Sequence record: OZ035765.1
Source: Veterinaerplatzvirus T145P1
Length of the DNA stretch: 45,062 bases
Strand: one strand, 5' to 3'
Shown here: positions 1 to 45,062 of the stretch, piece after piece
Layout: the number at the start of each line of letters is the position of its first letter
Position numbering within the stretch: the stretch's first letter is position 1
Made by a program: the position numbers and the translations under genes
Notes under the pieces: generated by a model
Told to the model about the DNA's origin: nothing
Database searches by the model: none
Seen by the model: only the letters and a program-made list of their open reading frames with translations

Positions 1-29
1 ATAATCTGACCCAAACAAAGGAGGATTAA

Positions 30-536
30 ATGAGCAAAGCAGCATTAAAGATGGGTGAGGGAAATTTCAAGGCGCTCTACAACAAGAAGTATGGCGATAT
101 TGCTATGGTGGCAATTAACCGCAAGTACACGCCTGAGGAAGTTTTCGATTTCGCCGTTAGGTACTTCTCATGGGCTGAAAGTACGGCAATCAAGGCCGCT
201 GAGACAGCATCATTTCAGGGCATGGTCACTGAACACCTCATACATAAACCTCGAGTATTCACATTAACCGGGCTGGCGCTCTTCATGGGTGTTAATATCA
301 ATAGGTTCGCTCGCTGGCGTACTGAGGCTGGATACTCTGACGTGATGGAATTCATTGATAACGTAATCTACGAGCAGAAATACCAGCTTGGCGTCGCAGG
401 CATCATCAACTCCACCATCGTTGGTAAAGAGCTTGGCATTGATAAGCCGCAGGAGATTACCATTAGCAACAACTCCACAGCTAACGACGTTGACAGCATG
501 AAGGAAGCGCTGGAATCTGTTATTGGTAAACTATAA
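30..536 (+). CDS. terminase small subunit (putative)
   Basis: 168-aa ORF directly upstream of the large terminase; RBS AAGGAGG before the ATG; position-based call. Confidence 0.55.
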   Translation: MSKAALKMGEGNFKALYNKKYGDIAMVAINRKYTPEEVFDFAVRYFSWAESTAIKAAETASFQGMVTEHLIHKPRVFTLTGLALFMGVNINRFARWRTEAGYSDVMEFIDNVIYEQKYQLGVAGIINSTIVGKELGIDKPQEITISNNSTANDVDSMKEALESVIGKL

Positions 537-553
537 CAATAAGAGGGTATAAC

Positions 554-2119
554 ATGTCTTTAGTATGGGAAGAAATGACCATTCAGGAAAAGATGGCGGT
601 TAAGGCGATATCAGAACACAGCTTCGAGGGGTTTCTTCGCTGCTGGTTTTCAATAACGCAAGGCGAGCGATATATCCCTAACTGGCATCACAAATATCTA
701 TGCCGAATTATCGACGAGATTATTGCAGGTGAGCGCAAGGACACTATAATTAACATAGCGCCTGGTAGCGGGAAGACAGAGATCGCATCAATCCACTTCC
801 CGGCCTACTCGATGGTTAAGCTGAAGAAGGTGAGGAACCTTAACATCTCATTTGCTGACTCCCTGGTTAAGCGCAACTCTAAGCGCGTACGTGACCTTAT
901 CAAGTCTCAAGAATTTCAATCACTATGGCCTTGCAAGTTTGGCACATGCAAAGACGATGAACTTCAGGTTCTTGATGAGAGTGGCAGGGTTAGATTTGAG
1001 TCAATATCAAAGGCGGCTGGGGGTCAGATTACTGGTGCTCGAGGTGGTTATATAACAGAAACATATAGCGGAGCCGTTCTATTGGATGATTTTGACAAAC
1101 CCGCAGATATGCTTTCTCCGGTTTATCGAGCTAACAACCACGTAATGCTTAAGAACACAATTCGATCACGTCGCGCTAGCTCTGTAAAGGGAAAGGCAAC
1201 ACCAATTATCTCTATACAGCAGCGCCTGCACGTCAATGACTCAACCTGGTTCATGATGGAAGGCGGTATGGGCATCGAATTCGATTTAATTAAGATACCA
1301 GCGCTAGTTACCGATGATTACATCGATTCACTTCCTGACTGGATTAAAGATCAGTTTGCTGAGGACGTACTAAGCAGTGAATATATTGAGCGAGATGGAG
1401 TAAAGTACTACAGCTACTTTCCTAAAAAGGAATCCGTAAACGACCTGGTGGCAATGTGGGATAGTGACCCGTACACTTTCCTTAGCCAATATCAACAATG
1501 CCCAGTGGCTCTTGGCGGTAACCTGATTAACGTGGATTGGTTCCAGCGTCTTAGTGATACATTCAGGCCTCCAGCTAAGTACGATTACAGATTCATCACA
1601 TGCGATACTGCGATGACTACAAAGAGTTATAGTGACTTCTCCGTGCTTCAGTTATGGGGCTATAAGGATGCTAAGATTTACCTGATAGACCAGCGCAGGG
1701 GAAAATGGGAAGCACCAGAGTTGGAGGCTGAACTGCTGGACTTCGAGAAGAAATCAAGGGCAACCAGTCAGTCAGATGGTATCCTCAGAAGGATTATTAT
1801 CGAGAAGAAAGCGTCTGGTATCGGCCTGATTCAATCAGCTGGCAGGGTTATGCGAACACCGATAGAGCCATACGTACCGGATAACGACAAGCTGACTCGC
1901 GTAATGAGCGCATTGCCACAGATTAAGGCTGGTAATGTCGTTCTTCCAGAGTCTGCGCCGTGGCTAAACGGATTGCTTACTGAGGTTGCTGCTTTTACGG
2001 CAGATGATAGCCACAAACACGACGACCAGATTGACTGTCTAACTATGGCAATCAACCTGGTACTTAACATTGCGGACGACCCCAAAGCGCGACTAATGCG
2101 CATAGCGGGAATTAAATAG
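554..2119 (+). CDS. terminase large subunit
   Basis: 521 aa; Walker A-like NIAPGSGKTE near N-terminus, C-terminal nuclease-like acidic residues; sits before portal. Confidence 0.85.
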   Translation: MSLVWEEMTIQEKMAVKAISEHSFEGFLRCWFSITQGERYIPNWHHKYLCRIIDEIIAGERKDTIINIAPGSGKTEIASIHFPAYSMVKLKKVRNLNISFADSLVKRNSKRVRDLIKSQEFQSLWPCKFGTCKDDELQVLDESGRVRFESISKAAGGQITGARGGYITETYSGAVLLDDFDKPADMLSPVYRANNHVMLKNTIRSRRASSVKGKATPIISIQQRLHVNDSTWFMMEGGMGIEFDLIKIPALVTDDYIDSLPDWIKDQFAEDVLSSEYIERDGVKYYSYFPKKESVNDLVAMWDSDPYTFLSQYQQCPVALGGNLINVDWFQRLSDTFRPPAKYDYRFITCDTAMTTKSYSDFSVLQLWGYKDAKIYLIDQRRGKWEAPELEAELLDFEKKSRATSQSDGILRRIIIEKKASGIGLIQSAGRVMRTPIEPYVPDNDKLTRVMSALPQIKAGNVVLPESAPWLNGLLTEVAAFTADDSHKHDDQIDCLTMAINLVLNIADDPKARLMRIAGIK

Positions 2120-2159
2120 CACGAATTGCTAAACGCTAGAGCCACGGATGGCGTATAGT
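2117..2159 (+). promoter_or_regulatory. conserved promoter/operator module
   Basis: TAGCACGAATTGCTA, 22-bp spacer, TATAGT; stop codon of terminase gene is the TAG of the palindrome. Confidence 0.5.
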
Positions 2160-2190
2160 TACTTCACACCAACAAGAGGAGAAAAGGCAA

Positions 2191-2565
2191 ATGAAAAACA
2201 AATCAAAGGCTTTATATCTTGGAAACACTTATGACGAGTGTTGTGAATTCACGCCGGGAAGAGAGTACGATTGTTACGATCTTGGTGATGGATTTATTGG
2301 TCTTTGCGATGATAATGATACTGAACGTTGCATTAAAAACGGAACGTTCTACAAGTTTAAACTAATCAATGAGGAACATTTTGTAACTGAAACTGAGTGC
2401 GCATCCATGCAGCCTAGCGCCGATAAAAAACCCGAGTTTAGATATTACATCAATGGCGAAGTGGTTACTAAGGTAAAGTTCGACGATACGCTATTGTGCG
2501 TCAAGGACTTTGAATCTAGTGGGGTTGATACATCATCAATCAAGTTCGAAGTAAAATTCGAGTAA
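2191..2565 (+). CDS. hypothetical Cys-rich protein (moron-like)
   Basis: 124 aa, N-terminal cysteine cluster; own promoter module upstream (2117-2159) and terminator downstream (2586-2609). Confidence 0.5.
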   Translation: MKNKSKALYLGNTYDECCEFTPGREYDCYDLGDGFIGLCDDNDTERCIKNGTFYKFKLINEEHFVTETECASMQPSADKKPEFRYYINGEVVTKVKFDDTLLCVKDFESSGVDTSSIKFEVKFE

Positions 2566-2585
2566 TCAAAAACCGTGTGATAAAC

Positions 2586-2609
2586 TAGCCCCCACATGGG
2601 GCTTTTTTT
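2586..2609 (+). terminator. rho-independent terminator
   Basis: AGCCCC-CACAT-GGGGCT followed by T7. Confidence 0.6.
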
Positions 2610-2623
2610 ATTGGAGAAATGCA

Positions 2624-3874
2624 ATGGTAAAGACAGACAGCTACGCCAATATCTTTCTCGGCGGCAGTGATGGTAGTGAGATTTACGGGAGCTTACAGAA
2701 TCAGGAGCCTACAATCCTGGCTTCTCTTTATGCGAATAATGCGCTGGTACGTAGAATTATCGACACAATCCCTGAGACAGCATTAGCGGCAGGATTCCAC
2801 ATTGATGGTATTGATGATGAGCCAGCATTTTGGTCGCGATGGGATGACCTGGAAATGACGCAGAATATTAACGACGCCTGGGCGTGGGCGAGATTATTCG
2901 GTGGCGCCGCTATTGTGGCTATCGTTAAGGACAATAGGGCACTAACAAGTGCGGTCAGAGAAGGTGCTGAGCTTGAAACAGTTCGCGTTTACGACCGCAC
3001 GCAAGTAAAAGTACAAACTCGCGAGGAGAATCCCCGTAACGCACGTTTTGGTAAGCCACTAACCTATCGCATCACCACAAATGAGAGCGATATGTTCTAT
3101 GATGTGCACTACAGCCGAATTCACATCATTGACGGAGAGCGAATTCCTAACGTAATGCGTCGGCAAAATGATGGCTGGGGCCGTAGCGTTCTATCCAGTG
3201 ACATTCTTGACTCAATTAAGGATTACACCAACTGTGAACGACTTGCTACGCAGTTACTGAAGCGCAAGCAGCAGGCGGTGTGGAAGGCGAAAGGTCTGGC
3301 TGAGTTATGTGATGATAGCGAAGGATTTGGTGCAGCTCGATTGAGACTTGCACAGGTTGACAACAATAGCGGCGTAGGCCAGGCGATTGGTATCGATGCG
3401 GAATCTGAAGAATACAGCATTCTCAACTCCGATATTGGCGGGATCGATGCGTTCCTGGATAAGAAGTTCGATAGAATCGTTGCCCTGAGCGGTATCCATG
3501 AAATCATCCTGAAAAACAAGAACGTTGGTGGTGTGTCATCAAGCCAGAATACAGCCCTTGAGACATTCCATAAGCTAGTTGACCGCAAACGTAACTCTGA
3601 GTTGCTTCCTATTCTTGGGTTCTTAATCCCGTTCATCGTAAATGTAGAAGAGTGGTCAGTTGAGTTTTATCCTTTAGCTCAGGAATCAAGCAAGGATAAG
3701 GCTGAGATTCTGGAGAAGAACGTAAACAGCATTGCATCACTAATTGCATCTGGCGCTATGAATGCTAACGAGGCGCGTGATACACTACGAGCCATCGCAC
3801 CAGAGATTAAGATTGGTGATGGTGATATTGAAGCTCAACAACAAGAAAAATCAGAGGAGGTTGTGATTGCTTAA
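2624..3874 (+). CDS. portal protein
   Basis: 416 aa, immediately after terminase, acidic C-terminus; typical gene order. Confidence 0.75.
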   Translation: MVKTDSYANIFLGGSDGSEIYGSLQNQEPTILASLYANNALVRRIIDTIPETALAAGFHIDGIDDEPAFWSRWDDLEMTQNINDAWAWARLFGGAAIVAIVKDNRALTSAVREGAELETVRVYDRTQVKVQTREENPRNARFGKPLTYRITTNESDMFYDVHYSRIHIIDGERIPNVMRRQNDGWGRSVLSSDILDSIKDYTNCERLATQLLKRKQQAVWKAKGLAELCDDSEGFGAARLRLAQVDNNSGVGQAIGIDAESEEYSILNSDIGGIDAFLDKKFDRIVALSGIHEIILKNKNVGGVSSSQNTALETFHKLVDRKRNSELLPILGFLIPFIVNVEEWSVEFYPLAQESSKDKAEILEKNVNSIASLIASGAMNANEARDTLRAIAPEIKIGDGDIEAQQQEKSEEVVIA

Positions 3875-3939
3875 ATTAATTGGTTACGGTGGGGGTTAAT
3901 GAATGATGAATTTGATGGCTTTTAGTGAGGAGAATTGGG

Positions 3940-5028
3940 ATGTCTAAAATCCGATATGACAACGCAAAGTTTAAGGCAACAATCGACGAGAATGGATTCT
4001 TAGTAGATACGCCAGTTGTCGCACGTCTCGGCGTGCAAGTCTACTACATGGAGGACGGCCGCACTGTTCGGGAGTTTCGCCCAGCCGAGGAGGTTTTCAA
4101 AGATGAATCTCTAGCGAGCTACCAGGGCAAGCCAATGACCATGGACCATGTTTTCGTTAACTCAGAGAATGCTAAAGAGGTGGTGGTAGGATCGGTTGCT
4201 GGAAAGGCGGAGCCATTAGGCAGCTCTGTAGTTGCTCCAATTGTTATTTACGATAGTGCCGCCATCAAGGAAGCCATGGCAGGTAATGCAAAGGAGTTAT
4301 CCGTTGGATACTCATCAGTTATTGATTACACCCCCGGCTGGGGCGACCCTGTTACTGGCGAGTACTTCCTCAAGTCTGAAAGTGAGCTATTCGACGTACC
4401 AGAAGGATGGCAGGAGTTCGACGCAATTCAGCGTGACATTAAAGTGAACCATCTGGCAATGGTGTATCGCGGTCGCGCAGGCATTGCCAAATTGAATATG
4501 GACGGTGAGCAGGAAAACCCGTATACTACTGACGTTGATATCAATAAAGAGGATAAACAGGAAATGACAGTTAAAATTAAACTCGACGGCGCGCAGGAAT
4601 TTGAGGTCGCCCCGGAAATCGCCTCTCACATCGAAGCACTGAACGCAAAGGCTGACACCGCAATCGCAGAGCGCGATTCTCTGAAAGCTAAAGTAGATGC
4701 AATGCCAGCTGAAATCGAAGCTGCCGTTGCTAAAGCGAAAGCTGATGCTGATGCCCTAGCCGCTCTGGTTGCTGTTGCTGCTGAGGCTGGTGTTAAGGCT
4801 GACGGTCTGGATGCTAAAGGCATTAAAGTTGCTTACGTTAAAGAAGTCTCCGGTCTTGATGTTAGTGAGAAGTCTGACGCATACATCGACGCGGCATTCG
4901 ACATTGCCAAAGAATCTGATAAAATGGCTGAAGTACGTAAAGCAACTACTGCTTCCGACAAATCTGACAGCGCCGATGAGCCTAAGAAATTAGACCCACG
5001 TGCTCGTTTAGCTAAAATTAAGAAATAA
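3940..5028 (+). CDS. head morphogenesis / scaffolding protein
   Basis: Start moved to ATG at 3940 (RBS GAGGAG at 3927-3932); C-terminal Ala/Lys-rich coiled-coil region typical of scaffolds. Confidence 0.5.
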   Translation: MSKIRYDNAKFKATIDENGFLVDTPVVARLGVQVYYMEDGRTVREFRPAEEVFKDESLASYQGKPMTMDHVFVNSENAKEVVVGSVAGKAEPLGSSVVAPIVIYDSAAIKEAMAGNAKELSVGYSSVIDYTPGWGDPVTGEYFLKSESELFDVPEGWQEFDAIQRDIKVNHLAMVYRGRAGIAKLNMDGEQENPYTTDVDINKEDKQEMTVKIKLDGAQEFEVAPEIASHIEALNAKADTAIAERDSLKAKVDAMPAEIEAAVAKAKADADALAALVAVAAEAGVKADGLDAKGIKVAYVKEVSGLDVSEKSDAYIDAAFDIAKESDKMAEVRKATTASDKSDSADEPKKLDPRARLAKIKK

Positions 5029-5040
5029 GGAGTTATAAAC

Positions 5041-5562
5041 ATGGCAATTCGTTCCGTAGCACTGGCTGGTATGGTTTCTGATACTTCTCTGTACAACATC
5101 GACGGCGCTTGCGTAGTTGGCGGCGCAGCAGCCATTCCGGTTGGCACTTTTGTTGGCGTTACATCAGCTCAGCCTGTAGATGGTCACAAAGTTGTTGGGC
5201 TTCCTGCTGTGACTGGCACACCAGTTAAACCTTACGGTGTTGTTGTTAAATCTCATTATGAGACTCCAGATGGCACCGCTCGCGTAAATGAAGCGGTTAA
5301 CGTGATGACACACGGTCGAATCTGGGTTCGTACAACTCTAGCGGCTGCGCCAGTTTTTGGTAGTAAGGTTTACGTAAACGCGAGTGGCGTTGTTGCTGCT
5401 AAGGCTGCTACCACTACCTGGGAAACTGGTTTTACATTTGCTGGTGGCTATGTGTCGGCTTACGCTGGCGGCGCTGACCCAATTAAGCAAGGTGAAAGCG
5501 TTGATGGTGCAATGGTTGAGGTTCAGTTGATTCAATCAGCAGACTCAACTGTCGCCGCTTAA
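5041..5562 (+). CDS. head structural protein (decoration-like, putative)
   Basis: 173 aa Gly/Ala/Val-rich; between scaffold and major capsid; strong terminator follows. Confidence 0.4.
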   Translation: MAIRSVALAGMVSDTSLYNIDGACVVGGAAAIPVGTFVGVTSAQPVDGHKVVGLPAVTGTPVKPYGVVVKSHYETPDGTARVNEAVNVMTHGRIWVRTTLAAAPVFGSKVYVNASGVVAAKAATTTWETGFTFAGGYVSAYAGGADPIKQGESVDGAMVEVQLIQSADSTVAA

Positions 5563-5577
5563 TAATTAAGATATATA

Positions 5578-5602
5578 AAGCCTCCTTCGGGAGGTTTTTT
5601 TA
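5578..5602 (+). terminator. rho-independent terminator
   Basis: GCCTCC-TTCG-GGAGG followed by T7. Confidence 0.7.
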
Positions 5603-5607
5603 TACCA

Positions 5608-5635
5608 TTGCGTGGGCTAAAAACTCGTGTATAAT
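5608..5635 (+). promoter_or_regulatory. sigma70-like promoter for major capsid gene
   Basis: TTGCGT, 16-bp spacer, TATAAT; between terminator and capsid RBS. Confidence 0.55.
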
Positions 5636-5673
5636 GAACCCGTAGACACCTAACTGAAAAGGAACAATAAAGA

Positions 5674-6618
5674 ATGGCCATTAAATTTGATGCAGAACAA
5701 GCAAAAATCACCGCTCACCTCGAGCAAATGGGCGTAGAGAAAGCAGATGCCGCTGGTATCTGGACTGTTAAGCAACTGACCGCCAATCTGGCACGAGCTT
5801 ACGAAAAAGAATATGCAGACAACTCCGTTGTTAATATCTTCCCTGTGACCAATGAAATCCCTGGTCATGCGAAATATTTCGAATATCCAGAATTTGACGG
5901 CGTTGGCATTGCTCAGATTATCGCCGATTACTCTGACGACTTGCCGCTGGTTGATGCGTTTATGACCGAGAAACAGGGTAAAGTGTTCCGCTTTGGTAAC
6001 GCGTTCCTGATCTCCACTGACGAAATCAAAGCAGGTGCGGCAACTGGTCAGCCACTGTCGGCTCGCAAACAGGCTCTGGCATTCGAAGCGCATGATAACC
6101 TGCTGGATAAACTGGTATGGTCAGGCTCTACACCACACGGAATTCCTAGCGTGTTCAATCATCCGAACATCAACAACGTTGTTTCTGGTGGTGCGTGGAG
6201 CTCTGCATCTGCCGCCATGACTGATATTACCGCACTTATTGATGCAATCGAGACTGCGACTAATGGCACTCACACCGCAACTGATATCTTGCTGCCTGCC
6301 TCCGCTCGCCGCCTGATGCAAGAACTGGTGCCGAATACATCTATCAGCTACGCCCAGCTGTTCGCTACCAATAACTCTGGTATCACTCTGCGTTATCTTC
6401 AGTTCCTGGATAACTACGACGGAGCAGGCGGTAAAGCAGCATTGGCGTTTGAAAAGAATCCTCTCAACCTTTCGATTGAGATCCCGGAAGCGACCAATGT
6501 ACTTCCAGGACAGCCTAAGGATTTGCACATCCGCTACCCTGTTACCTCCAAAGCAACAGGATTGATTTTATATCGCCCTCTGACGGTGGCCGTAATGAAA
6601 GGTATCACCTTCGCGTGA
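5674..6618 (+). CDS. major capsid protein
   Basis: 314 aa; own sigma70-like promoter (TTGCGT-16-TATAAT), strong RBS and flanking terminators indicate very high expression. Confidence 0.65.
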   Translation: MAIKFDAEQAKITAHLEQMGVEKADAAGIWTVKQLTANLARAYEKEYADNSVVNIFPVTNEIPGHAKYFEYPEFDGVGIAQIIADYSDDLPLVDAFMTEKQGKVFRFGNAFLISTDEIKAGAATGQPLSARKQALAFEAHDNLLDKLVWSGSTPHGIPSVFNHPNINNVVSGGAWSSASAAMTDITALIDAIETATNGTHTATDILLPASARRLMQELVPNTSISYAQLFATNNSGITLRYLQFLDNYDGAGGKAALAFEKNPLNLSIEIPEATNVLPGQPKDLHIRYPVTSKATGLILYRPLTVAVMKGITFA

Positions 6619-6624
6619 TAAATC

Positions 6625-6647
6625 GCCCTCTTCGGAGGGCTTTTTTT
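6625..6647 (+). terminator. rho-independent terminator (after major capsid gene)
   Basis: GCCCTC-TTCG-GAGGGC followed by T7. Confidence 0.7.
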
Positions 6648-6710
6648 ACGTCTGTACCAAATGGATTTGTTGGGTTATAATCACTCAATCAGATAACAAA
6701 GGAGACAAAA

Positions 6711-6956
6711 ATGATTCGTTTAGAACACACTGGCGCTTGCCTTATCGTTTACAGGGGTGAGAAATATTTGCCTGGTGACACTTTCGAGGTTGATGCAATT
6801 TGCGACGGACTCAAGCGTTTAATCGCAGAGGGTAAACTCACCATTGAGGGTGACGCCAAAGCAACCAAACAAATCGCGCAAGAAGTTGTTAGCAAGAAAA
6901 AGCGCAGAGAACCGAAAACCATCTCCGAGGCTGAGACTGGTAACGAGTACAAATAA
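6711..6956 (+). CDS. hypothetical protein
   Basis: 81 aa, RBS AAAGGAG, terminator downstream. Confidence 0.45.
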   Translation: MIRLEHTGACLIVYRGEKYLPGDTFEVDAICDGLKRLIAEGKLTIEGDAKATKQIAQEVVSKKKRREPKTISEAETGNEYK

Positions 6957-6961
6957 TAAAC

Positions 6962-6984
6962 AGGGCGCTTCGGCGTCCTTTATT
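6962..6984 (+). terminator. terminator-like hairpin
   Basis: GGGCGC-TTCG-GCGTCC followed by TTTATT. Confidence 0.45.
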
Positions 6985-6997
6985 GTATGGAGCTAAT

Positions 6998-7399
6998 ATG
7001 AATGATGCAATTTTGGCGTTTATGCGCTCGCTTGTACCTGCTCTCAAAGCGGCGGATGACGAATCAATTAATGTATGGATTGATTTGGCACGTCTATACG
7101 TATGCGAAAGCAAGTTTGGAGCAGACAAAGACAAGGCTGTCGGCCTTTATGCATTGCACCTGATGCTTGCTGATGGCGCGTTTAAAGGCGAGAACGAAGG
7201 TCTGGAAACATACAGTCGTAGAATGGCAAGTTACGCACTGAGCGGTGAATTCTCTATCACATATGATACCCAATCAGCAGCATCTGGTGATTTATCATCT
7301 TCTCAATTCGGTAGGATGTATAAGGCGCTTCTTCGCAAGAAAGGCGGTGGATTTGGATTAATTACTTCCGCTACTGGCGGTGGGTGCGGTTGCCGATGA
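6998..7399 (+). CDS. head-tail connector/adaptor protein (putative)
   Basis: Start moved to ATG 6998 (GGAG 5 nt upstream); position between capsid and tail genes. Confidence 0.35.
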   Translation: MNDAILAFMRSLVPALKAADDESINVWIDLARLYVCESKFGADKDKAVGLYALHLMLADGAFKGENEGLETYSRRMASYALSGEFSITYDTQSAASGDLSSSQFGRMYKALLRKKGGGFGLITSATGGGCGCR

Positions 7400-7767
7400 A
7401 CTACAGCGAAATAGAATCAATCACTCGCGAAGGAATTAACTTCTTTAGTGATGCCAATGGCGTTTACGAGATGAGTACTGGCGCTGGATATGTTGAAATC
7501 GTTAACGGCGTTGAGGTTGAGTTTCCTTCGCAAACATTCCAGCTAAAGGGTTTGGTTCGAGAAATCAAGACTCGCGATATAGATGGTGAGTTTATCCATT
7601 TTGGCGATAAGCGCGGAATCTTCACAGCTCAGGTGGAAATTAAGCAGGGTTATCAGATTAAAGTTGATGGTGAGACTTTTGTTGTTGTTGATCCGCGACC
7701 AGTTAAACCAACTGGTACAGTGGTTGGTTACAGACCGATTCTTCGTAGGGTGGCTACTTATGGCTAG
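7396..7767 (+). CDS. head closure protein (putative)
   Basis: ATGA overlap with the upstream stop; position-based. Confidence 0.35.
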   Translation: MNYSEIESITREGINFFSDANGVYEMSTGAGYVEIVNGVEVEFPSQTFQLKGLVREIKTRDIDGEFIHFGDKRGIFTAQVEIKQGYQIKVDGETFVVVDPRPVKPTGTVVGYRPILRRVATYG

Positions 7768-8197
7768 AAATATTGGAAGCGTCGCTACGTTTGAGAAATC
7801 TATTACTGACTGGATTGACAGAGCAGATAAGGGATTTGAAATTGTGGTCGCTAATACGGTCACTAAAACAGCCAACGCAATTGTGGACCTTTCCCCTGTC
7901 GACACTGGTAGATTCAAGGCTAACTGGCAAATTACCGCAAACTCACCAGCCCAGCAGTCTCTGAATGAGTACGATCAGACTGGCGGGCAGACAAAAACAT
8001 ATCTCGCCAGACAAGCCAGAGCAGTAGCCAATTCAAAAGCCACTAGTGTTATTTATATTACTAACCGACTTGATTACGCAGCCGACCTTGAGTATGGAGC
8101 TTCAAATCAGGCTCCGTCTGGTGTTTTGGGCGTGGTGCAAGCGAGGCTTGGCAGGTATTTTCAAGAAGCAGTGGAGGAGGCTCGTCGTGCAATATGA
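7760..8197 (+). CDS. neck / tail completion protein (putative)
   Basis: Start moved to ATG 7760 (track ORF has a long in-frame N-terminal extension overlapping the previous gene); DTGRFKANW motif region. Confidence 0.4.
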   Translation: MARNIGSVATFEKSITDWIDRADKGFEIVVANTVTKTANAIVDLSPVDTGRFKANWQITANSPAQQSLNEYDQTGGQTKTYLARQARAVANSKATSVIYITNRLDYAADLEYGASNQAPSGVLGVVQARLGRYFQEAVEEARRAI

Positions 8198-8588
8198 ATT
8201 ATCATTAGCAGCAAGGAAATTCGTCAACGATTTGTTGGTAAATGAATTTCCGGTCAGATATCCAGTTGCGTGGGAGAATGCTGCATTCACCCCTCCTGCG
8301 GATGGATCAATCTGGCTTAAGTACGACTACACGGAAGTTGATACTGTAACCTACGGATTAAGCAGGAAGTGCAAATACTACGTAGGCATGGTGCAGATTT
8401 CTGTTTTCTTCAGCCCTGGCACTGGAATTGATAGACCCAGACAAATCGCTAATCAATTGGCAGAATCTATCGTTGATGGTACAATGCTTGACAGCGGGAC
8501 CATTTATGAGTCTGGAGTTGTTAACCCGGTTATCAAATCCAAATCTGGGTGGTTTATCCCGGTTCGTTTTTATGTTCGTCTAGACTAA
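8187..8588 (+). CDS. tail terminator-like protein (putative)
   Basis: Probable GTG start at 8187 after GGAGGAGG; directly precedes major tail gene. Confidence 0.35.
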   Translation: MQYELSLAARKFVNDLLVNEFPVRYPVAWENAAFTPPADGSIWLKYDYTEVDTVTYGLSRKCKYYVGMVQISVFFSPGTGIDRPRQIANQLAESIVDGTMLDSGTIYESGVVNPVIKSKSGWFIPVRFYVRLD

Positions 8589-8603
8589 CAAAAGGAAAAA
8601 TAA

Positions 8604-9260
8604 ATGGCTCATCTCAGCAATGGCACGCAGGTCTTCGTAGAAGGCTCTCGCGGAGCTGCAATTGACGTAACTGCAATTTCTAACGCAGTTACCCCTGTTT
8701 TAACTGTATCTGACGCCTCTGGCTTGGTCGTTGGTGATTACTTGCTTTTCACCTCTTCTGCCTCAACTCTTCTGGCTGACAAGCAGGTTCGCGTAACTGC
8801 AATCACTGATACGTCAGTAACCGTTGAAGGTATTGATACCTCCAGCACCACTAAGTTCCCTGCTGGTCTAACTGGTGAAGTTGTTAAAATTACTTCATGG
8901 TTCGAGGTTCCTTGTGTTCAGGACGTATCTACTGACGGCGGCGAACAGCAGTTCGTTAACTTCCAGTGCTTGTCAGATGACCGCGAACAGCAGATTCCGA
9001 CTTATAAATCTGCCGTAACAAACACCTTCACCTTTGCTCACGAGTACACTAACCCGGTTTATCCGGTTCTGCGTAACTACGACGAGTCTGGCCAGGTTGT
9101 TGCGATTCGTCTGTTCGTACCTCGCGCTCAGGAAATGCGTTTACAGTCCGGCACTATCGCTTTCAACGACACCCCTACCATTGGTGTTAACGAAATCGAA
9201 ACGGTATCCATCGCAGTATCCATTCGTGGGCGCCTATCCTCTGTGGCAGCAGAAGTTTAA
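8604..9260 (+). CDS. major tail protein
   Basis: 218 aa, Ser/Thr/Val-rich; sits before chaperone pair and tape measure; terminator follows. Confidence 0.6.
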   Translation: MAHLSNGTQVFVEGSRGAAIDVTAISNAVTPVLTVSDASGLVVGDYLLFTSSASTLLADKQVRVTAITDTSVTVEGIDTSSTTKFPAGLTGEVVKITSWFEVPCVQDVSTDGGEQQFVNFQCLSDDREQQIPTYKSAVTNTFTFAHEYTNPVYPVLRNYDESGQVVAIRLFVPRAQEMRLQSGTIAFNDTPTIGVNEIETVSIAVSIRGRLSSVAAEV

Positions 9261-9266
9261 AGCACA

Positions 9267-9289
9267 AACCCTCTTAGGAGGGTTTTTTA
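9267..9289 (+). terminator. rho-independent terminator (after major tail gene)
   Basis: AACCCTC-TTAG-GAGGGTT followed by T5. Confidence 0.65.
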
Positions 9290-9294
9290 TTGCA

Positions 9295-9337
9295 TAGCAC
9301 TTTTTGCTAAAGCGGTTATTCAACTTTGCTGTATAGT
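9295..9337 (+). promoter_or_regulatory. conserved promoter/operator module
   Basis: TAGCACTTTTTGCTA, 22 bp, TATAGT, leader TACCTCATCGAAACGA. Confidence 0.5.
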
Positions 9338-9370
9338 TACCTCATCGAAACGAAATGAGAGATTAAAGAA

Positions 9371-9619
9371 ATGAATAACGTTAAAAACATCATCAAGCTC
9401 GCTGCGGTTCTGTTTGCTTTTTATGCGGTAGTTCAGATTGTAGACCCAACAGGTGAGGCTGATGCCAATATCAAGGCAAACAAATATACTGTTGAATTTG
9501 CTAAGGCTGAGCGAGCATGTCAGGAGCTTGTAGGTGGCAAAGTTGACCAAATCATGAAATACGGCAAAGAGGTTTGTAAGGACTCGGCTGCTAAGATTGC
9601 AAAAGAAAACACTAAGTAA
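9371..9619 (+). CDS. hypothetical small membrane/secreted protein (moron-like)
   Basis: 82 aa with N-terminal hydrophobic segment; own promoter module at 9295-9337. Confidence 0.5.
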   Translation: MNNVKNIIKLAAVLFAFYAVVQIVDPTGEADANIKANKYTVEFAKAERACQELVGGKVDQIMKYGKEVCKDSAAKIAKENTK

Positions 9620-9657
9620 TAGAATACATACTCACAAACAATAAGAGGATTAACAAA

Positions 9658-9972
9658 ATGGCAAAGTTCAAACTTTCACTGGCAGCACTCCCAGACTTTA
9701 AGCTACCAGTAAAATTTAAGCTGGCTAACGACCAGGATGTAGAGGTTATCTTTACAGTCAAGCATAAGAAAACATCTGAGTTGCAGGAGCTGCTTAGCAA
9801 GGAAGACTTGAGCACAAAAGAGCTTATTATGGCAATTGCTTCTGATTGGGATCTGGAAGAAGAATACAACGAAGATAACGTTAATGAGTTCTCAGACCTT
9901 TTCCCGGCCTCAACTGTTGCACTGACAACTGCTTACATGCAAGCGCTTGCTGGTCAGCGAGTAAAAAACTAA
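9658..9972 (+). CDS. tail assembly chaperone (G-like)
   Basis: 104 aa acidic protein directly upstream of tape measure; ends at slippery AAAAAAC. Confidence 0.6.
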   Translation: MAKFKLSLAALPDFKLPVKFKLANDQDVEVIFTVKHKKTSELQELLSKEDLSTKELIMAIASDWDLEEEYNEDNVNEFSDLFPASTVALTTAYMQALAGQRVKN

Positions 9973-10292
9973 AACGAGCGGTGTATCTACAGTACCAGTC
10001 AGAGCCAACTGATGCCGAACTGGAAGCTATTGGGATGCGCCGCTCTGATTACGAAGATGAAGAGCCTGAGGTTTTACACTTCGACGACAACATGATGAAG
10101 GCGTGGGACATTTATTGTTCAATGGCTACGCAGTGGAGAGTAGGAGCCAATGGAGCTACAGGGTTAGATTACAACGTGCTAAATTTCCTCTTTAGAGTGT
10201 ATAATGTTTCTGAAGAAGAATTGGTACTCAGCGATTTACGCATCCTTGAAGCTAAGGCTCTTGAGATGATGGATAACCTGAGAAAAAAATAA
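9658..10292 (+). CDS. tail assembly chaperone frameshift fusion (G-T-like, -1 shift at 9963-9969)
   Basis: Heptamer A_AAA_AAC sits in the 0 frame at the 3' end of the upstream ORF; the -1 frame continues into the 9981-10292 ORF. Confidence 0.55.
9963..9969 (+). other. -1 programmed ribosomal frameshift slippery heptamer (A_AAA_AAC)
   Basis: Heptamer in the 0 frame immediately before the chaperone stop; -1 frame open through 10292. Confidence 0.6.
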
Positions 10293-10314
10293 CCCGCTTC
10301 GGCGGGTTTTCTAT
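10292..10314 (+). terminator. terminator-like hairpin before tape measure gene
   Basis: ACCCGC-TTCG-GCGGGT followed by TTTC. Confidence 0.45.
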
Positions 10315-10327
10315 TATGGAGGCTTAG

Positions 10328-13309
10328 ATGGCAACAAATGAATTAGCCGGAATCACACTAGCCGTAGATGTCTCGCAAGTAGACAGGGGAACGCAATCCC
10401 TGCAAAAGTTCAGACAGGCAAACCAGCAAGCCGCTTCCGGTATTAGTGAATTCGTCAACGCTGAGCAGGTTGCTAAAAAACAGGCGAGAGATACGGCTCG
10501 TGCACTTTCTGAGCAGCAAGCGTCACTAGCTAAATTGCAAACAGCTATCGACCCAACTGCTGCAAAGTTCCGCAAGCTGCAAGAGGCAGCGGTGGGTCTT
10601 GATAAGGCATTCGCTGCTGGCGTAGTTCCTGACGAGGAATTTTTCCGCTTAGGTGAGGCGCTAGAAACTCAAAACGCAAAACTTGCTCGTTCACGTGCGG
10701 CGCTAACTGAAGAGGGTAGGGCGGCAGCGCAGGCTGCAAAGGATAAGGCAAAAGCAAAGGCTGAAGCGGATAGATTCATTGCATCACTTGAGCGTCAGGC
10801 TCAAGCGGCAACATTGACGCGTGAGGAGTACTTAAAGTTACAAGCGGCCCAGCTTGGCGTTAGTTCTCAGGCAGCACCCATCATTGACAGAATCGCCGAC
10901 GCATCACAGAAGGCAAACACCCAGTTAATTGCTCAGAGTAATGCTTTTCAGAAATCAGGATTAAGCGCCGGGCAATACAAGAATGCCATATCTCAACTAC
11001 CAGCGCAGATTACTGATATTGGCACGTCGCTTGCTGGTGGCATTCCGATTTGGCTTATTGCAATTCAGCAAGGTGGGCAGATCAAGGATGCATTTGGCGG
11101 CATTGGTAACACCTTTAGATTCGCACTTGCAGCCTTAAACCCATTCAATGTAGCTGTTGGTGTTTTGGGTGGGGTACTTGTAGCTCTTGGTGTTGGTGCG
11201 GCTCAGGCTGAAAGTGAATTCAGAGCATTAAACTCTGCCATTGCATTTTCCAACAACTCTACAATCGCATCAATCTCGCAGGTTAGAGAGTTGGTTAGCT
11301 CTGTTTCTGATGCAACAGGTGCCACCAGAGGGCTTGTGACTAGCATCGCAACAAGCCTTATTGAGCAAGGGAACCTTACGCTGACGCAGATTGACAAGAT
11401 TACTAAATCGACCGCAAGATGGGCACAGTTGACAGGCAAGGATGCGAAGGAAATTACTGGTTACTATAACCAGATTGCGAGCGACCCAATACAGGGATTG
11501 GTTGATTTGGATAAGCGCTTTAACTTCCTCACTCAGGGGCAGTTGACGACAATCGAAAACCTGAGCAAGACAAAGGGAGAGGTCGAGGCCGTTACCGCCG
11601 CAATTGACATTTTCAGCAAGTCGCAGGAAGCAAACCTTAACGACATAGCAGCGCAGTTAACTCCACTTGAGTTAGCCTGGAATGACTTTAGAAAGTACAT
11701 CTCTGACATTTGGGATGCAATTAGCCGCAGAACGGTTGGGGCGCTAAACCTGTTTGTTGACGTAATTGCCGGAACAATTGAGCAGATCAGGGTCTTCATT
11801 AACCAGGGTGACGTACTGATTGGTGAATTCGTAATTAGCGCAACGCAAGCGCTGCAAAACATTCCTGGTCTTGATGGTGTTGGTGATGATGTCATAAAGA
11901 GCCAGCAGAAGATTATCGATGCAGCCAAGAAGCAAAACCTTGAGCTAGAAAAGTCTATCAAGGAGCGCGATGCCAGAATAAGAGAAGGAGAACTTGGTTA
12001 CGTTACTCGCAGAGAAAATCAGAATACCAATGAGCAGTCAGGCACGGATGAGGAGTTTGCAAAAAGGAAGAAGGCGCTTCAGGATGAACTTGATGCGATC
12101 AAGAAGAACAGGAAAGAAGAAAATGGCAGGGTTAAAGAGCAAAGAGACCTTACAATTGGTTACGAATCTGGCGTACTGGCACTTCAGGCTCAACTCAAGG
12201 TTCTTCAGGAAAATAGGGATATTGGCGCAGTAATAAGTAATGAGCGCAAGCAGTATCTTCAGGATGAAGCCAAATTCAGGATTCTTGAGCAGAGGCAGCT
12301 TGATGGTTCAATCACCAAAGAGCAGTCAAGACTTCTTCTTGAGAAGGATAAAGTCCTCGAATTGGCAAGGCAGAAGGCTGAACTTGGAGATCAGATTGTT
12401 TTGCAGGAGCGAGCCAATAAGTTAGCTGAAGATAACCGCAAGAAGATTCTTCAGATTAACAACGAAGCAAAAAACATTGATTTGGGGGCTGGTCTATCTT
12501 CTCGTGAACAACAGAGAGCCAAAGAGATTCAGGCTCTTCAGTCCAATCAGGTTAATGCTGGTGGCGCAATTGATGACGTGGATTTTCAGCAGCTTCTCGA
12601 GGCAAGACGTAACTTTTATGCTCAGGAAGATGCGCTACGTGAAAACTGGCTTGCTGGTGTGAACCAATCCTTTGCTAATTGGGCTGAGAGCGCGAAGGAT
12701 GCATTCTCAATTGCTGGAAGTTTAACCACCACAGTATTTGAAGGCATTACTGACCAGATTACTGACCTTGTAACAACTGGTGAAACTAACTTCAGAGAGT
12801 TCACTGTTAACATCCTTAAACAGATTGCTAAGATTGCGGCTCAGCTTCTTATTGTTAAGGCTATCGAGTCTAGTTTAAGTAGCTTTGGTGGTACTGGTGG
12901 CGCGATTGGCTCTATCGCATCTGCGATTGGTGGTGGATTCGCTAACGGTGGTTATACTGGTAATGGAGGGAAATACCAACCAGCAGGAACCGTACACCGT
13001 GGTGAGTTTGTATTCACAAAAGAAGCAACTAGTCGAATCGGTGTTAAGAACCTTTACGCTCTAATGAAAGGTTACGCAAACGGTGGTGTCGTTGGTGGTC
13101 CCTCTGGCTATGCAAATGGTGGCTTGGTTTCTGGAGGCACAGATGTTAATGTTAGTGGAATTACGGTTAACGTTAATAGTGGAATTGGAAGTGACCCAGA
13201 GCAGGCCAAGGCGCTGCAAAATGGCGTTAAGGCAATTGTAGCTGAAGAGATTTCTCAGTCTTTCCAGCAGGGTGGCAGAGCTTATCAGTACCTGCGCGGA
13301 TTTAACTAA
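10328..13309 (+). CDS. tail tape measure protein
   Basis: 993 aa, long coiled-coil, Gly-rich C-terminus; canonical position. Confidence 0.9.
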   Translation: MATNELAGITLAVDVSQVDRGTQSLQKFRQANQQAASGISEFVNAEQVAKKQARDTARALSEQQASLAKLQTAIDPTAAKFRKLQEAAVGLDKAFAAGVVPDEEFFRLGEALETQNAKLARSRAALTEEGRAAAQAAKDKAKAKAEADRFIASLERQAQAATLTREEYLKLQAAQLGVSSQAAPIIDRIADASQKANTQLIAQSNAFQKSGLSAGQYKNAISQLPAQITDIGTSLAGGIPIWLIAIQQGGQIKDAFGGIGNTFRFALAALNPFNVAVGVLGGVLVALGVGAAQAESEFRALNSAIAFSNNSTIASISQVRELVSSVSDATGATRGLVTSIATSLIEQGNLTLTQIDKITKSTARWAQLTGKDAKEITGYYNQIASDPIQGLVDLDKRFNFLTQGQLTTIENLSKTKGEVEAVTAAIDIFSKSQEANLNDIAAQLTPLELAWNDFRKYISDIWDAISRRTVGALNLFVDVIAGTIEQIRVFINQGDVLIGEFVISATQALQNIPGLDGVGDDVIKSQQKIIDAAKKQNLELEKSIKERDARIREGELGYVTRRENQNTNEQSGTDEEFAKRKKALQDELDAIKKNRKEENGRVKEQRDLTIGYESGVLALQAQLKVLQENRDIGAVISNERKQYLQDEAKFRILEQRQLDGSITKEQSRLLLEKDKVLELARQKAELGDQIVLQERANKLAEDNRKKILQINNEAKNIDLGAGLSSREQQRAKEIQALQSNQVNAGGAIDDVDFQQLLEARRNFYAQEDALRENWLAGVNQSFANWAESAKDAFSIAGSLTTTVFEGITDQITDLVTTGETNFREFTVNILKQIAKIAAQLLIVKAIESSLSSFGGTGGAIGSIASAIGGGFANGGYTGNGGKYQPAGTVHRGEFVFTKEATSRIGVKNLYALMKGYANGGVVGGPSGYANGGLVSGGTDVNVSGITVNVNSGIGSDPEQAKALQNGVKAIVAEEISQSFQQGGRAYQYLRGFN

Positions 13310-13339
13310 TTAACGGGGCTTCGGCCCCTAAGGATTTTT

Positions 13340-13690
13340 ATGGCAATAGATAATTTTACATGGTGTACACAAATCCAGAATGGTGGAGCTGCATTTTCCA
13401 ATACAAACAATGTTCGTATTGTTAGCTTTGGCAATGGTTTTGAGCAAAGAGGAACAGGGGGCTACCGCAGTAATAAGCGCAGCTACCAGATGACCTATAC
13501 AAACAAGGACTGGCGTGAGGTTATGGATTTCTGCTTCAATCACATCATCACACCATTCTTCTGGAAAACACCGCAAGGTGATACTTCTATGTTTGTTATT
13601 CAGCAGGATAGCATTTCAGTTACACCAATTAGTAGCGAAGTTCAGACTGTAAACATGCAATTCGTAGAAGTTTTTAGCTCAATGCGTTAA
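13340..13690 (+). CDS. minor tail protein (lambda M-like)
   Basis: 116 aa immediately after tape measure; canonical order. Confidence 0.8.
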   Translation: MAIDNFTWCTQIQNGGAAFSNTNNVRIVSFGNGFEQRGTGGYRSNKRSYQMTYTNKDWREVMDFCFNHIITPFFWKTPQGDTSMFVIQQDSISVTPISSEVQTVNMQFVEVFSSMR

Positions 13691-13693
13691 ACT

Positions 13694-13715
13694 AAGCCCC
13701 TATATGGGGCTTTTT
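13694..13715 (+). terminator. terminator-like hairpin
   Basis: AGCCCC-TATAT-GGGGCT followed by TTTTGTT. Confidence 0.5.
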
Positions 13716-13728
13716 GTTGGAGAAATAT

Positions 13729-14484
13729 ATGTTAAGTCCAAAGTTTGAAAATCAGTTGCAAAGCCTTTTCCCTGGTGAGATTGTGACACTAATCCAGGTT
13801 GACGGCACGTCCTTCGGGGGTCTCGTTTATTCGTTCCACAATGAGAACATCTCATACACTCCAGAAGAAATCATGCTGGCTCAAATGAATGGCGAGCCAC
13901 TACCAGAGAAAACCATCACATTTCGTGGTGAAGAGTACGGGCCTAGACCATTTGGAATCTCTGGCATAAATATGACTTCTGACGGAAAGGCCAATAAGGT
14001 TACATTAACGGTATCAAACGTTGACCAGCGTATTAGTGCGTTAATCCGAACATACAACGGACTTGTTAAAGCTAAGGTTACAATCTGGATTACTACGCGC
14101 GATAACATCAATGAGGATGGAAGCATTGCTGACGGGGACTATCGCAGATTCGTTTACTTTATTGAGCGACCGAAGCAGGTTGACTACAAGACCGCATCGT
14201 TTGAGCTAAGCAGCCCGATGGATATGGATGGTATTTATATCCCCGCAAGACTTGTTCAGTCTGTTTGCTATTGGGCTTCTAGGGGTTGGTATCGCAGCGG
14301 TAATGGATGCGACTACGCTGGCAATCGTTATTTTGACAAAGACGACAACCCGGTAAGTGATCCGTCTCTAGATTTCTGCGCCGGAACAGTTAATAGCTGT
14401 AAGATTAGATTTGGAGAGAATAACCAGCTTTCATTTGGTGGATGCGCAGCAGCAAGCCTTCAAGCTAAAGCGAATCAGAGCTAA
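13729..14484 (+). CDS. minor tail protein (lambda L-like)
   Basis: Start moved to ATG 13729 (GGAG upstream); canonical order. Confidence 0.8.
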   Translation: MLSPKFENQLQSLFPGEIVTLIQVDGTSFGGLVYSFHNENISYTPEEIMLAQMNGEPLPEKTITFRGEEYGPRPFGISGINMTSDGKANKVTLTVSNVDQRISALIRTYNGLVKAKVTIWITTRDNINEDGSIADGDYRRFVYFIERPKQVDYKTASFELSSPMDMDGIYIPARLVQSVCYWASRGWYRSGNGCDYAGNRYFDKDDNPVSDPSLDFCAGTVNSCKIRFGENNQLSFGGCAAASLQAKANQS

Positions 14485-14493
14485 GGGGGAACA

Positions 14494-15252
14494 ATGTTAA
14501 CACCAAAAGTTAAACTGGAAATCTTCCAGCACGCAAAGGAAGTTTACCCGCATGAGTGCTGTGGAGTTGTTACGCAGAAGGGTCGCGCTCAGAGGTATCA
14601 CAGAATCACCAATGTCAGCAAGGACCCGGAGAATGAGTTTATCCTTGATTCGAATGAGTATGCAGATGTTCTCTTTGAGTTGGCTCACAATGAATCTATT
14701 GTTTACGTAGTTCACTCTCATACGGGTGATGGCGCAACAACAAGGCCTAGCCCAGCGGATATTTGCAGCTGTAATGAATGCGAGGTTCCTTACGTTATTG
14801 TAAGCATCCCAGAGTTGGACATGAGAATCCTTGAGCCATCAACCATGCCTCTGATTGGTCGACCTTGGGGGCTTGGTAGCTTTGATTGCTGGGAGTTGGT
14901 AATGGCGTTCCACAAGAAATACGGCGTCAAACTGAATGACTACCGAGTTAATTACCCGTGGTGGGAGAAGCGGTACAATGAAAATATCTATGACGACAAC
15001 TGGATTAAGGAAGGATTTGAGTTGGTGAAAACTTCAGATATTACTGTTGGCTCAATGATTATGATGCAGGTCCAGAGTGAAGTAACAAACCACGCCGGAA
15101 TCTACATTGGCAACAACAGATTCATTCACCATCTTTATGGTAAAATGAGTTCCATTGATATCTATTCCGATTACTGGCGAGAGCGCACAGTGAGAATCGT
15201 TCGCCATAAGGATTTACCAGAGGATGTAATCTATGACCCAGAAACTGATTGA
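14494..15252 (+). CDS. tail assembly protein (lambda K-like, MPN/JAMM plus NlpC/P60)
   Basis: JAMM-like HSHTGDG...SPAD motif and C-terminal Cys/His NlpC-like residues. Confidence 0.85.
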   Translation: MLTPKVKLEIFQHAKEVYPHECCGVVTQKGRAQRYHRITNVSKDPENEFILDSNEYADVLFELAHNESIVYVVHSHTGDGATTRPSPADICSCNECEVPYVIVSIPELDMRILEPSTMPLIGRPWGLGSFDCWELVMAFHKKYGVKLNDYRVNYPWWEKRYNENIYDDNWIKEGFELVKTSDITVGSMIMMQVQSEVTNHAGIYIGNNRFIHHLYGKMSSIDIYSDYWRERTVRIVRHKDLPEDVIYDPETD

Positions 15253-15805
15253 TATTAAGTTAGGTCTGTCTCTAGGCCGCAAGTTTGGAAAGATTCACCA
15301 GATGGCAGTGAATAGCGTGCCGGAGGCAATGAGAGCACTTTGCTCACAGATTCCTGCATTCAAGGAGTTCATGAATAGCCACGTTGGTCAAAATACAAGG
15401 TACGCCGTGTTCGTTGATGGTAAAAATGTGAACGAGCATCGAATTTCTGATTTTAGTGCCGTTCAGGAGATACGAATCTTGCCAATTCCGCAGGGTCGCA
15501 AGTCAGGCGGCTTGTTTCAGACAATTTTAGGTGCAGCCCTTATCGTTGTTGGTATCTACACTGGCCAGGCTTATCTTGTTGGTGCAGGTATCTCTCTTGC
15601 TGCTGGCGGTGTTGCTCAGTTGCTTTCACCTCAAGCTACTGGGTTGAAAGACCAAAGTAACCAGACAAGTAACAGGGCATCTTACGCATTCGGCTCGGCT
15701 GTAAACACGGTAGCCGCTGGCTACCCGGTTTGCCTACCGTATGGCTATCGAACGGTTGGAGGTTCGGTGTTTAGCGCCGGCTCGTATAGTGAAGACATTG
15801 CTTAA
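15233..15805 (+). CDS. tail assembly protein (lambda I-like)
   Basis: 190 aa, hydrophobic Gly-rich segment; overlaps K-like gene. Confidence 0.75.
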   Translation: MTQKLIDIKLGLSLGRKFGKIHQMAVNSVPEAMRALCSQIPAFKEFMNSHVGQNTRYAVFVDGKNVNEHRISDFSAVQEIRILPIPQGRKSGGLFQTILGAALIVVGIYTGQAYLVGAGISLAAGGVAQLLSPQATGLKDQSNQTSNRASYAFGSAVNTVAAGYPVCLPYGYRTVGGSVFSAGSYSEDIA

Positions 15806-15812
15806 ATACCAT

Positions 15813-15836
15813 ACCCGCCTAGTGCGGGTTTTTTAT
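15813..15836 (+). terminator. rho-independent terminator between I-like and J-like genes
   Basis: ACCCGC-CTAGT-GCGGGT followed by T6. Confidence 0.6.
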
Positions 15837-15885
15837 TTAGTGTAGAATGGCACAAATGATCAAAACAAACATGAGGCTTTGTGAT

Positions 15886-18800
15886 ATGGCTGAAGATATT
15901 AAGATTTATGGTGCTAAGGGTGGTAGCCAGAAGCAGCACCAACCAGTGGAACAAGAAGACAACCTGATTTCATTAAACAAGGTCAAGGTATTACTTGCGG
16001 TTGCTGACGGCGAGGTTGACCCTAACTTCTCAATGAAAGATTTATACCTTGCTGACGTTCCGGTGCAAAACCAGGATGGTAGCTACAACTATGATGGTGT
16101 TCGCGCTGAGTTCCGTGCTGGCACGCAGTATCAGGACTATATCGCCGGGCTTGACGGTGCTAACTCAGAGATTCAGGCATCCAGAGAAATCAAGAACGAT
16201 ACCCCGTACATCATTGCGGTTAACAATACTCAGCTTTCAGCAATTCGAGTTAAGCTATTTTGGCCTCGACTGGTTAAGCAAGAAAACAACGGAGACCTGA
16301 ACGGAACAACTTGCGAGTACGCAATTGACCTTTCTGTTAATGGTGGTGCTTACCAGGAATACACTCGCGGAGTTGCTAACGGCAAGACAACTACAGGTTA
16401 CGACCGAAGCATTCGCGTAAACCTTCCGGCAGAGTTTGATAGTGCGCTTGTTCGCATCCGTAAGATTACAGCTGACTCAACGAGCAGCACACTGGTTAAC
16501 GGAATGCAGATTACAACCTATCAGGAAGTAATCGACGCCAAATTCCGCTACCCGCTTACGGCTCTGGTCTATGTTGAGTTTGGTTCTGACTTGTTCCCTA
16601 ACGGCATCCCGACAATCTCAATAAAGAAGCGTTGGAAGCTAATTCAGGTACCGACAAACTACGACCCGGAGACAAGGACTTACAGCGGGACATGGAATGG
16701 CTTATTCAAGATGGCATGGTCGAATAACCCGGCATGGGTTCTCTATGACCTGGTGACAAACCGACGCTATGGGCTTGACCAGCGAGAGTTGGGTGTAGAG
16801 ATTGATAAATGGGGCTTGTATGAAGCCGCGCAATTCTGTGACCAGATGGTTCCAGATGGTAAGGGTGGTTTAGAGCCGCGTTACCTTTGCGATATGGTTG
16901 TGCAAAACAAGGTTGAGGCCTACACGCTAATTCGTGATATCTGCTCAATCTTCCGTGGTCTGACTTTCTATGACGGTGAAAAGATTGGTATCGTGGTTGA
17001 TAAGCCTCGCAACCCATCTTACATCTTCACCAATGATAACGTTGTAAACGGATTGTTCAGTCGAACCTTTGCCAGTGATAAAAGCCTTTACACCACGGCA
17101 AACGTCCAGTTTGATGATGTAGAGAACAACTATCAACAGGATGTTGAGCCGGTATTTGAATTAGAGGCAACTCGTCGTTTTGGATTTAACCCTGTAGATT
17201 TAACTGCGATTGGATGCACTCGCAGAAGTGAAGCAAACAGACGTGGCAGATGGCTCCTGAAAACAAACCTGAGAAGCGAAACTATCAGCTTCACTACTGG
17301 GTTGGAAGGTATGATTCCGATGATTGGCGAGGTAATTGCGGTCAATGACGCTGCATGGTCTAGCAACTATCAGTTAAACCTTTCCGGTCGTATTGAGTCA
17401 GTTCAGGGGTTGCAGGTTTTTACCCCTTTTAAAGTTGACGCAGCGCCTGGTGACAGAATTCTTCTGAACAAGCCAGACGGAAGTCCAGAGGCAAGAACTA
17501 TTGCCAGCGTTTCGGAGGATGGAAGAACAATCAACCTTAACACTGCTTTTAGTTTTGTAGCTCAACCTGACACTGTTTTCGCAATCGATAAGGATAATCT
17601 CGCGCTTCAACAGTATGTTGTGACCGGGATTCAAAAAGCAGATTCTGATGGCTCTGATTCATTCCAGTATACGATTACCGCAGTAGAGTATGACCCGAAC
17701 AAGTATGATGAGATTGATTATGGTGTAAACATTGTTGACCGCCCAACATCAATTGTTGAGCCTGATAGATTGTCGCCACCTGAGAACTTAACAGTATCAA
17801 GCTACAGTAAGGTTGTTCAAGGGTTGTCAGTTGAGACGATGGTTATCGGATGGGATAAAGCTCCATACGCTAAAACATACAATGTTCAGTGGAGGAAAGA
17901 AAATGGCAACTGGATTAACGTACCCAGAACGGCAAGTACAGAGGTTGATATCGAAGGTATTTACGCAGGAATCTATGACGTTAGGGTTCGCAGCGTATCA
18001 GATACTGAAAACGTGTCTTCCTGGTCTGGCATTGTAACCGTATCGCTAACTGGCAAGATTGGTCGCCCATCGGCACCTACTGTTATCACGGCATCAACAG
18101 ATGAGGTATTTGGCATCCGTGTTAAGTGGGGTTTCCCTGAGGGTTCTGGTGACACTGCTTACACTGAACTTCAGCAGGTCCCTGATAATGGTGACGGCAC
18201 TTACAATCCTGATAACGCAAGTTTGCTGACGTTACTGCCTTATCCAGCCTATGAATACTGGCACACGCCAATTCAGCCGGGTAAGGTCATCTGGTATCGC
18301 GCAAGATTGATTGACAGAATCGGCAATACCTCTGATTGGTCTTATTTCGCTAGAGGTATGAGTACTGACGACGCCAACATCATCAACGATTATATCAAGG
18401 TTGATATTGAAGGCTCGGAGGGTTTTAAATACCTAGAGCAGAATGCGATTCAAAAGAACCAGGACATTCAGAATCAAGCCGAGGCAATCATCGAGAACGC
18501 GCTGGCTAATGATGGCGATGTTCGTCGCATGACTAAGGAGAACGGCAAGCGTAAGGCTGAATATGTTCAGGCTGTGAATCTCATAGCTGATGAAACTCAG
18601 GCGCGTGTAGAGGCTCTTACGCAGCTTAAAGCGCAGATTGATGATGAGGTTGTTTCATCGATTACAGAAGTTCAGACTGCATTAGCAACAGAGACAGAAG
18701 CAAGAACTACTGCGGATACGGCTCTATCAGCAAGACTTGGTGAAAACGAGGCTGCACTAAACCAGAAGCTGGACGCTTTTTCTAACGCCACATCGACTGG

Positions 18801-19272
18801 TGTACAGTATGGGATTAGTCTTGGCCTGAAATACAACGGACAGACTTATTCATCCGGCATGAGTATGGAGCTTGTTGGCACTGGTGGGAATGTTCGCAGT
18901 CAGTTCATCTTTGACGCAAACAGATTCGCAATCAGTAACGGCATTGGTTCTGGTTCCGGTCAGTGGCAACTCCCATTCGTTGTAGAGAATGGAAACGTAA
19001 TAATCCAAAGCGCAGTAATCGGCGATGGCTCAATTACTAACGCTAAGATTGGTAATATAATTTCATCAAATGATTATGTGGCAGGCTCTCAGGGATGGGC
19101 GATACTGAAAAGTGGTGCGTCAGAGTTCAATAACACAACTGTAAGGGGCAATCTTTACGCTAACAATGGTAACTTTGCTTTTAACGGAACCAATAACACG
19201 GTTCAGATTAACAATAACGGAATCACTGTAAACTTACCGAACGGAGGAAGAGTGGTAGTTGGAGTGTGGTAA
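15886..19272 (+). CDS. tail tip / host specificity protein (lambda J-like)
   Basis: Start moved to ATG 15886 (GAGG RBS; the track extension overlaps the terminator); 1128 aa. Confidence 0.85.
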   Translation: MAEDIKIYGAKGGSQKQHQPVEQEDNLISLNKVKVLLAVADGEVDPNFSMKDLYLADVPVQNQDGSYNYDGVRAEFRAGTQYQDYIAGLDGANSEIQASREIKNDTPYIIAVNNTQLSAIRVKLFWPRLVKQENNGDLNGTTCEYAIDLSVNGGAYQEYTRGVANGKTTTGYDRSIRVNLPAEFDSALVRIRKITADSTSSTLVNGMQITTYQEVIDAKFRYPLTALVYVEFGSDLFPNGIPTISIKKRWKLIQVPTNYDPETRTYSGTWNGLFKMAWSNNPAWVLYDLVTNRRYGLDQRELGVEIDKWGLYEAAQFCDQMVPDGKGGLEPRYLCDMVVQNKVEAYTLIRDICSIFRGLTFYDGEKIGIVVDKPRNPSYIFTNDNVVNGLFSRTFASDKSLYTTANVQFDDVENNYQQDVEPVFELEATRRFGFNPVDLTAIGCTRRSEANRRGRWLLKTNLRSETISFTTGLEGMIPMIGEVIAVNDAAWSSNYQLNLSGRIESVQGLQVFTPFKVDAAPGDRILLNKPDGSPEARTIASVSEDGRTINLNTAFSFVAQPDTVFAIDKDNLALQQYVVTGIQKADSDGSDSFQYTITAVEYDPNKYDEIDYGVNIVDRPTSIVEPDRLSPPENLTVSSYSKVVQGLSVETMVIGWDKAPYAKTYNVQWRKENGNWINVPRTASTEVDIEGIYAGIYDVRVRSVSDTENVSSWSGIVTVSLTGKIGRPSAPTVITASTDEVFGIRVKWGFPEGSGDTAYTELQQVPDNGDGTYNPDNASLLTLLPYPAYEYWHTPIQPGKVIWYRARLIDRIGNTSDWSYFARGMSTDDANIINDYIKVDIEGSEGFKYLEQNAIQKNQDIQNQAEAIIENALANDGDVRRMTKENGKRKAEYVQAVNLIADETQARVEALTQLKAQIDDEVVSSITEVQTALATETEARTTADTALSARLGENEAALNQKLDAFSNATSTGVQYGISLGLKYNGQTYSSGMSMELVGTGGNVRSQFIFDANRFAISNGIGSGSGQWQLPFVVENGNVIIQSAVIGDGSITNAKIGNIISSNDYVAGSQGWAILKSGASEFNNTTVRGNLYANNGNFAFNGTNNTVQINNNGITVNLPNGGRVVVGVW

Positions 19273-19277
19273 TAAAT

Positions 19278-19305
19278 AAAGCCCCTTAATTGGGGCTTTT
19301 CTTTT
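19278..19305. terminator. bidirectional terminator (J gene and convergent minus-strand operon)
   Basis: A-run, AGCCCC-TTAAT-TGGGGCT, T-run. Confidence 0.65.
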
Positions 19306-20275
19306 AGTAGAAGTTTGGGATAAATGGAAGTGCCATTGATATGTTCGTGTCGAAAGGAAACTGAGCGCCTGTCTGAGTTGAGTAGTTACCTATTACAGAT
19401 CCAGGAACAGCCCTAACGGAGCCTCCAGACATGCAAACACCCTTGTATCGTAAGTTGTTATACCCTCCGGTAACTCTAGTTGTAGCGCCGCACCTAAGCA
19501 GCGGGAAGAAACCACCATTTATTGACTGATATCCATTGCTTATTTGTATAAATCCACCAAGAACGAATGGGCGGCGAACACTTGAAAAAACAATCTGACC
19601 AGAACTATTTGACATTGTGAGTCCAGGCCCGGCCGGTGGTGGTTCATTCCTGAATATCACCAGCTGAACATGGGTACTTGCCGCAACATCATCTGTACCT
19701 CCGTAGGTTATATCCCTACACCATATTGTTGATCCATCTGATTCAAGTGATACGTTTGGATTATCCCACTTGCCGAATGGTATTCCGCTAACTGGTAGCG
19801 ATGCTGCACCGTTAACCTGTATGCCCCCAACCCAGGCCGCAGACATTAGCCGCGAGTTGCTTGATATAGCAAGGAAATCAGTTGAGTTCTCAACAAGTAT
19901 TCCAGGACTTGATGAGGATGAAGCCGGTAGTATCTCAAAGCAATTACCAGCAAAGTCAATTATTCGACCATTAGCACCATTGAAGTTGCTGATAGTTATC
20001 CTGCCAGTTCCGTCATTTACCTTTTGAAACCCGTTCATGTAATAAACTTCGGGTATAACATCGTAAGCGTCAACGTGGACTGCCTTCGTTGGTAGGCAGA
20101 AAGCCGTAGAGCCAGGAAACATTGTCAATCCAAAATCCCACGAGATTGCCGGGGTTGAAAGTCCATTGGTATTTATTGATCCAGTCACAGCAGGTGCCCT
20201 TAATCCTGCCGTGATTTCCATCGCTGGTCTTCCGTCATTGAGGTCAATCAATATACCCTGCGGCATTATTTCCAC
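19304..20275 (-). CDS. hypothetical beta-rich protein coupled to cor-like gene
   Basis: 323 aa, Gly/Asn/Ser-rich; start overlaps the stop of the upstream lipoprotein gene. Confidence 0.5.
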
Positions 20276-20511
20276 TCCTTACTGCCGTGATCTGCAACAG
20301 AACCGCCGTAACCGCCGCCAGATTTGCTTTCAATGCCAGCGTAGCGAATATCAACCTCACCAGCCGGAACAACTACACCGCCTTTCCACTTAGCTACGCA
20401 CACGCCGTTTGCTTGTGTTGCACACCACCCATCAGGTCGAGGACCAGAAGAACAACCTACTGTCATGATTACTGCCGCCGAGATGATTGCTGATTTGATG
20501 AAGTTAGTCAT
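20266..20511 (-). CDS. cor: Cor-like outer-membrane lipoprotein (superinfection exclusion, putative)
   Basis: Start moved to ATG at 20511 (AAGGAA RBS); signal peptide plus lipobox-like TVGC; located beside the J gene as cor is in FhuA-using phages. Confidence 0.5.
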
Positions 20512-20550
20512 TTTGTATTCCTTATTAAGTTGTTTCGTTTTGATGTAGTA

Positions 20551-20594
20551 ATAATACAACCGTCAGTGCGGAATGTCTTTAGCTATTCGTGCTA
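20551..20594 (-). promoter_or_regulatory. conserved promoter/operator module (cor operon)
   Basis: Minus strand TAGCACGAATAGCTA, 23 bp, TATTAT, leader TACTACATCAAAACGA. Confidence 0.45.
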
Positions 20595-20652
20595 TTGCAT
20601 ACACGTAACCGATGTAACTCGATGTATACAATCTCATCCGCGGAAAATGATA

Positions 20653-20678
20653 TACGCACTGTTACGCAAATTTACGCA
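20653..20678. repeat. three TACGCA motifs at exact 10-bp phasing
   Basis: TACGCA at 20653, 20663 and 20673. Confidence 0.6.
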
Positions 20679-20694
20679 TTGGTTACATTAAAAT

Positions 20695-20751
20695 ATCTAT
20701 ATATATCAACCTTTTACTCTTATTATTATTATATATATATTACTGTGTATA
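20695..20751. repeat. AT-rich block, copy 1 (divergent control region)
   Basis: ATCTATATATATCAACCTTTTACT-(ATT)n-ATATATAT-TACTGTGTATA; near-identical to 39509-39574. Confidence 0.7.
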
Positions 20752-20852
20752 TCATGTAACTACTTCTATAGAGTGTTCCGGTTATAATTTTAATATCATG
20801 TGGATTTATACAGTATTGCGCTGCAGCTATACCAATGCACCCTCAGCAATAA

Positions 20853-21251
20853 ATGATATACACGATATACACGATGGTTACATTGAGCTATAGCTGGGCC
20901 GAGATGCCAAAAAACGTAACTAGTGCCAATGCCTACACGGAATTACAAGGATTCACGCGTAAACTTAAATCAACGATTGGCAAAACCAATTGGACTGGTT
21001 ACGGTGCCGAATATATAGTTAACTCATCGAAAGCAAACAACCAGAGAGATACAGAAATGACCTACTACATTATCAAAGAGAAAAACAACGCACTGTTCGG
21101 TGATTGCTACTTTGGCGGCCCTGCTGGATATACCACAGATAAGAAAGAGGCTGACAGATTCGAGACTAAAGAAGAAGCCCGAGATGTGCTGACTGGTTAC
21201 TTCACTGAAGAAGATTTGAAGTCTGTTAAAGTGGTTAAGGTTAAGGAATAA
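20853..21251 (+). CDS. hypothetical protein (start uncertain)
   Basis: First ATGs lie inside the GATATACAC tandem repeat; alternative starts at about 20874 or further downstream. Confidence 0.35.
   Translation: MIYTIYTMVTLSYSWAEMPKNVTSANAYTELQGFTRKLKSTIGKTNWTGYGAEYIVNSSKANNQRDTEMTYYIIKEKNNALFGDCYFGGPAGYTTDKKEADRFETKEEARDVLTGYFTEEDLKSVKVVKVKE
20855..20872. repeat. tandem GATATACAC x2 (related copy at 39480-39502)
   Basis: GATATACACGATATACAC; related CGATATATACACACGATATACAA in the second control region. Confidence 0.6.
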
Positions 21252-21254
21252 AAT

Positions 21255-21452
21255 ATGAAGGCTTTTATAGACATAAATAAGTCACCATACAACGACGAGA
21301 AAGATCCTGAGGTAAGATTAAGGGTAAAATTTAGCACAGGAAGGGAGATAAATATAACAACTACATGTTCTGATTTAGCGAAAGCACTTATGGGTTGTAG
21401 TGAAGTTCCTGTTACTGTTTCAACGAGAAATGTTGAGGTGAAAATAAAATGA
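21255..21452 (+). CDS. hypothetical protein
   Basis: 65 aa, RBS AAGGAA. Confidence 0.4.
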   Translation: MKAFIDINKSPYNDEKDPEVRLRVKFSTGREINITTTCSDLAKALMGCSEVPVTVSTRNVEVKIK

Positions 21453-22414
21453 CTTTCAGGGTTTACACACGAGAGGAGCTAAGCAACGAGGATTACCACT
21501 CAGAGCAAGATCATATCTCCGGCAGCTCACTTGTCGAGATTATCCAAGGATCACCAGCTAAGTGGAAGTTCAAGCAACGCAATAGAGATAGCAAGGCGCT
21601 TAAGTTTGGTACCTTATCTCACTGCATGATTCTCGAACAAGATGTATTCGACAAGGAGTATTTGCGAGCAGTAGACCTTGACGCGATTGAAGGCTTAATT
21701 ACAAGCCAGGCAGGATTAGCAGCAGCACTTAAAAAAGTCGGTGTGGCTGGAACATCAGGGAAGGGCTATAGCGAGCTTGTAGAGATGATGTATCGTTCTG
21801 GCGAGGACTGGCCCATTAAGTGGCTAATTGATCAGCTGGAAAGCGCTCAAGCGCTTGTGGAGGGTAAGGAGCTAGTTAGCGCAGCAGACTATGACAAAGT
21901 TGTGGCTATGCGTGAGGTTCTTTGCAATATTCCGGCATACAATGCAATCGTGAATAGTGAGACGGCGCAGAAAGAGTTATCAATCTTCGGTGAGATTCTC
22001 GGCGTCGGCGTTAAGATTCGAATTGACCATGTTGATGTTGTTGATGGCGTCGTTCGGATCACGGATTATAAAACGACAGCCGACGCAAGCCCTGAAGGAT
22101 TTGGTAAGTCTGCATTTAATCACGGATACCTTGCAAAAATGGCGCTTCAGCGCGATCTGTTTGTGAAAGCATTTAACGAGAAGCGCAAGGTTGTTGTAGG
22201 ATTGCTGGCGCAGGAGAAGGTGGAGCCATACCTACCAATGCTGTACACACTAACCGACGAACAGCTGCGAATTGGTCGCCTTCAGTATCTTGAGGCACTT
22301 GCAACTTACAAGAAGTGCAAGGAGCTTGATATTTGGCCTGGATATTCTAACGGCATTACAGAGCAAGAGCTATTGGTTCCTGATTGGGCCATTAAACAAT
22401 ATAGAGAGATATAA
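21449..22414 (+). CDS. PD-(D/E)XK recombination exonuclease (putative)
   Basis: IDHVD...ITDYKT motif (D...D/E-x-K); located with Erf and SSB. Confidence 0.65.
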   Translation: MTFRVYTREELSNEDYHSEQDHISGSSLVEIIQGSPAKWKFKQRNRDSKALKFGTLSHCMILEQDVFDKEYLRAVDLDAIEGLITSQAGLAAALKKVGVAGTSGKGYSELVEMMYRSGEDWPIKWLIDQLESAQALVEGKELVSAADYDKVVAMREVLCNIPAYNAIVNSETAQKELSIFGEILGVGVKIRIDHVDVVDGVVRITDYKTTADASPEGFGKSAFNHGYLAKMALQRDLFVKAFNEKRKVVVGLLAQEKVEPYLPMLYTLTDEQLRIGRLQYLEALATYKKCKELDIWPGYSNGITEQELLVPDWAIKQYREI

Positions 22415-22415
22415 A

Positions 22416-22880
22416 ATGAACAAAGATTGCTGGCAGACTCCTTTAGACTTATTCAAACCGATAGATGATAAATACAAATTCAAGGTTGACGTGTGCGCAA
22501 GCCAAGAAAACGCGCTTTGTAAATATTACTGGACTGTAGATGATGACTGCTTGCAACAGGATTGGGGAGATGATGGTGGTTTCGTTTGGTGCAATCCACC
22601 ATATAGCAATCCATTACCATTTGTTGAAAAGTGCCAGCAATACGGCTATGCGGTCATGCTATTGAATCAGGATACGTCAACAAAATGGGCTAAGATAGTC
22701 TTTGAAAAAGCATCAAAGGTTATACTTTTATCAGACAGGGTTAGGTTTATAAATCCAGTAACAATGGAGGTTGGTAAGTCAAATCCTAAATGCCAGATGA
22801 TTGTAGTTTTCGACAGGCGTAGCAATTCTGGAGTTGATATACGTTGGTGTTCAATAAAAGAAATTCATAAGCAAATTTAA
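22416..22880 (+). CDS. dam: DNA N6-adenine methyltransferase (phage Dam family)
   Basis: Start moved to ATG 22416; catalytic NPPY motif (WCNPPYSN); about 154 aa. Confidence 0.8.
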   Translation: MNKDCWQTPLDLFKPIDDKYKFKVDVCASQENALCKYYWTVDDDCLQQDWGDDGGFVWCNPPYSNPLPFVEKCQQYGYAVMLLNQDTSTKWAKIVFEKASKVILLSDRVRFINPVTMEVGKSNPKCQMIVVFDRRSNSGVDIRWCSIKEIHKQI

Positions 22881-22881
22881 A

Positions 22882-22925
22882 TAGCATGAATTGCTAAAGA
22901 CAAAACTAAAGGGTGTGGGTATGAT
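22882..22925 (+). promoter_or_regulatory. conserved promoter/operator module (erf)
   Basis: TAGCATGAATTGCTA followed by a TGGGTA/TACCCA hairpin; -10 weak. Confidence 0.4.
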
Positions 22926-22954
22926 TACCCAATCAACAACGAACGAGGTTAAAG

Positions 22955-23605
22955 ATGAAAATTTCAGAATCATGCAAGTCAATTTTAAACGCTCTACACA
23001 CCGCCAAATCGCTATTTGCGAAGGCTGAAAAATCAAAACAGAACTCACACCTCAAGAACAGATACAGCACCCTTGATGATGTTCTTGCCGCTGTAGAACC
23101 AGGCCTTGAAGAATGTGGTCTTGTAATGTTTCAGAGCGTAATTGATAGCGAAGCTACTGGACTGCTGAAGGTTGAAACGAAGTTGTTCCATGCAGAGTCA
23201 GGCGAGTGGGTTAGCTTCTTAATGATTGTCCCTATCAGCAAGAATGATGCTCAAGGTTACGGATCTGCGCTTACATATGCTCGACGCTACGGAATTACAG
23301 CAGCTTTAGGTCTTAGTCAGGCAGATGACGATGGTAATCTCGCAGCTAAAGGCGTTAAAGACTTTAAACGTGAGCTTGAGAAGTGTAATAGTCTTGATGA
23401 GCTACGTAACGTATGGAAAGAGGCTAAGCAATCACTAGACGCTGCGGGATGGAAGGTTTTTGAACCTCACATTATCGAGCGCAAGGCAGAGATTGAAGCA
23501 AATGCAGCAACTGGCTTTAACCCTGCAACACCAAAGAAAGTTGCAGAAAAAAGTAGTACTGAAGAAAAGACTGAAGTAGAATCACAACAAATCGACACAT
23601 TCTAA
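22955..23605 (+). CDS. erf: Erf-family single-strand annealing protein
   Basis: NRYSTLDDVLAAV and GSALTYARRYG motifs. Confidence 0.85.
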   Translation: MKISESCKSILNALHTAKSLFAKAEKSKQNSHLKNRYSTLDDVLAAVEPGLEECGLVMFQSVIDSEATGLLKVETKLFHAESGEWVSFLMIVPISKNDAQGYGSALTYARRYGITAALGLSQADDDGNLAAKGVKDFKRELEKCNSLDELRNVWKEAKQSLDAAGWKVFEPHIIERKAEIEANAATGFNPATPKKVAEKSSTEEKTEVESQQIDTF

Positions 23606-23646
23606 ATTTAACGGGGCTGCGGCCCCAACCAATAGAGAGATAAAAC

Positions 23647-24072
23647 ATGCACGTAATTACTGGTCAGATTCGACGCGCTCCATTCACTAAAGAAGGTCAT
23701 AATGCTAATGGTACCTGGAAAATGTTTGCGGTTGATTTGAGTGAGCGATACAAAGATAAAGATGGTCAGACTCAGTATAGTAACTATCGCGCAGTCTTCT
23801 TCGCGAAAGAGTCAATGTTAGATTGGTATAATGAAGCTTTTCAAGAGGGTAAAGTTGTTAGCGTTAGCGCAGAGACTCTTTCTGTTGATGTTAGAGATAA
23901 AGATGGCAAGACTTACGTTACTGTCAACATGAACAATCCTAGACTTGAGTTTAGTCAGCGCGGTGAAGGTGGCGTGCAGCAGCAACCTAGACAACAGCAA
24001 CAAGCACAACAGCAACAACAGAATCAACAGCCAAAACAGCAAAAGCAATTCGAAGATGATATTCCTTTCTAA
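23647..24072 (+). CDS. ssb: single-stranded DNA-binding protein
   Basis: OB-fold-like N-terminus, Gln-rich linker, C-terminal acidic tail ...FEDDIPF. Confidence 0.85.
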   Translation: MHVITGQIRRAPFTKEGHNANGTWKMFAVDLSERYKDKDGQTQYSNYRAVFFAKESMLDWYNEAFQEGKVVSVSAETLSVDVRDKDGKTYVTVNMNNPRLEFSQRGEGGVQQQPRQQQQAQQQQQNQQPKQQKQFEDDIPF

Positions 24073-24076
24073 AGAT

Positions 24077-24101
24077 AAGGCCCCTTTTGGGGCCTTTTTT
24101 A
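24077..24101. terminator. bidirectional terminator (ssb and convergent tail fibre gene)
   Basis: AAGGCCCC-TTTT-GGGGCCTT followed by T-run. Confidence 0.65.
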
Positions 24102-26684
24102 TTAACCTATTTTAGTGTAAGTCCATTGGTATGTTGCAGCTCCCTTGGCAGTTATCCCGACAGTTCTTCCACTTACATCCATTGAAGTGAAAGCGCCAGT
24201 TTTTGTAATTGTTATTGATGATGTGGAACCATCAAAAAGTACGTCAGCAATTACACTATAGTTAGGTCCAGCACCAGTAACCCAGGTCGAAACCTTGTAT
24301 AAACCAGCGTTGTTTGGCAACTCAAAAAGACCAGTTGAAACATTCGCCTGAACAGCCATCGCGCCCTTTCCGGTGTACACACCGTCAGTTTTAAGACCTA
24401 ATGATGAATATGTTTGCTTATAGCCACCAATGATGGCACCACCCATAGGTTCAGTAAACCAGTTCACATTACCCTGACTAACAACAGATATCGCTGGAGA
24501 CCCCCCTTTAGCTGACTGAAACCTACCGCTTAAAATGTCAATTCTAGATGCTGAGTCCTGGGCGTAGATAGTTACAGGATACCCACCAGAACCAGTGTAA
24601 ACCAAGCCGTTATCATTAATGTCATCTTCAGACGAGTCAATGATTACATGGGAAGTTCCAGACGCCTTGATGAACGAAACAACACCGCTAGAACCAGCAC
24701 CTGTTGTTCTAACTTCATTCTTCCATGATGTTAGGCCTGAAATTCTGCCATTTGAGTTATTAAACCTAATCAGGCAACAATCTTGCGATCCGTTGGTGTC
24801 AATAATGTTACCTTCAACGTCCATCCCTAGTATGTTTACGCTATGGCTGTTGATGAAGTTAATCCCAGCACCACCGTAAGAACCAGATGTTGATGATATA
24901 TTACTGGCATCCATTGCGCAGTTAATCATTGTAACGCTCATTACCGAACCAAATTCATAAGGTGAAATGCAATCTGATGCGTAACAAGTCTCAAGCAATA
25001 TTGTCGTTCCTGTCGCCTTTATGAATCCAGTCCTGCAATTCCTGGCCCAAACATTCTGTAGCTTAGTCTGGTATGTTCCAGTGGTGTCCGTGTAGCAACC
25101 CCATGCTCCATGGACTGTGCAATCTTTGATACATGAATTTTCTAGCCCTGTTGCAGAACCAACATTAGAAACGAAGTTAAATGCTATCTTTTGATCATTC
25201 CCTGATGCTGAGGTAGGTGTAGTGCCTGGGTTATAAAAAATGTAAAGTCCCTCAATAAACACTTGATACATTCTTATGTTTTGCGCATCACCCTGAACCA
25301 GGGCGAATAGGTTTATGTTCCCATCAACTGAGATAAATGTTTGCGCCCTGTTAATTTGGTTTGTTCCCTCGCCAATAATTCTTGTACTGTTGCCAATCCT
25401 CACCGTCCTGTTAATGAACATAAAACCTTTTGGTATGTATACAGTTTTACCGGTATTAACTGCCGCCTGAAGCGCAACTGCGTCAAGTGACTCGTTAAGG
25501 TTTGATGCAAATGGATAAACAAACCGCGCATCCTCAATTGTCGAGAATTTAGATGAAAGAGGAACTAAAGTACCATTGTTTGTAGCACCAAAATCCATGA
25601 CGTTAACAAAGTCACCAAGTTTACTATCCTTACTCCTTTCTACAAATGAGGCCAATGTAGATTTGTAATTCATCGAACTGAATTGTGATTGAGCCTCTGT
25701 CTTTGAATAAACATCTGATCTTGGGTAAACCTCTGATTTTGAATAAACATCAAGCAAACCCCTAGCTCTTTCAGCAGTAGCGCCGCCAACCGACTCCCCG
25801 CCTTCAACCATAATGTATTCGCGTAAGTAGAAGTTTCTTGATCCTTTAGCGCCCGTCATCCTGAGGTGAGTAGCCCTATATGATGAATCAGAATTCAATG
25901 CCGGATATATATCAATCTCATAAGAGCCTTGAGCTCCACTTGTGCCCCTAACACATATAAAAAGCGTAGCGTTGGCTGTAGTGTATGTCGCAGCTAGTGA
26001 TGCTGGAACGTTTGTCATGTTAGATACTACAACTCGATAATTACCACCACTTTTAAATTCAACTTGCTGCCAATCCAATGATGGCATAGCTATTGTCGAT
26101 GTGCTTGCGATACCCTCATTGGCTAGAGTAACCAAAGTTGCAGCATCACCAGCGTTGGCAATGACATTAACTGTGTTGTTGTATGCCTCCTGCGCACTAC
26201 TTGCGCTTGATTCAGCCTGAGCCTTGCTTGTAGCGGCAGCTTGCTGGCTGGCAGATGCAGCCGATTCGCTTGAAGCCGCATTTGTTTCGCTTGCCTTCGC
26301 CTCATCAACTAATCGTTGTAACTTATCGAAATCAAAATCACCAGATTCAGCCAACTCAACAAGTGACGCAACCTCAGTTTCACGTGACTGATAGTAACGA
26401 AGAGTTTCCGCAACATCCTGAGCTAGCCCCTGAACGGTAATTCCATCATGCGCAAGGATAGCGTAACCAGTTCCAGCAGGAACAGTTTCGGAGTTAGGGT
26501 TGTAAACATTAATCTGCGTATCGCTGATAATTTCTGAGATGGTGTAAATCTGTACTGGTTCAGTTTTAAATACAATGGTTGCACCTACACGAATCAGTGT
26601 AAGAGGTGCTTTCCATGTTGTCCCGACGCCAGTCACCTCACCACTTGCTGCTAGAGAAGCTGTTCCTGAGTCATAAATTGCCAT
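24102..26684 (-). CDS. tail fibre / tailspike with beta-helix-like domain
   Basis: Probable ATG start at 26684; N-terminal anchor-like region, Ala/Ser-rich coiled coil, then repetitive G/N/S/T-rich region resembling a parallel beta-helix. Confidence 0.75.
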   Translation of the reverse strand: MAIYDSGTASLAASGEVTGVGTTWKAPLTLIRVGATIVFKTEPVQIYTISEIISDTQINVYNPNSETVPAGTGYAILAHDGITVQGLAQDVAETLRYYQSRETEVASLVELAESGDFDFDKLQRLVDEAKASETNAASSESAASASQQAAATSKAQAESSASSAQEAYNNTVNVIANAGDAATLVTLANEGIASTSTIAMPSLDWQQVEFKSGGNYRVVVSNMTNVPASLAATYTTANATLFICVRGTSGAQGSYEIDIYPALNSDSSYRATHLRMTGAKGSRNFYLREYIMVEGGESVGGATAERARGLLDVYSKSEVYPRSDVYSKTEAQSQFSSMNYKSTLASFVERSKDSKLGDFVNVMDFGATNNGTLVPLSSKFSTIEDARFVYPFASNLNESLDAVALQAAVNTGKTVYIPKGFMFINRTVRIGNSTRIIGEGTNQINRAQTFISVDGNINLFALVQGDAQNIRMYQVFIEGLYIFYNPGTTPTSASGNDQKIAFNFVSNVGSATGLENSCIKDCTVHGAWGCYTDTTGTYQTKLQNVWARNCRTGFIKATGTTILLETCYASDCISPYEFGSVMSVTMINCAMDASNISSTSGSYGGAGINFINSHSVNILGMDVEGNIIDTNGSQDCCLIRFNNSNGRISGLTSWKNEVRTTGAGSSGVVSFIKASGTSHVIIDSSEDDINDNGLVYTGSGGYPVTIYAQDSASRIDILSGRFQSAKGGSPAISVVSQGNVNWFTEPMGGAIIGGYKQTYSSLGLKTDGVYTGKGAMAVQANVSTGLFELPNNAGLYKVSTWVTGAGPNYSVIADVLFDGSTSSITITKTGAFTSMDVSGRTVGITAKGAATYQWTYTKIG

Positions 26685-26705
26685 TGTGTAGAGTCTCCAT
26701 TTGTA

Positions 26706-26745
26706 AAATAGCACGAATTGCTAAAGTGGATTGTAGCATCTTTGA
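26706..26745 (-). promoter_or_regulatory. palindromic operator copy at tail fibre 5' end
   Basis: TAGCACGAATTGCTA lies between a TACAAT-like box and the fibre start; operator rather than promoter geometry. Confidence 0.35.
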
Positions 26746-26768
26746 GTCATAAAAAAACCTCCCGTAGG
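26742..26768 (-). terminator. rho-independent terminator after primase gene
   Basis: Minus strand CCTCC-TACG-GGAGG followed by T7. Confidence 0.6.
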
Positions 26769-26771
26769 AGG

Positions 26772-27698
26772 TTAGTCTAGCAATTCGCTTGCCTTGTATA
26801 TTCGCTTTCTTATGCCTGACTTGAAAAAATTATCATCATTTGGCATTACCACATCAAGATCGCGATCGTCAGCAACGGCGAGTAAATCAAAATCGTTGCG
26901 AGTACAAGCGATGCGTAACTTGTATTTTCTAAGCGAGTAAGCAACCATTTCCATGTTGTAGCTGGAGTAGCAAACAAGCACGCAGCGGTTGCCAGTAGCA
27001 ATGTGAACACGATAGCCGTCAATGAGATTATCGACCAGATAAGCGTACTCATCATCCTTAAAGGAACCAATAACAGCAACAGACTGGCGAGTATAATCTT
27101 TTGCAGCATAACTAACATCTCCCTCTTCATTGATAAACATTACATTACACATTTCTTCTGATATACCGTCATTATAAGCCATAAAACACGGTACTGCGTG
27201 TATCAGTTCGCCTGATTTTGTCCTGCCAACATCAAAACCAAACTCGCTATAGATGCCCTCGTATGTGCTGAGCGGAGTTGATTCCACTCTTTCCGTCCTT
27301 TCCATTATCTCTAAGCATCTTTCGTGGTCAATCTGAGCGCCCATTTTGTATGGTGATGTTCTTGAAGCTCTTTTGTTTGCTTTTGATATAACCTCTACTG
27401 GAACGAGATTCAGCCAATCACCAAGCGTATCTATTGTTTCACTATAACTCATTCCAGAACACTTCATTACCCAACCAACACCAGAATCATTTCCACACTG
27501 GTTGCATATTGCTGCGCCATTTCCCTTTTCTTGACCTAACTCATCAGTGAAGCGAAACCTATCCTTGCCAAAGCAGTAAGGGCACGGACCATGTTTCTTG
27601 CTGAGATTCTCCTTTGTCCATCCAAGATGCGATGAGTAGAACTCACTCCACATCCCTTTCATCTTGGCTATCACTTCGTTCTTATCATGTTGACTCAT
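26772..27698 (-). CDS. DNA primase (zinc-finger type, putative)
   Basis: Start moved to ATG 27698 (GGAGGT RBS); CPYC...CNQC zinc ribbon; acidic DxD-type motifs. Confidence 0.6.
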   Translation of the reverse strand: MSQHDKNEVIAKMKGMWSEFYSSHLGWTKENLSKKHGPCPYCFGKDRFRFTDELGQEKGNGAAICNQCGNDSGVGWVMKCSGMSYSETIDTLGDWLNLVPVEVISKANKRASRTSPYKMGAQIDHERCLEIMERTERVESTPLSTYEGIYSEFGFDVGRTKSGELIHAVPCFMAYNDGISEEMCNVMFINEEGDVSYAAKDYTRQSVAVIGSFKDDEYAYLVDNLIDGYRVHIATGNRCVLVCYSSYNMEMVAYSLRKYKLRIACTRNDFDLLAVADDRDLDVVMPNDDNFFKSGIRKRIYKASELLD

Positions 27699-27753
27699 AA
27701 TTACCTCCATAAACAATAAAGGCACTATACATAATGCAAAGCGCCATTGTTTA

Positions 27754-28233
27754 TCAAATCGTGCTGTTTTGCTCTTTCTTCTTTTGGTTCTCTAATTTTA
27801 TCTTGCGCCATGAACGACACTCTGGCTTAGTGGCTAATTCAGCCTCAGTGACGACTCGCAGCATATGGCGCTTTTTGCACCGAAGTGTCAGCGGTTTCCC
27901 GTTGCCGTCGAATTGCAGGTCTGGTCGGCAGAATGTAGCGCGAAAACCTTCTCCATTTCGCTTATAGTAGTTGTGAGAAAGTTGAGCCCCACGCGCAGAA
28001 ATCATACCGCGCTTAAACCATTCTTCTACAGCCTGTGGTGTTACCTTTAACTGCTTTGCGATATTCGCCTTTGTGCCGAAGAAATCAAGAACTATCTCTA
28101 GCCGCGCGCGTAGCCCGGCTCTTACTTCATCTTTTAAAACATAGTAGCCTGAAGGTCGTTTACGTTGCTTTTTGTCTTCGGTGCGGATGGTTCCGTTATT
28201 GCCGTTAATTGTTCGCTTGTCGACTGTATTCAT
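27754..28233 (-). CDS. HTH DNA-binding protein (Cro/YdaS-like), candidate early regulator
   Basis: FGTKANIAKQLKVTPQAVEEWFKRG helix-turn-helix; own canonical sigma70 promoter; palindromic operator abuts its RBS. Confidence 0.55.
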   Translation of the reverse strand: MNTVDKRTINGNNGTIRTEDKKQRKRPSGYYVLKDEVRAGLRARLEIVLDFFGTKANIAKQLKVTPQAVEEWFKRGMISARGAQLSHNYYKRNGEGFRATFCRPDLQFDGNGKPLTLRCKKRHMLRVVTEAELATKPECRSWRKIKLENQKKKEQNSTI

Positions 28234-28246
28234 TTCATTACCTCAA

Positions 28247-28289
28247 TAGCATTTTTTGTTAAAAGTCATCCTGATTTGATGGTATTATT
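28247..28289 (+). promoter_or_regulatory. conserved promoter/operator module (helicase) overlapping HTH gene 5'UTR
   Basis: TAGCATTTTTTGTTA, 22 bp, TATTAT-like; same palindrome abuts the RBS of the divergent HTH gene. Confidence 0.45.
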
Positions 28290-28315
28290 GTACTCAATTA
28301 AACGCTACAAGACAA
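28287..28315 (-). promoter_or_regulatory. sigma70-like promoter for HTH regulator gene
   Basis: Minus strand TTGTCT, 17-bp spacer, TACAAT upstream of the 27754-28233 gene. Confidence 0.5.
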
Positions 28316-28334
28316 TTTTTATAGGAATTTAGAT

Positions 28335-30329
28335 ATGTTGCCTATCGAGAAGCTGGTTGCAAATTTCGATAAAGAAAGAATCAAACAGATTCAGAGAGAT
28401 TATCAGTTTGGCGAGATAACCCCTTACGAATTCCAGTGCGTAACATTTGATGCAATCGGGAAGGCTATTGGTAAGTATGAAGCGCCATTTATCGCTGACC
28501 TTTCAGTATCTGCGGGTAAGACAATCATTCTTGCCATGATTGGTAAGCGCATGGAGCAGCTTGGGCTTCCATATATGGTTCTCTCTCGCCAGTCAGAGAT
28601 TATCAGCCAGAACTCAGAAGAGCTTCGTAATTTCGGCATCCGTAATAGCGTCTATTGCGCTGGCCTTAACGTCAAATCAGTTTACTACCCAACTATAGTG
28701 GCCAGTGAGGGTACGGCAGCCAACGGCTTGTTTAAGGGGCTTGGTGACTATGTTCCGGCAGTTATCGCTATAGATGAGTGTCACATGGTCGATCACATGG
28801 ATATCGTGGAGGCTGAAGAGAATGAAGAAACATTTGAGCAAATGAGCACAAAGAAAGGCGATATGGTTTTTAAGGATGGCGTAAACACAGGATTGCTTGG
28901 TACTGGTCGTGCTCAGTACACGCTAATTATCACCGAGATGAAACGTCGTTGTCGTGAGAAGTACGGGCGTGAGCTTCGTATATTCGGTCTTACTGGCAGC
29001 CCGTATCGTAACAACGATCATATCGTCGTTAGCAACCCAAACATCCGTGGATTCTGGCGCAAAACAGTGATTCAGGTGCCAACAAATTATCTGGTTGATT
29101 TGGGCTTCGTGGTTCCTACTGTTTATGGTGAAGTTGGTGACCTGGGTTATGACCTTAGTGAGTTTGCGCCAGACGGAAGCGATGGCGTTAAAGACTTCAG
29201 CAAGAAAGAAATGGATGCAATGGCTGCAAAGATTCACGACAACCAATCAATGACCCAAAAGATAATGGGTTTTGTTGTGAAAATACTCGAGACTCGTAAC
29301 GCTGCATTGGTAACATGCGCTGGCAAACTCCATTGTGATGAGGCTGCTGCGGCACTACCAGATGGATACCCTTACGCCATCATCACAGACTCTACGGGAG
29401 AGAGGAAGCGCAGGGAGATTCTGGCTGATTGCCAGACAGGTAAGTACAAAATAATATTCCAGATTGGTTGTCTTACTACGGGCGTAAACCAGCCGCTGTG
29501 GGATACTAGCGTCATACTACGCAAGATTGGCAGCCTAACGCTTATGATTCAGCTTCTTGGTAGGGGGATGCGCAAACTTAAGAGATCTCATATTGATGCT
29601 GGTTTTCATAAAGAAGATCACCTTGTGCTGGATTTTGCTGGCGCACTTGATGATATGGCTGAGCTTTACTTTGACCCAATTATTGAAGAGATTCAGGCTG
29701 AGAAGTTTAAATCCTCAAGAAAAGGTGGCGATGAGGTTCGTCAGTGTCCGCAATGTGGATATGAAAATTCCCCATTCGCTCGTCGCTGTAGCAATAAGAT
29801 TGATGGCGTTAGATGCGATCACTTCTTTCAGTTCACAATTTGCGAAGACATTACCGACGCGCAAACTAAATCGGTAATTAAAAAGGGTTGTGGCGCTCGC
29901 AATGACATAGCAGCAAAGGTTTGCAGGGAATGCGGCGAGATGCTTAAAGACCCAAATGCTAACCTGACTGGCAAAATGTATCGTCGTGGTGATTACCTTC
30001 GTGTTTATGATTTTCAAGTTGGGTTAAGTAAGAATCAGACAGGCATTGTAGTTAAGTACAATATAATGGCTCATAACGGAGAGAGATTTAACGCTTGGGA
30101 GTTCTTTAATCCAGAATCAGACCATCGAGTTTGCAGTGTGCTCTGGAAGAACTTTTGCTTAGCTCATATTGATAATCGCACGGAAGCGGCACGAATTGGC
30201 AGGCTTAAAAATGCCAGAATGATTATGACTAACGTAGATAAGTTCCGTGCGCCAGTTCAGGTTACGCATCGCCGGAATGCAAAAGGAAAGGACGTGATAG
30301 CGTTTAAGAATTTTGGAGAATTATTATGA
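28335..30329 (+). CDS. SF2 DEAD/DEAH-box helicase
   Basis: Walker A VSAGKT, DECH box (AIDECHMV), C-terminal Cys-rich zinc-ribbon-like region. Confidence 0.8.
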   Translation: MLPIEKLVANFDKERIKQIQRDYQFGEITPYEFQCVTFDAIGKAIGKYEAPFIADLSVSAGKTIILAMIGKRMEQLGLPYMVLSRQSEIISQNSEELRNFGIRNSVYCAGLNVKSVYYPTIVASEGTAANGLFKGLGDYVPAVIAIDECHMVDHMDIVEAEENEETFEQMSTKKGDMVFKDGVNTGLLGTGRAQYTLIITEMKRRCREKYGRELRIFGLTGSPYRNNDHIVVSNPNIRGFWRKTVIQVPTNYLVDLGFVVPTVYGEVGDLGYDLSEFAPDGSDGVKDFSKKEMDAMAAKIHDNQSMTQKIMGFVVKILETRNAALVTCAGKLHCDEAAAALPDGYPYAIITDSTGERKRREILADCQTGKYKIIFQIGCLTTGVNQPLWDTSVILRKIGSLTLMIQLLGRGMRKLKRSHIDAGFHKEDHLVLDFAGALDDMAELYFDPIIEEIQAEKFKSSRKGGDEVRQCPQCGYENSPFARRCSNKIDGVRCDHFFQFTICEDITDAQTKSVIKKGCGARNDIAAKVCRECGEMLKDPNANLTGKMYRRGDYLRVYDFQVGLSKNQTGIVVKYNIMAHNGERFNAWEFFNPESDHRVCSVLWKNFCLAHIDNRTEAARIGRLKNARMIMTNVDKFRAPVQVTHRRNAKGKDVIAFKNFGELL

Positions 30330-30745
30330 AGATTACAGATAAAGAAGATTACATTGAGTTTTACCAGGGTCCGGTTAAGTCATGCCCTAAAGAGGATGAC
30401 GAACAAATCTTTTGCTCTGATTGGGTTAAGTATAACTACCCAGATATGGTATTTTTCCATTGCGTGAATGAGGGAAAGAAAACCATTGGTCAAGCAAGAA
30501 AAGACCAGGCTAAGGGGCTTCTAAAAGGCGTATCAGACTGTATGTTTCTTATTCCTGAATCACTTCGAGGTAAGTATCCTTTCGGAGCTATAGAGCTAAA
30601 GAGGGCTGGCAAAACTCAAGCAAGTCCAGTCAGCGAAGAACAGAAAGCATTCCTGAAAAGTGTAATGGAATCAGGCGGTTTCTCGGCAGTCGCCTACGGA
30701 CGTGAGGGTTTTCTTGCAGCATTCAAAGAAATGATTTCAAAATAG
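30326..30745 (+). CDS. VRR-NUC-like nuclease (putative)
   Basis: 139 aa; D...E-L-K type motif (DCMFLIP...AIELKR); ATGA overlap with helicase. Confidence 0.5.
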   Translation: MKITDKEDYIEFYQGPVKSCPKEDDEQIFCSDWVKYNYPDMVFFHCVNEGKKTIGQARKDQAKGLLKGVSDCMFLIPESLRGKYPFGAIELKRAGKTQASPVSEEQKAFLKSVMESGGFSAVAYGREGFLAAFKEMISK

Positions 30746-30785
30746 CACGAATTGCTAAAGACGATTTTAAAAGATGGGGTATAGT
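30743..30785 (+). promoter_or_regulatory. conserved promoter/operator module
   Basis: TAGCACGAATTGCTA, 22 bp, TATAGT, leader TACTCCATCGAAACGA. Confidence 0.5.
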
Positions 30786-30821
30786 TACTCCATCGAAACG
30801 AAACACAAAGAGAGTAATAAA

Positions 30822-31022
30822 ATGGCTACTATCTACACTGGAAAATTCTACGAATCACGCAAAACTGGTTACGAATATGAGTTGGTCATCACAGAAGATG
30901 GTTACATCCTCATTGATGTAATGGATGGAGATTACTCTTTCGAAGTTAGCCCAACCTACAAGGATGATTTAGAGACTGTTAAAAACGCATTCGGCGAAAA
31001 ATTTGATGAGGTACCAGAATGA
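30822..31022 (+). CDS. hypothetical protein
   Basis: Start moved to ATG 30822 after the conserved leader; promoter module at 30743-30785. Confidence 0.4.
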   Translation: MATIYTGKFYESRKTGYEYELVITEDGYILIDVMDGDYSFEVSPTYKDDLETVKNAFGEKFDEVPE

Positions 31023-31177
31023 GAGTGGTAGTTGTAAACTGGAAAACTGGAGAGGATTCAGAATTCTTCTTCAATACATTCCTGCAATACATTGATAAGT
31101 ATGTTTTCGTTATTGATGGTGAGTGTGAGGTTGTTGTTCCTATTAAGCTAATTGATGGATTGGGAGTATCAGGATAA
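31019..31177 (+). CDS. hypothetical protein (52 aa)
   Basis: Short ORF bridged by overlapping stop/start codons on both sides. Confidence 0.3.
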   Translation: MRVVVVNWKTGEDSEFFFNTFLQYIDKYVFVIDGECEVVVPIKLIDGLGVSG

Positions 31178-31398
31178 TGGCAATTTTTACATTTGAGAAT
31201 CAATGGGAAGTGTTTAAGTTAATGGTGTTACAGGAGCTAAATAAAGCAGGATATCAACCAAACCCATATGACCTAGCTGAGTCATTAGACTATAGTTTCG
31301 AGGAAGAATACCTAAACACTGATGTTGAAACATGGCGCGACCGTATGGTCGTTGATATAGAAGAAATGAAAAAAGATTGCCCGGAGGATTTCTTATGA
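31177..31398 (+). CDS. hypothetical protein
   Basis: 73 aa acidic; TAATG overlap. Confidence 0.4.
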   Translation: MAIFTFENQWEVFKLMVLQELNKAGYQPNPYDLAESLDYSFEEEYLNTDVETWRDRMVVDIEEMKKDCPEDFL

Positions 31399-31583
31399 TT
31401 GGCTTCTGCGTAAAAACAAATGGGCGATTTACACTATTTGATGATTACGAAATCAACTTTGATTCAGGCGGCGCAATAACAGTAAAAGGGGACGATGAAT
31501 TACATTGGTTCCTTAGTTATCAAGGTGATGGCTACTACGGATGCATTGATGCAAACGCAAAAGAAGTTAGTTTCTTAGTCTAA
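31395..31583 (+). CDS. hypothetical protein
   Basis: Start moved to ATG 31395 (GGAGG RBS). Confidence 0.4.
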   Translation: MIGFCVKTNGRFTLFDDYEINFDSGGAITVKGDDELHWFLSYQGDGYYGCIDANAKEVSFLV

Positions 31584-31626
31584 TAGCACTTTTTGTTAAA
31601 ACTAAAATCCACGGATGGATTATATT
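31584..31626 (+). promoter_or_regulatory. conserved promoter/operator module
   Basis: TAGCACTTTTTGTTA, 22 bp, TATATT; ATCCACGGATGGAT hairpin in spacer. Confidence 0.45.
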
Positions 31627-31657
31627 AAGCACATCAACAACACAGGGGGTTAAAAAA

Positions 31658-31858
31658 ATGAAGGCAGTTGTTGTTTACAACAAGAAAGGTCGTAATTACT
31701 TTACTGTTGGGAATATTTACGATGTTTCACCAGCTTACCCTAAAGATGAAGAACAGTTATTATTTGATGTTACTGACGATGAAGGCGATCGTGTCTCAAT
31801 AATAATTAGCGAATCTGCTGATTGCGCTCATGGTTTCGTTTGGGAGCTTTTAGAATGA
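31658..31858 (+). CDS. hypothetical protein
   Basis: 66 aa; promoter module at 31584-31626. Confidence 0.4.
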   Translation: MKAVVVYNKKGRNYFTVGNIYDVSPAYPKDEEQLLFDVTDDEGDRVSIIISESADCAHGFVWELLE

Positions 31859-31980
31859 AAATCGTAGACAAAGAAATGTTTGAAATTGCACAGACTTATG
31901 CAAATGAAGCAGTTAAAACCGGCTCATATTTCTACTGGATGTGCGCTAAAGAATACCTGAAAATGGCTTACGGGTTATGA
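31855..31980 (+). CDS. hypothetical protein (41 aa)
   Basis: Short ORF with ATGA overlaps on both sides. Confidence 0.25.
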   Translation: MKIVDKEMFEIAQTYANEAVKTGSYFYWMCAKEYLKMAYGL

Positions 31981-32225
31981 TAATTGAAACTGGGCGCGAA
32001 GCTGTATGGGCGCATTGCGGGGAGGCTGGATTGCAAGATGACATTAAGCAGATATCCCGCTTCTTTGAAATAAAAGATATCAGCGTTGTCTTTAATGGTA
32101 AATTCTCATACATGGATGAGAGACCAAGAAAATACGTAAGAGTTAAGCCAGGTGTCAGGATTGATGTTAATGAATTCCTTAAATCTGAGGGATTCAAGTT
32201 TAAGATAACGAAGTCTAAGGATTAA
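31977..32225 (+). CDS. hypothetical protein
   Basis: 82 aa. Confidence 0.4.
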   Translation: MIIETGREAVWAHCGEAGLQDDIKQISRFFEIKDISVVFNGKFSYMDERPRKYVRVKPGVRIDVNEFLKSEGFKFKITKSKD

Positions 32226-32227
32226 GT

Positions 32228-32479
32228 ATGTTGGGTTTAGATTTTCAGCCAGAGCATTATGATTTAGTGTATGGGCAAAGTGGATCGAAGTTTAGAGCGA
32301 TACCTATTGCTGACTGGTTCCCTCCTGACTATGTTGATGTGAACGCAAAAACTAAAGAAGGAAAGTGGGTACAGATTTACTACTCCCCGGCATGCGGAAA
32401 CCTTTGCATGACTGACCTTGATCAGAAATTAGCAATTAGTGCGGAAGTGATAGACTACTGGTTGAAAGAAGTTGAATGA
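32228..32479 (+). CDS. hypothetical protein
   Basis: 83 aa. Confidence 0.4.
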   Translation: MLGLDFQPEHYDLVYGQSGSKFRAIPIADWFPPDYVDVNAKTKEGKWVQIYYSPACGNLCMTDLDQKLAISAEVIDYWLKEVE

Positions 32480-32562
32480 CGAGCCTAATACTAGTAGCAT
32501 CGTTACCACTGTTTAGCTTTACTATCTTATACTTTATCGTAATGAATTAAGGAACTTTTATA

Positions 32563-33693
32563 ATGGCAACCGCAAAAATCACCAACGAACAATTGCGCGA
32601 AGAGTTAGCAAATGGCATGACCAACAAGGCAATCGCAGAGAAGTACGGAATGAACATTCGCAACGTTGAATTGCGTCGCAGTAAATTAGCTAAACAAGGC
32701 GAAGGGCATGGTCGCGATGTAAGCAACTTAATCCCTCAGGGCTATGCAGTTAAAGGCGTCTCCAGCTTAATTGGTGCTGATGGCGAGATTAAGCAACAGT
32801 GGGTTAAATCAGATATCGACAAGGAGAAGCAAGAAGAGATGATGCTTCAGGCAATTCAGGCCCTAACTGATGAGTTGCCGCGTGAGAAAGCTAAAGCTTT
32901 AAGGGTTGGTTTATGGGAAGATACTTTAAGCCTTTACCCCGTGTTCGACCTCCACATTGGAGCAATGGCTCATCATGCTGAGTGTGGTGAGAACTATAGT
33001 ACTGAAATCGCTGAGAGAGTTCTTAATGATTACTTTGATTACGCGGTTGCAAAGGCCCCCAACTCCAAGAAAGCTGTATTGCTGATTGGGGGTGACTTCC
33101 TTCACTCTGACGGAATGGAAGCGGTAACACCAACCAGTCGTCATGTTCTTGATCAAGATAGCCGTTATCACAAACTTGTTTACGTAGCAGTGCGATCGAC
33201 ACGTCGAGCAATTAGCCGCATGCTTGATAAGCACGCCGAGGTTGAGGTTCAGATTATTCCAGGTAACCACGATCTCTCAGGTATGATTTGGCTTCGTGCT
33301 GCAATGGCAGCTTTCTATATGGATGAGCCTCGAGTTAATGTTGATGCGTCCCCCGCTGCGCTTCACGTAACGCAATTTGGGAAGACGCTGCTTGGTTACT
33401 GCCATGGGCACGAACTCAAAAAGCCTGATACCCGACTATCAGCACTGGCTCGTGACCATCGCAAAGCATTTGGTGAATCAGAGTATGTTTACACCCATTC
33501 AGGCCACTATCACCATCAAACTATTACGGAAGGAAATCTGGGTATTGATGAATCACACGGCCAGCTTGGAGCGAAAGATGCGTACAGTGCTAACGGAGGT
33601 TATCGCTCTTACCGACAGGCTTCGGTGATAATTTATAGTCCTGAGTTTGGTGAGATTGGACGATTTACTTGCCGCCCGGAAATGTTTAGTTAA
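32563..33693 (+). CDS. calcineurin-like metallophosphoesterase with N-terminal HTH
   Basis: Motifs D-L-H, GGDFLHSDG, GNHD, GHxH (SGHYHH); N-terminal MTNKAIAEKYGMNIRNV HTH-like segment. Confidence 0.6.
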   Translation: MATAKITNEQLREELANGMTNKAIAEKYGMNIRNVELRRSKLAKQGEGHGRDVSNLIPQGYAVKGVSSLIGADGEIKQQWVKSDIDKEKQEEMMLQAIQALTDELPREKAKALRVGLWEDTLSLYPVFDLHIGAMAHHAECGENYSTEIAERVLNDYFDYAVAKAPNSKKAVLLIGGDFLHSDGMEAVTPTSRHVLDQDSRYHKLVYVAVRSTRRAISRMLDKHAEVEVQIIPGNHDLSGMIWLRAAMAAFYMDEPRVNVDASPAALHVTQFGKTLLGYCHGHELKKPDTRLSALARDHRKAFGESEYVYTHSGHYHHQTITEGNLGIDESHGQLGAKDAYSANGGYRSYRQASVIIYSPEFGEIGRFTCRPEMFS

Positions 33694-33737
33694 TAGCACT
33701 TTTTGCCTAACGCATGCCGTAGAAATGAGGCATAATT
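33694..33737 (+). promoter_or_regulatory. conserved promoter/operator module
   Basis: TAGCACTTTTTGCCTA, CATAAT, leader TACCACATCGAAACGAG. Confidence 0.45.
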
Positions 33738-33777
33738 ACCACATCGAAACGAGATGAACTAAACGAGGAAACACAAA

Positions 33778-33954
33778 ATGACTAAAATGATTTATTGCAC
33801 CAAAAACAACTCCAAAACGCTGCCATTTACAGTTAACCAGCCGTACAATGCAGAGTACCAGGGTGATGGATATTACAAGATTTACGGTGACGATATGACG
33901 TGGATTTTAGCGCCGATTGAAGGTTCACTGGTTGAATTTATTATCGCTGACTAG
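33778..33954 (+). CDS. hypothetical protein (58 aa)
   Basis: Follows promoter module 33694-33737; terminator after the stop. Confidence 0.35.
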   Translation: MTKMIYCTKNNSKTLPFTVNQPYNAEYQGDGYYKIYGDDMTWILAPIEGSLVEFIIAD

Positions 33955-33980
33955 CACAGAAAAAACATAGCGTTACGCAC

Positions 33981-34006
33981 GGGGGGCCTTTTGGCTCCCC
34001 TTTTTT
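33981..34006 (+). terminator. rho-independent terminator before lysis cassette
   Basis: GGGGGCC-TTTT-GGCTCCCC followed by T6. Confidence 0.6.
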
Positions 34007-34085
34007 ATGCTTCTTTTCCGAGCATGGCTCCTGTATCATGTTTACACTAACTTAAACATTGACAAATAAATAAATGGAGGATCAC

Positions 34086-34301
34086 ATGAGGGAAGTAATC
34101 AACGCCGCTACAGCGTCAACCGGCGGGGCTGCGGTAACTGGCGCAGCAACTGGTCAAATGACTATAGCAATAATCAGCCTTATCGCTTTAATCATTTTTG
34201 GCGCATGGGGTGCTTACTGGAAGTTTAAAGATAGCCAGGCGATTCGGCGTGCCATTGAATCTGGCGACCTAAAGACAGCAATCAAGATAAGGAGCAAGTA
34301 A
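34086..34301 (+). CDS. holin (single TMD, pinholin-like; possible dual start at 34074/34086)
   Basis: 71 aa with one hydrophobic TMD and a charged C-terminus; directly upstream of endolysin; two in-frame ATGs 4 codons apart. Confidence 0.6.
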   Translation: MREVINAATASTGGAAVTGAATGQMTIAIISLIALIIFGAWGAYWKFKDSQAIRRAIESGDLKTAIKIRSK

Positions 34302-34787
34302 ATGAAGCAGAAGCTGCTAATTAGCGCCGCTACGGCTGCGGCAATATACATCGCAGCACCGCTTATTGAGCTCGTAGAGGGTGTGGAGAACAAGCCTTAC
34401 ATGGACATTGCCGGGGTGAAAACCGTATGCGCAGGTATTACTGGCTCTGACGTTGTTTGGGGTAAGACTTACAGTAATAGGGAGTGCCGGAACCTGCTGG
34501 AGAAGCACATCCAGATTCATGGTAAGTATGTTCAGGATGCAGTTACCTACCCAATTGCACCACAGACAAGAGCTGCATTAATCAGCTTTAGCTATAACGT
34601 TGGCGGCAATGCAATGAGGAAGTCTACCGCTGTAAGGCTAATCAACCAGGGTAAAGTTGAGAAGGGTTGCAACGCTCTCGGGATGTGGAACAAAGCAAGA
34701 GTTAACGGAAAGCTGAAGGTAGTTAAAGGCTTGGTGAATCGCAGGAATGAGGAGATTAAGTTATGTTTAAGTGGATTGCAGCGTTAG
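34302..34787 (+). CDS. SAR endolysin (T4-type lysozyme fold, putative)
   Basis: N-terminal hydrophobic signal-anchor segment followed by E...D...T lysozyme-like catalytic region. Confidence 0.8.
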   Translation: MKQKLLISAATAAAIYIAAPLIELVEGVENKPYMDIAGVKTVCAGITGSDVVWGKTYSNRECRNLLEKHIQIHGKYVQDAVTYPIAPQTRAALISFSYNVGGNAMRKSTAVRLINQGKVEKGCNALGMWNKARVNGKLKVVKGLVNRRNEEIKLCLSGLQR

Positions 34788-35152
34788 TAGTGTGCGTAGC
34801 TTTATCTGGATGTTCGGCAACTGATGCACTGACTGGATTGATTGGAAGCAAGCCGGAAGTTACAGCTCAGGTCGGGGCTGAGAACAACAAGGTTGGCGTT
34901 GGGTTAACGAATAAGGTCGATTCCAGCAGCTCCAGTGAAGCCACGGTTAAAGATTCTAAAGTTGGGTCACTTGATAGCTCAAGCGGGAAAAAGACTGCTG
35001 ACAACTCGATTAAGGCATCTACAATCACTGCCGAAAAGATTGAGATTACCAACAACGACTCATCCGCGCCTCCATGGATTGTAATGGGAGCTATGGGGTT
35101 GCTGTTTTTTGTTCCACTTACCGCAATCTTAAGACGCAAAAAAGCCTCCTAA
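34763..35152 (+). CDS. unimolecular spanin (T1 gp11-like)
   Basis: N-terminal lipoprotein signal (LSGC) and C-terminal transmembrane helix followed by RRKKAS; overlaps endolysin 3' end. Confidence 0.7.
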   Translation: MFKWIAALVVCVALSGCSATDALTGLIGSKPEVTAQVGAENNKVGVGLTNKVDSSSSSEATVKDSKVGSLDSSSGKKTADNSIKASTITAEKIEITNNDSSAPPWIVMGAMGLLFFVPLTAILRRKKAS

Positions 35153-35168
35153 TGGAGGCTATATTTTT
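35137..35168. terminator. bidirectional terminator (spanin stop codon in loop)
   Basis: A6-GCCTCC-TAAT-GGAGGC followed by T-run. Confidence 0.65.
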
Positions 35169-35502
35169 AGCTAAATAACTCGTCGTCAGTCATTGTTCCT
35201 ATATTCATCATCTCTTTTATGTACTTGCTTTGATACCCGTTAAGCGCCTCGAAGTTAAACTCAAATGGCCTCTTCAAGCTACCATTGCTAGCAAACTCAC
35301 CGCACTTACCATCAATGTATCCCATGCTAAGCATCTTCGCGCAGAACTCCTTTGAAGCCGCGCTGCAAAACTCCCTATGCGATAATCCTGCCGCCTTACT
35401 GAATCTCTGAGAGTCCTTATGCTGGTAGATGAATCGCGCCAAATGCTGTCGCGTGAAAAAGCTGTAAGATTCGCAGAACCGGTACAAGTCAAGGATGAAC
35501 AT
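35167..35502 (-). CDS. hypothetical protein
   Basis: 111 aa, last gene of the minus-strand NTPase operon; bidirectional terminator after it. Confidence 0.45.
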   Translation of the reverse strand: MFILDLYRFCESYSFFTRQHLARFIYQHKDSQRFSKAAGLSHREFCSAASKEFCAKMLSMGYIDGKCGEFASNGSLKRPFEFNFEALNGYQSKYIKEMMNIGTMTDDELFS

Positions 35503-35504
35503 AA

Positions 35505-35591
35505 TTAACTCCTGAGCACTGCCAAAACAAATAGAAGCATCGAAATTGTTACAACAAAACCAAGTATTATCAGTAGTATCGATTCAATCAT
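35505..35591 (-). CDS. hypothetical 28-aa hydrophobic peptide
   Basis: ATG 4 nt after the NTPase stop; MIESILLIILGFVVTISMLLFVLAVLRS; stop abuts the next start. Confidence 0.3.
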   Translation of the reverse strand: MIESILLIILGFVVTISMLLFVLAVLRS

Positions 35592-35594
35592 AAA

Positions 35595-37178
35595 TCACCC
35601 CAGCAATCTCGGATTAATGTAAACTTTATCACCAATCAGGCACGTATAGTTTTTCTCATCAAGCATTGGCAGTAAGTGATCTTTAATCTTCGTCATCACT
35701 CCAGCCTGAGCCTCGAACGGCTTAACCTTTCGCGCCGCTTCATACAATGAGCGAATGCCAACAACACCCTTACCGTTTTTACCCTGCTTGATCAGGATAT
35801 CAATCAGCTTATTCATCTCGGCATTGTCGCCAGCGTGACCAGCCGCGTTGGCAGATGACAAATAAGTCTTGCTAAGCTCCTGGAACATGATTACAGCTTC
35901 TTGCATGGTATCAAGCTCAATCTCTCTGGATTTCTGTGGACTCCCACCGCTAGGGTTGAACCAGTTGCGCACTGTGTGAAGAACAGCAGCAATCCTGATA
36001 GCCTGCTTATCGAATTTACCCAGCGCGCCGCGCAACATTGTGTGGGAATACTTACCGCCGTCCGCAAGGTGCGGCTCCATTTCCTGACGTGCCCGGTTTA
36101 GATATTTCATCGCTGAGTTGCTAACCGTCAACTTTACTTCTTGCTCATTCATGATTTCGTGAACCAGGCGGAAGTAGTTAGCCTTAAGCTCACCATCAAT
36201 TGGCTCGTAAGTTGAGTTGCCATTCTCATCGACGAATACACGCTCGCCAAGGAATGATTTTTCACGCACAAGTAGAAAACGTTCCGACACACCAATACCA
36301 CGAGCACCAGCATTCATGATTGCGTTTATTGTCTCATCTTGCGCAATTACAGAGATGCATCCCATAGCGACGAAGCTCATGTTGTTTTCTGCGTTCGCAC
36401 GCGCAATGGACACGTTACCAGCATCCCACGCCTTGAGTACGAGCTCGCTGTTCGTTTTCTTTGAGCCATCACCATAGGTCATACCTAGCAGAGAGTTCAC
36501 GCTCGTTGCTTCATCAGAGATAACCGCGAAGTTGCCCTGGCGGTTGTTTATTCGCGCAAGACCTTCAGGTGTCGTATCTGATACTGGAAATACGATATCG
36601 CACATCTTTTCCAGCTTCTCCTCTAAATCCTCTTTCTCCTCAAAGAGAGACGCCATCTCTGATGGTGACTTTTCCTGCTTCATCTCTTTGGATAATGCAG
36701 ACAGCTTTGCCATAATCTTTTTACGCTCACGCTTTCGCACTTCATTAAGCCGCTCAGTCTCAGCAATCATTGGCGCAATAGAAAGCGAGTTAATTGCTGA
36801 TTTACCTGTGGATGGTGGCTGACTGGTTACTACGTATAGAGAGGTCGGTTGCTGGGTTCCGTGATACTCTACTGTAAAACGTCCCAGCATGGCGGCAGAA
36901 ATACACCCCAGAAAGTGCATATAAGCTGAAGACTCTGGAAATTGAACAGAACGGGCAATATTGGCTGACAGCTTACCAACAACATCAATGTCATTACCGA
37001 GTGAGATTACGGGATACTTGTCATTAGCCGCATCAATCTCAACTGGCGCTTTCCAGAATGATTGAGACTGACGATATCCATTGGCATTAATAGCGACGCG
37101 CAGGGGTGGGAGGTTGTCTGCGGCAGCAATTGCCATAACCTGTTCAACAGATAGCTTATCTTCGTTGAAATCAAACAT
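35595..37178 (-). CDS. P-loop NTPase of unknown function
   Basis: Walker A-like SQPPSTGKS and Walker B-like FAVISDEA separated by a charged coiled-coil insertion; own promoter module upstream. Confidence 0.6.
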   Translation of the reverse strand: MFDFNEDKLSVEQVMAIAAADNLPPLRVAINANGYRQSQSFWKAPVEIDAANDKYPVISLGNDIDVVGKLSANIARSVQFPESSAYMHFLGCISAAMLGRFTVEYHGTQQPTSLYVVTSQPPSTGKSAINSLSIAPMIAETERLNEVRKRERKKIMAKLSALSKEMKQEKSPSEMASLFEEKEDLEEKLEKMCDIVFPVSDTTPEGLARINNRQGNFAVISDEATSVNSLLGMTYGDGSKKTNSELVLKAWDAGNVSIARANAENNMSFVAMGCISVIAQDETINAIMNAGARGIGVSERFLLVREKSFLGERVFVDENGNSTYEPIDGELKANYFRLVHEIMNEQEVKLTVSNSAMKYLNRARQEMEPHLADGGKYSHTMLRGALGKFDKQAIRIAAVLHTVRNWFNPSGGSPQKSREIELDTMQEAVIMFQELSKTYLSSANAAGHAGDNAEMNKLIDILIKQGKNGKGVVGIRSLYEAARKVKPFEAQAGVMTKIKDHLLPMLDEKNYTCLIGDKVYINPRLLG

Positions 37179-37208
37179 TACTTCTCTCCGTGTTGTTTCT
37201 GAGCGGCC

Positions 37209-37251
37209 ATTATAACAACGACCGCTTATAAAGCATTATCAATTTGTGCTA
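37209..37251 (-). promoter_or_regulatory. conserved promoter/operator module (NTPase operon)
   Basis: Minus strand TAGCACAAATTGATA, 22 bp, TATAAT. Confidence 0.5.
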
Positions 37252-37418
37252 TTAATTGTTCTTAATCCACTTTAGACACATCCACAATCCAGCCCCATAG
37301 AATGCAATCTTGAGAACTTCAGCTAAGACAAGGATAATAAAGTATCCACCACCAAGTAAATCAATCATTTTTTAATCTCCATTTCCACAATTTCATAACT
37401 TATGTAATTATTTATCAT

Positions 37419-37604
37419 TCAAATAAGTGATTTTGGGTATGTCTTCATATGATTCTTGGCGGAATCTTCATCAAGATGTGCTGATATGTTGTGAAAATTG
37501 TATTCATAATCCATGCCAATTAGTATGTATATCTTATCGTGAGCATTAATGAAGTTATTTGATTTTATTTCCCCAAGCGACCAGCCCTTTCCTTTTCTAA
37601 TCAT
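37419..37604 (-). CDS. hypothetical protein
   Basis: 61 aa; ATGA overlap with the upstream gene. Confidence 0.4.
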   Translation of the reverse strand: MIRKGKGWSLGEIKSNNFINAHDKIYILIGMDYEYNFHNISAHLDEDSAKNHMKTYPKSLI

Positions 37605-37954
37605 TTGTATTGAGCCTCAAATCTGTAGTCGCCGCAGATTGTAATAAATCCAACCTCATCATCCCTTAAAAGCTGCCAAGCATTACCCTCTTTATCGTAA
37701 ATGCATCCAGCGCGCTGCCCAAGTCCAGCATGGAGATCTACTTGATATCGCTTACCTTCAGTAAAGTATTTTCGAATAGATGAGCGATGATTGACCTTTG
37801 TGCAATAAATTGTCTTTGTCTTAATATACTTTCCGCGCTCTTCCAGGTTAATCCATTTGCCATCTTTCTTGATTTGCTCTACACCATCTTTAACGCGAGA
37901 TTTGTAGAGTACGTTTTCGTTGCTGATCCAGTTTTTGGTAATCGTAGTAGTCAT
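37601..37954 (-). CDS. hypothetical protein
   Basis: 117 aa; promoter module on minus strand at 37996-38038. Confidence 0.45.
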   Translation of the reverse strand: MTTTITKNWISNENVLYKSRVKDGVEQIKKDGKWINLEERGKYIKTKTIYCTKVNHRSSIRKYFTEGKRYQVDLHAGLGQRAGCIYDKEGNAWQLLRDDEVGFITICGDYRFEAQYK

Positions 37955-37995
37955 TTCTTTTACCCTTCGTTGTTTCGTTTCGTTTCGATTGGATA

Positions 37996-38038
37996 ACTAT
38001 ACATTGAAAGCCCCGAAGGGCTTTAGCAATTAGTGCTG
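37996..38038 (-). promoter_or_regulatory. conserved promoter/operator module
   Basis: Minus strand TAGCACTAATTGCTA, 22 bp, TATAGT, leader TATCCAATCGAAACGAAACG. Confidence 0.5.
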
Positions 38039-38187
38039 TTTCGTGCTTTCTCTATCGCCTTGAGCATGATTTCGTGACTCTCAAGCAAATCCTCATTGAA
38101 CCAATCTCCGCAAGGCCAGCCCTTTCCGCTATACGCACTTATGACTTCCAGATCGAAATAATTTATCTCAGATGGCAGGAGCATCAT
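38023..38187 (-). CDS. hypothetical protein (54 aa)
   Basis: Translationally coupled; stop codon lies inside the operator palindrome. Confidence 0.3.
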   Translation of the reverse strand: MMLLPSEINYFDLEVISAYSGKGWPCGDWFNEDLLESHEIMLKAIEKARNSTNC

Positions 38188-38426
38188 TTCACCTCATCAA
38201 AAGTTGCAATCCCAGGAATAAACATCCCAACCTTCCAGCCTGCAATGGCAATCCATCCAGAATCGTGCTTGTGCGGTCGCTCAGCGCCATTAATCACCCA
38301 TTCGTTCGGGATTGTCTTGCCGTTAATGATTAGAGGCTCAGCGTCGTATACAGAGCCTTTAACGAATGGTGTTAAGGCTTTCTTGTCAGTGCTATTGATA
38401 ACGTTAGTGCAGATTATTTTAGTCAT
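38184..38426 (-). CDS. hypothetical protein
   Basis: 80 aa, GAGG RBS. Confidence 0.45.
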   Translation of the reverse strand: MTKIICTNVINSTDKKALTPFVKGSVYDAEPLIINGKTIPNEWVINGAERPHKHDSGWIAIAGWKVGMFIPGIATFDEVK

Positions 38427-38610
38427 TTACAACCTCGTACTCACCTTTATAAACAGCGACCTCTTCATTCACATTGTTTACAATCACTGCTAAACAAAGA
38501 GCACCCAAATATTTTACCACTTCGTACTCGCAGCCAAGCGTCAGACCATAGTCCTCACATGAACGTCCACTGCAATCTAAATCTTCGAATTTAACTAACT
38601 TAATTTTCAT
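38419..38610 (-). CDS. hypothetical protein
   Basis: 63 aa, GAGGA RBS. Confidence 0.45.
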   Translation of the reverse strand: MKIKLVKFEDLDCSGRSCEDYGLTLGCEYEVVKYLGALCLAVIVNNVNEEVAVYKGEYEVVND

Positions 38611-38620
38611 ATCTCAATCC

Positions 38621-38800
38621 TCAAATAAATGGCAAGCATTCGACGCAGCCAAGCCCATCACAGCACATGAATTCATCTTCTGACTGGAATTGCTTTGCTA
38701 AATCAATGTCTAGCCTTCCGCGCACCACAAGGTCGGTGTAATCTTCATTAAGCCCAATCAGTGCGCACTCGTTACGTAACTCATCTTTATTCTTTTTCAT
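38621..38800 (-). CDS. hypothetical Cys-rich protein (59 aa)
   Basis: C-terminal CCDGLGCVEC cluster; ATGA coupling with the upstream gene. Confidence 0.35.
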   Translation of the reverse strand: MKKNKDELRNECALIGLNEDYTDLVVRGRLDIDLAKQFQSEDEFMCCDGLGCVECLPFI

Positions 38801-38964
38801 TTATCCTGGCCTTTTAAATTATAACGCTCTCTCAGAACTTCAACCCATTCTTGCGCGTCATTCTCTCTCATGAAGAAACTTAAATTTGGGTACTTGTGAA
38901 ACCCTTTAAGTTCAACTATCCAATGACCACCTTCGTAACTATAACTAACTTTCTTCTCTGTCAT
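38797..38964 (-). CDS. hypothetical protein (55 aa)
   Basis: First gene of the minus-strand operon after a long structured leader. Confidence 0.35.
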   Translation of the reverse strand: MTEKKVSYSYEGGHWIVELKGFHKYPNLSFFMRENDAQEWVEVLRERYNLKGQDK

Positions 38965-39175
38965 TTTGTTACCTTTTGAGTTTTTTTATTATCGACATCT
39001 CTTCAACGTACTCGCTACAACTCGGGATTTTACTCCCGGCCCGGCATCCTAACAAAAGGACCCGATCGGCGCTTTGGTGGGTGAGGTAACGCTTCCTCAC
39101 ATTGCGCGGTAGTATTTACTCCTTTTGGTCTCTTTCGAGAGTGACTCAGAGTCTGCTACCGTGTCGATGAGATTA

Positions 39176-39219
39176 AGTATACGCATAGTTAGCCACACTG
39201 TCTTTAGCAAAAAGTGCTA
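39176..39219 (-). promoter_or_regulatory. conserved promoter/operator module (minus-strand small-gene operon)
   Basis: Minus strand TAGCACTTTTTGCTA, 23 bp, TATACT; followed by about 200 nt leader. Confidence 0.45.
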
Positions 39220-39232
39220 TTCGTTAGATTTA

Positions 39233-39321
39233 TGTATTGTTGCAGATATTGCAATGATTCACTTGATTATTGCACATACAGCAATATTGCTTCCGATGCA
39301 ATGATGTTTTTGATTGTTGCG
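39233..39321. repeat. iteron-like array of ATTG(N)TGCA / ATTGCAAT motifs
   Basis: At least six related motifs spaced 14-18 bp apart. Confidence 0.5.
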
Positions 39322-39508
39322 AAAAGTGAAATTAAGTGGTGAGTGAGTGAATGAAAGATGGATGGACTACCATACAAGTTGATTTTTACCAATCTATGGG
39401 AGCCTCACGGATATACGCGTATCCTCCGTATACTCAGTGTCGTCACAAAAGTTAGTGACCACTAACCTACGTTTTTACGCGATATATACACACGATATAC
39501 AATATAAT

Positions 39509-39574
39509 ATCTATATATATCAACCTTTTACTTTATTATTATTATTATTATTATATATATGTATACTGTGTATA
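39509..39574. repeat. AT-rich block, copy 2 with longer (ATT)n tract
   Basis: Same core as 20695-20751 with two to three extra ATT units. Confidence 0.7.
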
Positions 39575-39614
39575 CCGGTAATTGGTGAGATTATTGATAT
39601 GTTCCGCGCAGATA

Positions 39615-39632
39615 TTCTGACACCTGTCAGAA
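39615..39632. promoter_or_regulatory. perfect 8-bp-arm inverted repeat TTCTGACA-CC-TGTCAGAA
   Basis: Directly readable palindrome downstream of the AT-rich block and upstream of the 39850 gene. Confidence 0.45.
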
Positions 39633-39849
39633 ATGGATGGCATTGTAGGAATAAAAGGCACATATATAGGGAATGGCTTCAAAAATCTGTACACATCGGA
39701 TACGGCACATTTACAACCAGCAATGGAGGGGCCTCTGGAGGCAAGAAGCGTATCCATGATAAAATAGACGAAAATATACATTGACCGACACGTAAATAGA
39801 TGGCAATATAGCAGTCACTGAAACGAAGTAAAACAAACGAGGTATCAAC

Positions 39850-40398
39850 ATGCAGAAAGTAACACTAGGTGAAGTTATCCGTGAGATGGTGCGCAACGCG
39901 ATGGTGTCCGAGAGTGGTGAGTTTAAAGTTCCGGTTAGCCAGATATTCAAACTGGTTCGAGGCAAGGAATACCCTGAAATGGTGTATGACGAAGATACTA
40001 GTGAGATCCTCAACCTGGCAGATAGGGCGATGCCGGAACTAAAGAACTCATACATCTATAACACAGTGTCGAGAATGACAGAGCTTCGCGATGCTAATAA
40101 GCGAGCGAGATATAAGTTCATCTGGATTGATGATGACGGAGAGCAAACAAGGCCCGGTAGCTTCGACGGTGATGGCGCTGATAAATACCTGGTCATATAC
40201 ATTGAGAACGGCGCGCACTGGACTGGGAGTCGCGAAAAGAAAAAGCAGGAAGCGGAGAAAGAGGCGGCTATCATTGAAAAGTTCAAGTCTAGACTGCTCA
40301 AGCTGTCACCAAGTGTTGCTGGCTTGGAAGGTGAAGAACTTAAGGGCGCTGTTACAATGATTAATGCTTATCAGGAAATGATTAAGGAGACTAAGTAG
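39850..40398 (+). CDS. hypothetical protein
   Basis: 182 aa; first plus-strand gene after the divergent control region. Confidence 0.5.
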   Translation: MQKVTLGEVIREMVRNAMVSESGEFKVPVSQIFKLVRGKEYPEMVYDEDTSEILNLADRAMPELKNSYIYNTVSRMTELRDANKRARYKFIWIDDDGEQTRPGSFDGDGADKYLVIYIENGAHWTGSREKKKQEAEKEAAIIEKFKSRLLKLSPSVAGLEGEELKGAVTMINAYQEMIKETK

Positions 40399-40489
40399 TA
40401 GACTACCATACCACTTGCGGTACAGCGAGGAAGAGGTTGAGGTGGCCATTGAGTTCTATCGGAAAGCTAAATCACTACTGAATGGTAAA

Positions 40490-40533
40490 TAGCACTTTTT
40501 GCCTAACGCGGTAATGCCATGGATGGCATAATA
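40490..40533 (+). promoter_or_regulatory. conserved promoter/operator module
   Basis: TAGCACTTTTTGCCTA, CATAAT, leader GCCTCATCGAAACGAG. Confidence 0.45.
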
Positions 40534-40570
40534 GCCTCATCGAAACGAGATACGTAAATGAGGATTTAAA

Positions 40571-40789
40571 ATGAGCAAGACAATCACGCTGCAATGCCTT
40601 AAGACAAATAACCCAGAGTTCTTAAAAGGTCACAAATATGTGGCAACCCTGGTGGATGGGAAAACATGGGCGGTTAAGGGTGGATTCCAGGATTACAAAT
40701 TCCCACTTGAGCACATACCTGGCGGAAACCTTGGTTTTGTTAGTGACTGCCGCTCAGTTAAGTTTGTTTTTGAGGTTGTAATGAAATAG
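40571..40789 (+). CDS. hypothetical protein
   Basis: 72 aa; promoter module at 40490-40533. Confidence 0.45.
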   Translation: MSKTITLQCLKTNNPEFLKGHKYVATLVDGKTWAVKGGFQDYKFPLEHIPGGNLGFVSDCRSVKFVFEVVMK

Positions 40790-40829
40790 CAATAATTGCT
40801 AAATCTTCCGCAAGGCCATTTGATATAGT
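40787..40829 (+). promoter_or_regulatory. conserved promoter/operator module
   Basis: TAGCAATAATTGCTA, 22 bp, TATAGT. Confidence 0.45.
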
Positions 40830-40870
40830 GGCCTTGTTGAAGCAAAACAACCAATCACGAGGTATAAATT

Positions 40871-41098
40871 ATGGCTATCAATAGTGTTCGAATCTCTGAC
40901 GACTACAACGAGCAGGCTGAGGTTCTTGTTTACAAAGTCTTCAATATCGATCGGGATACAATGAAGGTTAAGCTCGACCTCAATCCTGATAACGAATCAT
41001 ATCCGTCAACATACATGCTGTACACGCCAGACCAGGCTCGCCAGTTAGCAGCGTATCTGATGGAAGCGGCCCACCGAGCTGATAAGGGGGTTTTATGA
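40871..41098 (+). CDS. hypothetical protein
   Basis: 75 aa; promoter module at 40787-40829. Confidence 0.45.
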   Translation: MAINSVRISDDYNEQAEVLVYKVFNIDRDTMKVKLDLNPDNESYPSTYMLYTPDQARQLAAYLMEAAHRADKGVL

Positions 41099-41310
41099 TT
41101 ACCGATCGCAAGCTCTTTAAAGACATGGAAGGCGATGACTGCTGGATTGACACGATGACAAATTTCGGAGATGTCACTGTCGAGATTGTAATTGACGATG
41201 AATCTGGAACCTTTCCCGTGCAAGATGCGGATACCGTACGCGCAATGGGTGAGCACTTAATCAAGATGGCTGACTACATGGAGAGCCAGGGGAAATTAGC
41301 TGTAAATTAA
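41095..41310 (+). CDS. hypothetical protein
   Basis: 71 aa; ATGA overlap. Confidence 0.4.
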   Translation: MITDRKLFKDMEGDDCWIDTMTNFGDVTVEIVIDDESGTFPVQDADTVRAMGEHLIKMADYMESQGKLAVN

Positions 41311-41342
41311 TCAAGATTCGCATTATCAATAACAACGAGGAA

Positions 41343-41552
41343 ATGAAGATGGAAAATATTCGTATTGAAGATGTTCACTTTGACCAAGCTGAGGTCGGAA
41401 TCACAAAAAGCGCTCGCGGAGACGTTGTATATCTGGACTTTAATCCGGATGACTACGGGGACGGCCAGATGCTGATGCACTACAGTCCTGATAAGGCGCG
41501 CAAATTGGCGGCAGCATTAATCCTGGCGGCGGAGGAGGTGGAGAAGCAATGA
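41343..41552 (+). CDS. hypothetical protein
   Basis: 69 aa; its Y/DxDxxM/xYxPDxARxLAAxLxxAA pattern resembles the 40871-41098 product, suggesting paralogues. Confidence 0.4.
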   Translation: MKMENIRIEDVHFDQAEVGITKSARGDVVYLDFNPDDYGDGQMLMHYSPDKARKLAAALILAAEEVEKQ

Positions 41553-41809
41553 AACGTTTAATGAAATGCATGACTATTATTGCGGCAATGATTGCTCTTA
41601 CTGGTTGCGAGAAGGCACCTGAGGTTCAGATTCAGTCAGGTGAATTCAATGTGGAGCGCCTATTCACAGTGGATGGATGTACCGCCTACCGATTCCGAGA
41701 TAGCTATAGAGCCATCTACTACACAAATTGCAATGGCAGTACGCAGAGTGAGTACAGGCACGGCAGGGCCATGAGACAAGAAACAGTTCAGACAGATCGC
41801 ACTAATTGA
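41549..41809 (+). CDS. hypothetical lipoprotein
   Basis: Signal peptide with lipobox LTGC; stop codon lies inside a promoter module. Confidence 0.45.
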   Translation: MKRLMKCMTIIAAMIALTGCEKAPEVQIQSGEFNVERLFTVDGCTAYRFRDSYRAIYYTNCNGSTQSEYRHGRAMRQETVQTDRTN

Positions 41810-41839
41810 TAAAAGGGGATCCATCCTGACTGGTATAAT
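41798..41839 (+). promoter_or_regulatory. conserved promoter/operator module (variant)
   Basis: CGCACTAATTGATA, 22 bp, TATAAT, with GGGGAT/ATCCCC hairpin enclosing the -10. Confidence 0.4.
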
Positions 41840-41992
41840 CCCCAGCATCAACCACATGAATGGAAGTTAAGTGACGATATACGAACATAAATTCAGTAGC
41901 AGGGGTATTGATATGCTCCTGCGCTATGTAGACGAAAAATACGCAAATCTCATGCTTAAGACGCATGGCGGCACAATAACGAGGATTGAGAT

Positions 41993-42322
41993 ATGAGTAA
42001 ATACGATCGCAAGATTATTGGCATTGATGGCACAGTAACAACAGTAGATGTTTATCGTGTTCTTGATGCGTTTGGCGTATCTGACCCAGCCACTCAGCAT
42101 GCGGTAAAGAAGATGCTTTGCACTGGCCTGCGTGGACACAAGGATTACTTAACTGACCTTAATGACTCCATTGAGTCACTACAGAAGGCTAAAGAGATTT
42201 ACTGGCAGAAGATGATTCATGAATCCGATAAAATCACTGATTCAATTTTAAATCCACCAAAAGAAGCGAGATTTAGTACTGCTAATGGTTCAGAATTCAC
42301 TTTCGGAAAGGTTAGAGTCTAA
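41993..42322 (+). CDS. hypothetical protein
   Basis: 109 aa. Confidence 0.45.
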   Translation: MSKYDRKIIGIDGTVTTVDVYRVLDAFGVSDPATQHAVKKMLCTGLRGHKDYLTDLNDSIESLQKAKEIYWQKMIHESDKITDSILNPPKEARFSTANGSEFTFGKVRV

Positions 42323-42323
42323 A

Positions 42324-42366
42324 TAGCACGAATTGCTAAACCCGCTCCTGCGGGTTTTGTTATAGT
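42324..42366 (+). promoter_or_regulatory. conserved promoter/operator module
   Basis: TAGCACGAATTGCTA, 22-bp spacer that is itself a terminator-like hairpin, TATAGT. Confidence 0.5.
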
Positions 42367-42394
42367 TAGTTCACACCAATCGAGAGGTAAGAAA

Positions 42395-42487
42395 ATGAAG
42401 CAATACACATCAAGCAATCACCATAACGGTCACATCATGCAGTTCTATCGCCACAATCTGAAGACTAAGGTAGTGTTTGGAAAATGA
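42395..42487 (+). CDS. hypothetical peptide (30 aa)
   Basis: Follows module 42324-42366; ATGA-coupled to next gene. Confidence 0.25.
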
Positions 42488-42702
42488 TTACAATTAACCT
42501 GTCAGAAAAGCAAGCAGCAGAACTCAAGTGCATGCTGTCAATCTTTGAGAAGACAAGTGACCGAGCAATTGCAAAAGAGGTCACGACTCAAATCAACAAC
42601 CAGCAGTTCGACGTCAGTGACTTCGAGTCGTCACGGCAGTACGAAGCATTAAGCGTCAACGCTGCATACCTGGCTAACTGGGATAAGGCAACGAAGAAAT
42701 GA
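42484..42702 (+). CDS. hypothetical protein
   Basis: 72 aa. Confidence 0.4.
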
Positions 42703-42836
42703 TTTACATCCACACGTACTACACTGGTAAGTTTAATAGCGTCAAACATGTCCGTGTTCACGATAACTACGAGAGCGCAAAAGCTCAATGGTTGGTTCTT
42801 GGTGGTGACATTAATTCATACAGAGTTGCTGAGTAG
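42699..42836 (+). CDS. hypothetical protein (45 aa)
   Basis: ATGA-coupled; stop TAG is the first triplet of the next module. Confidence 0.3.
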   Translation: MIYIHTYYTGKFNSVKHVRVHDNYESAKAQWLVLGGDINSYRVAE

Positions 42837-42876
42837 CACTAATTGCTAAAACAGTATTGGGGTAATTTGTTATAGT
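42834..42876 (+). promoter_or_regulatory. conserved promoter/operator module
   Basis: TAGCACTAATTGCTA, 22 bp, TATAGT, leader TACCCCATCGAAACGAGAGAGG. Confidence 0.5.
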
Positions 42877-42906
42877 TACCCCATCGAAACGAGAGAGGAA
42901 TAAGAA

Positions 42907-43086
42907 ATGACATTTCAACAAAGTGAGCCAAAGCTCCAGGCTAATCACTTCGATGGTTATTCGACCTTTATCATTGCCCAGGCCTGCGGGATGCGTGACG
43001 AACCACAGGTTCACACAATTCACTTAACCGAAGAGCAGGCTCGAGAGATTGCTTACGAAATTCTTGAGCAATTGAACCGAATTTAA
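42907..43086 (+). CDS. hypothetical protein (59 aa)
   Basis: Follows module 42834-42876. Confidence 0.35.
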   Translation: MTFQQSEPKLQANHFDGYSTFIIAQACGMRDEPQVHTIHLTEEQAREIAYEILEQLNRI

Positions 43087-43135
43087 CGCGACTAAAGCGC
43101 ATTCTAACTAACGATAATTTAAGTAAGGTAATTCT

Positions 43136-43297
43136 ATGATTAAGATTGTTTATGTTGGCGAGAGTGATTATGTGGCGCTCATTCAGCGTGGTGATGTGTT
43201 CTTCGCTGAGCTAAGTGAGGATGGAAAATATTACATTGTAAAGAATAAGAATGGCGAGGATATTTACCTATCAAAAGATGAGGTCATAGTTCACTGA
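43136..43297 (+). CDS. hypothetical protein (53 aa)
   Basis: Short ORF in the early-gene string. Confidence 0.3.
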   Translation: MIKIVYVGESDYVALIQRGDVFFAELSEDGKYYIVKNKNGEDIYLSKDEVIVH

Positions 43298-43428
43298 TGG
43301 ATAACTACGAATCACCAAGCCAGTGGGCCAAACGAATGCAGGACGAAGCCAAGACTGGTGAAGAGGCGATGGCTTACTACGAGATAGCGCAAATTTGGAT
43401 GAAGCGGGAGGGCAAGAGCAATGATTAA
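43297..43428 (+). CDS. hypothetical protein (43 aa)
   Basis: Overlapping stop/start. Confidence 0.25.
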   Translation: MDNYESPSQWAKRMQDEAKTGEEAMAYYEIAQIWMKREGKSND

Positions 43429-43573
43429 CACTTGCATTTATTTTTATGGCCATGAATTTATTGATGACTTAATGTACTTTCACGAAAAGTATGGCGACAC
43501 ATTCGAATGCGATGGTGACAATCTTGAGGTTCTAGCGACATTCAACAGGGGTGGCAAAAATGAGTTTCACTGA
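43421..43573 (+). CDS. hypothetical protein (50 aa)
   Basis: Overlaps neighbours; Cys/His-containing. Confidence 0.25.
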   Translation: MINTCIYFYGHEFIDDLMYFHEKYGDTFECDGDNLEVLATFNRGGKNEFH

Positions 43574-43703
43574 ATATGTTATCGCATGTGAACGACTGGT
43601 CTTTGATATGAAGACTTTTCACTGGTTCATAATTAAGGATTTAGTTAAGCCTTATAAGAAAGGTGTTATGCCAGAGCAGTTTGTTAAGTCGTTCTACAAA
43701 TAG
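43560..43703 (+). CDS. hypothetical protein (47 aa)
   Basis: Stop TAG embedded in module 43701-43743. Confidence 0.25.
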   Translation: MSFTEYVIACERLVFDMKTFHWFIIKDLVKPYKKGVMPEQFVKSFYK

Positions 43704-43743
43704 CACGAATTGATAAACCAGATCGCCACGGATGGCATATAAT
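43701..43743 (+). promoter_or_regulatory. conserved promoter/operator module
   Basis: TAGCACGAATTGATA, 22 bp, TATAAT. Confidence 0.5.
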
Positions 43744-43776
43744 CACCATATCAATACAACGAGAGAGATAAAGCAA

Positions 43777-43974
43777 ATGAACAACAAATCAAATGAAGTG
43801 ACAAAGGTTAAATCACATATCGCAGAAAATAATTATGATGAGTCTTTGGATTTAGGTTTCAATTCAAGAAAAGTAGTTGTTAACGGAATCATGGGTTTTC
43901 ATTCTCGCTGCGTTATGGCTAAACCAGTTATTGGCTTTGAGTCTCGATGCGTCTTTGTTGGTGGAGTCTTATAA
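43777..43974 (+). CDS. hypothetical protein
   Basis: Start moved to ATG 43777 (purine-rich RBS). Confidence 0.4.
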   Translation: MNNKSNEVTKVKSHIAENNYDESLDLGFNSRKVVVNGIMGFHSRCVMAKPVIGFESRCVFVGGVL

Positions 43975-44213
43975 TGTTCGGATTATCAGAAGCACACTTC
44001 AACGCAGTTAAACGTCAGGCCGCAAAGTTGAACGAAGAGTACAGCAAGCTATCGCCAAAGCAGCGTAAGGACGATAGGCATGTTGCGACGTTGATTTCTA
44101 AGATGTGGGAGCCAGTTTTTACAATCATTAGTCGAGATCGCTTTGTTTGGACCAGTGGTTATCTTAAGGGTCGCGTCGGTCATGATGAGAATGGGAACAG
44201 CCTTTATGAGTGA
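43974..44213 (+). CDS. hypothetical protein
   Basis: Start moved to ATG 43974 (TAATG overlap). Confidence 0.4.
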   Translation: MFGLSEAHFNAVKRQAAKLNEEYSKLSPKQRKDDRHVATLISKMWEPVFTIISRDRFVWTSGYLKGRVGHDENGNSLYE

Positions 44214-44270
44214 GTTAACAATCTGGTTTATCGCGGGACTGATTACTTGGGCTTACTTTATGGTGGCGGC

Positions 44271-44495
44271 ATGAGAACATTGAGGCAGATTTTATTCGGT
44301 TGCAAGAAGCATCACTACGTTTACTATCGTGATATTAAATGGTTCGAGGAGGCTCATTGCAAGGGTGGTTACAAGACGAAGTTGATATGTAAGAAATGCA
44401 GGCACGTGACCAACAGCAAGGTTGATATGATGATTTGCCGTAGCACTCTTGATTATATGCGTTACGGGCTCATAAAACCGCCAGTTAAGCCTTAA
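44271..44495 (+). CDS. hypothetical Cys/His-rich protein
   Basis: CKKHH...CKKCRH suggests a small zinc-binding protein; start uncertain (44247 or 44271). Confidence 0.35.
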   Translation: MRTLRQILFGCKKHHYVYYRDIKWFEEAHCKGGYKTKLICKKCRHVTNSKVDMMICRSTLDYMRYGLIKPPVKP

Positions 44496-44509
44496 TTGTT
44501 AAAAATAGC

Positions 44510-44538
44510 TTGCATCACTGACCGGAATTATCTAATAT
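44510..44538 (+). promoter_or_regulatory. sigma70-like promoter upstream of tRNA-Arg
   Basis: TTGCAT, 17-bp spacer, TAATAT. Confidence 0.5.
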
Positions 44539-44704
44539 TAACCACGTAGACAAACGAGCCATCCAAGATGGAACGGCGCACGGAGCGCAACTACTAAGTC
44601 CGTTGCTCATTAAGTAGCGTATGCGGCATTAAGACCTAGCGCAAATAGGCAGATTAATCGGCTGTATCAGGCAGCCCCGGAGCCGTAACCGTGACTAATT
44701 CAAG

Positions 44705-44781
44705 GCTCGAGTGGCGAAAGTGGATATCGCAAGAGACTTCTAATCTCTAGATTGCTGGTTCGAATCCAGCCTCGAGCGCCA
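44705..44781 (+). tRNA. tRNA-Arg (anticodon UCU)
   Basis: Hand-folded cloverleaf: 7-bp acceptor GCTCGAG/CTCGAGC, D-arm GCGA/TCGC with GG loop, anticodon stem AGAGA/TCTCT with loop CTTCTAA, T-arm GCTGG-TTCGAAT-CCAGC, discriminator G, encoded CCA. Confidence 0.85.
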
Positions 44782-44796
44782 ATCAAGGAGTTCATT

Positions 44797-44979
44797 ATGT
44801 GGGATGTGAAGTTGTCCATTCGCTTAATGGGCCGCTCGTGCAATAGCTGCACCCAAGATTATGTCGCGTCAGTTGCCGCAATCAGCGCTGAGGATGCGGT
44901 AGCGAAAGTAAAGGAGATGTCAGGCGCTGACCCTGACACTCACAAATTCCTGGTAGCTTACGTTCGTGAGCGAAAGTAA
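44797..44979 (+). CDS. hypothetical protein (60 aa)
   Basis: Start moved to ATG 44797 (AAGGAG RBS) because the track ORF's 5' part is the tRNA. Confidence 0.4.
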   Translation: MWDVKLSIRLMGRSCNSCTQDYVASVAAISAEDAVAKVKEMSGADPDTHKFLVAYVRERK

Positions 44980-45023
44980 AAAGTGTTATACCCTCGTTAA
45001 GTTTCGTTTCTCTCGTTGTTTTT

Positions 45024-45047
45024 AGCCCTCTCTTGAGGGCTTTTTTT
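45024..45047 (+). terminator. rho-independent terminator
   Basis: AGCCCTC-TCTT-GAGGGCT followed by T7. Confidence 0.65.
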
Positions 45048-45062
45048 CGTCTGCAATATGGT

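Follow-up and report, generated by a model that had tools for sequence, protein, structure and literature searches.

A probable transcription unit upstream of terS

The window, by which we mean the entire stretch of 45,062 nucleotides analysed here (Veterinaerplatzvirus T145P1, sequence record OZ035765.1), comes from a T1-like (Rtp-type) coliphage that was assigned to the subfamily Braunvirinae of the family Drexlerviridae and matched Veterinaerplatzvirus T145P1 at 99.6% identity. The locus of interest comprises, in this order, a putative sigma70 promoter, a leader RNA, a tRNA gene, an open reading frame (ORF) of 60 aa that belongs to phrog_2919, a terminator and terS. This order of the cassette is kept among relatives, and the unit is the last one before terS, from which it is separated by a strong terminator. 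According to the explanation that we favour on balance, this virulent Rtp-like (Braunvirinae) coliphage would transcribe the region as a self-contained unit, with clustered small early genes on one side and the terminase/structural operon on the other. Two distant relatives, whose TerS is 48% identical, possess neither the leader nor the tRNA, and the tRNA-Arg gene of Klebsiella phage KlebP_265 is found in an unrelated context.

The putative promoter (44510-44538, + strand) was recognised by motif position and conservation. It consists of the -35 hexamer TTGCAT (44510-44515), a 17-nt spacer and the -10 hexamer TAATAT (44533-44538). The -35 hexamer is closely preceded by A-rich sequence (TTAAAAATAG, 44499-44508), and transcription is predicted to start at about 44545-44546. 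A preliminary description of this DNA had called the promoter near-consensus. Both hexamers and the spacer are indeed present, but this label was overstated, since the hexamers match 7 of 12 consensus positions and the site stays below the threshold of the promoter scan, which did not call it. TTGCAT and TAnnAT are invariant in 8 relatives, and the position of the promoter, approximately 195 nt upstream of the tRNA, is conserved. Phage ES carries TTGACA-17-TACATT at the same position, apparently a better match than that of the window, and conservation resumes at GTAGAC.

Judged by its sequence, the tRNA-Arg with anticodon UCU (44705-44781, + strand) is a genuine tRNA gene, the product of which would be expressed, processed and charged with arginine in infected cells. 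A 77-nt tRNA-Arg(UCU) with an encoded CCA end had been proposed for these positions, and ARAGORN as well as Rfam call it: tRNA-Arg (tct) on the + strand (44705-44781) is the only gene that ARAGORN reports for the window, and RF00005 matches 44705-44778 with 66.1 bits (gathering score 29, E 2.6e-12). The isolated 77-nt sequence folds to a clean cloverleaf (7-bp acceptor stem; D, anticodon and T arms), which is its minimum-free-energy fold. Its anticodon (44739-44741) lies inside the 7-nt loop CUUCUAA (44737-44743), which has U33 and A37, and CCA is encoded at 44779-44781. E. coli ArgRS recognises its substrates by the identity elements A20, C35, U36 and G/A73. Checked for presence alone, the ArgRS identity elements are found here as well, with the D-loop AAGUGGAUA (A after GG) and the discriminator G 44778.

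The tRNA shares its anticodon, and the rare codons AGA and AGG that it reads, with the tRNA-Arg(UCU) of Rtp-like phages, of T4 and of lambdoid phages (argN/argO) and with argU of the host. In 39 ORFs of the phage, AGA and AGG reach 10.9 and 7.2 per 1000 codons, respectively. Together they account for 37% of the arginine codons, a share that fits codon supplementation by tRNA-Arg(UCU), and both codons are approximately five-fold enriched in the phage over textbook E. coli usage. The allele of the window is common only to T145P1 isolates and phage BEK2, and BLAST found no counterpart of it among 5,426 genomes of E. coli. It is 68% identical to the common Braunvirinae allele, which in turn is about 80% identical to a tRNA-Arg gene present in 5,425 of these 5,426 genomes. 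Altogether, at least four different tRNA-Arg alleles are found behind the leader, where the tRNA body was exchanged at least four times, and the slot gains and loses other tRNA genes as well, as PCEc3 and EC3a illustrate with a gene that resembles tRNA-Ile(UAU). The tRNA-Arg is routinely annotated in the records of relatives and has already been annotated and discussed for the Braunvirinae (PMC8421802).

Downstream of the tRNA, the ribosome binding site AAGGAG (44785-44790) precedes the ORF of 60 aa, which starts with ATG at 44797 and stops at 44977-44979 (feature 44785-44979, + strand). According to the preliminary description the ribosome binding site lies 16 nt after the tRNA. It actually begins 3 nt past the CCA end, and it is the ATG that is found 16 nt downstream. 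A 75-aa ORF with a TTG start (44752-44979), rightly regarded as an artefact at its beginning, starts inside the tRNA. The ATG at 44797 is the real start; the match to phrog_2919 (E 6.7e-29) sets in at residue 1, and relatives carry an annotated CDS of 60 aa. The protein belongs to a tiny family, with 71-95% identity in 21 clusters that all fall within this phage group, and has no match in Pfam. Its best AF2 model (pLDDT 87.5; the other four models are poor) displays a beta-beta-alpha-beta arrangement, for which Foldseek found nothing below E 0.3 in the PDB. No link to RNA binding emerged from Pfam, from the family or from AF2 and Foldseek.

The unit is closed by an intrinsic terminator that was found by a terminator scan (45024-45048, + strand). 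It reads AGCCCTC-TCTT-GAGGGCT followed by T7, and has a 7-bp stem with 5 G-C pairs and a fold z-score of -4.9. EC3a and MM01 both have a terminator annotated at the corresponding position. The view that the tRNA is embedded in an mRNA is borne out by this arrangement: since only 3 nt lie between CCA and Shine-Dalgarno sequence and no terminator occurs until 45024, the tRNA and the small gene must be co-transcribed. Mixed operons of this kind are known from E. coli, where in thrU-tyrU-glyT-thrT-tufB and in tyrT-tpr the tRNA and the mRNA share promoter and terminator and are separated by RNase P and RNase E. The phage unit differs from them in the gap of 3 nt and in the long structured RNA that precedes the tRNA.

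A conserved structured RNA in front of the tRNA

The truly new item of the locus is this leader RNA, since the tRNA was already annotated and discussed for the phage group. Papers on these phages annotate the tRNA, and we found no mention of the leader in them. It covers about 159 nt (44546-44704, + strand), and we propose it as a new family of non-coding RNA limited to the Braunvirinae. As the preliminary description stated, the region before the tRNA lacks ORFs; none of at least 30 aa exists on the + strand in 44496-44752. Its suggestion that the region may hold a second structured RNA gained substance through compensatory base changes in four hairpins among 26 distinct homologues, and the GC-rich inverted repeats that it listed are real and, according to the covariation analysis, well beyond chance.

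The leader folds as five or six hairpins. H1 (CCATC-CAA-GATGG, 44559-44571, + strand) changes on both sides in 4 of 5 pairs, with variants such as GCCAC/GTGGC, CTAGC/GCTAG and ACCAC/GTGGT in relatives. H2 (GCGC-ACGGA-GCGC, 44576-44588, + strand) is almost invariant, including its loop and the preceding AAC spacer. Without variation, covariation is uninformative on H2 in either direction; its strict sequence conservation suggests a recognition site. H3 (44598-44627, + strand) is built in two tiers, with the outer stem GTCCGT/GCGGC, the inner stem GCT/AGC and the loop CATTAAGT. The outer stem covaries: a G-C pair is replaced by A-U, and the adjacent pair occurs as U-G, C-G or U-A. In the variable region the alignments and pair counts define a further hairpin, Hv (CCTA-GCGCAAA-TAGG, 44635-44649, + strand), which is missing from phages ES and TR2 and has as many as three additional hairpins for company in Rtp, OzMSK, AugustePiccard, FP, MM01 and others. 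H4 (GCTGT-ATCAG-GCAGC, 44661-44675, + strand), with 3 of 5 pairs changing on both sides, directly abuts H5 (CCCGG-AGCCGTAA-CCGTG, 44676-44693, + strand), with 2 of 5. The stem of H5 changes from CCGG/CCGG to CTGG/CCAG and from C-G to G-C, has one C-U mismatch in the window, and encloses a loop whose end, CGUAA, is invariant. For H2, Hv and the inner stem of H3 the evidence is conservation, not covariation.

Across the 26 distinct sequences, 99.6% of the cells pair and 11 pairs show double compensatory changes, which reflect a small number of independent substitution events because the homologues are closely related (73-99% identity). Register-shifted alignments of the same sequences gave 0-1 double-change pairs, and the observed values were reached in 0 of 500 shuffles. 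An independent count on a MAFFT alignment (n = 15) arrived at 99.3% paired cells and 10 double-change pairs (0-1 after sliding, 0 of 500 shuffles), and RNAalifold reported compensatory changes in 10 of 34 predicted pairs. The stems contain 24 G:U cells compared to 0 A:C cells. Consequently, the folded molecule is the RNA of the + strand. Its single-sequence folding energy is unremarkable (z -1.25 and -0.27), and leader and tRNA fold independently of each other in a 255-nt precursor. Between the window and SU57 the leader is about 95% identical, whereas the tRNA behind it is only 68% identical, thus the leader is under purifying selection of its own. Depending on the lineage, 0-4 extra hairpins are inserted, a long hairpin sits exactly between leader and tRNA in TR2, ES, IME542 and MM01, and the H4-H5 module is duplicated in record A110b; such modular inserts and duplications are typical of functional structured RNAs.

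The covariance model R1 finds one copy in the window and one per Braunvirinae locus, and the leader is kept in every Braunvirinae relative found. In pattern scans of IMG/VR, JGI metagenomes and 185,579 species genomes that were filtered with R1, the true matches were close Braunvirinae relatives only. Among them is a phage-like contig of 46.7 kb that was deposited with a Nitratidesulfovibrio assembly. When the leader was compared with 5,426 E. coli genomes by BLAST, nothing matched, which argues against mimicry of a host RNA at the sequence level. Of the 4,227 models of Rfam 15, none matched over 44546-44704 in the window even at E<=10, and nothing convincing appeared in the leader of 7 relatives, long forms included, at E<=5. 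A match to YrlA in Rtp (21.3 bits compared to a gathering score of 69, E 1.3) is sub-threshold and runs into the tRNA.

Likewise, no long-range or pseudoknot pairing was established in the leader. A search for extra covarying column pairs delivered phylogenetically confounded candidates only, with a curious pair of 44550 and 44599. A P4 pairing as in RNase P (AGUCCG with CGGCU) was rejected since the partner with which CCGU covaries is the nearby GCGG strand of H3. Other readings of the loops made by eye (T-box, guanidine-II with its ACGR loops, CsrA sponge with GGA, anticodon mimic) found no support from conservation or enrichment and were dropped. Taken together, the leader is very probably a previously undescribed functional non-coding RNA, the hairpins of which are kept by compensatory mutations across a phage subfamily.

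Possible roles of the leader

The explanation towards which we lean, with somewhat better than even confidence, is a unit of leader, tRNA and ORF from which RNase P frees the leader as a functional stable RNA, and in which the tRNA supplements AGA/AGG decoding. Host sigma70 RNA polymerase would start at about 44546, synthesise the 159-nt multi-hairpin RNA, tRNA-Arg(UCU) and the 60-aa ORF in one piece, and stop at 45024-45048. Host RNase P would then cut at 44704/44705, and this single cut would both generate the mature 5' end of the tRNA and release the leader, which would then be a separate and highly structured small RNA with a 5' triphosphate. Processing of the 3' end past the encoded CCA would part the tRNA from the ORF message, after which the tRNA could supplement the decoding of AGA and, by wobble, of AGG. 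The leader itself is a row of hairpins in which the loop ACGGA, the loop that ends in CGUAA and the spacer AAC are invariant and into which individual lineages have inserted further hairpins. By analogy to species 1 and 2 of phage T4, it is most probably a stable protein-binding RNA that is made stoichiometrically with the tRNA and may act in trans.

Alternatively, the leader might be a cis-acting 5' element of the tRNA-ORF transcript instead of an independent RNA and set the amounts of tRNA-Arg and ORF product, a reading to which we give a tangible but minor chance. Its 5' hairpins together with the triphosphate might guard the precursor from RNase E and 5'-end-dependent decay; other conceivable means are ordered processing or an operator for a regulatory protein, e.g. 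the co-encoded 60-aa product, the ORF of which is co-conserved and confined to the same phages. The leader lies directly upstream of tRNA-Arg in 26 of 26 distinct sequences, never apart from it and despite at least four different alleles, which suits a cis role equally well, and the long hairpin between leader and tRNA of TR2, ES, IME542 and MM01 resembles a processing site. However, ordinary tRNA leaders do not need such a structure; E. coli RNase P removes any 5' leader. Since tRNA and ORF both lie beyond the RNase P site, the leader could not protect them after cleavage. Furthermore, neither an anti-Shine-Dalgarno sequence nor a terminator/antiterminator alternative is visible in it, and its invariant loops and modular insertions go beyond the requirements of a 5' hairpin that serves stabilisation.

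One might also think of a promoter-proximal antitermination RNA, either acting directly on RNA polymerase as put of phage HK022 does, or of the rrn/nut type with boxB and boxA. It could serve read-through of the terminator at 45024 and of terminator-like hairpins in the 19-kb terminase/structural operon, or Rho resistance over about 240 nt of untranslated RNA. The position of the unit as the last before terS, with a strong terminator in between, would suit such a function, and so would the at least eight strong terminator-like hairpins on the + strand inside the late operon (29 on both strands of a 20-kb region, 17.4 expected). The two stems of HK022 put nearly adjoin, and H4 and H5 abut without a linker. 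Like put, the leader is a promoter-proximal, phage-encoded structured RNA with adjacent hairpins upstream of terminators. In contrast, there is no sequence or model similarity between the two: R1 finds nothing in the HK022 immunity region (24-36 kb; the put sites are unannotated in the record), and no antitermination family of Rfam matches the leader. H2 resembles boxB in being a GC stem with a pentaloop, followed by TGCTCATTAAG that recalls rrn boxA. The best boxA match (TGCTCATTAAGTA), however, has 3 mismatches to UGCUCUUUAACAA or CGCUCUUA, boxA-like matches occur at chance level in the window (23 compared to 20 expected), and core positions of boxA vary in OzMSK, TR2 and ES. In addition, a perfect extended -10 (TGGTATAAT, 45059-45062 and 1-5) is located between terminator and terS, thus the late operon can have a promoter of its own. 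We consider an antitermination RNA quite improbable.

Finally, it is hardly credible that a signal in the DNA (a pac site, an origin or protein-binding repeats by terS) or the relic of decayed tRNA genes underlies the conservation. The phage group does package by the headful, with the element some 400-550 bp before terS, and other tRNA genes do come and go in the slot (PCEc3, EC3a), but the strand-asymmetric pairing (24 G:U, 0 A:C) is unexpected of double-stranded DNA or cruciforms, the conserved start of the leader coincides with the promoter, hairpins kept intact by compensatory changes are not decaying, and the tRNA model and ARAGORN both fail to match the leader, whatever the threshold.

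Relation to other phage RNAs and significance

Regarding gene arrangement, the closest comparison for a leader that is freed as a stable RNA is offered by T4, where species 1 (rnaC, 139 nt) and species 2 (rnaD, 119 nt) are likewise phage-encoded structured RNAs with no known function beside a tRNA-Arg. Both are transcribed together with tRNAs, from which the enzymes of tRNA processing release them. In the T4 record, rnaD and rnaC are annotated as small stable RNAs directly beside the tRNA-Arg gene, 1 nt away. However, the T4 RNAs are located downstream of tRNA-Arg, and their terminal segments resemble the T arm and acceptor of a tRNA, whereas the leader lies upstream and has no tRNA-like part. 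Run with filters off on the T4 tRNA region, R1 gave nothing over rnaC/rnaD and at best 7 bits elsewhere.

ROOL and GOLLD RNAs also lie near phage tRNA islands, and share with the leader that they are covariation-supported, phage-encoded, of unknown function, often beside tRNA genes and equipped with variable inserted domains (PMC12286853). They differ in size (500-800 nt), in their many pseudoknots and in forming multimeric cages, while the leader RNA measures 140-330 nt and is a local string of hairpins in which no long-range pairing was detected. The ROOL and GOLLD models of Rfam found no match in the leader of the window and of 7 relatives.

As a textbook case of a phage that supplies a rare-codon tRNA, the tRNA itself adds little. 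The leader, in contrast, is a covariation-supported RNA without a described family, in phages that grow on E. coli K-12, among them Rtp and AugustePiccard and JulesPiccard of the BASEL collection, which makes knock-outs, pull-downs and structure probing straightforward. A bolder claim, which we hold to be unlikely, sees in the leader the first representative of a new class, namely small phage RNAs whose function is tied to that of phage tRNAs. Such an RNA could, for example, be a decoy or sponge for a host protein, such as ArgRS, an enzyme that modifies or processes tRNAs, or a nuclease that targets them; it would be made one-for-one with the tRNA-Arg, the body of which would be repeatedly exchanged in an arms race with host defence. 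If true, ROOL, GOLLD and T4 species 1 and 2 would have in it a compact counterpart that is genetically tractable in E. coli.

Why phages carry tRNAs is currently debated, with codon supply and escape from tRNA-cleaving defences as the opposing views (PMC10264068, PMC11555353). That the tRNA body was replaced repeatedly while the leader in front of it stayed unchanged bears on this debate. Structured RNAs beside phage tRNA genes, such as T4 species 1 and 2, ROOL and GOLLD, have been a puzzle for decades, and with an example of 160 nt from a coliphage of 45 kb the question of tRNA-linked phage RNAs could become directly testable.

A conserved structured leader in front of tRNA-Arg(UCU)

The sequence at 44510-44781 agrees with its preliminary description. 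ARAGORN calls a tRNA with a tct anticodon at 44705-44781 (+), which is the sole tRNA in the 45,062-nt window, and the Rfam tRNA model matches this gene with 66.1 bits (gathering score 29, E 2.6e-12). The tRNA sequence folds cleanly into a cloverleaf, both isolated and within a 255-nt precursor. Its anticodon UCU (44739-44741) lies in the loop CUUCUAA, the discriminator at 44778 is G, and the CCA end is indeed encoded (44779-44781). The presence of A20, C35, U36 and G73 would fit charging of the phage tRNA by the host ArgRS. Since tRNA-Arg is routinely annotated in relatives and is mentioned in genome papers on this phage group (PMC8421802), this gene in itself is not new.

The leader between promoter and tRNA (~44546-44704) had been proposed as a possible second structured RNA, and covariation across relatives supports four of its hairpins. 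Double substitutions preserve them in an alignment of eight relatives, and RNAalifold, run on 15 of the 16 distinct leaders gathered, predicted local hairpins. A spurious long-range stem reaching into the tRNA was removed and 31 pairs were kept. Counted on a MAFFT alignment that was not structure-fitted, 99.3% of 457 cells show standard pairing, while 10 pairs (44 cells) are changed on both sides. These values were equalled in 0 of 500 column shuffles, and a control with the 3' partners displaced by 1-3 columns gave 23-42% pairing with 0-1 double changes. With metagenomic homologues (26 distinct sequences), pairing reached 99.6% with 11 double-change pairs. Covariation is found in H1 (44559-44571), in the outer stem of the two-tiered hairpin H3 (44598-44627), and in the adjoining hairpins H4 (44661-44675) and H5 (44676-44693), the latter with one C-U mismatch in the window. 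H2 (44576-44588), the inner stem of H3 and Hv (44635-44649, in the variable region) show no variation and are hence neutral on whether they pair. Among the leader pair cells, G:U occurs 24 times and A:C 0 times; thus it is the + strand that folds, as expected of a rightward-transcribed RNA, which argues against a double-stranded DNA signal. The single-sequence folding energy is unremarkable (z -1.25), and the case for a structured RNA rests on the comparative evidence.

By comparison among relatives, the leader RNA is modular. In phage ES it is minimal, with H1-H2-H3 placed directly onto H4-H5, and the window leader corresponds to this form plus Hv. Rtp, OzMSK, FP, IME253, IME542, MM01 and AugustePiccard carry 1-4 extra hairpins between H3 and H4, leaders with such insertions reaching up to ~300 nt, and TR2, ES, IME542 and MM01 possess a long extra hairpin between H5 and the tRNA. 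In A110b (locus L050, 'Campylobacter phage A110b', leader ~740-1031), the H4-H5 module is duplicated in tandem; the loop of the second copy has diverged, AAUCAUAA replacing AGCCGUAA. The invariant unpaired parts are the 5' GUAG, an AAC spacer, the H2 loop ACGGA, the AAG preceding H3 and the H5 loop end CGUAA. Hv and one of the inserted hairpins show related loop ends (CGUAA, CGCAA), which is only a hint of repeated recognition sites. In the minimum-free-energy fold of the window, GUAG (44546-44549) pairs with CUAC (44590-44593) and encloses H1 and H2, a helix that TR2 and ES lack. Long-range pairing could not be established in the leader. Positions 44550 (unpaired, near the 5' end) and 44599 (H3 bulge), columns 5 and 57 of the 26-sequence leader alignment A3, co-vary (A-U 13, G-U 6, G-C 6). 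This may reflect a tertiary or alternative pairing of GAC with GUC, or mere shared ancestry.

Rfam 15 gave no family match to the window leader at E<=10, and among seven relatives (E<=5) the sole overlap was a sub-threshold YrlA match in Rtp that extends into the tRNA (21.3 bits, with the gathering score at 69; E 1.3). BLAST of the leader against E. coli genomes found no match. A covariance model built from the leader alignment, R1, detects one copy in each Braunvirinae genome. It has no match in the HK022 immunity region, in the tRNA cluster of T4, or in two distant relatives (TerS 48% identical) that are also without a tRNA. Viral, metagenomic and genome collections, when scanned, returned close relatives only, and literature searches turned up nothing on the leader RNA. 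Consequently, the leader is a candidate for a new RNA family whose host range is narrow.

The transcription unit and its genomic setting

A near-consensus promoter had been described upstream of the leader. Both hexamers and the spacer are present (-35 TTGCAT 44510-44515, spacer 17, -10 TAATAT 44533-44538), while only 7 of 12 positions match the consensus and a consensus scan gives no call. Nevertheless, TTGCAT and TAnnAT are unchanged in eight relatives. At an equal distance, phage ES carries a better, different promoter (TTGACA-17-TACATT); beyond it, homology picks up exactly at GTAGAC, which places the start at ~44545-44546. Sigma70 transcription probably begins at ~44546. The gap between tRNA and ORF is too short for any promoter, and a terminator scan of the unit detected none upstream of 45024-45048, where the predicted terminator (fold z -4.9) is annotated likewise in EC3a and MM01. 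Leader, tRNA and ORF would therefore share a single transcript, judging from this anatomy.

The ORF 44752-44979 is, as suspected, artefactual at its start, since it begins at a TTG within the tRNA T arm. The true start is ATG 44797 behind the RBS AAGGAG (44785-44790), and from residue 1 the product matches phrog_2919 (PHROG, E 6.7e-29) and the annotated 60-aa genes of relatives. The RBS, previously placed 16 nt beyond the tRNA, starts 3 nt after the CCA; 16 nt is the distance to the start codon. Among 5.8 billion proteins, the 60-aa protein forms 21 clusters (>=71% identity), all from this phage group. It has no Pfam domains, and its beta-beta-alpha-beta model (best pLDDT 87.5, remaining four 44-67) has no significant structural neighbours; the protein thus offers no hint of the RNA's function. 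In Rtp, OzMSK, AugustePiccard, FP and ES (loci L004, L005, L007, L049 and L053), an extra ORF of ~60-70 aa (MK[IT]VTFIVKD...) separates the tRNA from the conserved MWDVKLSIRLMGRSC... ORF; the slot 3' of the tRNA is an insertion hot spot. PCEc3 (locus L001, 2074-2172) and EC3a (L003) carry a second putative tRNA between tRNA-Arg and the small ORF, annotated in one record as a 102-nt tRNA-Ile. In PCEc3 it scores 39.4 bits with the Rfam tRNA model, while ARAGORN gives no call; it has an unusually long variable arm (~25 nt) and a loop CUUAUAC, whose anticodon UAU would decode the rare Ile codon AUA.

The final 763 nt of the window are 99.6% identical to Veterinaerplatzvirus T145P1 and 85-96% identical to many Rtp-like coliphages (Drexlerviridae, Braunvirinae). 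A complete Rtp-like phage contig (L117, NZ_VSMK01000220.1, 46,669 bp) was found inside a Nitratidesulfovibrio liaohensis assembly, and E. coli Braunvirinae have near-identical sequences in records PP134917 and MG065688 ('Pseudomonas phage PsgS01F', 'Campylobacter phage A110b'); all three are probably contaminants or mis-assigned to their hosts. The window covers the complete phage genome in permuted form: small + strand ORFs (38-45 kb) lie upstream of the unit, and beyond the junction of the window ends follow terS (30-536), terL (554-2119) and structural genes as far as 19.3 kb. The match to most relatives starts sharply at 44474-44496, immediately 5' of the promoter; thus the cassette is conserved as a module that follows mosaic early genes. 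Where the ends of the permuted genome join (45059-45062 plus 1-5), between the terminator and the terS ATG at 30, a perfect extended -10 element reads TGGTATAAT, which promoter scans bounded by the window cannot see. It is a likely promoter of the terminase/structural operon.

Possible roles of the leader RNA

The analysis establishes the tRNA gene, a structure conserved on the + strand, the order of the genes and a biased codon usage. RNase P cuts tRNA 5' ends. In a transcript starting at ~44546, its presumed cut at 44704/44705 would necessarily detach the leader from the tRNA, leaving a separate RNA of ~159 nt. Most likely, in our view, the freed RNA builds up in the cell and has a function of its own, probably through binding a protein. 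The leader would then resemble species 1 and 2 of T4, RNAs that directly adjoin the T4 tRNA-Arg, as well as ROOL and GOLLD, found close to tRNA islands in phages (PMC12286853).

The main rival, a purely cis-acting leader that serves processing or stability, is conceivable, while we consider it rather unlikely. An antitermination RNA, put-like or boxA-like, seems improbable. The placement of the leader ahead of terS is suggestive of it, as are the many strong terminator-like hairpins in the intergenic gaps of the co-directional structural operon (2587-19299, + strand; at 2587, 6625, 6962, 9266, 10291, 13694, 15813 and 19278), with 29 found in 1-20000 against 17.4 expected (scan of both strands). 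However, the TGGTATAAT element would give this operon a promoter of its own just upstream of terS, and the boxA likeness is no better than chance. A DNA-level signal or a tRNA relic is very improbable, given the compensatory changes and the G:U asymmetry.

Exchange of the tRNA body and codon usage

Comparing the tRNA body of the window (44705-44781) with those of the relatives' loci L002 (1710-1787), L006 (1435-1510) and L032 revealed at least four alleles in one slot behind the leader, with 61-78% mutual identity, while the leader keeps 73-95%. Between the window and SU57, for example, the leader is 95% identical and the tRNA only 68%. The common allele, carried by SU57, Rtp and other relatives, shares ~80% identity with a tRNA-Arg gene found in 5,425 of 5,426 E. 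coli genomes. The window allele is common only to T145P1 isolates and phage BEK2, and BLAST found 0 matches to it in these 5,426 genomes. TR2, ES and Rao1 carry an allele with a CCU anticodon, IME542 and MM01 a UCU allele of 75 nt. Such varied bodies behind one leader suggest that cassettes have been exchanged or that selection has diversified the tRNA.

Counted over the 39 ORFs that are 100 aa or longer, AGA and AGG occur 10.9 and 7.2 times per 1000 codons and together make up 37% of Arg codons, the textbook figures for E. coli K-12 being ~2 and ~1 per 1000. This pattern fits codon supplementation by the phage tRNA. In the structural region, ORFs 5041-5562, 5674-6618 and 8604-9260, by position presumably capsid and tail proteins, contain 0 AGA/AGG codons, in contrast to 30 and 22 in the very long ORFs 10328-13309 and 15847-19272, presumably tape measure and tail fibre. 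Late proteins would therefore depend on the phage tRNA to sharply differing degrees.

Taken together, the initial observation is confirmed and its interpretation supported. The leader belongs to a known but poorly understood kind, the structured RNAs that accompany phage tRNA genes. While a specialist would not be much surprised by it, it represents a well-supported new RNA that is open to experiment in model coliphages. That tRNAs have been exchanged repeatedly behind it is useful to the debate over the role of phage tRNAs.
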